Positions 1-64,000 of a stretch of 64,000 nt of DNA are shown piece after piece. Below the pieces are notes generated by a model, which saw nothing but the letters and a program-made list of their open reading frames with translations, ran no database searches and had not been told where the DNA came from. Positions within the stretch are counted from its first letter, which is position 1. The number at the start of each line of letters is the position of its first letter. The position numbers were made by a program, and so were the translations under genes. The DNA lies in the NCBI GenBank assembly GCA_963707635.1, contig OY970173.1, forward strand, positions 1,440,001-1,504,000, read 5' to 3'. This DNA comes from Candidatus Latescibacterota bacterium. Lineage in GTDB: Bacteria; Krumholzibacteriota; Krumholzibacteriia; WVZY01; JAKEHA01.

Positions 1-155
1 ACGGGTGGGGGCTGGTGCGCGCGTCGTCCAACCTGCCGGAGCTGGTGCTTCGCTTCGAGGCGAAGACGCCGGAGCGCCTTGCCGAGATCAAGCAGACGTT
101 TCGCCGTTACCTCGAGCGGTATCCGGAGATCGACCGGCACTGGGAGAACGAATGA
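1..155 (+). CDS. Phosphomannomutase/phosphoglucomutase family, C-terminal fragment (partial at window edge)
   Basis: Frame 3 reads GWGLVRASSNLPELVLRFEAKTPERLAEIK...WENE*, matching the PMM/PGM domain IV motif; TGA overlaps the next ATG (ATGA). Not in the ORF track. Confidence 0.85.
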   Translation, partial: GWGLVRASSNLPELVLRFEAKTPERLAEIKQTFRRYLERYPEIDRHWENE

Positions 156-1984
156 TGAGACTCACACACTTCGTGGTCGTGGCGGCCGTAGCGGTGGCGG
201 TGTCGTGGCCCGTGGCGGCGGCGGCGGAGAAGGCGAAGTCGCTCCCGGCCGGCTACCTCGCGCTCGATCAGTCGCAGGCGATTCTGGACAAGACGCTGCG
301 CGTGCACCTCGCGCCCGATATCACGCTCCTCACCGAACGGGAACGCCGCACCGTCGACCTGTTGATCGAAGTGGGTGCAATCGTGCAGCGATTGCACGAA
401 TCCATGAAGCACCGACAAGCGCTCGAGGCGCAGGACGAGCTGGTCGCCCTCGATCGCGAGCTCGGCTCGCCCGCCGCGACGCAGAACCTGCTCGTCCTCT
501 ATTACATGAGCGAGGGGCCCGTCGTGCGTATGCTCGACAACGTCCGCCGGCCGGTGCTGCCGGTGGACCCGCCCGCGCCCGGCGGGACCGTGTACCCGTG
601 GGGGGTGACGAAGGAGGAGATCGACGCCTTCCTCGCCGCCCATCCGGATGCGCGCGCGTCGATCCTGGCCCCGCGGACCGCGGTGCGTCGGGCGGACAAG
701 GCGTCGCTAAAGCGGGATCTCGCGACGTTGGACCGCTACCCCGTGCTCGGCGCGCTGCACGCGGGCCTCGAGGCCTCGCTCGAAGCGGCCGCGCGGAAGC
801 CCGACCCGAAGGCGTTCTACGCCGTTCCGTACTCGGTCGCGTTCGCGGACGAGCTGGTTTCGGTGCACGCGCTCCTCTCCCGCGCCGCCGAAACCATCGA
901 GCCCGAGGACGAGGATTTCGCGGCCTACCTGCGGAACCGCGCGCGCGATCTCTTGAGCGACGACTACGAGTCCGGCGACGCGTCCTGGGTGGCGGGACGG
1001 TTCCACACCCTCAACGCCCAGATCGGCTCTTACGAGACCTACGACGACGAGCTGTACGGATCCAAGACCTACTTCGGGTGCAACGTACTCATCGTCGATC
1101 GCGCGCGCAGCGACGCGCTGCGGACGGCCACCGCGGAGCTGCAGCGATTCGAGGACTCGCTCCCCTATGACGAGGGCAAGCCGCACAAGCGCGTGCGCAC
1201 GGACATCCCCGTCGGCGCCTACGACGTAGTCGCCGACTTCGGGCAGTCGCGGGGAACCAACACCGCGAGCATCCTGCCCAACGACGCCGGCATGGCGCGC
1301 AAGTATGGGCGCACGATTCTGCTGCGCCGCAATATCATGACCGACCCCGGACTGTTCGAAATCAGCCGCGGTGCGTACGTGGCCGCGGTGAGCGACGAAT
1401 TCGCGAACGACCTCACTGCCGACGCGGGCTTCCAACGCACCCTGTGGCACGAAGTAGGGCACTACCTGGGTGTGGCCCGCACGCGCGACGGTCGCGATCT
1501 GGATCTGGCGTTGGAGCAGGCGTCGGCTATCTACGAAGAGATGAAGGCCGACCTGGTGTCGCTCTATATCGCGCCCGAGCTGGAGCGGATGGGCTACTAC
1601 GACGCGGCGGCGCGGCGCTCCCTGTACGCGAGCGGCGTGCGCCGGGTGCTGCAGAAGAACCGGCCCGAGCGCGCGCAGGTGTATCAGACCATGCAGCTGA
1701 TGCAGTGGAACTACTTCCTTGCCAACGGCGCGCTGACCTTCGACGGCGCCGGCGGCCGCCTGGTCATCCACTACGATCGCTTTCCCGACGCGGTGGCGAA
1801 GATGCTGCGCGAGGTGCTCGAGATCCAGGCGGCGGGTGACCGTCCGGCGGCGGAAGCCTATATCACCAAGTGGACCGAGTGGCGCGACGACCTCCATGGA
1901 CGCGTCGCCGCCGCCATGCGCGCGGCGGAGAAGTACCGGTACGCGTACGTCACCTACGAGCTGGTCGACGGCCCGGCGGAATGA
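152..1984 (+). CDS. Exported dipeptidyl-peptidase III-like zinc peptidase (M49 family, HEXXH type)
   Basis: Signal peptide MMRLTHFVVVAAVAVAVSWPVAAAA; IGSYETYDDELYG, LPND, LWHEVGHYLG and EEMKAD motifs typical of bacterial/plant DPP III. Start moved from 5 to ATG 152. Confidence 0.8.
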   Translation: MMRLTHFVVVAAVAVAVSWPVAAAAEKAKSLPAGYLALDQSQAILDKTLRVHLAPDITLLTERERRTVDLLIEVGAIVQRLHESMKHRQALEAQDELVALDRELGSPAATQNLLVLYYMSEGPVVRMLDNVRRPVLPVDPPAPGGTVYPWGVTKEEIDAFLAAHPDARASILAPRTAVRRADKASLKRDLATLDRYPVLGALHAGLEASLEAAARKPDPKAFYAVPYSVAFADELVSVHALLSRAAETIEPEDEDFAAYLRNRARDLLSDDYESGDASWVAGRFHTLNAQIGSYETYDDELYGSKTYFGCNVLIVDRARSDALRTATAELQRFEDSLPYDEGKPHKRVRTDIPVGAYDVVADFGQSRGTNTASILPNDAGMARKYGRTILLRRNIMTDPGLFEISRGAYVAAVSDEFANDLTADAGFQRTLWHEVGHYLGVARTRDGRDLDLALEQASAIYEEMKADLVSLYIAPELERMGYYDAAARRSLYASGVRRVLQKNRPERAQVYQTMQLMQWNYFLANGALTFDGAGGRLVIHYDRFPDAVAKMLREVLEIQAAGDRPAAEAYITKWTEWRDDLHGRVAAAMRAAEKYRYAYVTYELVDGPAE

Positions 1985-2898
1985 CCGGCACCGCGTCACC
2001 GCCGGCCGCGCGCCGCGGCGAGCTCGAGATCGTCGCCGGGAGCGTGCTGATCAGCTTCTCGGCCGTGTTCGTGAAGCTGGCCCACGTGGGACCGACCGCG
2101 GCGGGCGTGTATCGTAACGCCTTCGGCGCGATGGCGCTGCTCGCGCTGGTGGCGCTGCGGCGCGACCGGCTGTGGAATGGGATGCGCCGGGCGCGCTGGG
2201 CGCTGGCGGCCGGCGCGTGCTTCACCGCCGACATCTACTTCTGGCATCGCTCCATCAACTACGTGGGCCCCGGTCTGGCGACGATCCTGGGAAACTTCCA
2301 GGTCTTCTTTCTCGCCGCCACCGGGATTCTCGTGTTCCATGAGCGCGCGACGCTACGGTTTCTGCTCGCCGTTCCCCTCGCCGTTGCCGGCCTGTTCCTG
2401 CTCGTCGGTCTCCACTGGGGCGATTTCGACGCCACCTACCGGCGCGGTGTGCTCTACGGGCTGCTCACCGCGGCGAGCTATGCCGCGTACCTGCTCTGCC
2501 TGCGGGCGGCGGGCCGCGAGCGCGACCGGGTATCCGCCGTGGCCAACATGGCGGGAGTGTCGATGGTGACGGCCGCGTTGCTCACCGCCATTGCGCTGGC
2601 ACAGCGCGAGAGCCTGCGCATCCCGGACGCGCGGACCCTCGCGGTGCTGGTCGCGTACGGGGTGCTCTGCCAGGCGATCGGGTGGATTATCATCTCGCGC
2701 CGCCTGCGCGAGGTCGACGCGTCCCGGGCGTCGCTCATCCTGTTGCTCCAGCCGTCGCTCACGCTGATCTGGGACATTCTCTTCTTCGGCCGGCCGACCG
2801 CGCCAATCGAGGCCGGCGGCGCCGCGCTCACGCTTGCCGCGATCTACCTGGGCAGTGCTCGTCCGCGCGCGAGCGCCTCCGCGGGAGGCCGCCCGTGA
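1981..2898 (+). CDS. DMT/EamA family transporter
   Basis: About 10 hydrophobic segments in two EamA-like halves; ATGA overlap with the upstream stop. Confidence 0.85.
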   Translation: MTGTASPPAARRGELEIVAGSVLISFSAVFVKLAHVGPTAAGVYRNAFGAMALLALVALRRDRLWNGMRRARWALAAGACFTADIYFWHRSINYVGPGLATILGNFQVFFLAATGILVFHERATLRFLLAVPLAVAGLFLLVGLHWGDFDATYRRGVLYGLLTAASYAAYLLCLRAAGRERDRVSAVANMAGVSMVTAALLTAIALAQRESLRIPDARTLAVLVAYGVLCQAIGWIIISRRLREVDASRASLILLLQPSLTLIWDILFFGRPTAPIEAGGAALTLAAIYLGSARPRASASAGGRP

Positions 2899-3331
2899 AC
2901 TGGCGGCTCCTGGGATCGCTGGCGCCGATCGGCCCGGTGATGGGCACGCTCATGGTGCTCGGGGTGCTTTCCGAAGGGGCGCGGACCGGTTCGTGTGGTT
3001 CGCGGTCGTGATCGGGACCGCGCTCCTGGTGGCGCGGCGCGTGCCCGCGCGTGCACTCCTGCACGGGGCCCTGGCGGGATTCTGGAACGGTGCCACCTCC
3101 ACGCTGGTACAGGCGCTCTTCCTGGAGACGCTGGTTGCCAACAACCCATGGTTCCCCGACGCGTTCGCAAAGCAGCCACCGGGATTCGACCTCGACTATT
3201 TCGTATTCATGACAGTGCCGTTCATCGGCGTCGCCGGGGGCGCGATGACGGGACTCCTCTCCATGCTGGCCGTGCGCATCTTCGCCGCGCGCGCGGCGGC
3301 TCGTTCCGGCGGCGGAGAAACGCGTTCTTGA
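2895..3331 (+). pseudogene. Small integral membrane protein, frameshifted near 2970-2982 (possibly a sequencing error)
   Basis: GTG at 2895 (GTGA overlap) gives MNWRLLGSLAPIGPVMGTLMVLG; the hydrophobic sequence continues in another frame (DRFVWFAVVIG...LAVRIF) to the stop at 3331. Confidence 0.55.
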
Positions 3332-3364
3332 CAATCCATCGCGCATGACCAACGCTCTGTCAGA

Positions 3365-4804
3365 ATGAAAAAACACGCCGAGCTCAACCTCCGACGGCGC
3401 ACGAAGATCGTGGGCACGCTCGGGCCCGCCAGCGATTCCCCCGCCATGATCGAGTCCCTCATCCAGGCGGGGCTCAACGTCGCGCGCATCAATACCTCGC
3501 ACGGCACGCTGGAATCGCACGCGCGCATGATCGCCAATGTTCGCGCGGTGGCGAAGAAGCTCGGCGTGTACGTGCCGGTGCTGCTCGACCTGTCCGGGCT
3601 GAAGATGCGCATCGGGACCATCGCGGCGGGGTCGGCGGTGCTGCGCGCCGGCGACCGCTTCGCGCTCACAACCCGCGCAGTCCCGGGGGACTGGAAGGCG
3701 GTGTCGATCAACTACCCGGCGCTGGTCAGCGACGTGTCTCCCGGCGACCGCATTCTGATGGGTGACGGTGAGATCGAACTGCGCGCGGTGTCGAAGACGG
3801 ACACCGACCTCGAGTGCGAGGTCGTGGTGGGCGGCGAGTTGAGGTCCAATAAGGGCGTCAACACGCCGGGGGTGAAGCTGCGGGAAACGGTGCCGACCGA
3901 GAAGGACCTGGGCAACGTCGCCTTCGGCATCAAGCACGGCGTGGATTTCTTCGCGCTCTCGTTCATTCGCAACGCCGAGGAAGTCCGGCGCCTGCGCTGG
4001 GTGTTGCGCGAGCAGGGCGCCGACATCGCGATCATCGCGAAGATCGAGAAGAAGGAAGCGCTCGACAACCTCCCGGACATCCTCGGCGCCTCGGACGCCG
4101 TGATGATCGCGCGCGGGGACCTGGGGCTGGAGCTGCCGATCGAACAGGTGCCCCTGATCCAGAAGGACGTGATCCGGGCCGCGCTGGAGGCGAGCAAGCC
4201 GGTCATCACGGCGACGCAGATGCTCGAGTCGATGATCCAGAACCCGCGGCCGACGCGTGCGGAAGCGGCGGACATCGCCAATGCGGTGTTCGACGGCACC
4301 GACGCGGTGATGCTCTCGGGAGAGACCGCGTCGGGCAAGTACCCGATCGAAGCGGTCCGCACCATGGCCGAGGTCGCGGAGGCGAGCGAGGCGCGCATCG
4401 ATTATGCGAAGCGATTCGCGGAGATCGCCCCTAACCCCGGGCGCACGATCCCGGAGGCGGTGGCGCACGCCGCGTGCCTGACCGCGATCGAGATCGGGGC
4501 GCGCGTGATTCTTTGTTGCACGCGCTCGGGCCAGACGGCGTTGTACGTCTCGAACCGGCGCGCGCCGACCAAGATCGCCGTCATCAGCCCCCACGAGCCG
4601 ACACTCAATCGCACGATGCTGTACTGGAACGCGGTGTCGGTGAAGATCCGCGGCGGCGGCGACACCGACGCCATGATCGGTGCCGCCAAGGACGCGGTGG
4701 TGGCGGCCGGCATCGCGCAGCCGGGCGACCGCGTGGTGGTGGTGGCGGGCGTTCCGGTCGACGTGCCGGGAACCACCAACATGATCAAGGCCGACGTCTT
4801 GTAG
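3365..4804 (+). CDS. pyk: Pyruvate kinase
   Basis: RRTKIVGTLGPAS, IIAKIEK, MIARGDLG, ATQMLESM, DAVMLSGETA motifs. Confidence 0.97.
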   Translation: MKKHAELNLRRRTKIVGTLGPASDSPAMIESLIQAGLNVARINTSHGTLESHARMIANVRAVAKKLGVYVPVLLDLSGLKMRIGTIAAGSAVLRAGDRFALTTRAVPGDWKAVSINYPALVSDVSPGDRILMGDGEIELRAVSKTDTDLECEVVVGGELRSNKGVNTPGVKLRETVPTEKDLGNVAFGIKHGVDFFALSFIRNAEEVRRLRWVLREQGADIAIIAKIEKKEALDNLPDILGASDAVMIARGDLGLELPIEQVPLIQKDVIRAALEASKPVITATQMLESMIQNPRPTRAEAADIANAVFDGTDAVMLSGETASGKYPIEAVRTMAEVAEASEARIDYAKRFAEIAPNPGRTIPEAVAHAACLTAIEIGARVILCCTRSGQTALYVSNRRAPTKIAVISPHEPTLNRTMLYWNAVSVKIRGGGDTDAMIGAAKDAVVAAGIAQPGDRVVVVAGVPVDVPGTTNMIKADVL

Positions 4805-4878
4805 ACGAGGAATCGAGAAGCACGAGCGGGTGGCGCCACCGGGCTGTCGGCGACAGGACCCGCGTAGTTATACGGGCA

Positions 4879-6315
4879 ATGCTGAAGGATCGATACCCCT
4901 ACTATCTCGCCAATCGCGCCGTCCAGGCCAACGCCGACCTGCCGGTGAGCGACAAGTACCGCGGCGAGGTCGCGACCCGCGTGGCACTCGCGGACGACCG
5001 GGTCTACGACGAGGCGATCGGACTCGCGGTCGCGGCGGCCCCGGCGATGCGCGCGCTGGCCGCGTTCGAACGGCGCGACGCGCTCCTGCACTGCGTGCGC
5101 CGGTTCGGCGAGCGGCGCGACGAGCTCGCGGAAGTGCTGTGCGTCGAGGCGGGGAAGCCCATCACCGACAGCCGCGGCGAGGTCGGGCGCCTGATCGACA
5201 CCTTCCAGGTCGCGGCCGAGGAGGCGACCCGCCTCACCGGCGAAGTGATGCCGCTCGACATCTCGCCGCGCTCGCGCGACTACAGCGGCATGTGGAAGCG
5301 CGTCCCGGTCGGTGTGTGCGCATTCATCACGCCGTTCAACTTTCCGCTGAACCTGGTCGCGCACAAGGTGGCACCGGCGCTCGCGGTGGGCTGCCCGTTC
5401 GTGCTCAAGCCGGCCAGCACCACGCCCGTGGGCGCGTTGCTGGTGGGAGAGATCCTGGCCGAGACGGCGCTGCCCGCGGGCGCGTTCTCGATCCTGCCCG
5501 CGCGCGGGGCGGACGCGGAACGTCTCGCCACCGACGAGCGTATCCGCTTCTTGAGCTTCACCGGTTCCCCTTCGGTCGGGTGGGCGCTGAAGGCGCGCGC
5601 CGGGCGCAAGAAGGTGACCCTCGAGCTCGGTGGCAACGCCGCCGTGATCGTCGACGCGGACGCGGACCTCGACGACGCGGTGGCGCGTATTGTCTTTGGA
5701 GCGTTCTACCAGTCGGGGCAGAGCTGCATCGGCGTGCAGCGCGTCATCGTACACGAGTCGATCTACGACGCGTTCAGGTCGAAGCTCGTTACCGCCACCG
5801 CGGCCCTCAAGATGGGCGACCCGCGGCGCGAGCACACGTTCATCGGCCCGATGATCTCCGAAGAGGAAGCGCGCCGGCTGGCGGGGTGGATCGACGCGGC
5901 CCGCACCCGCGGCGCGCGGGTGCTGACCGGCGGCAGGCGCGACGGGGCGCTGCTGGAGGCGACGTTGCTCGAGAACGTCCCCCGCGACGCCGACCTGTGC
6001 GCGAAGGAAGCGTTCGGCCCCGTGGCGGTATTGTCGACGTTTCGGGACTTCGACGCGGCCCTCGACGAGGTCAACGACAGCGTCTACGGGTTGCAGGCGG
6101 GGGTGTTTACGCGCGACATATACCGGGCCCACCGCGCGTGGGACCGGCTGGAAGTGGGAGCGGTGATCGTCGGCGACGTGCCGTCGTGGCGCGTCGACCA
6201 CATGCCCTACGGAGGGGTCAAGGAGAGCGGGCAGGGGCGCGAGGGAGTACGGTTCGCCATGGAAGAAATGACGGAGATCCGCATGTTCGTGCTGCGGACC
6301 CCGCCCGCGCGCTGA
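4879..6315 (+). CDS. Aldehyde dehydrogenase family protein
   Basis: ITPFNFP, FTGS, LELGGN, GQSCI (catalytic Cys), EAFGP, PYGGVKESG; start at ATG 4879 (MLKDRYP). Confidence 0.93.
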   Translation: MLKDRYPYYLANRAVQANADLPVSDKYRGEVATRVALADDRVYDEAIGLAVAAAPAMRALAAFERRDALLHCVRRFGERRDELAEVLCVEAGKPITDSRGEVGRLIDTFQVAAEEATRLTGEVMPLDISPRSRDYSGMWKRVPVGVCAFITPFNFPLNLVAHKVAPALAVGCPFVLKPASTTPVGALLVGEILAETALPAGAFSILPARGADAERLATDERIRFLSFTGSPSVGWALKARAGRKKVTLELGGNAAVIVDADADLDDAVARIVFGAFYQSGQSCIGVQRVIVHESIYDAFRSKLVTATAALKMGDPRREHTFIGPMISEEEARRLAGWIDAARTRGARVLTGGRRDGALLEATLLENVPRDADLCAKEAFGPVAVLSTFRDFDAALDEVNDSVYGLQAGVFTRDIYRAHRAWDRLEVGAVIVGDVPSWRVDHMPYGGVKESGQGREGVRFAMEEMTEIRMFVLRTPPAR

Positions 6316-6353
6316 TATCGTACCAAAGAACTCGAGAAGGAGCGGAAACAGCG

Positions 6354-8072
6354 ATGAAATGGATAACGGCGGCTTGCGTGTTGGCACTGTTCACGGGCGT
6401 GGCCATGGCGGTATCGGCGGACAAGGACTTCGAGTCGCTTGCAAACGCGTATGTAGCGCAACTGCTCGCGATCAACCCCGAGCTCGCCACGACGCTGGGG
6501 AACCATCAGTACGACGGGCGGCTGACCGACCGTTCGGCCGCGGGCGTGGCCGCGCAAGCGACGCTGGCGAAGGAGTACCTGTCCAAACTCGGCGCCATCG
6601 ATGCCTCGAAGTTGAGCGAGGTCAACGCGATCGATTGCGACATCCTGCGGCTCAACCTCGAGCGCACGGTGTTCGAAGTGGACGATCTGCGCGAGCACGA
6701 GTGGAATCCGCTCTTCTATAACATGGGAGGAGCGATCTACGCGCTGGTCGCGCGCGACTTCGCTCCCATCGACAAGCGCCTGAAGAGCGTCGAGGAGCGC
6801 CTGCAGGGCATACCGGCGGTGGTGGCGGCAGCGAAGGCGAATCTCAAGCAGCCGCCCGAGATGCACACGCGCACCGCGATGTTGCAGAACCAGGGCAACA
6901 TCGCGCTGATTCGCGACGACCTGTCGCAATTCGTGGCGCAGGCGCCGGACATGGAGAAGGAGCTGGCGCCCGCGCGCGCGGCCGCCGTGGCCGCGCTCGA
7001 GGAGTACGGCACCTGGCTGGAGAAGGACCTGCTGCCGCGCTCGACCGGCGACTTCCGGCTCGGCGACGCGATGTGGCGTAAGAAGCTCCGCTTTTCGCTC
7101 GACTCCGACCTCTCCAAGGAGGAGATCTACGCGCGCGCCACCGCGGACCTCAAGGCCACACAGCAGGCGATGTACGCGACCGCGCTGCCGCTCTTCAAGA
7201 AGTTCCACCCCGAGATCACGGACCCGGCGGTGCTCGCCGACGTCAAGCACATCAACCGCGCGGTGCTCGACAAGCTGGCCGAATCGCGGCCCAGCAACGA
7301 GACCATCGTCGACGAGGCCAAGGCCACGCTGGACGCGGCGACCAAATTCACGCGCGAGCACAAGCTCATCACGGTTCCGAACGAACCCGTCAAGATCATC
7401 GTGATGCCGGAGTTCCAGCGCGGCGTTGCCATCGCGTACTGCGAGAGCCCCGGCCCGCTCGAGCCGAACGGGGAGACCTTCTACTCGATCGCGCCCACGC
7501 CGAAGGACTGGACGTCAGAGCGCGCCGAGTCGTTCTTCAAGGAGTACAACGACTACATGCTCTGCGACCTCACCGTGCACGAGGCGATGCCCGGGCACTA
7601 CCTCCAGGGTGCGCATTCGAACCAGTTTCGCGCGCCGACTTTGGTGCGCGCGATCTTCTCCAGCGGCTCGTTCGCGGAAGGGTGGGCCGTGTACACCGAG
7701 AAGGTGATGGCGGAAGCGGGCTTCGGCGGTCCGGAGGTCCGGATGCAACAGCTCAAGATGCGGTTGCGCGTGATCATCAATGCTATCATCGACCAGAAGA
7801 TCCACACCGAAGGCATGAGCGAAGCCGACGCGATGGCGATCATGAAGAACGAGGGCTTCCAGGAAGACGGGGAGGCCGCCGGCAAGTGGCGCCGCGCGTG
7901 TCTCACCTCGACGCAGCTCTCGACCTACTTCGTCGGCAGCGCCGAGGTCGAAGGGATGCGAACCGCGTACGAGGCGAAGAACAAGAACGTGAACCTGATG
8001 AAGATGCACGACACCATGCTCTCCTTCGGGACGCCGTCGCCGAAGTACGTGCGCCGCATGATGGGGCTGTAG
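6354..8072 (+). CDS. DUF885 family exported protein
   Basis: AGGAG RBS, signal peptide MKWITAACVLALFTGVAMA, HEAMPGHYLQ and FAEGWAVYTE motifs. Confidence 0.9.
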   Translation: MKWITAACVLALFTGVAMAVSADKDFESLANAYVAQLLAINPELATTLGNHQYDGRLTDRSAAGVAAQATLAKEYLSKLGAIDASKLSEVNAIDCDILRLNLERTVFEVDDLREHEWNPLFYNMGGAIYALVARDFAPIDKRLKSVEERLQGIPAVVAAAKANLKQPPEMHTRTAMLQNQGNIALIRDDLSQFVAQAPDMEKELAPARAAAVAALEEYGTWLEKDLLPRSTGDFRLGDAMWRKKLRFSLDSDLSKEEIYARATADLKATQQAMYATALPLFKKFHPEITDPAVLADVKHINRAVLDKLAESRPSNETIVDEAKATLDAATKFTREHKLITVPNEPVKIIVMPEFQRGVAIAYCESPGPLEPNGETFYSIAPTPKDWTSERAESFFKEYNDYMLCDLTVHEAMPGHYLQGAHSNQFRAPTLVRAIFSSGSFAEGWAVYTEKVMAEAGFGGPEVRMQQLKMRLRVIINAIIDQKIHTEGMSEADAMAIMKNEGFQEDGEAAGKWRRACLTSTQLSTYFVGSAEVEGMRTAYEAKNKNVNLMKMHDTMLSFGTPSPKYVRRMMGL

Positions 8073-8122
8073 GGAGTGCGTTTTTTTTGGAAGGGCCCGC
8101 TACGCACAGCAGAGTGCGCGCA

Positions 8123-10042
8123 ATGAGCATCGTTTTGAGGTTCGTGCGAACGATCGGCGTACTGATCATTACTCTTGTGCTTGCGGAGCACGCGCATGCA
8201 GGGCCTCCGCTCGCGCTAATCTTCACGCCTGGCAACCAACTCGCCCACCACGAGTCCTACTGGTTGGCTCCATACACCCTGTACACGATGCTGGAGGTCG
8301 GTTCCTCCCGTGAGACACGCGTTCAATGGTTCACCGCCGACGGCAGGTTGAAGCATGAGGTTCGAAACGCTGATGTCGACAACCCGGGGTTCGTCAGACG
8401 ACAGGACACCAGAGGCGAAACCTTCACGTCGGTCGCGAATCCGCATTGGGAGGTCTTTCTGCCTGCACGCAGGGACTGGGAGGGCCCGAGCGGATTCATC
8501 GCGTGGTCGCCGGATGGCAGAGTATTCATACATTCGAGTCGCGTGGGTGAAGCGTACGACGAATGGCCGCGCATCCCGACGACGATCGAGATGTTCATCG
8601 AAGGGAAACGGAAGACGCTCGGACCCTACACTGGCGCGCCGCGCGCGATTCAGCTCGATCCCAGTGGCGCCCTGGCCGTCCATTTCTTGGACGGACGACT
8701 GGTCCTCGTCGATCGGAGCGGGCGCGAGAGGTTTCAAACGACAGCGCCAGTGACTCCGGGCACGCGGCTGTTGGGCTGCAACGACTACGGTGTCCTGGTG
8801 GGAGATATGGACGACACGAGCCCAATTGAGTATTACGGCGTCGAAGGCGGTCGGACCTCCTTCAGAAAGCCAGGCGGGTACCCTGCCGTCTGGATCGGAC
8901 GTGATCGGGTACTCTTTGACAGCGCGCCCGACAGTTTGCTCCTTGTCGACTGCGCCAAGGGTGGAGTGATCTGGCGAAGGCATCATGACGGTGAGAGAAT
9001 TGTTTCAGGATCGCAAGCATACGCTGTCGTCGAGCCGTATCTGATCACAGCGGCAGCCGAGCTGCGCCCGTCGTCGGATGCCGAGTGGCCCGCGCTTTGG
9101 CTTCGCGCGCTCGAGCTTGAGACCGGTAAGCTCGTGGCGACCTGGGCGGGTAACCAGACTCGCGGCGCCCAGCCGCGCTTCTTCGAGAACGATGGGAGGG
9201 TCCTGTTCTTGGATGGTTCACGGCTCTCCAATGTCGACCCGGACGACATTCGGGAAAGCCGACAAGGATGGAGTTCTAGTCGGCCACCGGAACCTGCACC
9301 ACCCCTCTTCGAAGAGGGCCCTGCGGCGAGTCCGCTGTCGTGGGAGCCGATCCAGCCGCGCAAGCAAGCGACCGCGATGCTGTTCACGCCGCGGCAGCGG
9401 ATCGCGAACGTCGACCCCCTTCCTACTTCTGTGAACCTTGTGGACTTTCGCGATTCCCGGCCTTACGGCGAGAAGGAGCGACGCGATGTCTGGCTAGCCC
9501 GCTATGATTCGGTGCGCGTGCAAATCGACAGCACTCGTATTGCTATAGTGGAACACCTTTCGGCGGCATTCGACGCCACGACTGGTGATCTCGTGTGCGT
9601 CTTCACGGATCCGGCCCCCCGATGGATCCGTTCCAAGCAAGAGCCCGTCGACGCCGAGGCACGCGTCAGGGAATCACGCCACAGCGAGCTCGCGCCGGCT
9701 GAGTACTCCAGCTTGCAGTCGACCCCTGTGGACATCGTCGGTGCGCTGCTGGGCTCGCGCTACGTCGAGCTGAGTACTGTGGGGCAGATCGTGCTGCGAC
9801 CGCGTTTCGTCACTGCGCAGTTCCCGGCGCGTCGGTTCGAGGGCAAGCTCATTCCGATCATCCCACCGTCCAACATGTGGATCGTCGAGGTGCTGGGATT
9901 CAAGGCGGATCAAGTAGTGGGTGATCGTCCCGAGGTTGAGTGCATCCCGATCGCCGGCATCCCAAGTGATCGTCACGTTCCCGCCATTGTCATCGGGGAC
10001 GTCCGCAACCGACGTGATGGTCGGTTCTGGCCTGCCCCATGA
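8123..10042 (+). CDS. Hypothetical exported protein, possible beta-propeller; 3' end overlaps an antisense remnant
   Basis: Signal-like MSIVLRFVRTIGVLIITLVLAEHAHAG; WSPDGR and ALELETGKLVATW propeller-like motifs; codon usage differs from neighbours. Confidence 0.55.
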   Translation: MSIVLRFVRTIGVLIITLVLAEHAHAGPPLALIFTPGNQLAHHESYWLAPYTLYTMLEVGSSRETRVQWFTADGRLKHEVRNADVDNPGFVRRQDTRGETFTSVANPHWEVFLPARRDWEGPSGFIAWSPDGRVFIHSSRVGEAYDEWPRIPTTIEMFIEGKRKTLGPYTGAPRAIQLDPSGALAVHFLDGRLVLVDRSGRERFQTTAPVTPGTRLLGCNDYGVLVGDMDDTSPIEYYGVEGGRTSFRKPGGYPAVWIGRDRVLFDSAPDSLLLVDCAKGGVIWRRHHDGERIVSGSQAYAVVEPYLITAAAELRPSSDAEWPALWLRALELETGKLVATWAGNQTRGAQPRFFENDGRVLFLDGSRLSNVDPDDIRESRQGWSSSRPPEPAPPLFEEGPAASPLSWEPIQPRKQATAMLFTPRQRIANVDPLPTSVNLVDFRDSRPYGEKERRDVWLARYDSVRVQIDSTRIAIVEHLSAAFDATTGDLVCVFTDPAPRWIRSKQEPVDAEARVRESRHSELAPAEYSSLQSTPVDIVGALLGSRYVELSTVGQIVLRPRFVTAQFPARRFEGKLIPIIPPSNMWIVEVLGFKADQVVGDRPEVECIPIAGIPSDRHVPAIVIGDVRNRRDGRFWPAP

Positions 10043-10614
10043 CCCATACCGACTCTCCACCCGCTGAGCGTAGTACCCGCCGCCCGTCGATATCGTACGT
10101 GAAGATGCCCGCTGGTTGCCGTGAGACGATCGTGGGGTAAAGTTGGTTCGCTGCTGTGCAAACGGCAACACCGCCGGCAACCCAGACCGGATCCCCGGAA
10201 GCATTCAGCCGCTGCGCATACACATCCCGTACCGCCAGGTGATGATGGCTCCGCTCCCCCGTCCGAGACAAGCTCAGGGTCGAAGCCACCCTGCGTCGTG
10301 ACGGCGACGCCGTTGGGCGTCCACAGGGGCACTCCGGACATGTTCACCCGCTGCGCATACACGCTGCGAATGCCGCCGCGTCCGTCCTCCCAGGTGATGA
10401 TGGCGCCGTGGGCGCCGTCCCGAATGATCTCGGGCGACAGGTCATACTGGGCGGTGGAAAGGGAGACACCACCGCCGGTGCACAATGGAACCCCGGACTC
10501 GTCCAAACGCTGCACGAAAATGCCATAGTTAAAGTCCCCCGCTCGGCTGTCCGTCCAGGTAACGATGGATCCAAGGCCGTCCGACGTGACTTGCGGGGAA
10601 GCGGGGCCGGGCAC
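9912..10614 (-). pseudogene. Decayed fragment of an 'SDGxGGAIITWxDxR...YAQR' repeat surface protein
   Basis: Repeats (SDGLGSIVTWTDSR..FVQRL, DGAHGAIITWEDGR..YAQRV, DVYAQRL, YYAQRV) and VADVPDDNGGNVTITW are spread over three frames; no signal peptide or C-terminal domain. Confidence 0.65.
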
Positions 10615-10639
10615 GTGTCCCGGTAGCGGCGGCTAAGCA

Positions 10640-11587
10640 ATGAACTACTCGATAACCACATCTCTCGGGTCAGTGAAGTATTTAGCAATAGTGGCCATTC
10701 TTCCCTTATGCGCTGATCCTGTGTTGGGCGGTTCTGAGGTAATCAGGGATCCTTCTGCATGGGACTACGCGCCGCTTCAATACTATGACATCGTGGTACA
10801 CGGCACAGTGCGTGAAGTCACGGCAGACGAGGTCTCCAGAAATGCCTTGTGGACGCAAGCCTCAAAGACCGATCGCATGACACCGGTGAGACGCGTTACG
10901 GTGGACGTTTTGGACGTTCCTCGTGGGCCGAGTGTTGCGGCGGCATGGACATTCATTGTGCCTTTTACCCACTCGCAGGGTTATGACACACCGTACGTTC
11001 CCGGACAGGAAGTCCTAATCGCCGCGATGTATCATCCGGGCCTGCAGGGTTACTACCTGAAGTCATACTACGGGAGGTACGTCAGGCGGGGTGACGACTG
11101 GGCGTGCGAAGAGACGCCTAGGGGAACAAGAACGTTCACGGACGCCGAGCTTCGCGAGAAGATTCGCGTTGTTGAGCCCGCACGTGTTGTTTCCGACGCC
11201 GAACTGATCGTCGTGGGGACCGTGGATTCGTCGGCGGTCGAGGTGATCAAAGGGCCAGACTCAAGCTCGGCGGAAATACTCCGAGTGCAAATGCGCGTGG
11301 ACGCGGTCAGGAAGGGACGCTATGAAGGCGGATCGATCGCTGTTGCCATGTACCAGGGCGGTCTATATCTGCCGGCGTGGGCGAAACACGCGCCGGATCG
11401 CTTCAGCCCGGGTGAGAAGTGGCTGTGCTTTCTTAAAAAGGGTGAGGTGGGCTGGTACCCCTTCGCCGGCTCAAATGGTTTGTTGCAGGTGATGCAAGAG
11501 GGGTTGATATACGACCGGCGAGTCCCATACTGGCACGATGCCTCGAAAATCGACGCACTCATATCCGAGGTTGGTGTTAAGAGATGA
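10640..11587 (+). CDS. Hypothetical exported protein with two internally similar domains
   Basis: Hydrophobic N-terminus; IVVHGTVREV...YVPGQEVLI resembles LIVVGTVDSS...FSPGEKWLCFL. Alternative start GTG ~10673. Confidence 0.6.
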   Translation: MNYSITTSLGSVKYLAIVAILPLCADPVLGGSEVIRDPSAWDYAPLQYYDIVVHGTVREVTADEVSRNALWTQASKTDRMTPVRRVTVDVLDVPRGPSVAAAWTFIVPFTHSQGYDTPYVPGQEVLIAAMYHPGLQGYYLKSYYGRYVRRGDDWACEETPRGTRTFTDAELREKIRVVEPARVVSDAELIVVGTVDSSAVEVIKGPDSSSAEILRVQMRVDAVRKGRYEGGSIAVAMYQGGLYLPAWAKHAPDRFSPGEKWLCFLKKGEVGWYPFAGSNGLLQVMQEGLIYDRRVPYWHDASKIDALISEVGVKR

Positions 11588-11596
11588 GACTCACGC

Positions 11597-11623
11597 TGGC
11601 GTCGATTCCGCGCCATCTTTTCT
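11597..11623 (+). terminator. Possible weak intrinsic terminator
   Basis: TGGCG...CGCCA stem followed by TCTTTTCT just after the stop at 11587. Confidence 0.3.
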
Positions 11624-11699
11624 GTTTCTCGCCCCGGGGCGACGTGCTAAGGTATCCGGACCGCACTATCTTTTTCCTTTCGGATGCGTTGGAGGCAGC

Positions 11700-12887
11700 A
11701 TGGCAGACACACCTACTATTGTGATCGGGGTGCCGCGAGAGACGTTCCCGGGTGAAGCGCGCGTCGCATTGGTGCCGGCGTTGATCCCCACCCTCGCCAA
11801 GTCCGGCATAAAGGTGGTCGTCGAGCGTGGGGCGGGAGACGCCGCGGGTTATTCCGACGCCGCGTTCCAGGAGAAGGGCGCGAGCCTCGGCACGCGCGAC
11901 GAAGTATTCGCGTCGGCGCAGATCGTGGTCCAGGTCCGCGCCGCCGGCGCGAATCCGGGCGCGGGCAGTGACGACCTGCGGCGGCTGCGCAAGGGCCAGA
12001 TCGTGATCGCCATGGTCGACCCGCTGGGAGAGCCGCAGGGCGTGCGCGAATTCGCGTCGTCGGGCGCGACCTTGTTCGCGCTCGAGCTCATCCCGCGAAT
12101 CACCCGCGCGCAGAGCATGGACGTGCTGTCGTCGATGGCGACGGTCGCGGGCTACAAAGCGGTGGTACTCGCCCAGGAAGCATTGCCGCGGATGTTCCCG
12201 ATGATGATGACGGCGGCAGGCACGCTCACGCCGGCGCGCGTGTTCGTGGTCGGAGCCGGGGTGGCGGGCCTGCAGGCGATCGCGTCGTCGAAGCGGGCCG
12301 GTGCGGTGGTGCACGCGTACGACGTGCGCCCGGCGGTCAAGGAGCAGATCCAGAGCCTGGGGGCGAAGTTCGTCGAGCTCCCGGTCGAAACCAAAGACGC
12401 CGAGGACAAGGGCGGATACGCGAAGGAACTGGGCGAGGACTTCTACCGCCGCCAGCGCGAATTGATGGCCAAGGTGGTCGCGGAGAGCGACGTCGTCATT
12501 ACCACGGCGGCGATTCCGGGCAAGAAGTCGCCGGTGCTCATCACGACCGACATGCTCAAGGGGATGGCGCCCGGCTCGGTGGTGGTGGATCTCGCCGCGG
12601 AACGCGGCGGCAACGTCGAGGCGACGAAGCCCGGAGAGACGATTCGCGTCCACGGCGTCACCGTGATGGGGCCGCTGAACCTGGCGTCGTCGATCCCGTA
12701 CCACGCCAGCCAGATGTACGCGCGCAACGTCGTCGTCTTCATCCAGAACTTCGTCAAGGACGGCGTCGTCAATCTGTCGATGGACGACGAGATCATTCGC
12801 GACACCGCGGTCGCGCGCGACGGCAGCGTCAGCAGTCCCCGCGTGCGCGAGTTGCTGGGAATGCCGGCCGCCGCAGCGACGGTATAG
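11700..12887 (+). CDS. pntA: NAD(P) transhydrogenase subunit alpha part 1 (soluble dI, PntAA)
   Basis: GGAGG RBS; GEARVALVP, PRITRAQSMDVLSS, GAGVAGLQAI, GGYAKE, DLAAERGGN; no transmembrane tail. Confidence 0.93.
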   Translation: MADTPTIVIGVPRETFPGEARVALVPALIPTLAKSGIKVVVERGAGDAAGYSDAAFQEKGASLGTRDEVFASAQIVVQVRAAGANPGAGSDDLRRLRKGQIVIAMVDPLGEPQGVREFASSGATLFALELIPRITRAQSMDVLSSMATVAGYKAVVLAQEALPRMFPMMMTAAGTLTPARVFVVGAGVAGLQAIASSKRAGAVVHAYDVRPAVKEQIQSLGAKFVELPVETKDAEDKGGYAKELGEDFYRRQRELMAKVVAESDVVITTAAIPGKKSPVLITTDMLKGMAPGSVVVDLAAERGGNVEATKPGETIRVHGVTVMGPLNLASSIPYHASQMYARNVVVFIQNFVKDGVVNLSMDDEIIRDTAVARDGSVSSPRVRELLGMPAAAATV

Positions 12888-12907
12888 CGGCGACCCACCC
12901 GTCCCGC

Positions 12908-13225
12908 ATGCGAGTGCGCGTCTGCCCGGCGAGCGCGGTTCCCGCCGGCGGCATGAAGGCCGCGGAAGTCGCGGGCCATCCGTTGCTGCTGGCCAACATC
13001 GGCGGCCGGTTTCTGGCGGTCGAGGACGTGTGCACCCACGCGCGTGCGCGGCTCTCGGACGGTCACCTCGACGAGGGTGAATGCACGGTCGAGTGCCCGC
13101 TGCACGGCGGGAAGTTCTCGCTGGAATCGGGGGAAGCGCTGGAGTTTCCGGCTGAGGATCCGTTGCCCGTCTATCCCGTCACCGTAATCGGCGGCGAAAT
13201 TCACGTCGACCTTCCGGACGATTGA
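12908..13225 (+). CDS. Rieske [2Fe-2S] ferredoxin
   Basis: CTH...CPLH Rieske motif in a 105-aa protein. Confidence 0.92.
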   Translation: MRVRVCPASAVPAGGMKAAEVAGHPLLLANIGGRFLAVEDVCTHARARLSDGHLDEGECTVECPLHGGKFSLESGEALEFPAEDPLPVYPVTVIGGEIHVDLPDD

Positions 13226-13244
13226 CCATACTCGCAGGACGCAC

Positions 13245-14318
13245 ATGAAGATCGGAATCATCGGTCTCCCACAGACCGGAAAGAAGACCTTGTTCTCGCT
13301 CCTGGTCGGGCCGGCGGCTCTGGCCGGGCAGACGGACGCGCGCGCGCCGGTGCGCGGCGTGGCCGACGTGCAGGATCCCCGCTTCGACCGGCTGGTGGCG
13401 ATGTACGAGCCCAAGCGCCAGGTGCGGGCGCGCCTGGAGGTCGTGCTCGTCCCCGCTATAGAGGAGAATTCGCTCTCGCAGGGCGATTCCATCAATGAGC
13501 TGGGCGAGGTGGAAGCGTTCTGCCACGTGGTGCGCGCGTTCGAGGACGACTCGGTGTACCACGTGTGGGGTGATCCCGACCCGAAACGCGAGGTCGAGTA
13601 TCTCCACGGCGAGATGATCCTCCACGATCTGGTGTTCATCGAGAAGCGGCTGGAGCGCATCGACAAGAACCTCAAGAAGGGGAAGGACGACCGGGCGGAG
13701 AAGGAGCGCGCGCTGCTCCTGCGCTTTCGCGAAGCGTTGGAGAAGGAAACGGCGCTGCGCCTGCTGACCCTCGCTCCCGATGACGCCGCGCTGGTGTCGA
13801 GCTATCCGTTCCTCTCGCTGCGGCCGTTGATCGTGGCGCTCAACGTGGGCGACGACGGCGTCGCCGACACCACCCGGCGCGACGCCCTGGCGGCGGCGTT
13901 TGCGGGGCTGGGCGCGCACTTCGTGCAGCTGGCCGCGCGGGCGGAGGCGGAGATCGCGCGCCTGGAGACGGCGGAGGAGCGCGCCGCCTTCATGCAGGAC
14001 ATGGGCATCCGCGAGCCGGCGCTCCATTTGTTGACGTCGCGCTGCATCGAAGCGCTCGGGCTGCAATCGTTCTTCACCGTCGGCACCGACGAAGTGCGCC
14101 AGTGGTTCGTGCGCCGCGGGGCGTTCGCCCCCGAAGCGGCGGGTGTCATCCACAGCGATCTCCAGCGCGGATTCATCCGCGCCGAGGTGATGAAGTACAA
14201 CGACCTCGTGGCCGCCGGCGGCGAAGAGAAGCTCAAGACGGTCGGGAAGTACTACCTCAAGGGCAAGGACTACGTCGTGGAAGACGGCGACATCCTCACC
14301 ATCCGTTTCAACGTCTAG
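13245..14318 (+). CDS. ychF: YchF/Obg-family ATPase-like protein with atypical G motifs
   Basis: MKIGIIGLP; FFTVGTDEVRQW, APEAAGVIHSDLQRGFIRAEV, GKDYVVEDGDI (TGS/DUF933 domain). Confidence 0.8.
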   Translation: MKIGIIGLPQTGKKTLFSLLVGPAALAGQTDARAPVRGVADVQDPRFDRLVAMYEPKRQVRARLEVVLVPAIEENSLSQGDSINELGEVEAFCHVVRAFEDDSVYHVWGDPDPKREVEYLHGEMILHDLVFIEKRLERIDKNLKKGKDDRAEKERALLLRFREALEKETALRLLTLAPDDAALVSSYPFLSLRPLIVALNVGDDGVADTTRRDALAAAFAGLGAHFVQLAARAEAEIARLETAEERAAFMQDMGIREPALHLLTSRCIEALGLQSFFTVGTDEVRQWFVRRGAFAPEAAGVIHSDLQRGFIRAEVMKYNDLVAAGGEEKLKTVGKYYLKGKDYVVEDGDILTIRFNV

Positions 14319-14320
14319 CC

Positions 14321-15517
14321 ATGACTCCCAGCGTGCGCTTGCAGGCCGGGCGCGACCGTTCCGCGCGCCATCGTCACCCGTGGGTGTTCTCGGGGGCCGT
14401 CGACTCGGTGTCCGGGTCGCCGGCGCCGGGCGAGATCGTGGACGTGATCGACGCGCGCGGCGCCTTCCTGGGCCGCGGCTACTACAACGAACATTCGCGG
14501 ATTCGCGTGCGCATGCTCACGTGGACGCCGGGTGAAATCGACGACGCACTCTGGCGCGACCGGGTGACCGCTTCGATCCGGCGCCGCGCCGCGATCGTTT
14601 CCGCCGAAGACGCGGGGAAAACGACCAACGCGTATCGTCTCGTCCACGCCGAAGCCGACCTGCTCCCCGGCCTGGTGGTGGATCGCTATGGCGATGTCGT
14701 CGTCGTCCAGTTCCTCACCGCCGGCGTCGAGCGCGTGCGCGAGGTCGTGGTCGACGCGATCGAAGCGGCGCTAACGCCGCGCTGCATCTTCGACCGCAGC
14801 GACAGCGCGTCGCGCGCGAAGGAGGGGCTGGAGACGTCGGTCGGCGCGCTTCGCGGCGACGCGCCCGGTCCGGTCGATATCCTCGAGAACGGGCTGCGCT
14901 TCCAGGTGAACGTCGAGAGCGGGCAAAAGACGGGTTTCTATCTCGACCAGCGCGAGAACCGCGCGCGGGTCGCGGAGCACGCGCGCGGGCGCGAGGTCCT
15001 CGACGCGTTCTGCCACACGGGGGCGTTCGCCGCGTACGCGGCGCGGGCGGGTGCGCGCTCGGTCTCGCTGGTCGATTCCTCGGAGGCGTCGCTGCGGACG
15101 GCGCGGCTGAACCTGGAGCAGAACGCGCCGCCGGAGTGCGCGCGCGAGTTCGTGTCGGCCGACGTGTTCGAACACCTGCGTGAGCTGCGCGGGCAGGGGC
15201 GCCGCTACGATCTGGTCGTGCTCGATCCGCCGAAGTTTGCGTCGAACCGGCACCAGCTCGAAAACGCGCTGCGCGCTTACAAGGACATCAACCTGCTCGC
15301 GATGGAGCTGCTCGCGCCCGAGGGAGTGCTGGCGACGTTCTCCTGCTCGCAGGTCGTCGACGCGGCGTCGTTCACAATGGCGGTGTCGTGGGCCGGCGTC
15401 GACGCCGGGCGCGACGTGCAGATTCTGCGCCGGCTCGGACAGGGGCCCGACCACCCGGTGCTAGCCTCGTTCCCCGAGTCGGAGTACCTCAAGGGGCTCT
15501 TGTGCCGCGTCTCGTGA
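14321..15517 (+). CDS. rlmI: RlmI-like class I SAM-dependent rRNA methyltransferase
   Basis: HPWVF PUA domain, GQKTGFYLDQRENR, VLDPPKF, FSCS, DHPV, EYLKG. Confidence 0.88.
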   Translation: MTPSVRLQAGRDRSARHRHPWVFSGAVDSVSGSPAPGEIVDVIDARGAFLGRGYYNEHSRIRVRMLTWTPGEIDDALWRDRVTASIRRRAAIVSAEDAGKTTNAYRLVHAEADLLPGLVVDRYGDVVVVQFLTAGVERVREVVVDAIEAALTPRCIFDRSDSASRAKEGLETSVGALRGDAPGPVDILENGLRFQVNVESGQKTGFYLDQRENRARVAEHARGREVLDAFCHTGAFAAYAARAGARSVSLVDSSEASLRTARLNLEQNAPPECAREFVSADVFEHLRELRGQGRRYDLVVLDPPKFASNRHQLENALRAYKDINLLAMELLAPEGVLATFSCSQVVDAASFTMAVSWAGVDAGRDVQILRRLGQGPDHPVLASFPESEYLKGLLCRVS

Positions 15518-15596
15518 ATATCGTAACTAGGTAATAAACAGTTTGACCCACGGCGCGCCGCACCGGTACCCTCGAAGTGGATACCGGAGGTGGCAC

Positions 15597-16028
15597 ATGC
15601 TCACGGTTCGCGACATACTCGACCGCAAGGGGCGCCACGTGTGGACGATCGCGCCGGATGCACCCGTCTACAACGCGTTGGAGTTGATGGCGGAGAAGCG
15701 CGTCGGCGCGCTGCTGGTGCTCGAGCGCGAGCGCCTGGTGGGCGTGGTGTCGGAGCGCGACTACGCGCGCAAGGTCATCCTCGCCGGCAAGGCGTCCAGG
15801 GAAACGCCGGTGCGCGACATCATGACGTCGAAGGTCTACTACGTCACCCCCTCGCACCGGCTGGACGAGTGCATGGCGCTCATGACCGACAAGGCCGTGC
15901 GACACTTTCCGGTAATGGAGGGCGAGCGGCTCGACGGTGTAATCTCGATCGGCGACGTGGTCAAGGCCATGATCTCCCACCAGGAGTTCCTGATCGAACA
16001 GCTCGAACACTTCATCACGGGGCGCTAG
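15597..16028 (+). CDS. CBS domain pair protein
   Basis: GGAGG RBS; TVRDILDRKG, GVVSERDYARK, GVISIGDVVK. Confidence 0.92.
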   Translation: MLTVRDILDRKGRHVWTIAPDAPVYNALELMAEKRVGALLVLERERLVGVVSERDYARKVILAGKASRETPVRDIMTSKVYYVTPSHRLDECMALMTDKAVRHFPVMEGERLDGVISIGDVVKAMISHQEFLIEQLEHFITGR

Positions 16029-16133
16029 CGCCGGCGCGCCTGTACCCACCTGGCGGCGAAGTCCGCCGCAAAATACGTTGAACGCCCCCGCGCCCGGCGT
16101 CTACGATCATCGGGTCCCCATCAAGGAGGCCCG

Positions 16134-16664
16134 ATGTCGGTCAACCGGACGCTAGCGGTCGGCGCCGCCGCCGCGATCGTACTTTCCCTGCCATTTTTCG
16201 GACGCACCTGGAACCAGTTCATGCACGTGCTCGGCGCCGTGCTGTTCATGGGGAACATCGTGGTCAGTGCCGCGTGGATGAGCCTCGCCCGGCGTGCCCG
16301 GCACCCCGAGGCGCTCCGGCTCGGGGTCCGCGGGGTGACCTTCACGGACGCGGTGTTCACGCTGCCGGGAGCGCTCCTGGTACTGCTCAACGGAGGCATT
16401 ATCGCCACGCCGTATTTTCAGGCCCGGGTGGGCTGGGTGATGGTGTCGCTGGTGTTGTTCCTCCTCTCCGGGCTGGTGTGGCTCGCGATCCTGGTCCCCG
16501 CGCAGAAGCGTCTGTCCGCGCTCATGACCTCGATGCCGCCGGGCGGTCCGATTCCGGAGGGCGCCGACGCGCTGGTGTCGCGATGGTTCCGCTGGGGCGG
16601 AATCGCGACGCTTCTGCCGCTGGTGTCGCTGGTGTTGATGGTCGTCAAGCCCCGGATTGGATGA
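16134..16664 (+). CDS. DUF2269-like integral membrane protein
   Basis: AGGAGG RBS; HVLGAVLFMGN, DAVFTLPG, WFRWG, LMVVKP. Confidence 0.75.
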   Translation: MSVNRTLAVGAAAAIVLSLPFFGRTWNQFMHVLGAVLFMGNIVVSAAWMSLARRARHPEALRLGVRGVTFTDAVFTLPGALLVLLNGGIIATPYFQARVGWVMVSLVLFLLSGLVWLAILVPAQKRLSALMTSMPPGGPIPEGADALVSRWFRWGGIATLLPLVSLVLMVVKPRIG

Positions 16665-16674
16665 CACGCGACCC

Positions 16675-17722
16675 ATGATCCGTCGAGCACGAGCGCATGG
16701 CCTCGGGTGGGTCGTCGTATGCGTGGGGCTGGCCGCCGCCCTCTCGTGCGGTGACGACGATACGACCGTACCCCCCGACGACTCGCGACCCGCGTTCCAC
16801 GGGATCGGCGGCTGGACCGAATTCGATCTCTACGCGGTGGGGGACGGTGGGGCCATCGAGCGCTACCGCGGCGTCGAGTTTCGTGCCGGTCGCGTCCCCG
16901 ACCACGAAGAATCTGCGCGACATCGTCGGTTTTTCCGCGTCGTCGGCGTTCGTGGTCGGCGACGGCGGAACCATCCTGCGCTACGACGGCACGTCGTTCT
17001 CGCTCGACGCCGAGCCCGACGACGAGCGATCTGCTACGCGCTCTGGGGCGAGTCGAGCTCCAATCTGATCGCGGTCGGCGCGGGCGGCGTCATCGTCGAG
17101 AACGACGGGGGCGGCTGGCAGACCGCCACCAGTCCGGTGACGAGCGACCTCGAGGGCGTGTTTGGCGCTATCGACCGGAGAGGCGTACGCGGTCGGCGCG
17201 GCGGGCACAATCGTCCATCGCGTCGCCGGCGTGTGGTCGGCGCCCGCCCCGTTCACCAGCGCGCGGCTGCGGGCGGTATGGGCGGACAAGCCCCGCGACT
17301 GGTTCGCGGTGGGAGACGGGGGCGAAATCTGGCAGGAGCGCGGAGCCGGCTGGTCGCTGATGGCGTCACCGCGCACCGACGATCTCTACGACGTGCACGG
17401 CAGCGACAGCGCGTACGTGTTCGCCGTCGGGGACACCGATTCGATTCTCTTCTACGACCAGGTCGCGTGGCGCACGCTCGAGCCCAACCCGGCGGGCCGG
17501 CTCGAGTCGATCTGGGCGACGATCTGCGCCGTGCCTCCCGCTCCGCTGTCGAACCGGGACGTCGCCGTGCACTGTTCCAATACCTACTTTGCCGGGCGGT
17601 CCGGCGTCGTGACGCGCTTCACGCTGTTCGGCAGCTACGAACGGCTGGCCGGCCTCTCTGGTCCGCGCGGCGCGGGGACGATGGGGTACGCGTGGGTCGG
17701 GTGGCGGGCTTACGGCCGCTAA
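16675..17722 (+). pseudogene. Lipoprotein with 'LxxVWGxS..AVGxxGxIxxYDG' beta-propeller repeats; about three frameshifts (16860-17170)
   Basis: Lipobox-like ALSC; about seven repeats (AVGDGGAI, VVGDGGTILRYDG, AVGAGGVI, AVGAAGTI, AVGDGGEI, AVGDTDSI) alternate between frames. Confidence 0.65.
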
Positions 17723-17730
17723 AACCTGCC

Positions 17731-17759
17731 TTGTTGGCGCCGACATCCTGCCGTATACT
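17731..17759 (+). promoter_or_regulatory. Putative sigma70 promoter of the MbnP/MbnH-like operon
   Basis: TTGTTG-N17-TATACT. Confidence 0.45.
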
Positions 17760-17846
17760 TGTTAGGACCTTAGGGGTGATGTTTGCCCCGTCCGCACGAG
17801 CCCCCCGACGCGGCCGTTCGATCCTCGACGGAGACCAAGGAATTCA

Positions 17847-18710
17847 ATGCGTTTCAGCAACTTCCGTCCTACGTGCCTGGCAGCGCTCGCGGTCTTCGCG
17901 CTGGGCGTTATCGCCTGCAGCGAAGACACCACCACGCCGGATACGCCGTCGACGGTCGACGTGTATTTCAACCTGAACGTCGATGGTCCGGGCCTGCAGC
18001 TGAATAACCTCATTTACACGACCCCGGCCGGGACGAAGTACAGCATCAAGGTTCTCAAGTTCGTCATTTCCGACATCGTCCTGCACGCCGACGACGGCAA
18101 GACCGCGAGGATTGCCGACATTCACTACTTCGATGTCGGCGACGGGAGCACGCAGACGTTTCGGGACTCCTCGGTGCCCCACGCGAACTGGACGTCGGTG
18201 TCGTTCACCTTCGGGCTGGACGAGACCAAGAACGTGCGCGACAAGTATCAGTCGAATGCCAAGTTCCATGCCGCCATGCAATGGCCGACGGGACTGGGCG
18301 CCAGCCTCGGGTATCACTACATGCAGCTGGAGGGGAACTACGAGACCACGCCGGGCGGGGCCACGGCCGGCTACACCACCCACACCGGCCCGCGCCAGCT
18401 CGATGGCACCAATCCCGACTTCCCGGGCGTGGTCGACGCGACGCCGTATCACTACTTCTTCAAAGTGGACCTTCCGTTCACGCCGACCCATATCCACGAG
18501 GGCGGCCACGGCGACCTCGAGCTGTTCTTCAACCTGAACGACTGGTATCTCGACAGCACGCCGGCGGACGGGAACGACACCGCGTACGACTTTACGACGC
18601 TGGGTAACCAGATGATCATGGGGAACCTGGACGCGCAGGCGCGCCTGCAGACCAACGGGCGGTTCTGCTTCTCGGCGAAGCTCACGGCGACCGGCGGCCA
18701 CGATCACTAG
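17847..18710 (+). CDS. MbnP-family lipoprotein
   Basis: Lipobox VIAC; LKFVISDI, FTFGLD, MQWP...GYHYMQLEG; directly upstream of a di-heme peroxidase. Confidence 0.75.
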   Translation: MRFSNFRPTCLAALAVFALGVIACSEDTTTPDTPSTVDVYFNLNVDGPGLQLNNLIYTTPAGTKYSIKVLKFVISDIVLHADDGKTARIADIHYFDVGDGSTQTFRDSSVPHANWTSVSFTFGLDETKNVRDKYQSNAKFHAAMQWPTGLGASLGYHYMQLEGNYETTPGGATAGYTTHTGPRQLDGTNPDFPGVVDATPYHYFFKVDLPFTPTHIHEGGHGDLELFFNLNDWYLDSTPADGNDTAYDFTTLGNQMIMGNLDAQARLQTNGRFCFSAKLTATGGHDH

Positions 18711-18773
18711 CATCGACACCCGCGTTGGGCAGCCGATCGGAGCCGAACGCGATCGTAGTACCCACGAAGGACC

Positions 18774-19844
18774 ATGACGAAGTATCGGCGACAGGCGGCG
18801 TGGCTGATCGTGCTCGCGGCGCTGTCCGCGTGCTCGGGCAACGACGGTGTGACTCCCCCGGACGATACGCCCGAATGCCCGCCCGCTGAGCGTCTCACGC
18901 TCGACCTCCCGCCCGGCTTTCCCGAGCTCCCGGACCCGAAAGAAAACCGGCTCACCCGGCAGGGCGTCGCGCTGGGACGGCGACTCTTCTACGACCCGAT
19001 CCTCTCCGGCGACAGCACCCAGGCGTGCGGCACGTGTCACCGGCAGTGGGCCGGCTTCGGCGACACCCGCCGCTTCAGCGAAGGCATCGACGGCATCAAG
19101 GGCACGCGACAGGCCCCGACCATCGTGAACCCGGGGTGGATGATGTTCGGGCAATTCTGGGACGGCCGCGAGCCCGACCTCGAGGGACAGGCCACGCGCC
19201 CGGTGCCGAACCCGATCGAGATGCACCTGCCGTGGGCGGTGGCGGTGGAGCGCCTGAAGCAGCACCCGGAGTATCCGGACCTCTTCTGCGCCGCGTTCGG
19301 CGACAGCCGCATCGATTCGATTCGCGTCGTCAAAGCGATCGCGCAGTTCGAACGCACGTTTATTTCTACCAATTCGAAGTACGACCGCTGGAAACGGGGT
19401 GAAGACACGCTCTCGACCGCGGAACTGGCCGGCTACCGGATCTTCACCACCGAAGTGGGAGACTGCTTCCACTGCCACATGGAGCCGCTCTTCAGCACGG
19501 GCACCTTCCACAACACCGGCCTCGACGTCGTCCCAATCGATCGCGGCCGGATGGACGTGACCGGCAACCCGGCGGATATCGGCAAGTTCAAGGCGCCGTC
19601 GCTGCGCAACATCATGGAATCGTCTCCCTACATGCACGACGGCCGCTTCGCGAGCATCTATGACGTGGTCAATCACTACAACATGGGTTTCCACGACGGA
19701 CCCGACGTGGATCCGTTGATCCGGGTGCGCCTGAGCCGCCGTCCCATGCGGGTCGGCGAGGTCGATACGTTGATTACCTTCCTGGAGGCCCTGACCGACC
19801 CGACCTTTCTGACCAACCCGGATCTCTCGAACCCCAACCCGTAG
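18774..19844 (+). CDS. Di-heme cytochrome c peroxidase, MauG/MbnH family lipoprotein
   Basis: Lipobox LSAC; LGRRLFYD, CGTCH, FWDGR, CFHCH, FKAPSLRN, PYMHDG. Confidence 0.92.
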   Translation: MTKYRRQAAWLIVLAALSACSGNDGVTPPDDTPECPPAERLTLDLPPGFPELPDPKENRLTRQGVALGRRLFYDPILSGDSTQACGTCHRQWAGFGDTRRFSEGIDGIKGTRQAPTIVNPGWMMFGQFWDGREPDLEGQATRPVPNPIEMHLPWAVAVERLKQHPEYPDLFCAAFGDSRIDSIRVVKAIAQFERTFISTNSKYDRWKRGEDTLSTAELAGYRIFTTEVGDCFHCHMEPLFSTGTFHNTGLDVVPIDRGRMDVTGNPADIGKFKAPSLRNIMESSPYMHDGRFASIYDVVNHYNMGFHDGPDVDPLIRVRLSRRPMRVGEVDTLITFLEALTDPTFLTNPDLSNPNP

Positions 19845-19882
19845 GAGCGTCGCGCGCCGTCGTGCGACCCCTGGAGGCACGG

Positions 19883-20380
19883 ATGACCCGTCGGCATGCA
19901 GGACTGAGCGTAGCGGCGGTGGGCATGGCCGTGAGTCTGGCGCTGGCGGCGCCGGTTCGCGCGGCGGAAACCCCGAATCAGGAAGATGCGGCCGTGGCGG
20001 AGGTCGCGAAGCTCGAGGACGCGCGCCGCGCGGCGATGATTTCGGCCGACCCGGCGGCGCTCGAGTCCGTGTTCGCGGCGGACTGCACGTACATCCATTC
20101 GAACGGGATCTCGCAGTCGCGTGCGGACCTGCTCGGGATGCTCGCGCGCGGCGAGATTCGCTACCGCGCGTTCACCGTCGAGGCGGTAGAATACCGCGCC
20201 TACGGGGCCGCCGTGGTGGTCACTGGCATGCAAACCATCGAGCTGACGAACTCGGACAAGCCGTTCACCTCGCGCAGCCGCTACACGGTCGTGTACGCAC
20301 CCGCCGGCGGGGCAGTCCGGGTGGTGGCCTACCAGTCCACGCCGCTGCCCGAACTCGTCATGCAGGAAAAGAAGGAATAA
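19883..20380 (+). CDS. Exported NTF2-like (DUF4440/SnoaL) protein
   Basis: GGAGG RBS; signal peptide; YIHSNG, YGAAVVVTG, RYTVVY. Confidence 0.8.
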   Translation: MTRRHAGLSVAAVGMAVSLALAAPVRAAETPNQEDAAVAEVAKLEDARRAAMISADPAALESVFAADCTYIHSNGISQSRADLLGMLARGEIRYRAFTVEAVEYRAYGAAVVVTGMQTIELTNSDKPFTSRSRYTVVYAPAGGAVRVVAYQSTPLPELVMQEKKE

Positions 20381-20406
20381 CCCGCGCACACGAAAGCGAG
20401 ATTCAC

Positions 20407-21012
20407 ATGGTCCAGACGCCGTCCACGATGCTTCCCCTGGGTACCCCCGCGCCGGGCTTCCGACTGACGGAGCCCGCGAGCGGCCGGGTGTGGTCCCTCA
20501 CCGACTTCCGGTCCGACGCCCTCGTCGTCATGTTCATCTGCAACCACTGTCCGTTCGTGATTCACGTGCGCGACGGGATCACGCGTCTCGCGCGCGACTA
20601 CGCATCGCGCGGCGTCGACTTCGTGGCGATCAACGCGAACAGCGTCGAGTCGCACCCAGCGGACGGCCCGCCGCACATGGCCGAACTGGTGCGCGAGCTC
20701 GGGTGGAAGTTCCCGTTCCTCTTCGACGACACCCAGGCGGTCGCAAAGGCGTACCACGCCGCGTGCACCCCGGATTTCTACGTCTTCGACCGCGCGCACA
20801 CGCTGCGCTACCGCGGCCAGCTCGACGACAGCCGCCCCTCCAACGGCAAGCCCGTGACCGGCGTGGACCTGCGCGCCGCGATCGACGCGGTGCTGGCGGG
20901 GAAGCCGGCTGCGGTCGAGCAGCGCCCCAGCATCGGGTGCAACATCAAGTGGAAACCCGGGAGCGAGCCCGACTACTTCACCACGTTCATTTCGGCGAAA
21001 AAGACTGGTTGA
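20407..21012 (+). CDS. Thioredoxin/AhpC-TSA family protein
   Basis: FICNHCPFV, AACTPDFY, YRGQLDDSRP, PSIGCNIKWK. Confidence 0.92.
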   Translation: MVQTPSTMLPLGTPAPGFRLTEPASGRVWSLTDFRSDALVVMFICNHCPFVIHVRDGITRLARDYASRGVDFVAINANSVESHPADGPPHMAELVRELGWKFPFLFDDTQAVAKAYHAACTPDFYVFDRAHTLRYRGQLDDSRPSNGKPVTGVDLRAAIDAVLAGKPAAVEQRPSIGCNIKWKPGSEPDYFTTFISAKKTG

Positions 21013-21478
21013 ACGGGTTAGCCGCCGGCACCACGATTTTCACGAAGTCATGCTTCGCAGCGGTGTGGCAGGTGTTGCACGCGTTGATGAGACCGGAATA
21101 TGCCATGCCAGCCGCCGGCCAGTCGGACGCGGCCAGGGTCTTGACCAACGCCGGCTTGGCCGGATTGAACACCGACTTGACCAGCGACGCGATCGGGTAG
21201 TTGTCGTAGGTGGGGAACTTCTTTTCGATCACCTCGAAGCCTTCCTCGAGTTCCTCCAGGTAGAACTCGGCGAGCGGCTTGTTCTTGCCCTGGATCGCGA
21301 GCCCCAGCTTGTGCACGTAGTGCTGCTGGGTCGCCATGTAGGGGGCGAGCTCCTCGCCGGCCGGGGTGACGTCGGCGCGAGCGCTACCGACGAGCGATCC
21401 GCGCCAGGCGAGGACGGCCAGCGCGGCGTTCGCGAAGAGCGATGCGGTGAGAGCAGCGGCCATCCAACGAGATTTCAC
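20987..21478 (-). CDS. Exported mono-heme cytochrome c'-like helical protein
   Basis: GGAGGA RBS on the minus strand; N-terminal signal/anchor; C-terminal CNTCH. Confidence 0.7.
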   Translation of the reverse strand: MKSRWMAAALTASLFANAALAVLAWRGSLVGSARADVTPAGEELAPYMATQQHYVHKLGLAIQGKNKPLAEFYLEELEEGFEVIEKKFPTYDNYPIASLVKSVFNPAKPALVKTLAASDWPAAGMAYSGLINACNTCHTAAKHDFVKIVVPAANPFNQSFSPK

Positions 21479-21562
21479 GGTAGTCCTCCACGACTGAAAT
21501 TGGGTTATGATTGAAGGGGTGAAAGGCGACCGCCATTATAGTGAGTTCGCGCGGCCGCGCCA

Positions 21563-22804
21563 ATGACCAGGAGATTCGATACTCCACAAAGTTACGCGGG
21601 TCCCATCAGCTCGCGGATCAAGCGTGCTCGCCAGGCCGCCGACCCGCGCAAGCACGACCTGTCGCCGGCGGTGCTGGACTTCGGCCCGGTGCGCGTGCTG
21701 CTGGCGCGCCATTTCGGCTTCTGCTACGGGGTGGAGAACGCGGTCGAGATCGCCTACCGCACGCTCGCCGACCACCCGGACCGGCGCGTGTTCTTTCTGT
21801 CCGAGGTGATCCACAACCCGACGGTCAACGGCGACCTTCGCGATCGCGGCGTTCGTTTCATTTTTACACCCGCCGGCGAGCAGCTGGTTCCATGGCAGGA
21901 GATCACGCCCGCGGATGTGGTGGTGGTGCCGGCGTTCGGCACCACCCTCGAGTTGCAGGAGAAGCTGGCCGAGCGCGGCGTCGACGCCTACCGCTACAAC
22001 ACCACCTGCCCGTTCGTCGAGAAGGTGTGGAAGCGCAGCGCCCAACTGGGCGCCGACCGCTACACCGTGGTCGTCCATGGAAAGGACTCGCACGAAGAGA
22101 CGCGCGCGACATTCTCCCACAGCGTACGCGGCGCCCCCACGGTGGTGGTGCGCGACCTCGTCGAAGCCAGACTTCTGGGCGACGTGATCCGCGGTCTCAA
22201 GACGGTCGCCGACTTCGACCGTAGTTTTCGCCACAAGTGCTCGCCCGGCTTCGACCCCGATCGCGACCTCGCCCGCGTCGGCGTGGTCAACCAGACCACG
22301 ATGCTGGCGACGGAGACGCACGAGATCGCCCAGGAGCTGCGCCAGGCGCTCGTCGACCGCTACGGGGCGGACGCGATCGCCGGGCACTTTGCCGACACGT
22401 CCGACACGCTCTGCTACGCCACCTACGAGAACCAGAACGCGACCTACGCGTTGATCGAGCGGGGCGCCGACCTGGCGATCGTCGTCGGTGGATACAACTC
22501 GTCGAACACGTCGCACATCGTGGAGTTGTGCGCCCACGCGATGCCGACCTATTTCGTGCAGGGCGCCGAGGAGATCGTGTCCGAGCGCTCCATTCGTCAC
22601 TACTCACTCTCGTCGCGTGCCGTCGAGACCACGCCGGATTGGCTCCCGGGGAAGCGCCCGCTCGAGGTGGTGCTGACCTGCGGCGCGTCGTGTCCCGACG
22701 CCATCCTGGACGCGGTGTTGTGCCGGCTGCTCGCCCTGTTTCCGGGCTCGCGGCCGCTCGATCAGGTGCTGGAGGCATTCCCGGTGCCGGTCGCGGCGTC
22801 GTGA
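21563..22804 (+). CDS. ispH: 4-hydroxy-3-methylbut-2-enyl diphosphate reductase
   Basis: FGFCYGV, IHNP, TCPFV, HEET, NQTT, TLCYAT, VGGYNSSNT, GASCP. Confidence 0.95.
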   Translation: MTRRFDTPQSYAGPISSRIKRARQAADPRKHDLSPAVLDFGPVRVLLARHFGFCYGVENAVEIAYRTLADHPDRRVFFLSEVIHNPTVNGDLRDRGVRFIFTPAGEQLVPWQEITPADVVVVPAFGTTLELQEKLAERGVDAYRYNTTCPFVEKVWKRSAQLGADRYTVVVHGKDSHEETRATFSHSVRGAPTVVVRDLVEARLLGDVIRGLKTVADFDRSFRHKCSPGFDPDRDLARVGVVNQTTMLATETHEIAQELRQALVDRYGADAIAGHFADTSDTLCYATYENQNATYALIERGADLAIVVGGYNSSNTSHIVELCAHAMPTYFVQGAEEIVSERSIRHYSLSSRAVETTPDWLPGKRPLEVVLTCGASCPDAILDAVLCRLLALFPGSRPLDQVLEAFPVPVAAS

Positions 22805-22995
22805 TCGGTTCTTGCATGTGCCGCGGTACGCGGAATCAGTTCTCGGCCGCAACGCGTTACCAATAAACGAAGTGCCGCGCCGTTTGCGGCGCGGATACGG
22901 CGTTTTCTGCGCCTTTTGGCGCAGCGCCGCGGGTGAAAAAGCGGAAATTGGTGACCTCGGTGAGGCGCCTGGATCGAACGAGGAGAACGCGAGCC

Positions 22996-24778
22996 ATGAC
23001 AACGACCGTCGCACGCACCACCGCCATTCTCGCCGTTACGCTGGCCGGGCTCCTGGCGAACCCGGGGAGGGCGACCGCTATCCCGCCCCACGTCTCGACT
23101 GCCTTCCCCGTGGCGCAGCGGGCGAACATTTCCGCCAGCGCCGTCATCTCGGTGAACTTCGACGACGCGATCGACCCGACAACGGTGAACGAGATCACGT
23201 TCCGCGTGTTCGGCCGCTGGTCGGGGCCGGCCAGCGGGAGCTACGTCGTCACCCTCAACAACATCACGTTTACGCCGAGCGAACCGTTCTTCGCCGGGGA
23301 GTGGGTCACCGCTAGCTTGAGCAAGGGCATCAAGAGCATGTCCGGCGAGGCGCTGGCCAAGGGCTACGCGTGGAATTTCTGGATCAAGACCGTGGGCACG
23401 CTGCTCGACCTGGAGTACGTCGGTCGGATATCGACGCGCGAACACAACGAGACGGTGCACGTCGTACGGCGCCTACGCCGGCGACCTGGACAACGACGGG
23501 TGGGGCGATCTGACCGTTATCAACGAAATAACGAGCGACGCGCGCATATTCATGAACGAAGCCGGGACGTTCAGCGGGTCCTTCACCATCGAAAGTCTGG
23601 TGGACGGCGAAACTCCCAGCCCGAATGAGATGGGGGACTTCGATAACGATGGCGAGATCGACCTGGTGGTGGCGAACCTCGACAACGACAAGATCAGTAT
23701 TCTCTTCGGCGATGGCACGGGCGATTTCCCGAACGGGCGGAAGGTTTCCTATTCAGTCGCGCCGGCGGTGTCCCACCAGGTGAGGGGAGTAGGCGTCCTC
23801 GACCTGAATGGTGACGGCTGGGACGACATCATCGCGGCCGACTACTTTGGCAACCAGCTCTCGGTCTTTATCAACAACGGCGACGGCACCTTCGCCCCCG
23901 CGGTCGCCAAGGAGACCGGTGGCAACGGGGAGTACGCGCTCGCCATCGCCGACGCGAACAACGACGGCCTGCTGGACGTCTTCTCCGCGAACTTCGGCTC
24001 CACGCGTTACGTCACAGTTCTCTTGAGCGACGGCAACGGCGGACTCACTGCGCAAACGCCGACGGTGGTGGGCGGGCGCCCCTGGCAGATGGTGGCCGGT
24101 GACTTCAACAGCGACGGCAACGTCGACGTCGCGGCGGACAATACCTACGAGAACCGTGTCGCGGTCCTGTTCGGCAACGGGCTGGGCGGGCTGGCGGCTC
24201 CGAACTACTACGGCGTCGGAAGCTTCCCGCTCGCGATCGATACCGGCGACATCGATGGAGACGGTGACCTCGAGCTGGTGGCCAGCAACTACGACTCGGG
24301 CACGTGGACCCTCTACGAGAATCGCGACGGCATCTTCATGAACCCGCGCACGTTCAACTCGAGCTCGTCCGGCTCATGCATGACACTCCACGACCGCGAC
24401 AACGACGGCGACCTCGACATGACCGGCATCGACGAGATCGACGACTGGATTTACTTCTTCCAGAACGAGCCGCCGGTGACGGGAATCACTCCGGCGGTAG
24501 CGTCGGTGACACTCTTCCAGAACCACCCGAATCCGTTCAACCCGACGACGACGATCCGTTTCGAGTTGACCAAGTCTTCGCGCGTCGAGCTGGCCGTGTT
24601 CGATGCCGCCGGCGCGCGTGTGGCCGAGCTGGCGGACGGCGTCTACCCCGCGGGTGAGACCGACGTGAACTGGAACGGAACCGACCTGGAGGGCCACCGC
24701 GTCAGCTCCGGGGTTTATTTCTACCGGCTGGTGTCGGGGGCCGACGTGCTCACCCGCAAGATGGTGCTTCTCAAGTAG
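22996..24778 (+). CDS. Secreted Ig-like + FG-GAP/VCBS repeat protein with FlgD-Ig/T9SS-type C-terminal domain; frameshift near 23461
   Basis: AGGAG RBS, signal peptide, ISVNFDDAIDP Ig domain, GDFDNDGEIDL-type repeats, LFQNHPNPFNP...SGVYFYRL...RKMVLLK; removing one base at ~23461 restores SYGAYAGDLDNDG. Confidence 0.8.
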
Positions 24779-24804
24779 CCAGGGCGCGGTCTAGAGTCTC
24801 CGGC

Positions 24805-26784
24805 GTGAGGAGCCTCTGGAACGACGAGGACGTGCGTGCATGCGGCGCCGATCCGCTCGCGCTCCGCGTGTATTCATCCCGGCTCATCGGGCAGGAGCCC
24901 GACCTCGTTCTCCACGGCGGCGGCAACACCTCGGTCAAGACCCGGGCCGTCGATCTCTTCGGCGACTCCGTCGACGCCCTCTACGTGAAGGGAAGCGGGT
25001 GGGACCTGGCCACCATCGAGCGCGGCGGGTTTTCGCCGCTGCGCCTCGACGCCGTGCGGCGCATGGCGGACCTTCCCACCCTCTCGGACTCGAAGATGGT
25101 GGCGATGCTCCGGTCGCTACTCCTGGACCCCGCGGCGCCGACCCCCTCGGTCGAGGCGATTCTCCACGCCATCATGCCGTTCACCTACGTCGACCACACC
25201 CACGCCGACGCAGTCGTGACCATCACCAACACGCCGGACGGGGTCGGGCGCATCGGTGAAATCTACGGCAACCGCATATTCATCGTGCCGTACGTGATGC
25301 CGGGCTTCCTCCTCGCCAAGGAACTCTTCGACATGACGCGCGATATCGACTGGGCCGAGGTGGAGGGCGTCATCCTGATGAACCACGGCGTCTTCACCTT
25401 CGGCGACGACGCGCGGTCGAGTTACGAGCGCATGATCCAGATCGTGTCCGAAGCGGAGGACTACCTGGAGATGAAGGCGCCGCGCCCGCCCCAGCCGTCG
25501 GGGGACGACACCGTCTCGAGGGTGGACCTGATGGCGTTGGCGCGGCTGCGCCGCGCCGTGTCTCGAAAAGCCGGCGGCGCGCTGCTTGCGCGGCTCGACG
25601 CGGGAGCGACCAGCGCCGGGTTTGCCGCCCGCAGTGACGCGGCCCCGCTGGCCTCGCGGGGGCCGCTGACCCCGGACCACGTCGTGCGCACCAAGCGCGT
25701 GGCGCTGATCGTCGGCGACGACCTCGACGCGGACGTCGAAAAGTTCGCGCGGGAGTATTCGGAGTACTTCGCCCGCCACGCCGACGGCACCATGCGCGCG
25801 CTCGACCCCGCGCCCCGATGGGCGGTGTGGCCGGGGCGCGGCACGATCGCCTTCGGGCGCACGCTCGCCGATGCCATCATCGCGAGCGATATCGTCGCCC
25901 ACACCATCCCCGCCATCGAGCGCGCCGAGCAGCTCGGCGGGTGGACCGCGCTGGCCGAGGACGACGTCTTCGACGTCGAGTACTGGGAGCTCGAGCAGGC
26001 CAAGCTCGCGCGCGCCGACGCGCCCGCGGAGCTCGCGGGGCGCGTCGTGCTGGTGACCGGCGCCGCCAGCGGGATCGGGCGCGCGTGCGTCGAGCGCCTG
26101 GTGACCGCCGGCGCGTGCGTGGTCGCACTCGACGTGAACGACGCGGTGGGCTCGCTCTTCGGCGACGCCCGCGTGACCGCGCTGACCTGCGACGTCACCG
26201 ACGCCGCCGCGGTGGAATTCGCGGTAGAGGGCGCGGTGCGGCGCTTCGGTGGACTCGACGCGGTGGTGAGCAATGCGGGGACGTTTCCCGCGTCCGCGCC
26301 GATTGCCACGCTCACGTCCGCCACCTGGGAGAAGAGCCTCGCGATCAATCTCGACGCGCACCGCATCGTGCTGCAGAAAGCCATCCCCTTCCTCGAATCG
26401 GGCATCGATCCTGCAGTTGTCTTCGTGGGATCGAAGAACGTCCGGGCGCCCGGAAAAGGTGCCGCGGCCTACTCGGTTGCGAAGGCGGGACTTACCCAGC
26501 TCGCGCGCATCGCGGCGCTGGAACTCGCGCCCGCGGGAATTCGCGTCAACGTGTTGCACCCGAACGACGTGTTCGACACGGGGATATGGACCGCCGACGT
26601 TCTGGCCGCGCGCGCGAAGGAGTACGGGCTGGACGTGGAGAGCTACAAACGACGCAATCTGCTGCGGGTCGAGGTGACCTCGGCCGACGTCGCCGCGCTG
26701 GCGGTGGCCCTGGTCGGTCGCCTGTTCGCGAGGACGACCGGCGCGCAGATTCCCGTCGATGGCGGAAACGACCGCGTCGTGTAG
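24805..26784 (+). CDS. Bifunctional class II aldolase/short-chain dehydrogenase (RhaD-like fusion)
   Basis: HGGGNTSVK, PSVE, HTHAD, NHG; SDR part TGAASGIG, NAG, YSVAK. Confidence 0.9.
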   Translation: MRSLWNDEDVRACGADPLALRVYSSRLIGQEPDLVLHGGGNTSVKTRAVDLFGDSVDALYVKGSGWDLATIERGGFSPLRLDAVRRMADLPTLSDSKMVAMLRSLLLDPAAPTPSVEAILHAIMPFTYVDHTHADAVVTITNTPDGVGRIGEIYGNRIFIVPYVMPGFLLAKELFDMTRDIDWAEVEGVILMNHGVFTFGDDARSSYERMIQIVSEAEDYLEMKAPRPPQPSGDDTVSRVDLMALARLRRAVSRKAGGALLARLDAGATSAGFAARSDAAPLASRGPLTPDHVVRTKRVALIVGDDLDADVEKFAREYSEYFARHADGTMRALDPAPRWAVWPGRGTIAFGRTLADAIIASDIVAHTIPAIERAEQLGGWTALAEDDVFDVEYWELEQAKLARADAPAELAGRVVLVTGAASGIGRACVERLVTAGACVVALDVNDAVGSLFGDARVTALTCDVTDAAAVEFAVEGAVRRFGGLDAVVSNAGTFPASAPIATLTSATWEKSLAINLDAHRIVLQKAIPFLESGIDPAVVFVGSKNVRAPGKGAAAYSVAKAGLTQLARIAALELAPAGIRVNVLHPNDVFDTGIWTADVLAARAKEYGLDVESYKRRNLLRVEVTSADVAALAVALVGRLFARTTGAQIPVDGGNDRVV

Positions 26785-26829
26785 CAGCGTTCCTTGCCCC
26801 GCGCCGGGCGCGGGATTACCGTGGTGGAT

Positions 26830-27828
26830 ATGCGTTTGCTAGCGGGATTGGGCGCGCTGCTCGTTTGCCTCTTCGCCCCCGTCGTGGTTCCGGCGGGCGA
26901 GGGCGCCGGGTCGCTTCCCATCTGTGCCGTGTGCGGCAAGCCCATTACCGAGGACCTGTTCCAGACCAAGGGGCTCTCGTACCACTCGGACCACTTCCGC
27001 TGCGCGCACTGCGACCGCCCCATCACCGGGCCGTACAGCGAATACGGCGGGAAGAACTACCACACCGACTGCTTCGAGAACCACGTCGCGCTGAAGTGTT
27101 CGCTCTGTGGAGCGCTGATCCACGGCGAGTATCTGCAGGACTACTGGGGAAACTCCTACTGCTACCGTCACGACGGCGAGGCGCCGGTGTGCGACTCGTG
27201 CGGGCGTTTCATCTCCGACCAGACCACGGGCGGCGGCGTTCGATACGACGACGGACGCTTCGTGTGCAACCTCTGCCGGCCCAAGTCGATCACCGACGTC
27301 GACGAGATCCTGGAGCTGGTGCACGAGGTCGCGCAGCGCATGGCGACCTTCGGCATGGACGTGGACTACAACGGCGTCAAGATTCACCTGGTCGGCCGGG
27401 ACGACATGCAGAAACTGTCCGGCCACCATTCGGAAGGGCTGCGCGGGTTTACGGACTACCGCGAGGACTTTCGCGTGTTCGGAAAGTCCAAGAACCGCCG
27501 CATGGACATGTACCTCCTCTACGGCATGCCGCGCATGGAGCTGGTGAGCACGATCGCGCACGAGCTCGGCCACGTATGGCAGTTCAACCATGGCCGCTTC
27601 AAGAATGATCGCCTGTGGGCTGAGGGCAGCTGCAACTACGCCGCCTATCTCGTGCTGGGGCAGTATCCGGGGCGCGAGGGCTCGTTCTTCCGCACCAGTC
27701 TGACCCGCGACGAAGACTCGGTCTACGGCGAGGGCCTGCGGCGCGTGAAGACGCTCGCCGAGGCCGAGGGCACGAAGAAGTGGCTTCGCTATCTCTCCAG
27801 GAACGCCGACTTCCCGGCCGGGTACTGA
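26830..27828 (+). CDS. DA1-like protein: signal peptide + LIM + LIM-like zinc fingers + HEXXH metallopeptidase
   Basis: CxxC-x16-HxxH-x2-CxxC-x16-HxxC; CSLC..YWGNSYCYRH..CDSC..DGRFVCNLC; LYGMP, IAHELGHVW, EGSCN, VYGEG. Confidence 0.85.
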   Translation: MRLLAGLGALLVCLFAPVVVPAGEGAGSLPICAVCGKPITEDLFQTKGLSYHSDHFRCAHCDRPITGPYSEYGGKNYHTDCFENHVALKCSLCGALIHGEYLQDYWGNSYCYRHDGEAPVCDSCGRFISDQTTGGGVRYDDGRFVCNLCRPKSITDVDEILELVHEVAQRMATFGMDVDYNGVKIHLVGRDDMQKLSGHHSEGLRGFTDYREDFRVFGKSKNRRMDMYLLYGMPRMELVSTIAHELGHVWQFNHGRFKNDRLWAEGSCNYAAYLVLGQYPGREGSFFRTSLTRDEDSVYGEGLRRVKTLAEAEGTKKWLRYLSRNADFPAGY

Positions 27829-27840
27829 TTCTTGCGGCGT

Positions 27841-27932
27841 GGCGCGTGCAGCGTCACTCTCCCGCTCAGGTCCTCGCGCGCGATAGTTGAAAGCGCGCTA
27901 CGGATTCGCGTCCGAGTGACGCCGCACGCGCC
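27841..27932. repeat. 19-bp inverted repeat (one mismatch) enclosing 54 nt
   Basis: GGCGCGTGCAGCGTCACTC (27841-27859) and GAGTGACGCCGCACGCGCC (27914-27932). Confidence 0.85.
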
Positions 27933-27946
27933 CTGTCTCCAAACAC

Positions 27947-27975
27947 CTGACATCGTCGAATCGATGTGCTACCAT
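27947..27975 (+). promoter_or_regulatory. Putative sigma70 promoter with overlapping palindrome
   Basis: CTGACA-N17-TACCAT with extended -10 TG; ACATCG-N6-CGATGT at 27950-27967. Confidence 0.5.
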
Positions 27976-28032
27976 CGCCGCTCTGGCGACCGGTGAAAGG
28001 TCGTCCTATGTCGTTATCCTGAAAGGAGTTGA

Positions 28033-29070
28033 ATGGCCAAGCATCGGGTGGTCCTGCTGCCGGGCGACGGCATCGGCCCGGAAGTGGTCGAGGCGGCGCG
28101 CCGCGTCGTGGATGCATCCGGCCCCGACATCCAGTGGGTGCCGATGGAGATTGGTGCCATCGCGTTCGACAAGTACGGAGACGCGCTTCCCGCCGCCGTG
28201 CTGGACGAGATTCGCAAATGCGGGGTGGCGCTCAAGGGTCCCACCACCACGCCCATCGCCAAAGGACACGTGTCGGCAAACGTCCGGCTGCGCAGGGAGC
28301 TCGGACTGTTCGCGAACGTGCGGCCCGTCAAGACCGTGCCCGGGCTGGAGACTCCGTACGGGACGACGGACCTGGTCGTGGTGCGCGAGAACACCGAGAG
28401 CCTCTACGCGGGGCTCGAGAACGAAGTGGCGCCCGGCGTCATCACATCGATCAAGGTGATCACCGAAGTAGCCAGCCGTCGCATCGCCAGGTTCGCCTTC
28501 GAGTACGCGGTTCGGTGGGAGCGCAAGCGCGTGACCGCCGTGCACAAGGCGAACATCATGAAGATGGCCGACGGCCTCTTCCTCGAGTGTGCGCGCCAGG
28601 AGGCGGCGGCCTACGAGGGACGAATCAAGTTCGACGACATCCTGGTGGACGCGCTGGCGATGAAACTCGTCAGGAATCCCGCGCAATTCGACGTGCTCCT
28701 GCTCGAGAATCTCTACGGCGACATCGTCAGCGACCTGGCGGCGGGATTGATCGGTGGGCTGGGACTGGCGCCCGGCGCCAACTACGGACCCGATTGCGCC
28801 GTGTTCGAGGCGATCCACGGTTCCGCGCCCGACATCGCGGGCAAGGGCATCGCGAACCCGATCGCGATGATTCTCTCGTCGGCGATGATGTGTCATCATC
28901 TGGGCGACACGGAATCGTACGCGCGCATCCGCAAGGCGGTGCGCACCGTCACGAGCGAGCACCGCGAGTGGCTCACTCCAGACGTGGGCGGCCAGGGGAC
29001 ATCGCGCTCGCTGGCGGACGCAATCGTGCGCGAGGTGGAGCGGCGGCGCACGGAGAAGGTGGAGGACTGA
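28033..29070 (+). CDS. NAD-dependent isocitrate/isopropylmalate dehydrogenase family protein
   Basis: AAGGAG RBS; PGDGIGPEV, RENTE, HKANIMK, NLYGDIVSDL, FEAIHGSAPDIAG. Confidence 0.92.
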   Translation: MAKHRVVLLPGDGIGPEVVEAARRVVDASGPDIQWVPMEIGAIAFDKYGDALPAAVLDEIRKCGVALKGPTTTPIAKGHVSANVRLRRELGLFANVRPVKTVPGLETPYGTTDLVVVRENTESLYAGLENEVAPGVITSIKVITEVASRRIARFAFEYAVRWERKRVTAVHKANIMKMADGLFLECARQEAAAYEGRIKFDDILVDALAMKLVRNPAQFDVLLLENLYGDIVSDLAAGLIGGLGLAPGANYGPDCAVFEAIHGSAPDIAGKGIANPIAMILSSAMMCHHLGDTESYARIRKAVRTVTSEHREWLTPDVGGQGTSRSLADAIVREVERRRTEKVED

Positions 29071-29080
29071 GGAGTCTGCC

Positions 29081-30265
29081 ATGATCATCAAACCCAAGGT
29101 ACGAGGGTTCGTGTGCGTGACCACCCACCCGACCGGGTGCGCCGCCAACGTGCGCGCGCAGATCGACGTGGTGCGCGCGCGACCGAAGCTTGCCAACGGG
29201 CCGAAGCGGGCGCTGGTCATCGGCGCCTCGACCGGGTACGGTCTCGGCTCCCGGATCAGCGCCGCGTTCGGCGGCGGCGCGGCGACAATCGGCGTCTTTC
29301 TGGAGCGGCCGCCGGCGGAGAACCGTCCCGCGACCGCGGGCTGGTACAACTCGGTCGCATTCGAGAAGGAGGCGCGCGCGGCGGGACTCGCGGCGCGGAG
29401 TCTCAACGTCGATGCCTTTTCCGACCCGGGCAAGGCCAGCGTCATCGACGTCGTGAAATCGATGGGGCCGCTCGACCTGGTCGTGTACAGTCTGGCCTCT
29501 CCCAAACGCACGCACCCGAAGACCGGCGAGACCGCGAAATCGGTGCTCAAGCCGATCGGATCGACTTATCACGGCAAGACCCTCGACACCGACCGCGCGC
29601 TCGTGACCGACGTCACCATCGAGCCGGCCAGCGAGCAGGAGATTCGCGAAACCATCGCGGTCATGGGTGGAGATGACTGGGAGATGTGGATGGACACGCT
29701 CTCCCGCGCCGGGCTCCTGGCGCCGGGCTGCCGCAGCGTCGCGTACACCTACCTCGGTCCCCGCCTCACGTGGCCGATCTACCGCGACGGGACCATCGGC
29801 CGCGCCAAGGAAGATCTCGAGCGCGCGGCGCGCGTGATCGACACGCGCCTGCGCGCGAGCGGAGGCGGTGCCCATGTCTCCGTCATGAAGGCGGTCGTGA
29901 CCCAGGCCAGCAGCGCGATTCCGGTGGTGCCGCTCTACATCTCGCTCTTGTTTCGCCTCATGAAGGCGAAGGGGCTCCACGAGGGCTGCATCGAGCAGAC
30001 CCAGCGCATGTTCGACACGCGGCTCTACGCGCGCGAGTCGCCGGTGGACGAGAAGGGCCGCTTTCGCCTCGACGACTGGGAAATGCGCGACGACATCCAG
30101 GCCGAGATCGATCGGGTGTGGCCGAAGCTCACCACCGAGAATCTGCACGAGTTCACCGACTTCGCCGGGTACCAGGATGAGTTTCTCAAACTGTTCGGCT
30201 TCGGAATGACGGGCGTGGACTACGACGCCGAGGTGGAGCCGGTCGTCGAGTTCCAGGAACGGTAG
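29081..30265 (+). CDS. fabV: Enoyl-ACP/trans-2-enoyl-CoA reductase FabV
   Basis: MIIKPKVRGF, GASTGYGL, YSLASP, VMGGDDW, VTQASSAIP, HEGCIEQ. Confidence 0.95.
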   Translation: MIIKPKVRGFVCVTTHPTGCAANVRAQIDVVRARPKLANGPKRALVIGASTGYGLGSRISAAFGGGAATIGVFLERPPAENRPATAGWYNSVAFEKEARAAGLAARSLNVDAFSDPGKASVIDVVKSMGPLDLVVYSLASPKRTHPKTGETAKSVLKPIGSTYHGKTLDTDRALVTDVTIEPASEQEIRETIAVMGGDDWEMWMDTLSRAGLLAPGCRSVAYTYLGPRLTWPIYRDGTIGRAKEDLERAARVIDTRLRASGGGAHVSVMKAVVTQASSAIPVVPLYISLLFRLMKAKGLHEGCIEQTQRMFDTRLYARESPVDEKGRFRLDDWEMRDDIQAEIDRVWPKLTTENLHEFTDFAGYQDEFLKLFGFGMTGVDYDAEVEPVVEFQER

Positions 30266-30291
30266 CCCCGGGAGACCCGCGAGCGTCCATC

Positions 30292-32202
30292 GTGTGTGGC
30301 ATTGCCGGCATACTCGCGTTCGCCGACGGCCGGGAGCCGAGGGACGAGACGCTGGCCGCGATGGTCGCCGTCATTCGCCACCGCGGACCCGACGAGCAGA
30401 CGTGGACCGTGCGCGGCCGCGTCGGCCTGGGCATCAGCCGCCTCGCCATCATCGACCCGGAAGGCTCGCACCAGCCGCTCGCGAACGAAACCGGCGACGT
30501 GGTCCTGGTCTTCAACGGCGAGATCTACAACTACCGGGAACTACACGCGACGCTGGAGAAGGACGGACACCGGTTCGCCACGCGCGGTGACGGCGAGGTC
30601 ATCGTGCACGGCTACGAGCAGTGGGGAACGGGCGTGTTCGCGCGCCTGCGCGGGATGTTCGCGATCGCGCTCTGGGACGACCGCCGCCGCCGGCTGGTTC
30701 TGGCCCGCGACCGCATGGGCATCAAGCCGCTCTATGTCGCCACGACGCCGCATGCATTTCTGTTCGCGTCGGAGGCGAAGGCATTTTTCGCTTCGGGCAT
30801 GGTCGAGCCGGCGCTGCGGCCGGAACTGATCGATACGTATCTCGCCTACCGGTACGTTCCCGCCCCCGACACCCTGTTCCGCGGGGTGCGCAAGGTGCGC
30901 CCCGGCGAGTTTCACGTGGTCGAAAACGGCGTCGAGTCGATCGAGCGCTACCACGTCCACGCCTTCACGCCGAAGGCGAAGATCGGCGAGGCGGAAGCCG
31001 CCGAGCAGCTGGACGAGTTGCTGACGCGCTCGATCGAGTACCACCTCCAGAGCGACGTGCCGCTGGGCGTGTTCCTGAGCGGAGGACTGGACTCCGGTTT
31101 CTTGACGGCGCTCGCGAGCGAACACACCTCCGGCGCGCTCGACACCTTCTCGGTGGGATTCGACCGCGGCGGCATCTACGACGAAACCGCGGCAGCGGAA
31201 GTCGTGTCCCGCCGTTTCAAGACCCGCCAGCATTCGTTGCGCATGGGCGCGGCGGAATATTTGCGCATGCTTCCCGGGGCGGTCTACCACTTCGACGAAC
31301 CGATGGCCGATCCCTCGTCGGTGCCGATGATGGCGATCAGCCGGCTGGCCGCCGGGCACGTCAAGGTGGTGTTGAGCGGCGAAGGCGCCGACGAGCTCTT
31401 CGCCGGCTACCCGCGCTACTTCGGAGAGGCGTTCGCGGCCCGGCTCACCCTTCCCGGCGCGCTGGCGGCGTTCGGCGCGCGCACGCTGCCCCTGTCCCGG
31501 AGCGCGGCGCGCGGCCTCCACGGGATCGGGTTGCGCGACGTGACCCGCCGCCACCTCTTCTGGCAGACAATCGTTTCCGAGCCGCAGCGCCGTCTGCTCC
31601 TGCTCGACGCCGCGCGCGGAAATGGACACGCGCTGGCGGCGGCGGAACGCTTCGCCGCCGAGGCCGGCGGGATCGATCCCATCGACCGCCTGTTCTATTT
31701 CGACATTGCCAGCTGGCTGGTCGAGGACCTGCTGCTGAAGAAAGACAAGATGGGCATGAGCGCTTCCATCGAAGCGCGCGTGCCGTATCTCGACCAGGAC
31801 GTGGTCGCGTTTGCGCTGCGGCTGCCGGTTGCGCTCAAGGTGCGCGGGCTCAAGGGCAAGCGCGTGTTTCGCCGCCTGCTCCGGAATCGCCTGCCGGAAG
31901 AGATACTCAAGCGGCCCAAGGTGGGGTTTGCGGTGCCGCTCGACGCGTGGTTTTCCGGCGAGCTGGCGTCCGTGCTGCACGCCACCCTCACGGAACGCGA
32001 CGCCTTTCTGGCCCCGTTTGTCTCGCGCGACGCCGTGGCGGAGATGTGCGCGCGCCAGCGCGCGGGGCGACCCGTCTCGCTCGAGCTGCTCTCGCTGCTC
32101 GTGCTCGAGCTGTGGGGAAGGATCTTCCTGCGGGGCGAGGCGCCCGAGCAACTCGCCGACACGCTCACCCGCACGAGCGCGGGCGCGCGCCGCGCGTCCT
32201 GA
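30292..32202 (+). CDS. asnB: Asparagine synthase (glutamine-hydrolysing) family amidotransferase
   Basis: N-terminal CGIAG, HRGPD, FNGEIYN, LSGGLDS, SGEGADELF, EARVPYLD. Confidence 0.92.
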   Translation: MCGIAGILAFADGREPRDETLAAMVAVIRHRGPDEQTWTVRGRVGLGISRLAIIDPEGSHQPLANETGDVVLVFNGEIYNYRELHATLEKDGHRFATRGDGEVIVHGYEQWGTGVFARLRGMFAIALWDDRRRRLVLARDRMGIKPLYVATTPHAFLFASEAKAFFASGMVEPALRPELIDTYLAYRYVPAPDTLFRGVRKVRPGEFHVVENGVESIERYHVHAFTPKAKIGEAEAAEQLDELLTRSIEYHLQSDVPLGVFLSGGLDSGFLTALASEHTSGALDTFSVGFDRGGIYDETAAAEVVSRRFKTRQHSLRMGAAEYLRMLPGAVYHFDEPMADPSSVPMMAISRLAAGHVKVVLSGEGADELFAGYPRYFGEAFAARLTLPGALAAFGARTLPLSRSAARGLHGIGLRDVTRRHLFWQTIVSEPQRRLLLLDAARGNGHALAAAERFAAEAGGIDPIDRLFYFDIASWLVEDLLLKKDKMGMSASIEARVPYLDQDVVAFALRLPVALKVRGLKGKRVFRRLLRNRLPEEILKRPKVGFAVPLDAWFSGELASVLHATLTERDAFLAPFVSRDAVAEMCARQRAGRPVSLELLSLLVLELWGRIFLRGEAPEQLADTLTRTSAGARRAS

Positions 32203-32204
32203 CG

Positions 32205-33404
32205 ATGTCGCTGTTCCGCGAGCTTCGCTCCATGCCCCGGCTGGTGTGGGTGCTCTTTGCCGGCACCCTCGTGAACCGGTTCGGCAGTTTCGTCTTCGTC
32301 TTTCTCGCGCTCTATCTGAAGGGCAAGGGGTACGCGGCGCCGCAGATCGGGCTGGCCATGGGCGCCTACGGCGTCGGCGCCATCGGCGCGTCGCTGGTCG
32401 GCGGCTGGCTCGCGGACCGTTTCGGCCGGCGCAACAGCATCGTGCTCTCGATGGTGCTGTCCGCCACCGCGATGCTCGGGTTGTCGCAGGCGGAGGGGTA
32501 CGGCATGCTCCTCTTTCTCACCGGGCTGGCCGGATTCTGCGCCGAAATGTATCGCCCGGCGGCGACCGCGCTCATCGCCGACGTGACGACGCCCGCCCAG
32601 CGCGTCACCGCGTTCTCGGTCTATCGACTGGCCATCAATCTGGGGTTCGCAGCGGGGCCCGCGGTCGGGGGATTGCTCGCGCACCGGTCCTTCTTTCTCC
32701 TCTTCGTCGGCGACGCGATCACCTCGTTGGTCTACGCGGGCATCGCACTGGCCATGATCCCGAACCGGGTGGTCGAACACCACTCGCAGGGCGAGCGCAC
32801 GAGCGCGCTGCGCGCCATCGGCCACGACAGCAGCTTTCTCGCCTACCTGGGTGCTACCCTCATGGCGTCGATGGTCTTCATGCAGCACGTCTCCAGCTAC
32901 CCGCTCCAGATGAACGCCTACGGCTACTCGAGCCGCGTGTACGGGCTCTTGATATCGCTCAACGGACTCTTGATCTGCCTGGTCGAGTTGCCGCTCACCA
33001 CCTTCACCCGGCGCCGAAGCGCGCGCGTGATCATGATGACCGGCATGATCGTCTTCGGGGCGGCATTCGTGGCGACGGGCTTCGTGAGCACGATTCCCCT
33101 GCTGGCCGCGGCGGTGGTGGTCTGGACCATCGGCGAGATGTTCTATTTTCCGGTGGCGGCGGCGCACATCGCGGCCGTGTCCCCGCCCCACATGCGCGGG
33201 CGCTACCAGGGAGCGTGGGGAATCGCGTGGGGGCTGGGCGCGGTCGTGGGCCCGGTGGTGGGGACGACGGTCTTCGCGTGGAATCCGCGCGCGCTGTGGC
33301 TTGGGTGCGGAGTGTGCGCGATACTCGGGGCACTGCTCCTTGTTCCGGGAACTCGACCTCGCGGCGCAGACGCCGGTGCCGGGAGCCGCGCGGCGGCCGG
33401 CTAA
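32205..33404 (+). CDS. MFS transporter
   Basis: GWLADRFGRR motif A, about 12 TM segments, RGRYQG; start at ATG 32205. Confidence 0.92.
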   Translation: MSLFRELRSMPRLVWVLFAGTLVNRFGSFVFVFLALYLKGKGYAAPQIGLAMGAYGVGAIGASLVGGWLADRFGRRNSIVLSMVLSATAMLGLSQAEGYGMLLFLTGLAGFCAEMYRPAATALIADVTTPAQRVTAFSVYRLAINLGFAAGPAVGGLLAHRSFFLLFVGDAITSLVYAGIALAMIPNRVVEHHSQGERTSALRAIGHDSSFLAYLGATLMASMVFMQHVSSYPLQMNAYGYSSRVYGLLISLNGLLICLVELPLTTFTRRRSARVIMMTGMIVFGAAFVATGFVSTIPLLAAAVVVWTIGEMFYFPVAAAHIAAVSPPHMRGRYQGAWGIAWGLGAVVGPVVGTTVFAWNPRALWLGCGVCAILGALLLVPGTRPRGADAGAGSRAAAG

Positions 33405-33829
33405 TCCGCTTCACCCGCGATGGTCGCGACCACGCGGCGCGCCCCGCCGCGATCGCGGTGCTCGCACAGATAGATTCCCTGCCAGGTACCCAGGTTCAAG
33501 CGGCCGTTGGTGATGGGTACGCTGACGCTGGTTCCGATCAGCGCGGCCTTGATGTGCGCGGGCATGTCGTCGGCGCCCTCGGCAGTGTGATCGTAGCGGG
33601 AGCCACCCTCGGGAACGAGGGCGTTGAAGCTCGTCTCCAGATCCGAGCGAACACTCGGGTCCGCGTTTTCGTTGATGCACAACGACGCCGAGGTGTGTTG
33701 GACGAAGAAATGCGCGACCCCGACCTTGATGCGGGCGAGGTCCGGGAGCGCGCGCAGCAACTCGTCGGTCACCAGGTGAAAGCCGCGCGACCTGGGAGTG
33801 AGCGCGATCTGCTTCTGAACCCACACCAT
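33401..33829 (-). CDS. yjbQ: YjbQ/UPF0047 family protein
   Basis: HTSASLCINENADP, DDMPAHIK, LGTWQGIYLCEHR. Confidence 0.93.
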   Translation of the reverse strand: MVWVQKQIALTPRSRGFHLVTDELLRALPDLARIKVGVAHFFVQHTSASLCINENADPSVRSDLETSFNALVPEGGSRYDHTAEGADDMPAHIKAALIGTSVSVPITNGRLNLGTWQGIYLCEHRDRGGARRVVATIAGEAD

Positions 33830-33884
33830 CGCGGGGGAATCGTATCACGCGGGTCGGCGCGGATCGCAATGCTATAATGACGCC

Positions 33885-34934
33885 ATGGCGGAGATCGACG
33901 CGCGCGACCATCGTTTCATCGCCCACCGGCGCGACGAATGGTATCCGGTGTGCCGGGGTGAGCGCCTGCGCGCGCGGCCGCTTGCCGCCATGCTCTTCGG
34001 CACACCCCTGGTCGTGTTTCGCGCGTCCGACGGGGCGCCGGCGGCGCTGCTCGACCGCTGCCCGCATCGCAATGTCCCGCTCTCACTCGGGCGCGTGCAC
34101 GGGGATCGCCTCAAGTGCGTCTACCACGGCTGGGAATTCGACCGCGAGGGACGCTGCCGGCTCGTTCCGGGGCTGGCGGGCGAAGCGCGTGAGCACGAAC
34201 GCGGGGTGACCGTGTTTCCCGCGCGCGAGTCGCAGGGGTTCGTCTGGGTGTACGCCGAAGCGGACTCCGCGCCCGCGCGTGAACCATTTCGCTTTCCGTG
34301 CGTCGACGAGCCCGGCTACACCAGCGCGCGCGAGGAGCTCGAGGTGCGCGCGTCGCTGCACGCGACCGCGGAGAACGCGCTCGACGTGCCGCATACGGCG
34401 TTTCTCCACGGCGGTTGGTTTCGATCCGAGTCCCGGGCGCGCCGAGAGGTCGAGGTGATCGTGCGCCGTTTCGCCGACCGGGTCGAAGCCGAGTACGTGG
34501 GCGAGTCCCGGCCGCCCGGCGTGGTCGCGAAGCTGCTCGCGCCGCGCGGCGGCGCCGTCGTCCACGTCGACCGGTTCATCCTGCCGTCGATCGCGCAGGT
34601 CGAGTACCGGCTGGGCGATTCCCACCTCTGCGTCAGCGCGGCGTTGACACCCGTCGAGGACTATCGCACCCGCCTGTTCGTGACCTTCAGCTTCCGGCTG
34701 CCGTTCCCGGGCTGGGCGGTGAAACCGCTCCTGCGACCGTTCGCGCTGCGGGTGTTCCACCAGGACGCGTGGATGCTCGCGCGCCAGACCGAGACGATCG
34801 AGCGCTTCGGAGAAGAGCGCTACAAGTTCACCGAGATCGACGTGCTCGGCGCGGAGATCTTCGACCTGCTGCGCCGCGGGCGGGCGATAGACGGGGCGCC
34901 GCCCGTCGAACGCCGCCTGACCATGGCGGTATGA
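33885..34934 (+). CDS. Rieske non-heme iron oxygenase alpha subunit (VanA/KshA-like)
   Basis: DRCPHR...CVYHGW Rieske site; ENALDVPHTAFLH and FHQD mononuclear Fe site. Confidence 0.88.
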   Translation: MAEIDARDHRFIAHRRDEWYPVCRGERLRARPLAAMLFGTPLVVFRASDGAPAALLDRCPHRNVPLSLGRVHGDRLKCVYHGWEFDREGRCRLVPGLAGEAREHERGVTVFPARESQGFVWVYAEADSAPAREPFRFPCVDEPGYTSAREELEVRASLHATAENALDVPHTAFLHGGWFRSESRARREVEVIVRRFADRVEAEYVGESRPPGVVAKLLAPRGGAVVHVDRFILPSIAQVEYRLGDSHLCVSAALTPVEDYRTRLFVTFSFRLPFPGWAVKPLLRPFALRVFHQDAWMLARQTETIERFGEERYKFTEIDVLGAEIFDLLRRGRAIDGAPPVERRLTMAV

Positions 34935-35008
34935 ACGGTGCCGGCGCTCGCGGTCATTTCCGGCCTTGACCGGCCCGAGTTGGATAGAGTAGATTCACCG
35001 AAACCATG

Positions 35009-35043
35009 TCCTTTTAACCGGGCCCTGTGAGGCCCCGAAAGGA
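35009..35043 (+). promoter_or_regulatory. PyrR-binding RNA stem-loop (pyrimidine attenuator)
   Basis: TCCTTTTAACCGGGCCCTGTGAGGCCCCGAAAGGA resembles the PyrR consensus (CCUUUAA...GUCCxGxGAGGCU...AAGG) and lies upstream of carAB. Confidence 0.8.
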
Positions 35044-35101
35044 TCGCTCGATGAATGCCGCGATATCCCCGCGTGCGCGCGGGGCCACGATGGAGCCAGG
35101 T

Positions 35102-35137
35102 CGCCTTCCCGGAATGAACGCGGGGAGGCGTTTTTTT
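35102..35137 (+). terminator. Intrinsic terminator of the carAB leader
   Basis: CGCCTTCCCG / CGGGGAGGCG 10-bp stem (one G-U) followed by T7. Confidence 0.85.
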
Positions 35138-35162
35138 GTGCGCCTTCCAGGCGGATGTGCCG

Positions 35163-36308
35163 ATGAGTGAACGACCCCGGGGCAAGATGATCCTCGCCGA
35201 CGGTACCCGGTTCGAAGGCCGGCTCACCGGCGCCGCCGCGGCCAACGGCTTTGCCCCCGTCTGGGGAGAGGTCGTGTTCAATACTTCGATGACTGGCTAC
35301 CAGGAGGTCATCACCGATCCATCGTACGCAGGACAGATCGTGGTCATGACCTACCCGCAGATCGGCAACTACGGGGTGACACAGAATGACAACGAGAAGT
35401 CCCAATGCGCCGCGCGCGCACTGGTCGTGCGCGACCTCCAGGAGTTCTTCTCGCCGGGCCCGGGGCGCACGAGTCTCGAGGGTTTCATGGTGGAACAGAA
35501 CCTCCCCGGGCTGACCGGTATCGACACGCGCGCGGTGACGAAGCACATTCGCGACAAGGGCTCCATCATCGCGGCGATCGGGGGCGACGGCGCGTCCGAC
35601 GCCGACCTGCTCGCGATGGCGCGCTCGCACCGACTCGACCGCGAGGAGCGACTGGTGGAACGCGTCTCCGGAACGCTCAACGCGGTGCACGCGGGCGCGA
35701 ACGGCCGCGCGGCCGTGATCGATCTGGGGGCGAAGAAGAGCATCATCGACAACGTGCGCCGCCTCGGCCTCACCACCCAGGTGTTCGACGCGGGCTTCGC
35801 CGCCGACGAGATCCTGCGCGGCGCCTTCGACTTCGTGGTCGTCTCGAACGGACCCGGCGATCCCGCCGACATTCCCGGGGTGGTCGAGCAGGTGAAAAAG
35901 CTGGTGGGCCGCGTCCCGCTGCTCGGCATCTGCCTCGGTCACCAGCTCATCGCGCTGGCACTCGGCGCCGCGACCTTCAAGCTCAAGTTCGGCCACCACG
36001 GCGCGAACCAACCCGTCGTCGACCAGCGCACCAACCGGACCTTCATCACCAGCCAGAATCACAACTACGCGGTGGGCGACGACATCGCGGATCGTGCGGG
36101 CGTCATGATCACCTACACCAACGCCGCCGACGGCACGGTGGAGGGTTTTGTCGACGACATCCGCCGGATCGAGTGCGTCCAGTTCCACCCCGAGGCATCG
36201 CCGGGGCCGCACGACTGCCGCTTCATCTTCGATCAGTTTCACGCGCGCGTGCAGGAATGGAATTCGGGCCCGACGCGGGGGAGGGGTGAGTCGCATGCCG
36301 CGGCGTGA
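35163..36308 (+). CDS. carA: Carbamoyl-phosphate synthase small subunit
   Basis: [38 protein letters not shown]. Confidence 0.97.
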
Positions 36309-39300
36309 CGACTTTCACTCGGTGATGGTGATCGGAAGCGGCCCGATCGTCATCGGCCAGGGATGCGAGTTCGACTACTCGGGGACGCAGGCCATTCGCG
36401 CCCTCAAGGAAGAGGGGTTGCGCGTCGTCCTCGTCAACAGCAACCCCGCGACGATCATGACCGACCCCGAGATGGCCGACGCGACCTACATCGAGCCGCT
36501 CACCTTCGACGCGTGCCGGGCGATCATCGAGAAGGAACGCCCGGACGTGCTGTTGCCGACGCTCGGGGGCCAGACGGCGCTGAACCTGGCGATGGAGCTC
36601 TCCGACTCCGGCGTGCTGGAAGAATTCGGCGTCGGCCTGATCGGCGTGGACTTGAATGCGATCCGCCGCGCCGAGGATCGCAGCGGGTTCAAGGCGCTGT
36701 GCGAGGAAGCCGGTTTCGACACCCCGCGCAGCGCGGTCGTGAACACGCTCGAAGAGGCGCTGCGTGCGGTCGAGTCCCTCGGGCTGCCCGCCATCATACG
36801 CCCCTCGTTCACTCTGGGGGGCAGCGGCAGCGGGATGGCCCGCTCCCATGACGAATTCGTCCGCATCGTCAAGCACGGCCTCCAGAAATCCCCGGTGCGC
36901 GAGGTGTTGATCGAGGAATCGATCGAGGGCTGGAAGGAATTCGAGCTCGAAGTGATGCGCGACCGCGACGGCAACCACGTGGTGGTGTGCTCGATCGAGA
37001 ACCTGGACCCGATGGGGGTCCACACCGGCGACAGTATCACGGTCGCGCCAGTGCAGACGCTGCGTGACCGCGAGTACCAATCGATGCGCGACGCGGCGTT
37101 CAAGATCATGGACCTGGTCGGCATCTGGGGCGGGGCGAACGTCCAGTTCGCAATCGAGCCCGCGACCGGGCGCATGGTCGTGATCGAAATGAACCCGCGG
37201 GTGTCGCGCTCGTCGGCGCTGGCCAGCAAGGCGACCGGCTACCCGATCGCCAAGGTGGCGGCGCGGCTGGCGCTCGGGTACACGCTGCACGAACTGCCCA
37301 ACGACGTGGTCGGCACCATCCCGGCCGCGTTCGAGCCGTCGCTCGACTACGTGGTGGTGAAGATCCCGCGCTGGAATTTCGAGAAGTTTCACGGCGTCGA
37401 GGACGTGCTCGGCTCGCAGATGCAGTCGGTCGGAGAGGCGATGGCGCTCGGCCGCACCTTCAACGAGGCGCTCCAGAAGGCGCTGCGGTCGCTGGAGAGC
37501 GACTGGGCGGGGTTGGACAGCCTCGAGTTCGACGCGGACGATCTCGAGACGCTGCTGCGCGTCCCCAACTCGATGCGCGTGTTCGCAGTCAAGGCGGCGT
37601 ACGCGGCGGGCTGGACCACCGCGCGCATCCACGGCCTGTCGAAGATCGATCCGTGGTTTCTCGAGAACTTCAGGATGATCGTCGACTTCGAGGCGCGCGT
37701 GGCCGTGTCGCCCTTTCCGCCCGACGTGGAGTTCATGCGCGAGGCGAAGCGATTCGGCTTCAGCGACCGCCAGCTGGCCACGCTGTGGGGGGTCGACGAG
37801 GACGAGGTGGTGCGGGTGCGCGAAGGACTGGGCATCCACCCGGTCGTCAAGATGGTCGACACCTGCGCCGGCGAGTTCGAAGCACGCACTCCCTACTACT
37901 ACGTCGTGTACGACGACGAATGCGACGTGGAGAGCGACCCGCGCCGCTCGCGCGGCGGCCGCCAGAAGGTGGTCATCCTGGGCAGCGGCCCCAATCGCAT
38001 CGGCCAGGGGATCGAATTCGACTACTGCTGCGTGCACGCCGCGATGGCGCTGCGCGACATGGGCTACGAGACCATCATGGTCAACTGCAACCCGGAGACG
38101 GTGAGCACGGACTTCGATATCTCGGACCGGCTCTATTTCGAGCCGGTGGCGTACGAGCACGTGATGGCGATCGTGCGCAAGGAGCGGCCGGTCGGCGTCA
38201 TCTTCCAGTTCGGCGGCCAGACCCCGTTGAAGCTGCTCCACCGCCTGGCGGAGGCCGGCGTGCCGGTGCTCGGCACCGGCGTGGAGGCCGTCGACCGCGC
38301 CGAGGATCGCGAGCGTTGCCACGACCTGATGAAGGGCCTCGGGATCATGCACCCGCCGTGCGCGTTCGCGTCCACCCGCGAGGCCACGATTCGCGAGGCG
38401 GGCAAGCTCGGGTACCCGGTGTTGCTGCGGCCGCCCTACGTGCTGGGCGGCCGCTCCATGGAGCTGGTGCGGGGCGAGGATGAGATCTTGAGCTGCGTGG
38501 ATTCCGCCCTCCGCTCGAGCGGCTCTCGCTCCCTCATGATCGACAAGTTCATCGAGGGCGCGGTGGAAGTGGACGTCGACTGCGTGAGCGACGGCGAGAA
38601 CGTGGTGATCGCCGGCATCATGGAGCACATGGAAGAGGCCGGCATTCACTCCGGCGATTCGAGCTGCGTGCTCCCGCCGCTGGCGCTGGAGGACGAGATC
38701 GTGGAAGAGATCAAACGCTACACCGTGCGGATCGCGAAGGCGCTGCGCCTGGTCGGCATGATGAACGCGCAGTACGCGATCAAGGACAACCGCATCTACT
38801 GCTTCGAGATCAATCCGCGCGCGTCGCGCACCGTGCCGTACGTAAGCAAGGCGACCGGCGTGCAGTGGGTGAAGGTGGCGACCCGCGCGATCATGGGCGA
38901 GAAGCTCGACATGGAACGCCTGGGCGCGATCCCGGTGCCCGACTACATGTCGGTCAAGGCGCCCGTGTTTCCGTTCGACAAGTTCCCGGGCGTGGACTCG
39001 ATCCTGGGCCCCGAGATGCGGTCGACCGGCGAGGTGATGGGTATCGGGGAGACGTTCGACGAGGCGTTCATCAAGGCGCAGCTCGCCGCGGGTTATCGCC
39101 TCCCGAAGGGGTGCCACGTCTTCATTTCGGTGGCGAACCGGTACAAGCGCAAGGTCATCTTCCCGGCCAAGGCGCTGCGCGACCTGGGCTACATGCTTGT
39201 CGCCACCCCGGGCATGGCGAAGGTGCTGCGCTCGCACGGCCTCCCGGTCCGAACCGTGCACAAGATCAGCGAAGGCGACTACGGCATCCTCGACATGATC

Positions 39301-39573
39301 GAGGATGGAACCATCCAGCTGGTCGTGAACATGGCGTGGAGCAAGAAGTCGATCGAGGACGACAAGTTCATCCGTCTCGCCGCCAACAAGATGAAGGTGC
39401 CCTGCATCACCACCATGGCGGGATTTCACGCGCTGGTGCTCGGGCTGCAAACCATGACCGACGGGAAAGTCCACGTGGAATCGATCCAGAGCTACAACGC
39501 GCGCGTGAAGTCGCCGGCCACCGAGGGTGAAGCCGTCCCCGACGCGGCGCCCGTGGCCGGCGGAGCCGCATGA
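36295..39573 (+). CDS. carB: Carbamoyl-phosphate synthase large subunit
   Basis: [45 protein letters not shown] domain; start at ATG 36295. Confidence 0.97.
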
Positions 39574-40400
39574 GCGCAACCCGACCGGACCTTTCCGGCC
39601 CGAAGACGCCGCTTACCGCGATTGTGATCGCGCAAGACTCGGCCGCACACATCGCGCGGTGTGTGGGATCGCTCGCGTTCGCCGAAGAGGTGCTGGTGGT
39701 CGACGGCGGCAGCACCGACGCCACGGCGGAGCTGGCGGAAATGCACGGTGCCCGCGTGATCGTCAATCCGTGGCCCGGATTCGCCGCGCAGCGACGCTTT
39801 GCTCTGGCCCAGGCGTCGCGCGAGTGGATCTTCGTGTGCGATTCCGACGAAGAGACCACCCCCGGACTCGCACGCGAAATCATAAGCACGGTCGCCGACG
39901 CGAATCGTCGCAGTCCCGGCGCCCCGGCAGGATTTCGCGTGCGGCGCCGCAACCAGTTTCTGGGCGGCTGGATGGACGTCGGGCCGTGGAGTCGCGATTG
40001 GCAGCTGCGGCTGATGCGCCGGGGCGCCGCGCGGGTGACCGACACGTCGGTCCACGAGGGCTACGCCGTGGACGGACCGGTCGGCCAGCTCTCGACCCCG
40101 CTGAATCACTATGCCCACCCGACCGTGTCCGGAAGCGTCCAGCGGCTGAATCGGTACACGAGCCTGGAGGCGGCGGATCGCGCAGAGCGGCGGCGCGTCG
40201 GGGTGCTCGATGCGCTCGCGCTTCCGGCGGGGGTGTTCTTCAATTATTATGTGTTGAAGGGCTGCTGGCGGGCGGGTGTGCGGGGCTTCCTGCTGGCGTC
40301 GACCACCGCCATGTACAAGTCGATCCTCTACGTGAAAATCCGTTTGTTGCAGCTCGAAGCCGCGCGCGGGCACGGGAAGGAAACGCGTGTGCGCGCGTAG
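39570..40400 (+). CDS. Glycosyltransferase family 2 (WaaE-like)
   Basis: [23 protein letters not shown]. Confidence 0.88.
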
Positions 40401-41994
40401 CCGGTGGGGGGCCGGGATCGCCGCGCTGTCGATCGTCTGCGCGGCGTCGGTGTGCGCTCACGCAGGTCCCGGCACCCCTGCGCTGGACGCCCGGACGCTA
40501 GTCGTCGGAACGCGCGTCGACCCCAAAACGCTCAACCCACTCGCGATCACCGCCTCCGAAGGCCATCAGATCGCAGGGCTCATTTTTCTCAAGCTCCTCG
40601 AAGAACAGGACGACTTCATGTCGTTCAAGCCCAGGCTCGCCCGGGCGTGGACTCCCAGCGCGGACGGGCTCGACGTGACGTTTGAGCTGCGCGACGACGT
40701 GCGCTGGACGGATGGCGTGCCTGTCACAGCCGACGACGTGCGCTTCACCTGGGAACTGCAGGTCGACACGACGGTGGCATGGCCCATCGCCAACATCAAG
40801 TCGAAGATTCGCGACGTCGAAGTGAAAGACGAGCGCACGGTGGTGTTCCACTTTCGCGAACCGTATCTGTATCAGGTGATGGACGCCAACGACGGGGTGA
40901 TCCTGCCCAAGCATTTGCTGGCGTCGATCCCGCGCCGGGATCTGAAGACGTCGCCGTTCGGCCGCGCTCCGGTGGGGAACGGACCGTACCGCCTCGCGCG
41001 GTGGGAGTCGGGGCAGTACCTCGAGCTCGTGGCCAACGAGACCTACTTCGGACGCAAGCCACGCGTCGAGCGGGTGGTCTTCAAGATCGTCCCTGACGCG
41101 GTGACGCTGGTGCTGCAGTTGAAGGCGGGGGAGATCGACCTCCTCGAATCCGTACAGACCGGCGACCTCGTCTCGATTCGCGAGGCGCGGCCGGACGTCG
41201 TCATCCACACCGTCCCGTCGCGCCGGTTGAGCTTCATCGCCTGGAACCTCGCCCGTCAGCCGTTCGCGGACCGAACGGTGCGCCGGGCGCTGACCGCGGC
41301 CATCGATCGCGCCGAGGTGGTCCGGACGGTGTGGGGCGAGTATGCGCGCGAGTGCACCAGCCCGATTGTGCCCCTGCTGTGGGCGTATGACCCCGGTATT
41401 CCGCCGATTCGCTTCGATCCGGCGGCGGCCCGTGCGGGGCTGGCCGCCGTCGGGTTCGAGGACCGCGACGGTGACGGGATACTCGACCGGGATGGACGTC
41501 CGCTCGAGTTCGAGTTGCTCGTCAACGACGCGCAGAATCGAATCGACGTCGTCACCATCGTGCAGGCGCAGCTGAAGCAGATCGGCATCAAGGTAAACCT
41601 GCGGGTGATGGAGTACAGTGCCTACATCAATCGTGTTCTCGCGACCGACTACGACGCCGCGTTCGTGGAGTGGAAGTCGGTCACCAAGGTCGATCTGACC
41701 GGCCTATTTCACACCCGGTCGTTTCGTCCGAAAGGCTACAACTTCTTCTCCTACTCGAACCCGGAGGTCGATCGCCTGATCGACGAGGCGCTCGCGAAGG
41801 CGGACCGGGCCGAGGCGAAGGCGATCTGGGACCGGGTGCAGCGACTCGTGTACGACGACCAGCCCTGCACGTTCCTGGCGGTCCCGCAGGAGTTGACGGC
41901 GGTCGACGACCGGTTTTGCAACGTGAAGCCGAGCGCGATTAGCTTCTTCGCGCGACTGGCCGAGTGGGGCGTGTCGCCCGATTGCTCTCCGTGA
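40387..41994 (+). CDS. ABC transporter peptide-binding protein, family 5
   Basis: DPKTLNP, WTDGVPVTADDV, PVGNGPY, VRRALTAAIDR, YSNPEVDRL. Confidence 0.9.
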   Translation: MCARSRWGAGIAALSIVCAASVCAHAGPGTPALDARTLVVGTRVDPKTLNPLAITASEGHQIAGLIFLKLLEEQDDFMSFKPRLARAWTPSADGLDVTFELRDDVRWTDGVPVTADDVRFTWELQVDTTVAWPIANIKSKIRDVEVKDERTVVFHFREPYLYQVMDANDGVILPKHLLASIPRRDLKTSPFGRAPVGNGPYRLARWESGQYLELVANETYFGRKPRVERVVFKIVPDAVTLVLQLKAGEIDLLESVQTGDLVSIREARPDVVIHTVPSRRLSFIAWNLARQPFADRTVRRALTAAIDRAEVVRTVWGEYARECTSPIVPLLWAYDPGIPPIRFDPAAARAGLAAVGFEDRDGDGILDRDGRPLEFELLVNDAQNRIDVVTIVQAQLKQIGIKVNLRVMEYSAYINRVLATDYDAAFVEWKSVTKVDLTGLFHTRSFRPKGYNFFSYSNPEVDRLIDEALAKADRAEAKAIWDRVQRLVYDDQPCTFLAVPQELTAVDDRFCNVKPSAISFFARLAEWGVSPDCSP

Positions 41995-42304
41995 ACGAGC
42001 GCCGCCGGGCAACGAAGACGTCCCCGTCCTTTTCCAATATCACCAGATCGTAGCCGTGCCCGCGGATACTCCCGTCTACGCGGCACAGGGTCCGGGCCCG
42101 CCCGCAATGCGTGACCGCGATCCCCAGGACGAACGGATCTCCGCGGGGAGTCACCCGCACCGTGGTATCGAGGGTGAGGGTCGCCACCGGCAGGATCCAC
42201 CGGTGACGCAGCGGACCACCGCACTGCGGGCAGGTGTCCTGCGCGTGCAGATAGACGTGTCCGCGTGCGCAGGCGAAGGCGGCGAGCCGGGCGGGGCGCG
42301 TCAA
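41939..42304 (-). CDS. DUF35-like Zn-ribbon/OB-fold protein
   Basis: TTG start overlapping the thiolase stop; CARGH...CPQCG followed by OB-like strands. Confidence 0.65.
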   Translation of the reverse strand: MTRPARLAAFACARGHVYLHAQDTCPQCGGPLRHRWILPVATLTLDTTVRVTPRGDPFVLGIAVTHCGRARTLCRVDGSIRGHGYDLVILEKDGDVFVARRRSFTESNRATRPTRPVARRS

Positions 42305-43428
42305 TTCGCCTCCAGCACGAAAGCGTAGTTGTCGCGCGCTACGCCGCCGGCGCTTTGCACCAGCGCCACGCGCGCGTTCGGATGCTGGCGCTCGCCCGCG
42401 GCCCCGGTCAACTGGGCGTGCACTTCGGCCAGGGAAGTGAGCCCGCACACGCCGATTGGATGCCCGCGCGCCTTCATCCCGCCGGACGGATTCACCGCGT
42501 GCGTCCCGCCGATTCCGAGCTCGCCGCGGGCGAGCGCCCGCCACGCGTCGCCGTAGGGAAAGAATCCCATGGCCTCGAGATTCATGAGCTCGAAGGGCGC
42601 GAACGCGTCGTGGATCTCCACCACGTCGACCTCACGCGGTCCGCGTCGCGCCATCGCGAACGCCTCCCGCGCGGCGGTCGTCGCCGCCCGGAACATCCCC
42701 GGGTGGGCGCGCTCGTGAAAGCGCGGCGCGTCCAAACCGGAGCCCCACCCGCGAATCGTCACCTCGCCCGAGTCGCGCGAGAGCACGCAGGCGGCGGCGC
42801 CGTCCGACATTGGGGCGCAGTGGTGGCGGCGCAGCGGGTCGCAAACCCGCGGGCTCGTGCGCACCTCGTCGAGGGTCACGGCGCGGCGAAAGTGGGCGAG
42901 GGGATTGGCGACGGCGTGGGCGTGGTTCTTGATCGCGACCTCGTCGAAGGCGCGCATCGGAACCGCGAAGCGCGACGCGTACGCGCGCGTCGCCAGCGCG
43001 GCGAGGGCCGGCAGCGTCGCGCCGTGATGCTGCTCGATCGCGTCGGACACGCGCGGCGCCAGCAGGCCGGCGGCGGTGCCGGCGTCGACGTGGGTCATCT
43101 TCTCGCACCCGAGGACCAGTACGTCCCCGTCGACGGTGTCGAGCCTCCGCAGGGCGGCGAGCAGCGCTTCGCCCCCGGTTCGAAGCGGTCCCTCGACCGG
43201 GATCGAGCCGCAGCCGGCGAGCGCCAGCCCCTCGCGGACCAGCGCCGCGGCATCCTCCACGCCGCACAACTCGCGCGGCGCAAAGGACGCCAGACAGACG
43301 GCGGCGATGCGGTCGGCGTCGATTCCGCCTATCGCGCGGGCGACACTCTCGCGCAGCAGCGCCTCATAATCGGCGTCGTGGCGACCGATGCGCGTCATCC
43401 ACGCCGATTTCACCTTGATTTCGCCCAC
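42301..43428 (-). CDS. Thiolase-fold protein (SCP2/archaeal type) lacking the nucleophilic Cys
   Basis: CEKMT, PMSDGAAA, EIHDAF, NPSGG, GHPIG; start probably GTG 43428. Confidence 0.85.
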   Translation of the reverse strand: MGEIKVKSAWMTRIGRHDADYEALLRESVARAIGGIDADRIAAVCLASFAPRELCGVEDAAALVREGLALAGCGSIPVEGPLRTGGEALLAALRRLDTVDGDVLVLGCEKMTHVDAGTAAGLLAPRVSDAIEQHHGATLPALAALATRAYASRFAVPMRAFDEVAIKNHAHAVANPLAHFRRAVTLDEVRTSPRVCDPLRRHHCAPMSDGAAACVLSRDSGEVTIRGWGSGLDAPRFHERAHPGMFRAATTAAREAFAMARRGPREVDVVEIHDAFAPFELMNLEAMGFFPYGDAWRALARGELGIGGTHAVNPSGGMKARGHPIGVCGLTSLAEVHAQLTGAAGERQHPNARVALVQSAGGVARDNYAFVLEAN

Positions 43429-43486
43429 GGTTTGAGCATAAATAAGCCGCGATTTTGCTGTCAACGAACCAGACCACTCCCGAAGC

Positions 43487-43912
43487 ATGATTCATCCTGT
43501 CGCTGTTGCCGCGTTGCTCGCGGGCCTGTGCGCCCAGCTCCTCAAGGTGCTGATCGAAACCGTGCGTACGCGCCGCTCGAGCGTGCTGCGCTTCTTCGAC
43601 AACGGCGGTATGCCGTCGTCCCATACCGCGCTCGTGACCGTTCTGACCATCGGTGTAGCCCGTGACGTGGGCGTACAATCGCCCCTGTTCGCCGTGACCC
43701 TGCTCTTCAGCCTGTACTTCGTCTTCGAGGCGGCGGGGCTTCGCCAGGAAGTCGGCAACCAGGCTCGACTCTTGAACGATCTCGTGGACGAACTGCGGCA
43801 TACGCACCACGTCGACCGGCGGCGGCTCAAGGAACTGGTCGGCCACACCTGGGGCGAGGTGGTCGGGGGATTCGTCTGCGGTCTGGCGGTGGCGGCGATC
43901 GCCTACCGATAG
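43487..43912 (+). CDS. Divergent PAP2 family protein (DUF212)
   Basis: AQLLK, GGMPSSH, AAGLR, LKELVGHT. Confidence 0.9.
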   Translation: MIHPVAVAALLAGLCAQLLKVLIETVRTRRSSVLRFFDNGGMPSSHTALVTVLTIGVARDVGVQSPLFAVTLLFSLYFVFEAAGLRQEVGNQARLLNDLVDELRHTHHVDRRRLKELVGHTWGEVVGGFVCGLAVAAIAYR

Positions 43913-44023
43913 CCTCCCGGGCGCCGTGCCCCGGCCGGTGCCTCTGCGCCCTTGTTGCCCCTTGTTCCCGAGCGTATATTGAAGGGGACGGGCAGCCCAA
44001 CCCCACGGTTCGTCGATATCCAT

Positions 44024-45809
44024 ATGAGACCGTCCGTGCGAGTGTATTTCGTGGTCGCCATGGCGGCCGTTGCGGGCCTGTGCGCGTGCGGCGCGGACGA
44101 TCCCTCGCTCGTGGGACGTCCCCCCATCGTCTCCTCGTACGCCCCCGCGATTCGCGATCTGACCGCCTTCGTCGGTGACACCCTCTCGTTCCGGTTGGAC
44201 GCATTCGACCCCGACCACGATCGCCTCGCCACTTCATTTACGGTCGACGGCGGCGTGGCGGCGAGCGCCACGCGCTGGGACTACGCCGGTGGTGGATACG
44301 GGTCGGGTGACCATCCGCGGGTCGGTCACCGACGGGGAGCATGCGTCGTTCATCGAGTGGGCGGTTTCGCGCGTGCAACCGATCAACCTGGCGCCGGTCA
44401 TCGATGCCATTCTGCCGCTGGAGGCCAACCCGGTGATGGTGATCGGAAACCGGATGGATTTCGCCATTCGCGCCACCGATCCCGAGTCGATGCCGTTGAG
44501 CTACTCCTTTGCGGTCGACGATTCGGTGGTCGCGGAGGAGCGACAGTTCAACTACCAGGCGTCGTCGGTGGGTTGGAAGCAGGTGCGCGCCATCGTCAGC
44601 GATGGCGTGAGGTCGGCTGCGCGCGCGTGGTCCCTGCACGTCACGGAGATCCCGGACACGATTGCCCCCGCTCGGGTGAACGTCACGCGGGCGGTACCGG
44701 GGGAGTTCCCCGGCGAGATCGTGATCGACTGGGTTGCCGTGGGCCGCGACGGCAACGTCGGGCTTGCGTCTTCGTATCAGGTCCGCACGGCGCCCGATAC
44801 GATCCTCAACGAGACCGACTGGGGCCGGGGGAGCCAGCGACCGGGTGTCCCGGCGCCGCTCGCGCCGGGCCAGACCATGACCATGGTCGTGGGAGGTCTC
44901 TTGCCCGCGCAAGTCACCTACGTCGCGGTTCGCGCTGTCGATGATTTTGGAAATTACTCCCCGCTCGGCAATGCCCCGAGCGTGCTGATCCGCGGTATGA
45001 GTTTCTCCGGGCGGGTGGTGGACGCGCTTTCGGGCGCGGGTATCGCCGGCGCCAGCCTGGTGCTCGGCCTGGCCGAGACCTGCACGGATTCCGTCGGCTC
45101 CTACCGGTTCCGGGAGCTGGGTCACATGACGAGTCTCATGAACGTGCGTGACGACAGTGTCTCCGGGATCGGCGGGTATTTCGACTATCACACCAGTTAC
45201 ACGGTCGTGCACAATGACGTCGTGCCCTATTACCTCGTGCCGAACCTCGACCTCGATACCGCGCTGTATTCGGATTTTCTGCAGTTCTTCCGGTTGATGA
45301 CCGACGTGCCGGGCAACCCGTACGGCGCCCAGCAACGGCGCTGGGAGCTTCCCATCAACCTGTACATTCGTCCCTTCGTGCGCAACGGCCTGGACTACGG
45401 GGCCACCGTTGCGCGGGTAGCGCGTGAATTCGACAGCCTGCTGGGGGTGCAGGTCTTCAACCTCGTTTCCGCCCGGCCCTCCGGGGGCGTGGAGACCGTG
45501 TACCGCGACGGCCTCGCCCAGGACCACTACCTGATATCCGAGTTCACCAGCGATTGGTACCCACGCCAGGGCGTCATCGAGTTCCGTACTGTGTACTCGA
45601 CCGCCACGGAGGATGTGCTGGCGCGGACCGCCCGCCATGAGCTCGGGCACGCGCTGGGATTGAACCACAGTCTCGACGCATCGCACCTCATGTTGGGCGG
45701 GTCGCAGGCGCCGACGGCCGACGATTTCAGCCGGGACGAACGGGCCGTCATTCGATGCCTGTACACGCTGCCCCGGGGCTGGGACAACCGCTTTTTCGAT
45801 CGCGAATAA
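44024..45809 (+). CDS. Lipoprotein with Ig/FN3-like domains and a C-terminal metzincin (matrixin-like) domain; frameshift near 44288
   Basis: Lipobox LCAC; VAVRAVDDFGNYS FN3-like end; HELGHALGLNHS...HLM; one extra base joins WDYA to VVDTG. Confidence 0.75.
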
Positions 45810-45920
45810 TACTGCCAGCTATCTGACAGGCTGGCATGTCTTCTCGTGACCGCGCGGGAACGAGGACGCGGCATGTTACATATCTTACTGTTATAAAACA
45901 CATTATAGGTTCGATCTCGA

Positions 45921-45937
45921 CTGGCATCGAACGTGCC
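45921..45937 (+). promoter_or_regulatory. Putative sigma54 (-24/-12) promoter of clpB
   Basis: CTGGCATCGAACGTGC has GG-N10-GC spacing, preceded by an AT-rich tract. Confidence 0.6.
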
Positions 45938-45978
45938 TTGTGTTATGGGCCCCTTGGCCTAGAAAGGTCGATGTTCGC

Positions 45979-48560
<2,582 letters not shown>

Positions 48561-48564
<4 letters not shown>

Positions 48565-48590
48565 CGCGGCGCATGGCGTTGAGGTATAAT
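48561..48590 (+). promoter_or_regulatory. Putative sigma70 promoter of C25 paralogs 1-2
   Basis: TTGACG-N18-TATAAT. Confidence 0.65.
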
Positions 48591-48799
48591 CTTTTCCAGT
48601 ATTCGGCGTGGGCATGGCCCCGCCGGTGCTCTGGCCGGGTCGAGACAGGCCCCCCCGGTTCGGCCCGAACAGTGTCGACAACATCGTTCCACCATCACCG
48701 CTGACTCGATCCCGTCCCACCGACTGGCGACATTGCCGCAGCCGCGTGGTTCAGGGACAGAGCGCACTAGGTCGCATCTGCAGCGTCGTCGGAGGGTCC

Positions 48800-51700
48800 G
48801 TGCGCATCACCACGTGTCGCCTGCGCCTCGCCTGTTCTGTGCTCGCATTGTCCGCCTTGTTCTTGCCCCGCGGCGCGCGCGGCGGGGAGATGTCCTACGT
48901 CCTCGAGACGCCGGCCGCGTCGATCCAGCTCGAGCGTGACGCCGTCGCCGATCGCGCGGTGGCGAGCGACCCGCAGTTCTATTACGTGGCCGAGGCCGGG
49001 TTGCCGGCGCTCCCGTACCGCGTGATCAGCCTGCTGCTCCCGCCGGGCGAAGCCGTCGACCGGTTCGAGATCGTCTCCGGTCCGCCGACGGTGATCGCGT
49101 CGTCGGTGCGACTGGCCGTCGCGCCGCCCGCGGAGGGTCCGGACGGCTTGCCCGCGAGTACCTCGACGGCCGCGGTTTGGAACGAGACGGCGTATCCCTC
49201 GGAGGGCGCGGTCTACCTGGGTACGGGATATCTGCACGGTTGCGCGATCGCGAGTTTTGCGGTGTACCCGGTTTCGATCGCGGCGGGAACGCTGACGGTC
49301 AACGAGCGGGTGGAATTGCGCGTCACCACGCGCGGCGACGACCCGACCCGCCGCGTCGCCCGGCGCTTGCGTTATCGCGAAGGATTCGAGGAGACGCTGC
49401 ACCGGCGCCTCGAGGGGCTGGTGGTCAACACCGACGAAATGTCGGCGTACGCGGCGACGGCCACGCGCGTCCCGGAAGCTTCCGGTGGATTCAACCCGAC
49501 GTCACTTCCGGCCCTCGAAGGCAGCGGCGTCGACTACGTGATCATCACCAACGATTCCCTCGCGGCCGCGTTCCAGATCCTGGCGGACTGGAAGACGGCG
49601 AAGGGCGTTCGCACCGTCGTTCGCACCACCGAATGGATCCAGGCCAACTACCGCAACGGGGTCGACCCGGCCGAGACCATCCGCACCTTCATTCTCGACG
49701 CGTATCAGAAGTGGGGGATCACGTACGCGCTGCTGGGCGGCGACGCGGAGCAGGTACCGGTGCGGCTCGGCGCGTCGAAGTATCTGGGCACGAAGGATCT
49801 TCCCGCCGACATGTACTTCGGGTGTCTGGACGGCGACTGGAACGCCGACCACGACAAGCTCTTCGGTGAGGGCGGTCCCACCGACCAGGCCGACCTCTAC
49901 CAGGAGGTGTACACCGGGCGCCTGCCGGCGGTGAGCGTGGCCACCGCGAGTATCATGATCAACAAGATCATGAGCTACGAAACGCCGGCCGACCCGTCCT
50001 ACACCGGAACCGCGCTGCTGCTCGCCGAGGTGCTGTTTCCGACCGATTGGGACGGAAGCGCGCCCATTACCCAGGACGGAGCCGCCATCGCGGAGTTTGC
50101 GTACGCCCTGGCCCTGGACGATCCGGCGCTCACGGTCTCGCGCATGTACGAGAACAATATGCCGTACAACGTCGCGCCGGAGACGAGGGCCTCCACGCTT
50201 GCCGCCCTCAACGCCGGCGTCGACCAGGTCAATCACATCGGCCACGGTTTTCGGTTCAACATGTCGGTCGGCGACGGCAGCGTGGTGAACGCCGACGCCG
50301 ATGTGCTCACCAACACCGACCGCTATTCCAACATGTATCTGCTCAACTGCACCGTCGTCGCCTACACCTACTTCTGCCTGGGCGAGCATTTTCTGCTCAG
50401 CCCCGCCGGCGGAGCCGTGTCCGTCATCGGCGCCAACGAGAGCGCGTACCCGCTGATATCGCAGCCGTACATGAACGAGTACTACGACCTCCTGATCAAC
50501 GACGATGTCGTGCACATCGGCGAGGCGTTCGCGCGCTCGCGCGAGCCCCGCACACCGATTGCCTCAAACGGGGACAATGCCGACCTGTGGACGCATTACA
50601 TCTACACCATCCTGGCGGACCCGGAGATGCCGCTGTGGACCGCGCCGGTGCAGCCGCTGGTCGTGTCGCACCCAACGCTCATGCAACGGGGCACCACCAA
50701 CGTGACCGTCCACGTGAACGACGCAGGCGGTCCGGTCGCGGGTGCAACGGTGTGTTTGTCGAAGGGAAGCGAGAGCTACGGGGTAGGCACCACCGACGCG
50801 AACGGCAACGTGGCCCTCAAGACGACGGCGGAATCCGCAGGCAGTGTTCGCGTCGTCGCGACCGCTCTCAACCGCTCGCGGTATGAAGGGTCGATTTATG
50901 TGCTGCCTTCGATTCCCGCGTACGTGTCCTACGTCGGCCTGGACGCGGACGATGATGCAGTCGGCGCGACCAGCGGCAACGGCGACGGCGTGATCGATGC
51001 CGGCGAAGTGATCGAGTTCATCACAGAGGTCGGCAACACCGGGAACGCCGACGCGTCCGGCGTGACGCTCACGCTGCGTTCGAGCACGAGCGGCGTTCTG
51101 GTCGAAGACAGCACCGCCCTGGCGGGGACCGTGGCGGCGGGCGACACCTCGAGCGCGCTCGATTCGTTCCGTGTCCGCTTTGCGCCCGGGATCGCAGATG
51201 AGACGCCCGCCGCCTTCACCCTGGTGGTTAACGCGGACGACGTGCCGGGGTGGACAGGCTCCTTCAAGAAACTGGTGCACGCGCCCGCGATCGAGTTCGA
51301 CGTGCTGCGCATCGACGACGCTACGACCGGAAACGGCGACGGCCTCGTCCAGGCGGGCGAGAATGTGCGCGTCTACTACACGATTCGCAACTTCGGCACC
51401 GGGGCCGCGTACGGACTTGCCGCGACCCTCACGGATCTCGAGGGCGCGTTCACGATCACGAACGGCGCGTCCGGGTACGCGAGCATGACGACGGCGGGAG
51501 CGGCGGAAAATGCGACCGGGTTCGCCCTGAGCGAGAGCAGCGTGGCGACGGAGCACGATCTGCGCCTGGCAGTGACGGACGCCCACGGCAATGCCTGGGA
51601 GAAGGTATTCGAGTTGCGTCCGCCGCCGGCGCCGGTGAACCTGACGTTCAACCCGAGTGTCGGGCCGACCCGGCTGCAGCTGGCCTGGGACGCTCCGCCG

Positions 51701-53758
51701 GGCTCGACCGACGTGAATCGGTATCGCGCCTACCGGTCGCTGACGGCGGGGGGACCCTACACGGTGGCGACGGTGGACCCGGTACGGCACACGACCTTCC
51801 TCGACACCGGCCTGCAGCCCACGACCCGCTACTACTACCGCGTCAGCGCGGTGGACGTGTCGGGCAACGAGAGCGCGCTGTCCGCCGAGTACAGCGGCAG
51901 CACCAACCCGGCGCAGGTCGTGGGGTGGCCGATCAAGATGAGCGTGGAGACGGTGAGTTCGCCGGTGATGGGGGATATCGACGGCGACCACGACTTCGAG
52001 CTCATCCAGGGCGACGGCAAGCTGTACGCGTGGCACCACAACGGAGTGGAGCTGCGCGACGCCGACGCGAACGCGCAGACCTGGGGACTCTTCAGCACGC
52101 TCGGGAATTCGTTCGTCTCGCACCCCGCGCTGGCCGAGATCGACGCCGTCAACGGTCTCGACATCCTGGCGGCGTCGCGCGACACCAGGGAGGTGTTCGC
52201 GTTCAACTATACCGGCAACGTGATCGCCGGGTGGCCGCGGCCGGTTGAGAACGCCATCCGTGCGGGCCTGGTGGCGGGTGACATCAACGGGGACGGTCAG
52301 AAGGAAGTAATCGCCATCGACGAGAAGGGCGTGCTCTACGTGTGGAGGGCCAACGGCGCCGAGTATCGCAACGGCGACAACAACGCCGCCACCCAGGGGA
52401 TATTCCGCAAGTTCGGCGGGTGTGTCTACCAGTACACGTGTCCCGCCATCGGGAACTTCGACGCCGACGGCCTCAACGAGATCGTCGTGGGCACGCAAGG
52501 CGATTCCGTGTTCGTTCTCAACGAAAACGGCACCCTCGTGCCGGGGTGGCCGAAGGCGTTCAGCTCCGACATCTCCGGCAGCATCGCGCTGGGCGACATC
52601 GACGGCAACGGCGACCTCGAAATGGTGGTGTGCGAATACGGCGGCAACGTGTGGGCGCTCAATCACGACGGGACCACAATGTGGATGCAGTGGTTTCCGA
52701 ATCAGCTCACCTTCGGACCGTCCCCGGCGCTGGGGGACCTCGATGGCGACGGAAAACTCGAGGTGGTCGTTCCGAGCAAGAACCGCAACCTTTACGCGAT
52801 CCGGTACAATGGCGGCTATCTCCCCGGGTGGCCGGTCGTGTATACGAGCCAGCTCTGGACGGAGTCGTCGCCGGTGATCGCGGATATCAACAACGACGGT
52901 TCGCTCGACGTCGTGCTCGGCGACGAGACCCGTTTCATCAACGGCTGGGACGCCGCCGGCCAACCGCTGGCCGGATTCCCGCTCGCGACTGGCGACGCGG
53001 TGCGCGCCACGCCGATGATCGCGGACCTCGACAAAGACGGCGACGTCGAAGTGATCGCCGCCGGGTGGGACAAGACCGTCTATGTCTGGGATTTCCCGGC
53101 GATGTTCAACCCGCTGATGGCGCCGTGGTCGAAGTTCCACGCCAATCTCTACAACGATGGTAACATTCACACGCCGGTGCCGACGCCGGTGCGCGCGGTC
53201 TCGTTCAATTTCACGCGGCGGGATGCGGGAATGGAACTGGTGTGGGCGGTGCCCGCAGAGGCGGGCGGGGAGTTCACGGTGAGGCGGGCGGAAGTGGTGG
53301 GCGGAGAGACGGGGGGATTCGCGCTGGTGGCGGCGGGGGTGGGGACCGGTGTGGACGGGATGGTGCGGGTGGTGGACCGGGGCGTGGAGATGGGGTCGCG
53401 CTACGTGTATCACCTGGAGAACACGGGGGGGACGTTGATCCACGAGACGGCGGGGTTGTACGTGCCGGTGACGCGGGCGGTGCTGGGTCAGAACTACCCG
53501 AACCCGTTCAACCCGGTGACAAAGATCGAGTACTGGGTGCCGGAGGGATCGGGCAAGACGCCGGTGAGCCTGGTGATCTACGATGTGCGGGGGGCGCGGG
53601 TGCGGACGGTGGTGAACGAGGGGCAGGCGGCGGGCCGGTACGTGGTGGAGTGGGACGGGCGGACGGAGGGCGGCGCGCCGGCCGGATCGGGCGTATACTT
53701 CTACAAGCTTCAGACGCCCGGTTTTTCGGATGCCCGCAAGATGGTGCTCCTGAAGTGA
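48800..53758 (+). CDS. Secreted C25 (gingipain-family) cysteine peptidase + FN3 + FG-GAP + FlgD-Ig/T9SS-type CTD, paralog 1
   Basis: GGAGG RBS and GTG 48800; propeptide GLPALP, DYVIIT, LLGGD, GRLP, HIGHG/LNC dyad, FN3 YYYRVSAVD, GDIDGD repeats, QNYPNPFNP...RKMVLLK. Confidence 0.88.
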   Translation: MRITTCRLRLACSVLALSALFLPRGARGGEMSYVLETPAASIQLERDAVADRAVASDPQFYYVAEAGLPALPYRVISLLLPPGEAVDRFEIVSGPPTVIASSVRLAVAPPAEGPDGLPASTSTAAVWNETAYPSEGAVYLGTGYLHGCAIASFAVYPVSIAAGTLTVNERVELRVTTRGDDPTRRVARRLRYREGFEETLHRRLEGLVVNTDEMSAYAATATRVPEASGGFNPTSLPALEGSGVDYVIITNDSLAAAFQILADWKTAKGVRTVVRTTEWIQANYRNGVDPAETIRTFILDAYQKWGITYALLGGDAEQVPVRLGASKYLGTKDLPADMYFGCLDGDWNADHDKLFGEGGPTDQADLYQEVYTGRLPAVSVATASIMINKIMSYETPADPSYTGTALLLAEVLFPTDWDGSAPITQDGAAIAEFAYALALDDPALTVSRMYENNMPYNVAPETRASTLAALNAGVDQVNHIGHGFRFNMSVGDGSVVNADADVLTNTDRYSNMYLLNCTVVAYTYFCLGEHFLLSPAGGAVSVIGANESAYPLISQPYMNEYYDLLINDDVVHIGEAFARSREPRTPIASNGDNADLWTHYIYTILADPEMPLWTAPVQPLVVSHPTLMQRGTTNVTVHVNDAGGPVAGATVCLSKGSESYGVGTTDANGNVALKTTAESAGSVRVVATALNRSRYEGSIYVLPSIPAYVSYVGLDADDDAVGATSGNGDGVIDAGEVIEFITEVGNTGNADASGVTLTLRSSTSGVLVEDSTALAGTVAAGDTSSALDSFRVRFAPGIADETPAAFTLVVNADDVPGWTGSFKKLVHAPAIEFDVLRIDDATTGNGDGLVQAGENVRVYYTIRNFGTGAAYGLAATLTDLEGAFTITNGASGYASMTTAGAAENATGFALSESSVATEHDLRLAVTDAHGNAWEKVFELRPPPAPVNLTFNPSVGPTRLQLAWDAPPGSTDVNRYRAYRSLTAGGPYTVATVDPVRHTTFLDTGLQPTTRYYYRVSAVDVSGNESALSAEYSGSTNPAQVVGWPIKMSVETVSSPVMGDIDGDHDFELIQGDGKLYAWHHNGVELRDADANAQTWGLFSTLGNSFVSHPALAEIDAVNGLDILAASRDTREVFAFNYTGNVIAGWPRPVENAIRAGLVAGDINGDGQKEVIAIDEKGVLYVWRANGAEYRNGDNNAATQGIFRKFGGCVYQYTCPAIGNFDADGLNEIVVGTQGDSVFVLNENGTLVPGWPKAFSSDISGSIALGDIDGNGDLEMVVCEYGGNVWALNHDGTTMWMQWFPNQLTFGPSPALGDLDGDGKLEVVVPSKNRNLYAIRYNGGYLPGWPVVYTSQLWTESSPVIADINNDGSLDVVLGDETRFINGWDAAGQPLAGFPLATGDAVRATPMIADLDKDGDVEVIAAGWDKTVYVWDFPAMFNPLMAPWSKFHANLYNDGNIHTPVPTPVRAVSFNFTRRDAGMELVWAVPAEAGGEFTVRRAEVVGGETGGFALVAAGVGTGVDGMVRVVDRGVEMGSRYVYHLENTGGTLIHETAGLYVPVTRAVLGQNYPNPFNPVTKIEYWVPEGSGKTPVSLVIYDVRGARVRTVVNEGQAAGRYVVEWDGRTEGGAPAGSGVYFYKLQTPGFSDARKMVLLK
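53198..53662 (+). repeat. Near-identical G-rich C-terminal module, copy 1
   Basis: Aligns by eye almost base for base with ~58190-58655 and ~63471-63885. Confidence 0.9.
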
Positions 53759-53791
53759 CACGCCCCTGTATACAAACAGAGGAGACGAAGT

Positions 53792-56700
53792 ATGTGGCTG
53801 GGTCGGGATAATAGCGTTCGGGTGCTGGTGCCGGTGTTCTTGGCGGCGATCGTTTCCTCGGGGGGTGCGGCGACGCTGTCGCACACCGTCATCCTCTCGA
53901 GCGAACGCGTTCGACTGTCGCCCGGCCCGGGTGGACTGAGCGTGTCGGTCGACGACCGTGCGTACACGACGCTTGCGGATCCAGGACTGCCGGCGCTCCC
54001 GTTTCGCGTGGTGAGCTTCGTGCTGCCTCAGGGGGAAGACGTCGGCGGCTTTCGGGCCGTCGAGTCCGGCCGGCGCGTGATCTCCGCCGGGGCGGAGCTG
54101 GCCGTGGCCGGCCCGGCGCGCAGCGAGGACGGCGGCGAAGGCGTCGGCGCCGCCATGGCGTCGCGAGCCGGCGGGCTGTATCCGTCGGAGCGCGCTCGCC
54201 TGCTCGGGGTGGGCCGGCTGCACGGCTACACCATCGCGAGCTTCGCGGTATTCCCACTCCAGGTCGAAGATACGGAACTGACGGCGTCGGATCGGATCAC
54301 GCTCGAAGTGGAGACGGTGCCGTCGACCCGCCCGGCGGTCACGTTGCAGCGCGCCCGCGCCGCGGTCCGCCAGCGCGCGCGCGCCGAACTGGCGAGTCTG
54401 GTAGTCAATCCCGCCGACGCGGATGCCTACCTGTTCGCGGAACCCGTCGTGCCGAAGCCGCAAGGCGGGTTCAGCCCGACGTCGTTTCCGTCGCTGGAGG
54501 GGAGCGCGGTGGACTACGTGATCGTCACGCCGGACTCACTCGCCGCGGCGTACCAGGCCCTCGCGGACTTCAAGACCCGCAAGGGCGTGCCCACCGTCGT
54601 TCGCACGGTTGAATGGATCCAGGCCAACTACCGCAACGGTTCCGACCTGCAGGAGACGATCCGCAACTTCGTGATCGACGCCTACCAGAAGTGGGGCATC
54701 ACCTACCTTCTCCTCGGCGGCGACACGAGCGAGGTTCCGGTTCGGTTCGCGTACAGCGGCTTTTACGACGGCGGTCGTTTTCTGCCCGTCGACATGTACT
54801 TCGGCTGCCTCGACGGTGACTGGAACGACGACCACGACGAGGTCTTCGGTGAGGCGGCACCTTACGACAACCCCGACCTCTACGCGGAGGTCTACGTCGG
54901 CCGGATGCCGAGTTCGTCGGTTGCCGAAGTGAACATGCTGATCGGAAAAGTGATCGCTTACGAGACGCCCCTCGACATGACCCTCGGCCAGAAGGTCCTG
55001 CTGCTCGGTGAGATCCTCTTTCCGACGAACTGGACGCCTCCCCAGGTGATCACGCTCAACGGGCCCGATCTCATCGAACCCATTTACAACAATGAAATGC
55101 TCCCGGTGGCCGGACTGAACGCGCTGCGCATGTACGAGACCGAAGAGTTGTACCCGGGCGCGGTGGACGAGAACCGCGCGGCGGTGATCGCCCAGCTCAA
55201 TGCCGGCTACAACCACGTGGTTCACATCGGCCACGGGTACCGCTTCAACATGTCGGTGGGCGACGTGAGCATCGTCAACGCCGACGCGGACGCGCTCACC
55301 AACGGAAACCGCCTCTCGTGCCTGTATTTCCTGAATTGTACGGGTGCCGCCTACAACTACTACTGCCTGGCCGAGCACTACCTGCGCAACCCGAACGGCG
55401 GCGCCGTTTCGGTGGTCGGGGCCAACGAAAGCGCGTTTCCGAACGCGTCCACCGCCTACATGAACGAGTACTACCACCGTGTGTTCACCAGCGGGGTGAA
55501 GCACATCGGGGAAGCGTTTGCGCGCTCGAGGCTGCCGCGGACGGTGCTGGCGGAACTCGGCGACAACGTCGACCTGTGGACGCACTACATCTACACCCTG
55601 CTCAGCGACCCCGAACTTTCCCTGTGGACCGGCCCCGTGACCACGCTGAGCGTGAACCACCCGGCGAGCGTGTCGAAGGGGACCCATTCGATTCTGGTGA
55701 CCGTGACGAGCGGCGGGAACCCGGTCGATTCCGCGACGGTGTGCCTGTCGAAGGCGGACGAGGACTACGAGGTGGGGGTCACGAACGGGGCGGGCCAGGT
55801 GACGCTGTCGTTCCGCGCGGAAACGACGGGCAACATCGACGTCGTGGTCACCGGGCCCAACCACGCCCGCCACGAAAGCACGATCAGCGTGGGCGGGACG
55901 GGCGCCTATGTGGCCATCAGCTCGATGACCATCGACGACGACGGCGCGGGAGGGACGAGCGGGAACGGCAACGGGGTGATCGATGCGGGAGAGACGGTGG
56001 ACCTCGCGATCACGCTCAAGAATACCGGGACCGCGGCGACCAACAACGTGACCGCGACCCTGCGCAGCACCGACGCCGGGGTGACGCTCGTCGACAGCAC
56101 GGCGGGGGTGGGCGTCATCGCCGCGGCCGGGACCGCGCTGGCCACGGGTGGGGTGCGCGTGACGTTCTCGTCCTCGCTCGGGGACGCCCACGCCGTGCCC
56201 TTCACGCTCGTGATCAAGAACGACGGCACCCCGACCTGGACCGACGAGTTCAAGAAAGAGGCTCACCGTCCCGTGCTGGACCTGGTGAAGCTGCGGGTGG
56301 ACGACACTGGGACCGGCAACGGCAACGGCATCGTGGAGAACGGCGAGCAATTCAAGCTATTCTACAAGGTGAAGAACTTCGGGACGGGGGCGTACCCGGG
56401 AGGGAACGGCACCGTCAGCGACCTCGACACGGCGTTCACGCTGGTGGACCCGACCGACCCCTACCCCGTCATCGCGGCGCACGGGCAGGCGGAGAACACG
56501 GGCGGGTTCGTGCTGGTGGAAGCGGACGCGTCGGTGGAGCACCGGTTGCGGATATCGATCGTCGACCTGTACGGGCGGGCGTACGTGGACACGGTGGAGC
56601 TGCGGGTGCCGACGGCGCCGAGCGCGCTCGTGATCGACCCCAGCCTGGGACCGGACCGGTTGAAAGTGACGTGGACGGCGAGTCCGAGCCCGGACGTGGC

Positions 56701-58750
56701 ACACTACAATATTTACCGTTCGTTGAACGCGGGCGGTCCGTTCGTGCTCGCCAACGCGGACCCGGTTGCGCACGCCATTTTCGTCAACGTCGGCCTGGCG
56801 CCGAACACCGCCTACTATTTCAAGGCCAGCGCCCTCGACGAGGACGGCAACGAGAGCGGGATGTCCGCCGCCGCTTCCGGGAGCACCAACCCGAAACAGA
56901 TGTCCGGCTGGCCGATCGCGATGAAGGCGGAGACCAGCTCGTCACCGGCGGTGGGCGACATCGACGGCGACGGCGACAACGAGATCGTCGTGGGCGCCGA
57001 CCGCGTCTACGCGTGGCACGCGAATGGAATCGAAATGGTCGACGGCGACAACGATGCCCAGAGCTGGGGCGTGATTTCCCCGCTCGGCAGCTCGTTCGTG
57101 TCGAGCGTGGCGCTGGCCCGCATCGACCATGAGCCCGGGCTCGACATCGTGGCGGCGTCGCGCGACTCGCGCGAGGTCTTCGTATTCAACTACCAGGGTG
57201 ATGTGCTGACGGGGTGGCCCCAGGAGGTGGAGAACACGCTGCGCGCGGGAATGGTGGTCGCCGACCTGGATGGAAACGGGCTCTTCGAAATCGTCGCGGT
57301 CGACGAGAAAGGTGTCATCTACGCCTGGAAGGCGGACGGCACCGAGTTCATCGACGGCGACGCGAACCCGGCGACGCCGGGCGTCTTCTATCGCATGCCC
57401 AACTGCACGTTCAACTACTCGACACCGGCGGCGGCCGACATCGACAACGACGGCAAGGACGAACTGATCGTGGGGTCGCAGGGTGATCTCGTTTACGTAT
57501 TCAACGAGAACGCGAGCATGTCCCCCGGCTGGCCGTTCGCGCTGGTTAGCGACATCGCGGGCAGCCCGGTGGTGGGCGACGTCGACGCGAACGGCGATCT
57601 CGAGATCGCTTTCAATGAGGCGGGCGGGTCGCTGTGGGTCCTCAACCACGACGCCACCACGCTGATGTATCAGTACTTCACCAACAACCCGGCGAACAAT
57701 TTCTTTTCGACCTCGCCGGCGCTCGGCAATATCACCGGCGACGCGAAGCTCGAGATCGTGGTGGCGAGGGCGAGCGGGAAGATCTACGCGATGTCCAGCA
57801 CCGGCGTGGTGCTGCCCGGCTGGCCGGTGAATTACTCGGTGACGACCTACAGCGAATCGTCGCCGATTATCGCCGACCTGGACGGCAACGGATCTCCGGA
57901 CATCGTTATGGGTGACGAAACCCAGTTCATCGATGCGTTCAATGTGAGCGGCCAGTCGATTGCGGGTTTTCCGTTGGCGACCAGCGATGCGATGCGCGGG
58001 GTTCCGACCGCGGCGGATGTGGACCAGGACGGGAGCGTGGATCTGGTGGCGGCGGGCTGGGACAAGAATGTCTACGCGTGGGACTTCACGGGGACATGGA
58101 ATCCGGCGAATGCGCCGTGGCCGCGCTTCCACGCCAACCTGCACAACAACGGACGCATGGGATTCGTGGTGCCCACGCCGGTGCACGGAGTCTCGTTCAA
58201 CGTCACGCGGCGGGATGCGGGAATGGAACTGGTGTGGGCGGTACCCACGGAAGCGGGCGGCGAGTTCACGGTGAGGCGGGCGGAAGTGGTGGGCGGAGAG
58301 ACGGGGGGATTCGCGCTGGTGACGGCGGGGGTGGGGATCGGTGTGGACGGGATGGTGCGGGTGGTGGACCGGGGTGTGGAGATGGGGTCGCGCTACGTGT
58401 ATCACCTGGAGAACACGGGGGGGACGTTGATCCACGAGACGGCGGGGTTGTACGTGCCGGTGACACGCGCGGTGCTGGGCCAGAACTACCCGAATCCGTT
58501 CAACCCGGTGACAAAGATCGAGTACTGGGTGCCGGAGGGATCGGGCAAGACGCCGGTGAGCCTGGTGATCTACGACGTGCGGGGGGCGCGGGTGCGGACG
58601 GTGGTGAACGAGGGGCAGGCGGCGGGCCGGTATGTGGTGGAGTGGGACGGGCGGGACGACCGGGGGACGCGGGCCGCCTCGGGGGTCTACTTCTACCGTA
58701 TGACGGCGTCCGGTTTCGCGGACGTCCGCAAGATGGTGTTGATGAAGTAG
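53792..58750 (+). CDS. Secreted C25 peptidase + FN3 + FG-GAP + CTD, paralog 2
   Basis: AGGAG RBS; same architecture with HIGHG/LNC; ends RKMVLMK. Confidence 0.9.
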   Translation: MWLGRDNSVRVLVPVFLAAIVSSGGAATLSHTVILSSERVRLSPGPGGLSVSVDDRAYTTLADPGLPALPFRVVSFVLPQGEDVGGFRAVESGRRVISAGAELAVAGPARSEDGGEGVGAAMASRAGGLYPSERARLLGVGRLHGYTIASFAVFPLQVEDTELTASDRITLEVETVPSTRPAVTLQRARAAVRQRARAELASLVVNPADADAYLFAEPVVPKPQGGFSPTSFPSLEGSAVDYVIVTPDSLAAAYQALADFKTRKGVPTVVRTVEWIQANYRNGSDLQETIRNFVIDAYQKWGITYLLLGGDTSEVPVRFAYSGFYDGGRFLPVDMYFGCLDGDWNDDHDEVFGEAAPYDNPDLYAEVYVGRMPSSSVAEVNMLIGKVIAYETPLDMTLGQKVLLLGEILFPTNWTPPQVITLNGPDLIEPIYNNEMLPVAGLNALRMYETEELYPGAVDENRAAVIAQLNAGYNHVVHIGHGYRFNMSVGDVSIVNADADALTNGNRLSCLYFLNCTGAAYNYYCLAEHYLRNPNGGAVSVVGANESAFPNASTAYMNEYYHRVFTSGVKHIGEAFARSRLPRTVLAELGDNVDLWTHYIYTLLSDPELSLWTGPVTTLSVNHPASVSKGTHSILVTVTSGGNPVDSATVCLSKADEDYEVGVTNGAGQVTLSFRAETTGNIDVVVTGPNHARHESTISVGGTGAYVAISSMTIDDDGAGGTSGNGNGVIDAGETVDLAITLKNTGTAATNNVTATLRSTDAGVTLVDSTAGVGVIAAAGTALATGGVRVTFSSSLGDAHAVPFTLVIKNDGTPTWTDEFKKEAHRPVLDLVKLRVDDTGTGNGNGIVENGEQFKLFYKVKNFGTGAYPGGNGTVSDLDTAFTLVDPTDPYPVIAAHGQAENTGGFVLVEADASVEHRLRISIVDLYGRAYVDTVELRVPTAPSALVIDPSLGPDRLKVTWTASPSPDVAHYNIYRSLNAGGPFVLANADPVAHAIFVNVGLAPNTAYYFKASALDEDGNESGMSAAASGSTNPKQMSGWPIAMKAETSSSPAVGDIDGDGDNEIVVGADRVYAWHANGIEMVDGDNDAQSWGVISPLGSSFVSSVALARIDHEPGLDIVAASRDSREVFVFNYQGDVLTGWPQEVENTLRAGMVVADLDGNGLFEIVAVDEKGVIYAWKADGTEFIDGDANPATPGVFYRMPNCTFNYSTPAAADIDNDGKDELIVGSQGDLVYVFNENASMSPGWPFALVSDIAGSPVVGDVDANGDLEIAFNEAGGSLWVLNHDATTLMYQYFTNNPANNFFSTSPALGNITGDAKLEIVVARASGKIYAMSSTGVVLPGWPVNYSVTTYSESSPIIADLDGNGSPDIVMGDETQFIDAFNVSGQSIAGFPLATSDAMRGVPTAADVDQDGSVDLVAAGWDKNVYAWDFTGTWNPANAPWPRFHANLHNNGRMGFVVPTPVHGVSFNVTRRDAGMELVWAVPTEAGGEFTVRRAEVVGGETGGFALVTAGVGIGVDGMVRVVDRGVEMGSRYVYHLENTGGTLIHETAGLYVPVTRAVLGQNYPNPFNPVTKIEYWVPEGSGKTPVSLVIYDVRGARVRTVVNEGQAAGRYVVEWDGRDDRGTRAASGVYFYRMTASGFADVRKMVLMK
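57980..58750 (+). repeat. Near-identical G-rich C-terminal module, copy 2
   Basis: Shares ~58190-58655 with copy 1, and most of 57980-58750 with copy 3. Confidence 0.9.
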
Positions 58751-58777
58751 TGGTTTGTGATGCGCGGGCGTCGGAGG

Positions 58778-58807
58778 TTGACTCCGCCGCACCGCGCGGG
58801 GTATACT
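58778..58807 (+). promoter_or_regulatory. Putative sigma70 promoter of C25 paralog 3
   Basis: TTGACT-N18-TATACT. Confidence 0.65.
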
Positions 58808-59020
58808 CAATCCTCCTCGAATCGCAGGCACGACAACCGCGGGGGCTATAAGGCACATCGCGAACTGCTACCAACGACCGTTGTTTTTCTCTCCATAATC
58901 AGGCCAACGAAGACCTTGTCCGAGCGCCGGAGCGGCGTGCGCCGCCGGCACGGACCCGAACCATCGAGCGTTGATCGCCCGGCGCTTGCGCCGGCCGCAC
59001 GGGTTGCTACGGGAGGACTC

Positions 59021-62000
59021 ATGATCTCGCGACACACAGCCTGCTCTTTCATCCTCGGCGCGTCCCTGCTGGCCCTCGGCCTGTGTCCCGCGCCCGCGAG
59101 GGCCGCGAGTCTTTCGATCCGGGTATCGGTTCCGCGCGACCCGGTCAGCGTAAAAGCGTTACCCCAGGGCGACGTCATCCACGTTCCGGGGGCGGGCTGG
59201 GAGTCGCTGCAGGACCCGGGGCAGCCGGAGATCCCGTACCGCCTCGTGCGCGTGCTCCTTCCCCAGGGAGAAACGGTGGAGAGTTTCGCGGTGGCGTCGG
59301 CCGAGCCGCGACTGGTTCGTACCTACGTCCGCCCCGTGCTCGCGGGCCCGATTGAGGCGGACGACGGCGGCGCCGTCACGACACCGTCGTTGCTGGCGGG
59401 CGTGGCGGGGTCATCGTTCCCGCGGGAACGCGCCGTTCTCCTGGGTTCCGGGATCCGCCATGGCTACACGGTGGCGACCTTTGCCGTGTTTCCGCTCGAG
59501 ATTCGGGACAGTGCCCTCTACGCGTTCGACGAGCTCGAGTTGTCGATTCAAACCCGCGCGTCCACGATTGCACCCGCTGTGCGCCAGCGGTTTCGCGAGG
59601 GATTCCGCGCGCACGAGCGCGCGCGCGTCGCCGCCGAAGTCCTCAACCCCGAAATGCTGAACGCCTACACGTTCTCCGAGACGGTGGTGGCGAAGGCCCC
59701 CGGCGGGTTCAACGTGTCGGTGTTCCCTTCGCTCGAGGGCAGCGCGGTGGACTACGTGATCATCACGCCCGACGCGTTCGCCGCCACCATGCAGGCGCTG
59801 GCCGATTGGAAGACGCTGAAGGGTGTGCCGACGGTGGTCAGAACGACGGAGTGGATCGCCGCGAATTACCGCAACGGATCCGACCTCGCCGAGACCATCC
59901 GGAACTTCGTGATCCAGGCCTACGCGAAGTGGGGGACTACCTACGTGCTGCTCGCGGGAGACGTCGAGCAGGTGCCCGCGCGGCTCGCGTGGAGCGCCTA
60001 CTACGACGACGGTCGCTTATTCCCGGTCGACATGTACTACGGCTGCCTCGACGGTGATTGGAACGCGGACCACGACGCCGTCTTCGGCGAGTTCGGCACC
60101 GACGACGCGGACCTGATTGCGGAAGTGTACGTCGGCCGACTCCCGATGCGAACGACGACCGAAGCGAGCGTCATGATCGACAAGGTGATGGATTACGAGC
60201 GACCGGACTACGCGACCTACGCGAACAAGGTCCAGGTGCTGGCCGAGGTCCTGTTCCCGTCGAACTGGGAACCCAACGACGAGATCTCGCTCAACGGTGC
60301 CGACATCGCCGAATTCGTTCGCACTCAGTGGCTGAATGACCCTGCGCTGAAGGTGACGCGCATGTACCAGACCGACAGCCTGTTCCCGGGCTCACTCCCG
60401 GAGACGCGGCAAGCCGCCCTCGATTCGATGGCCACGGGGTACAACCACGTGATCCACGTTGGGCACGGCTTCCGCTTCAATATGTCGGTGGGAGACGCGA
60501 GCATCGTCAACGCCGATGCCGACGCGCTGGCCAACACCGGGCGGCTCAGCAACCTGAACCTGCTCAACTGCACCGCCGTCGCCTACACCTACGAATGTCT
60601 GGCGGAGCATTTCCTGCGCAACCCCACGGGAGGGGCGGTGTCGGTCGTCGGCTCCAACGACAGCGCGTTTCCGACCGTGGCCGCGGACTACATGTACGAG
60701 TACTACCGGCTGCTCTTCAACCAGAACATCACCCACCTGGGCGAGACCTTCGCGCTCTCCCGCGAATCGCGCACCTCATTCGCGCTCGGCGGCGACAACA
60801 TCGACCGCTGGACGCACTTCGCCTACACCCTGCTCGGGGACCCCGAGATGCCGTTGTGGACGCGATCCGTGGCACCCCTCGCCGTTGCCAAGCCCGCCAG
60901 CGTCGGCAAGGGAAAGACCGCGATTCTGCTGACCGTGACCAGCGGAGGCAACCCGGTCGATTCGGCGCGGGTGTGCCTCTCGAAGGGGGACGAGGACTAC
61001 GGCGTTGGCACGACCAACGCCTCCGGCCAGGTCACTCTCAACTTTCGCGCCGAGACCACGGGCCTCATCGACGTGGTGGCGACCGGGTTGAATTACAAGC
61101 GCTACCAGGGGACGATCACCGTGGCTGGCACCGGCTCGTACCTGAGCATGCATTCGATGACCATCGACGACGACAACGTGTCCGGGACGAGCGGCAACGG
61201 CAACGGCGTGATCGAAGCGGGCGAGACCGTGGACTTTGCGATCAGGGTCAGAAACACGGGCACGGCGACGTCGCCCGGCACACTCAACATCCGCCTGCGC
61301 TGCCCTGCCGGCGGTGTCACCATTTCGGACAGCACCGCGAGCATTTCGGGCACCATCCCGGCCGGAGGCAATTCGCTGGCTACGGGCGGCGTGCGTGTCG
61401 TGTTCCCCTCCTCGCTGGCCGACGAGCAGGCAATTCGCTTCCTGTTGATCATACGGTCCAACACGACGGAGGTCTCACGGGATGATTTCAAGAAAGAGGT
61501 GCACCGGCCGAAGCTTGACCTGGTGAAGCTGCGAGTAGACGACACCGGAACGGGCAACGGCAACGGCATCGTGGAGGACGGCGAGCAGTTCAAGCTGTTC
61601 TACAAGGTGAAGAACTTCGGGACGGGAACCTACCCGGGCGGGAACGCCACCCTCACCGACCTGGACGCCGGGTTCACGCTGGTGGATCCCACCGATCCGT
61701 ACCCCACCATCCTGCCTCACCTGCAGGCGGAAAACACGACCGGGTTCGTGCTGGTGGAGCCGAACACGTCCACGGAGCACCGACTGCGGCTGTCGATCAT
61801 CGACACATACGGGCGCGCGTACGTGGACACGCTGGAGCTGCGGGCACCAGTGCCGCCCGCCGACCTGACGGTCGACCCGAGCCTCGGGCCGGACCGCCTG
61901 AAGCTGACCTGGCCGGTGAGCGCCAGCCCCGACGTCGCGCACTACAATATCTACCGTTCGCTCAACGCGGGCGGGCCGTTTGCGCTCGTCAACGGGGACC

Positions 62001-63980
62001 CGGTGGCGCACACTCTTTTCATCAACACGGGCTTGAGCTCCACCACCAAGTACTATTACAAGACGAGCACGCTCGACGCGTCGGGCAACGAGAGCGCTCT
62101 CTCCGCGCTTTACTCCGGAAGCACGAACCCGGCCCAGCTGGCCGGGTGGCCGATCAACATGCTCATGGAAACGACGTCGTCGCCGGCAGTGGGCGACATC
62201 GACGGCGATGGCGACAACGAGATCGTGGTCGGGGACAAGTACGTCTACGCCTGGCACGCCAACGGCATCGAGATGCAGGACGGAGACAACGACGCCCTGA
62301 CCTGGGGACCCATCAACAAGGACGGCGATTCGTTCATCTCGCACGTGACGTTGGCGCAAATCGATCAACTGCCCGGTCTCGACATCGTGGCCGCCTCGCG
62401 CAACACCCGACAGGTGTTCGTATTCGACCATACCGGCGCGGCGCTGCCCGGCTGGCCGCAGCCGGTCGAGAACATGATCCGTGCCGGCGTGGCGGTCGGC
62501 GACCTCGAAGGTGACGCGATCCCCGAGATCGTCGCGATCGATGAGCTGGGGGTCATCTACGTCTGGAGGCCCAACGGCACCGAACTCATCGACGGCGACT
62601 TCAACCCGGCGACCCAGGGCGTCTTCAAGCGTCTCACGGGCGCGACGTTCCACTATTCCACGCCCGCGCTTGCCGACATCGACAACGACGGCAGGGATGA
62701 GATCATCGTGGGCACGCAGGCGGACCAGCTGTACGCGTTCAACAAAGATGGAAGCAGCGTGCCCGGGTTCCCGGTCGCGCTCGGCTCGGACATCGCCGGC
62801 AGCGCTGCTGTGGGCGATGTTGACGGCGATGGTGATCTCGAGATCGTCGTCAACACGGCGGGCGGAACGGTGAAGGCGCTTCACCACACCGGTGCCACTC
62901 TGTGGAGCCGCAACTTCGTGAACGGGCTGTTCTTCGGCCCCTCTCCCGCGCTGGCGGACGTCGACGCCGACGGTAAGCTGGAGACGTTCATCCCGTCCGC
63001 CGACGGCAAGCTCTACGCGATCGACTTCACCGGCGCCGACCGGGCCGGTTTCCCGGTGACGTACTCGGCCGCGACCTACACCGAGTCATCGCCGATCGTC
63101 GCGGACATCGACGGCGACGGGCTGCACGACGTCGTGCTGGGCTCCGAGGAAAAGAACGTGTGGGCGTGGAATCGGAGCGGTGTGGCGCTTGACGGTTTCC
63201 CGCTGACAACCAGCGACGCGATGCGCGGGGTTCCGACGGCGGCGGACGTGGACCAGGACGGGAAGCGTGGACCTGGTGGGGGCGGGGTGGGACAAGAACG
63301 TCTATATTTGGGACTTTACGGGGACGTGGAATCCGGCGAACGCACCGTGGCCGCGCTTCCACGCCAACCTGCACAACAACGGGCGGCTCGGGTTCCTGAT
63401 GCCAGTGCCCGTGCAGGGAGCGTCGTTCGTCTTCGCGATTCACGATGAGGGGATGGAGCTGGCGTGGAAGGTTCCCGCGGAAGCGGGCGGGGAGTTCACG
63501 GTGAGGCGGGCGGAAGTGGTGGGCGGGGAGACGGGCGGATTCGCGCTGGTGACGGCGGGGGTGGGGATCGGCGTGGACGGGATGGTGCGGGTGGTGGACC
63601 GGGGCGTGGAGATGGGGTCGCGCTACGTGTACCACCTGGAGAACACGGGGGGGACGTTGATCCACGAGACGGCGGGGTTGTACGTGCCGGTGACACGCGC
63701 GGTGCTGGGCCAGAACTACCCGAATCCGTTCAACCCGGTGACAAAGATCGAGTACTGGGTGCCGGAGGGATCGGGCAAGACGCCGGTGAGCCTGGTGATC
63801 TACGACGTGCGGGGGGCGCGGGTGCGCACGGTGGTGAACGAGGGGCAGGCGGCGGGCCGCTACGTGGTGGAGTGGGACGGGCGGGACGACCGGGGGACGC
63901 GGGCCGCCTCGGGGGTCTATTTCTATCGCATGACGGCGTCCGGCTTCTCGGACGTCCGCAAGATGGTGCTCGTCAAGTAG
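59021..63980 (+). CDS. Secreted C25 peptidase + FN3 + FG-GAP + CTD, paralog 3; +1 frameshift at 63263-63264
   Basis: GGAGG RBS; HVGHG/LNC; GACGGGAAGCGTGG here versus GACGGGAGCGTGG in paralog 2 shows one extra A; ends RKMVLVK. Confidence 0.85.
63209..63980 (+). repeat. Near-identical G-rich C-terminal module, copy 3
   Basis: Matches copy 2 except a divergent patch at ~63400-63470. Confidence 0.9.
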
Positions 63981-64000
63981 GCGCCACACGCCGGTTTGCG

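Follow-up and report, generated by a model that had tools for sequence, protein, structure and literature searches.

The 332-aa open reading frame at positions 26830–27828 (+ strand) of the 64,000-nucleotide stretch of DNA analysed here (the window) is intact and is the gene for a protein with a LIM domain, a LIM-like module and a DA1-type zinc peptidase domain (the LIM–DA1 gene). We put at about 55% the probability that its product is a soluble zinc endopeptidase which Sec exports to the periplasm and which would process or remove selected proteins of the cell's own envelope. Judged by its sequence, the protein is a further member of a bacterial LIM–DA1 family that is already recognised, and the discovery is modest for that reason; what is new here is a split of the family into two branches and a link to an envelope that appears to lack DsbA, DsbB and VKOR, and these are the parts worth following.

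Gene and domain architecture

The LIM–DA1 gene has the following features:

26830..27828, + strand, gene for the LIM, LIM-like and DA1-type peptidase protein (Pfam, single copy, dN/dS)
26830..26895, + strand, predicted Sec signal peptide, residues 1 to about 22 (hydropathy/charge heuristic; low pLDDT in residues 1–20)
26923..27072, + strand, LIM domain, fingers 1 (C32, C35, H52, H55) and 2 (C58, C61, H78, C81) (PF00412)
27097..27276, + strand, LIM-like module, fingers 3 (C90, C93, C111, H114) and 4 (C121, C124, C146, C149)
27292..27825, + strand, clan MA gluzincin-type peptidase domain, residues 155–332 (PF12315, fold)
27559..27573, + strand, HExxH (H244, E245, H248), predicted to supply two zinc ligands and the catalytic glutamate
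27622..27633, + strand, E265-G-S-C, predicted third zinc ligand (E265 in 113/116 leader-bearing rows of the alignment)
27724..27729, + strand, Y299-G300, predicted transition-state-stabilising tyrosine (residue conservation)

The open reading frame is a real gene, because dN/dS was 0.16–0.27 against all six related loci compared. It is present in single copy, as the sole tblastn match in the 3.2-Mb single-contig genome, and it also accounts for the only LIM match in that genome.

All of the motifs and spacings quoted in an earlier note on this DNA were found in the 332-aa translation. The ligands of the LIM finger pair read C32-x2-C35-x16-H52-x2-H55 and C58-x2-C61-x16-H78-x2-C81; they are followed, between the LIM and peptidase domains, by the extra CxxC/H pairs that mark a LIM-like module (C90-x2-C93...C111-x2-H114 and C121-x2-C124...C146-x2-C149) and, in the peptidase domain, by H244-E245-x2-H248, E265-G-S-C and Y299-G. 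The DA1-type architecture that the earlier note had read from these motifs was recovered by both Pfam models: LIM, with a cut-off of 22.9, scored 39.9 bits (E = 4.9e-10), and DA1-like, with a cut-off of 25, passed by a narrow margin at 28.4 bits (E = 1.3e-6); DA1-like scores among the homologues ranged up to 98 bits. An NCBIfam scan of the protein gave a sub-threshold CxxC match only. The supposed absence of ubiquitin-interacting motifs (UIMs) was borne out, as none occurred among the ten Pfam families matched at E ≤ 1, and only 31 residues, forming the leader, precede the first cysteine. A C-terminal sorting domain was likewise absent from the Pfam matches of the protein; neighbouring genes carry FlgD_ig.

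For residue conservation, we aligned the 163 of 168 proteins that contained both CxxC and HExxH (116 leader-bearing, 28 leaderless, 15 unclear and 4 long). Conservation of HExxH is circular in this set, whereas that of E265, Y299 and the finger-4 cysteines is not: the Y299 position was tyrosine in 114/116 leader-bearing and 28/28 leaderless rows, and all four finger-4 cysteines were kept in 116/116 and 28/28, respectively. Among 56 close homologues, E245 was invariant and H244 and H248 nearly so. From gluzincin chemistry, we take H244, H248 and E265 to be zinc ligands, E245 the base and Y299 a helper, the transition-state role of Y299 being presumed from M1-type peptidases.

Predicted structure

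An AlphaFold2 model built with the 56 homologues reached a pLDDT of 91.4 and a pTM of 0.81, the leader being the one region modelled with low confidence. Foldseek returned 16 matches at E ≤ 0.001 with LIM proteins (PINCH, Lhx3, testin) on top, and the LIM domain matched the PINCH and paxillin LIM domains both by sequence and by fold. In VIA comparisons, residues 155–332 aligned with M1 aminopeptidase catalytic domains (Z 10.7–11.9, rmsd 2.7–3.3 Å, about 153 residues), the best match being an M1-family zinc peptidase (Z 11.9, rmsd 2.8 Å, 153 residues, 13% identity); middling structural Z-scores are common, and a common fold does not show function. Residues 28–152 also aligned with tandem-LIM structures, but at a high rmsd of 6.6–7.5 Å. 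The peptidase domain is assigned to the gluzincins on the combination of HExxH and a downstream glutamate (E265) with a thermolysin/M1-like fold. Superposition on Arabidopsis DA1 had been proposed in the earlier note; the LIM fingers and the M1/gluzincin-type catalytic fold were both present in the model, the structures compared being PDB LIM and M1 entries, and a DA1 peptidase was absent from the best 60 of the 110 PDB sequence matches to the family profile.

Leader and predicted export

We surveyed the leaders of 121 proteins (the LIM–DA1 protein and 120 listed homologues), of which 117 have 18 or more residues ahead of finger 1, using a hydropathy/charge heuristic with a loose cleavage pattern rather than SignalP. 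In the LIM–DA1 protein, the best 11-residue Kyte-Doolittle mean was 3.06, the predicted cleavage site was uncertain (22–26), and neither a lipobox nor a twin-arginine motif was present. By this heuristic, a hydrophobic core occurred in 114 of the 117 scorable close homologues, in agreement with the signal-like, exported-type N-terminus described earlier; the charge before the core was net positive in 106/114 and that after it neutral or negative in 90/114. The leaders are short and variable and often end in small-x-small motifs. Lipoprotein and Tat export were rejected for the close family, as the 114 leaders included two lipoboxes and no Tat motif. The LIM–DA1 protein is probably Sec-exported and periplasmic.

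If the N-terminus were instead an uncleaved membrane anchor, the LIM and peptidase domains would lie on the cytoplasmic side, an ordinary setting for zinc fingers. The atypical, proline-rich cleavage site of the LIM–DA1 protein and the existence of a leaderless, presumably cytoplasmic branch fit such an arrangement, but the positive-inside rule predicts orientation from the charge flanking a hydrophobic core, and the charge pattern described above points to N-in, C-out. Short, variable leaders with frequent small-x-small ends also argue against an anchor, which we regard as very improbable.

Distribution and genomic context

The initial homologue search recovered 179 proteins, the named ones from Candidatus Krumholzibacteria and one from Zixibacteria, so that the genome probably belongs to a member of the Krumholzibacteria. 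Homologues were 40–86% identical over their full length. The gene was present, mostly as one copy per genome, in 25/25 other sampled genomes of the order (16/16 and 9/9 in its two families) and in 0/125 genomes of the phylum outside the order; the outcome was the same whether these 150 genomes were searched with a single protein or, at E ≤ 1e-10, with a profile of 134 sequences. At E ≤ 1e-30 the full sequence library contained 251 matching clusters; a threshold of 1e-10 gave 811, which may include proteins matching through LIM only. The commonest taxa in the Atlas clusters were Krumholzibacteriota, Fidelibacterota, Bacillota, Pseudomonadota, Verrucomicrobiota, Bacteroidota and Lentisphaerota, and ESM Atlas clusters named 'protein DA1' were labelled 100% bacterial.

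NCBI likewise gives the name 'protein DA1' to bacterial members, such as WP_211829479.1 and MCK4776075.1, the second of which falls in the 90% cluster of P0085, a homologue 51% identical to the LIM–DA1 protein. Dong et al. (PMC5322733 and 10.1101/090563), citing Burroughs et al. 2011, note a high similarity of the DA1 family to Roseiflexus proteins that have four CxxC/H pairs. With this Roseiflexus LIM/DA1 relative and the NCBI names on record, the earlier view of LIM domains as essentially eukaryotic, and hence surprising here, is not supported. A large and already characterised bacterial family had been named as something that would lower the novelty: the family is indeed large and recognised, and an experimental study of a bacterial LIM/DA1 member was not found in the literature searched, which was mostly non-subscription.

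The gene starts 45 bases after an aldolase/SDR fusion gene, an isocitrate/isopropylmalate dehydrogenase gene lies next, and a sigma-70-like site occurs in the gap downstream of the LIM–DA1 gene. The aldolase/SDR and dehydrogenase neighbour clusters recurred at 14/26 and 11/26 loci, respectively, mainly within the genus, these 26 loci including at least two duplicated contigs. Neighbours varied at 14 more distant or paralogous loci (Pfam scan of 13 neighbour ORFs). A conserved operon was therefore rejected, neighbour order holding mainly within the genus and varying beyond it, and no conserved neighbour pointing to a substrate was found among the loci compared.

Two further observations were made at these loci. 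In four sister-family genomes (L037, L038, L040 and L043), the LIM–DA1 gene has a Ser/Thr kinase gene in its vicinity, with kinase and TPR confirmed at L037 only. A shorter paralogue (L044:5878-6633, G144) is a 251-aa frame with a leader and a DA1-like domain; it matches the LIM–DA1 protein only from residue 115 and thus apparently lacks the LIM domain.

Elsewhere in the window, an exported gene with Big_5, FG-GAP and FlgD_ig domains (22933-24778, +) is split over two frames, whose two products both match a single 598-aa ORF at a related locus; as read from these frames, the split is a frameshift or an assembly error. Three tandem genes of 1475–1652 aa (48800-63445, +) encode peptidase C25 (gingipain-type) with FG-GAP repeats, FlgD_ig being among the listed domains in two of the three. 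An MbnP and di-haem cytochrome c peroxidase gene pair (17847-19844, +) has lipoprotein-like leaders on both products, and two overlapping short ORFs (9674-10614, −), in a stretch of lower GC (about 0.62), look like pieces of a single exported repeat protein.

Two branches of the family

Two trees were built, a quick one of 146 rows that omitted the unclear ones and a careful, unrooted one of 60 rows picked from it; their rows come from the leader-bearing, leaderless and long proteins of the alignment, with land-plant DA1 not among them. Both trees divide the family in two: in the careful one, 16 leaderless proteins group with 2 leader-bearing and 3 long ones, opposite 36 leader-bearing and 3 leaderless proteins, with a support of 100/98. 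The LIM–DA1 protein fell on the mostly leader-bearing side, among bacterial leader-bearing relatives, while the cluster of WP_211829479.1 belongs with a leaderless protein of the other side.

The two sides also differed in residues and scores. The plant-type EE motif was found in 15 of the 16 leaderless members of the EE group and in 7/113 other leader-bearing rows. Position 111 was histidine in 92/113 leader-bearing and 0/16 leaderless rows and cysteine in 19/113 leader-bearing rows, the LIM–DA1 protein itself keeping C111. Histidine occupied LIM ligand 4 in 62/87 motifs of the exported branch versus 11/31 of the leaderless one; these His and EE counts are descriptive, since kin are not independent. 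The DA1-like model gave 54–98 bits for the 16 leaderless EE-branch proteins, against which the 28.4 bits of the LIM–DA1 protein is weak, and 21–63 bits for leader-bearing examples, so that the ranges overlap. In these trees, the mostly exported branch is separate from the leaderless EE-motif branch.

A search for longer family members returned five insect or fungal LIM proteins and four multi-LIM DA1-like proteins of 662–721 aa. P0303–P0306, which span this length range, combine several LIM domains with an EE-type DA1 peptidase and are possibly eukaryotic. The position of long proteins inside the leaderless branch may be a hint about eukaryotic forms.

The earlier note had offered both a prokaryotic relative of DA1 and a eukaryote-derived gene or effector as possible origins. 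The former was supported. Order-wide occurrence, mostly in single copy, and nesting among bacterial leader-bearing relatives told against a recent acquisition of the latter kind. DA1-family peptidases do influence plant–pathogen interactions (10.1101/2022.06.21.497003), and the LIM structures in the PDB matches listed are eukaryotic, as would suit a eukaryote-derived gene or a secreted effector that mimics DA1 in a eukaryotic host such as a plant. We nevertheless find this origin extremely unlikely: besides its order-wide occurrence, the gene has flank-like GC and housekeeping neighbours, searches of 72,556 plasmid and 50,697 phage records gave no match, and the protein lacks the plant-type EE and lies across the 100/98 branch from the EE-type group. 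A mobile origin was rejected on the flank-like GC and the lack of plasmid or phage matches.

Disulfide machinery and cysteine-rich fingers

Ligand positions exchange cysteine and histidine across the family, which points to metal binding rather than disulfides at these predicted sites. DsbA, DsbB, VKOR and Thioredoxin_4 gave no match in the 96%-complete genome, the same searches being positive in 8, 6, 3 and 9 of 14 reference genomes, respectively; one DsbD was found. DsbB occurred in 0/151 genomes of the phylum and VKOR in 3/151 (0/26 in the order of this genome); against this, DsbA-like Thioredoxin_4 genes were present in 5/25 other genomes of the order. The phylum is apparently a lineage without the usual disulfide-forming system. 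On the other hand, this genome encodes terminal oxidases with heme-copper and bd-type subunits, and the cell therefore probably meets oxygen.

According to PMC12453122, even cysteine counts are generally over-represented among the exported proteins of bacteria with DsbA and DsbB/VKOR. Among the 344 predicted exported proteins here, 246 contained cysteine and 108 of these (43.9%) had an even count, versus 43.3 ± 2.9% expected, and the cytoplasmic set gave 44.8% versus 44.9% expected; the test used custom gene calls and the signal heuristic on this genome alone, without a positive-control genome. Given the lack of a Dsb/VKOR match and of an even-cysteine bias, a non-oxidising envelope is the likely explanation for the tolerance of cysteine-rich fingers outside the cytoplasm. 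Missing Dsb would permit the LIM–DA1 protein but does not explain its range, because most other orders of the phylum are without DsbB/VKOR as well and yet do not have the gene.

Two other leader-bearing CxxC proteins were noted in this genome. In one (L047; G000:C1:123212-123859, −), a thioredoxin domain is joined to a weak YHS-like finger, and the other (L048; G000:C1:1100538-1101068, −; 176 aa) has no Pfam match.

Proposed function

As a periplasmic endopeptidase, the LIM–DA1 protein would be exported unfolded by Sec and its leader then cut off. It would fold outside the cytoplasm around five zinc ions, four of them structural and one catalytic, as should be possible in a lineage with a DsbD-type importer of reductant and, apparently, no system for forming disulfides. 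The LIM fingers would bind a partner or substrate and so give specificity, as eukaryotic LIM domains do, while H244, H248 and E265 would hold the catalytic zinc, E245 activate water and Y299 stabilise the transition state. Without UIMs, the peptidase would either be active constitutively or be turned on when a substrate docks on its fingers.

Exported proteolytic functions are not confined to this gene: the window also holds the three tandem peptidase C25 genes, an M10-like gene and a family 5 solute-binding protein gene, and the top fold matches of the catalytic domain are degradative M1 peptidases. A broad-specificity feeding peptidase, with fingers that are structural or hold substrates loosely, would accord with both facts. 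We rate it as unlikely, because the C25 set is expanded whereas this gene is kept mostly as one copy across the order with 40–86% full-length identity, transporters are not among its constant neighbours, and plant DA1 is a site-specific endopeptidase according to PMC5322733.

The fingers may alternatively form a zinc or thiol-redox switch in which oxidation or zinc loss gates the peptidase in the role that ubiquitin plays for plant DA1. Dong et al. 2017 (PMC5322733) report that plant DA1 needs UIMs and a LIM-like cysteine for activity, the replacement of one cysteine of the LIM-like module being enough to abolish peptidase activity, and leave open how the LIM-like module gates this organ-size regulator. 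The invariant finger-4 cysteines of the leader-bearing rows and a host with terminal oxidases but no DsbA/DsbB/VKOR match are in line with such a switch. However, the same cysteines are invariant in the leaderless relatives too, which fits a purely structural role, and the exported branch is richer in histidine at two ligand positions and so would be less redox-sensitive; a switch is distinctly unlikely on this evidence.

A broader proposal, which we consider improbable, is that LIM fingers work outside the cytoplasm in the exported branch only because its hosts leave envelope thiols unoxidised, that the fingers act as a zinc/oxidation switch gating proteolysis as a ubiquitin-free form of DA1 control, and that plant DA1 descends from the leaderless EE branch.

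Read as a periplasmic endopeptidase, the protein would show clearly that zinc fingers with several cysteines can function in the envelope of a bacterium. Being compact, free of UIMs and confidently modelled, it would also be a practical stand-in for studies of DA1 structure and mechanism.

Comparison with known systems

Compared with plant DA1/DAR (PF12315 and PF00412), the LIM–DA1 protein has the LIM domain, LIM-like module and clan MA peptidase in the same order, the same four zinc-finger pairs and an HExxH with its third ligand at equal spacing. It differs in lacking UIMs, a signal-like leader standing in their place, and in having HELGH-x15-AE where plant DA1 has HEMMH-x15-EE; the last glutamate is kept, E265 aligning with the second E of the plant motif, and the first is absent. 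The protein resembles DA1 in its architecture and predicted chemistry but, on predicted features, with neither UIMs nor the EE motif, it is outside the plant ubiquitin-activated subfamily.

Bacterial LIM–DA1 proteins, including the Roseiflexus example and those named 'protein DA1' by NCBI, belong to the same family, the LIM–DA1 protein being in its mostly leader-bearing branch and the WP_211829479.1 cluster in the leaderless EE branch.

M1 aminopeptidases and related gluzincins (tricorn factor F3, aminopeptidase N and leukotriene A4 hydrolase) share the fold and the HExxH with a downstream glutamate. Identity is, however, 11–16%, and about 153 residues align out of enzymes of 590–890 residues. 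M1 peptidases have the spacing HExxH-x18-E, whereas the LIM–DA1 protein has HExxH-x16-E, and zinc fingers replace the M1 accessory domains.

Residues 29–87 share the double zinc-finger fold of eukaryotic LIM adaptors (PINCH, paxillin, FHL and testin), with an rmsd of 1.7–2.6 Å to several single LIM domains. The usual LIM domain has cysteine at ligand positions 4 and 7, whereas the LIM–DA1 protein has histidine at both, is fused to a peptidase and is predicted to lie outside the cytoplasm.
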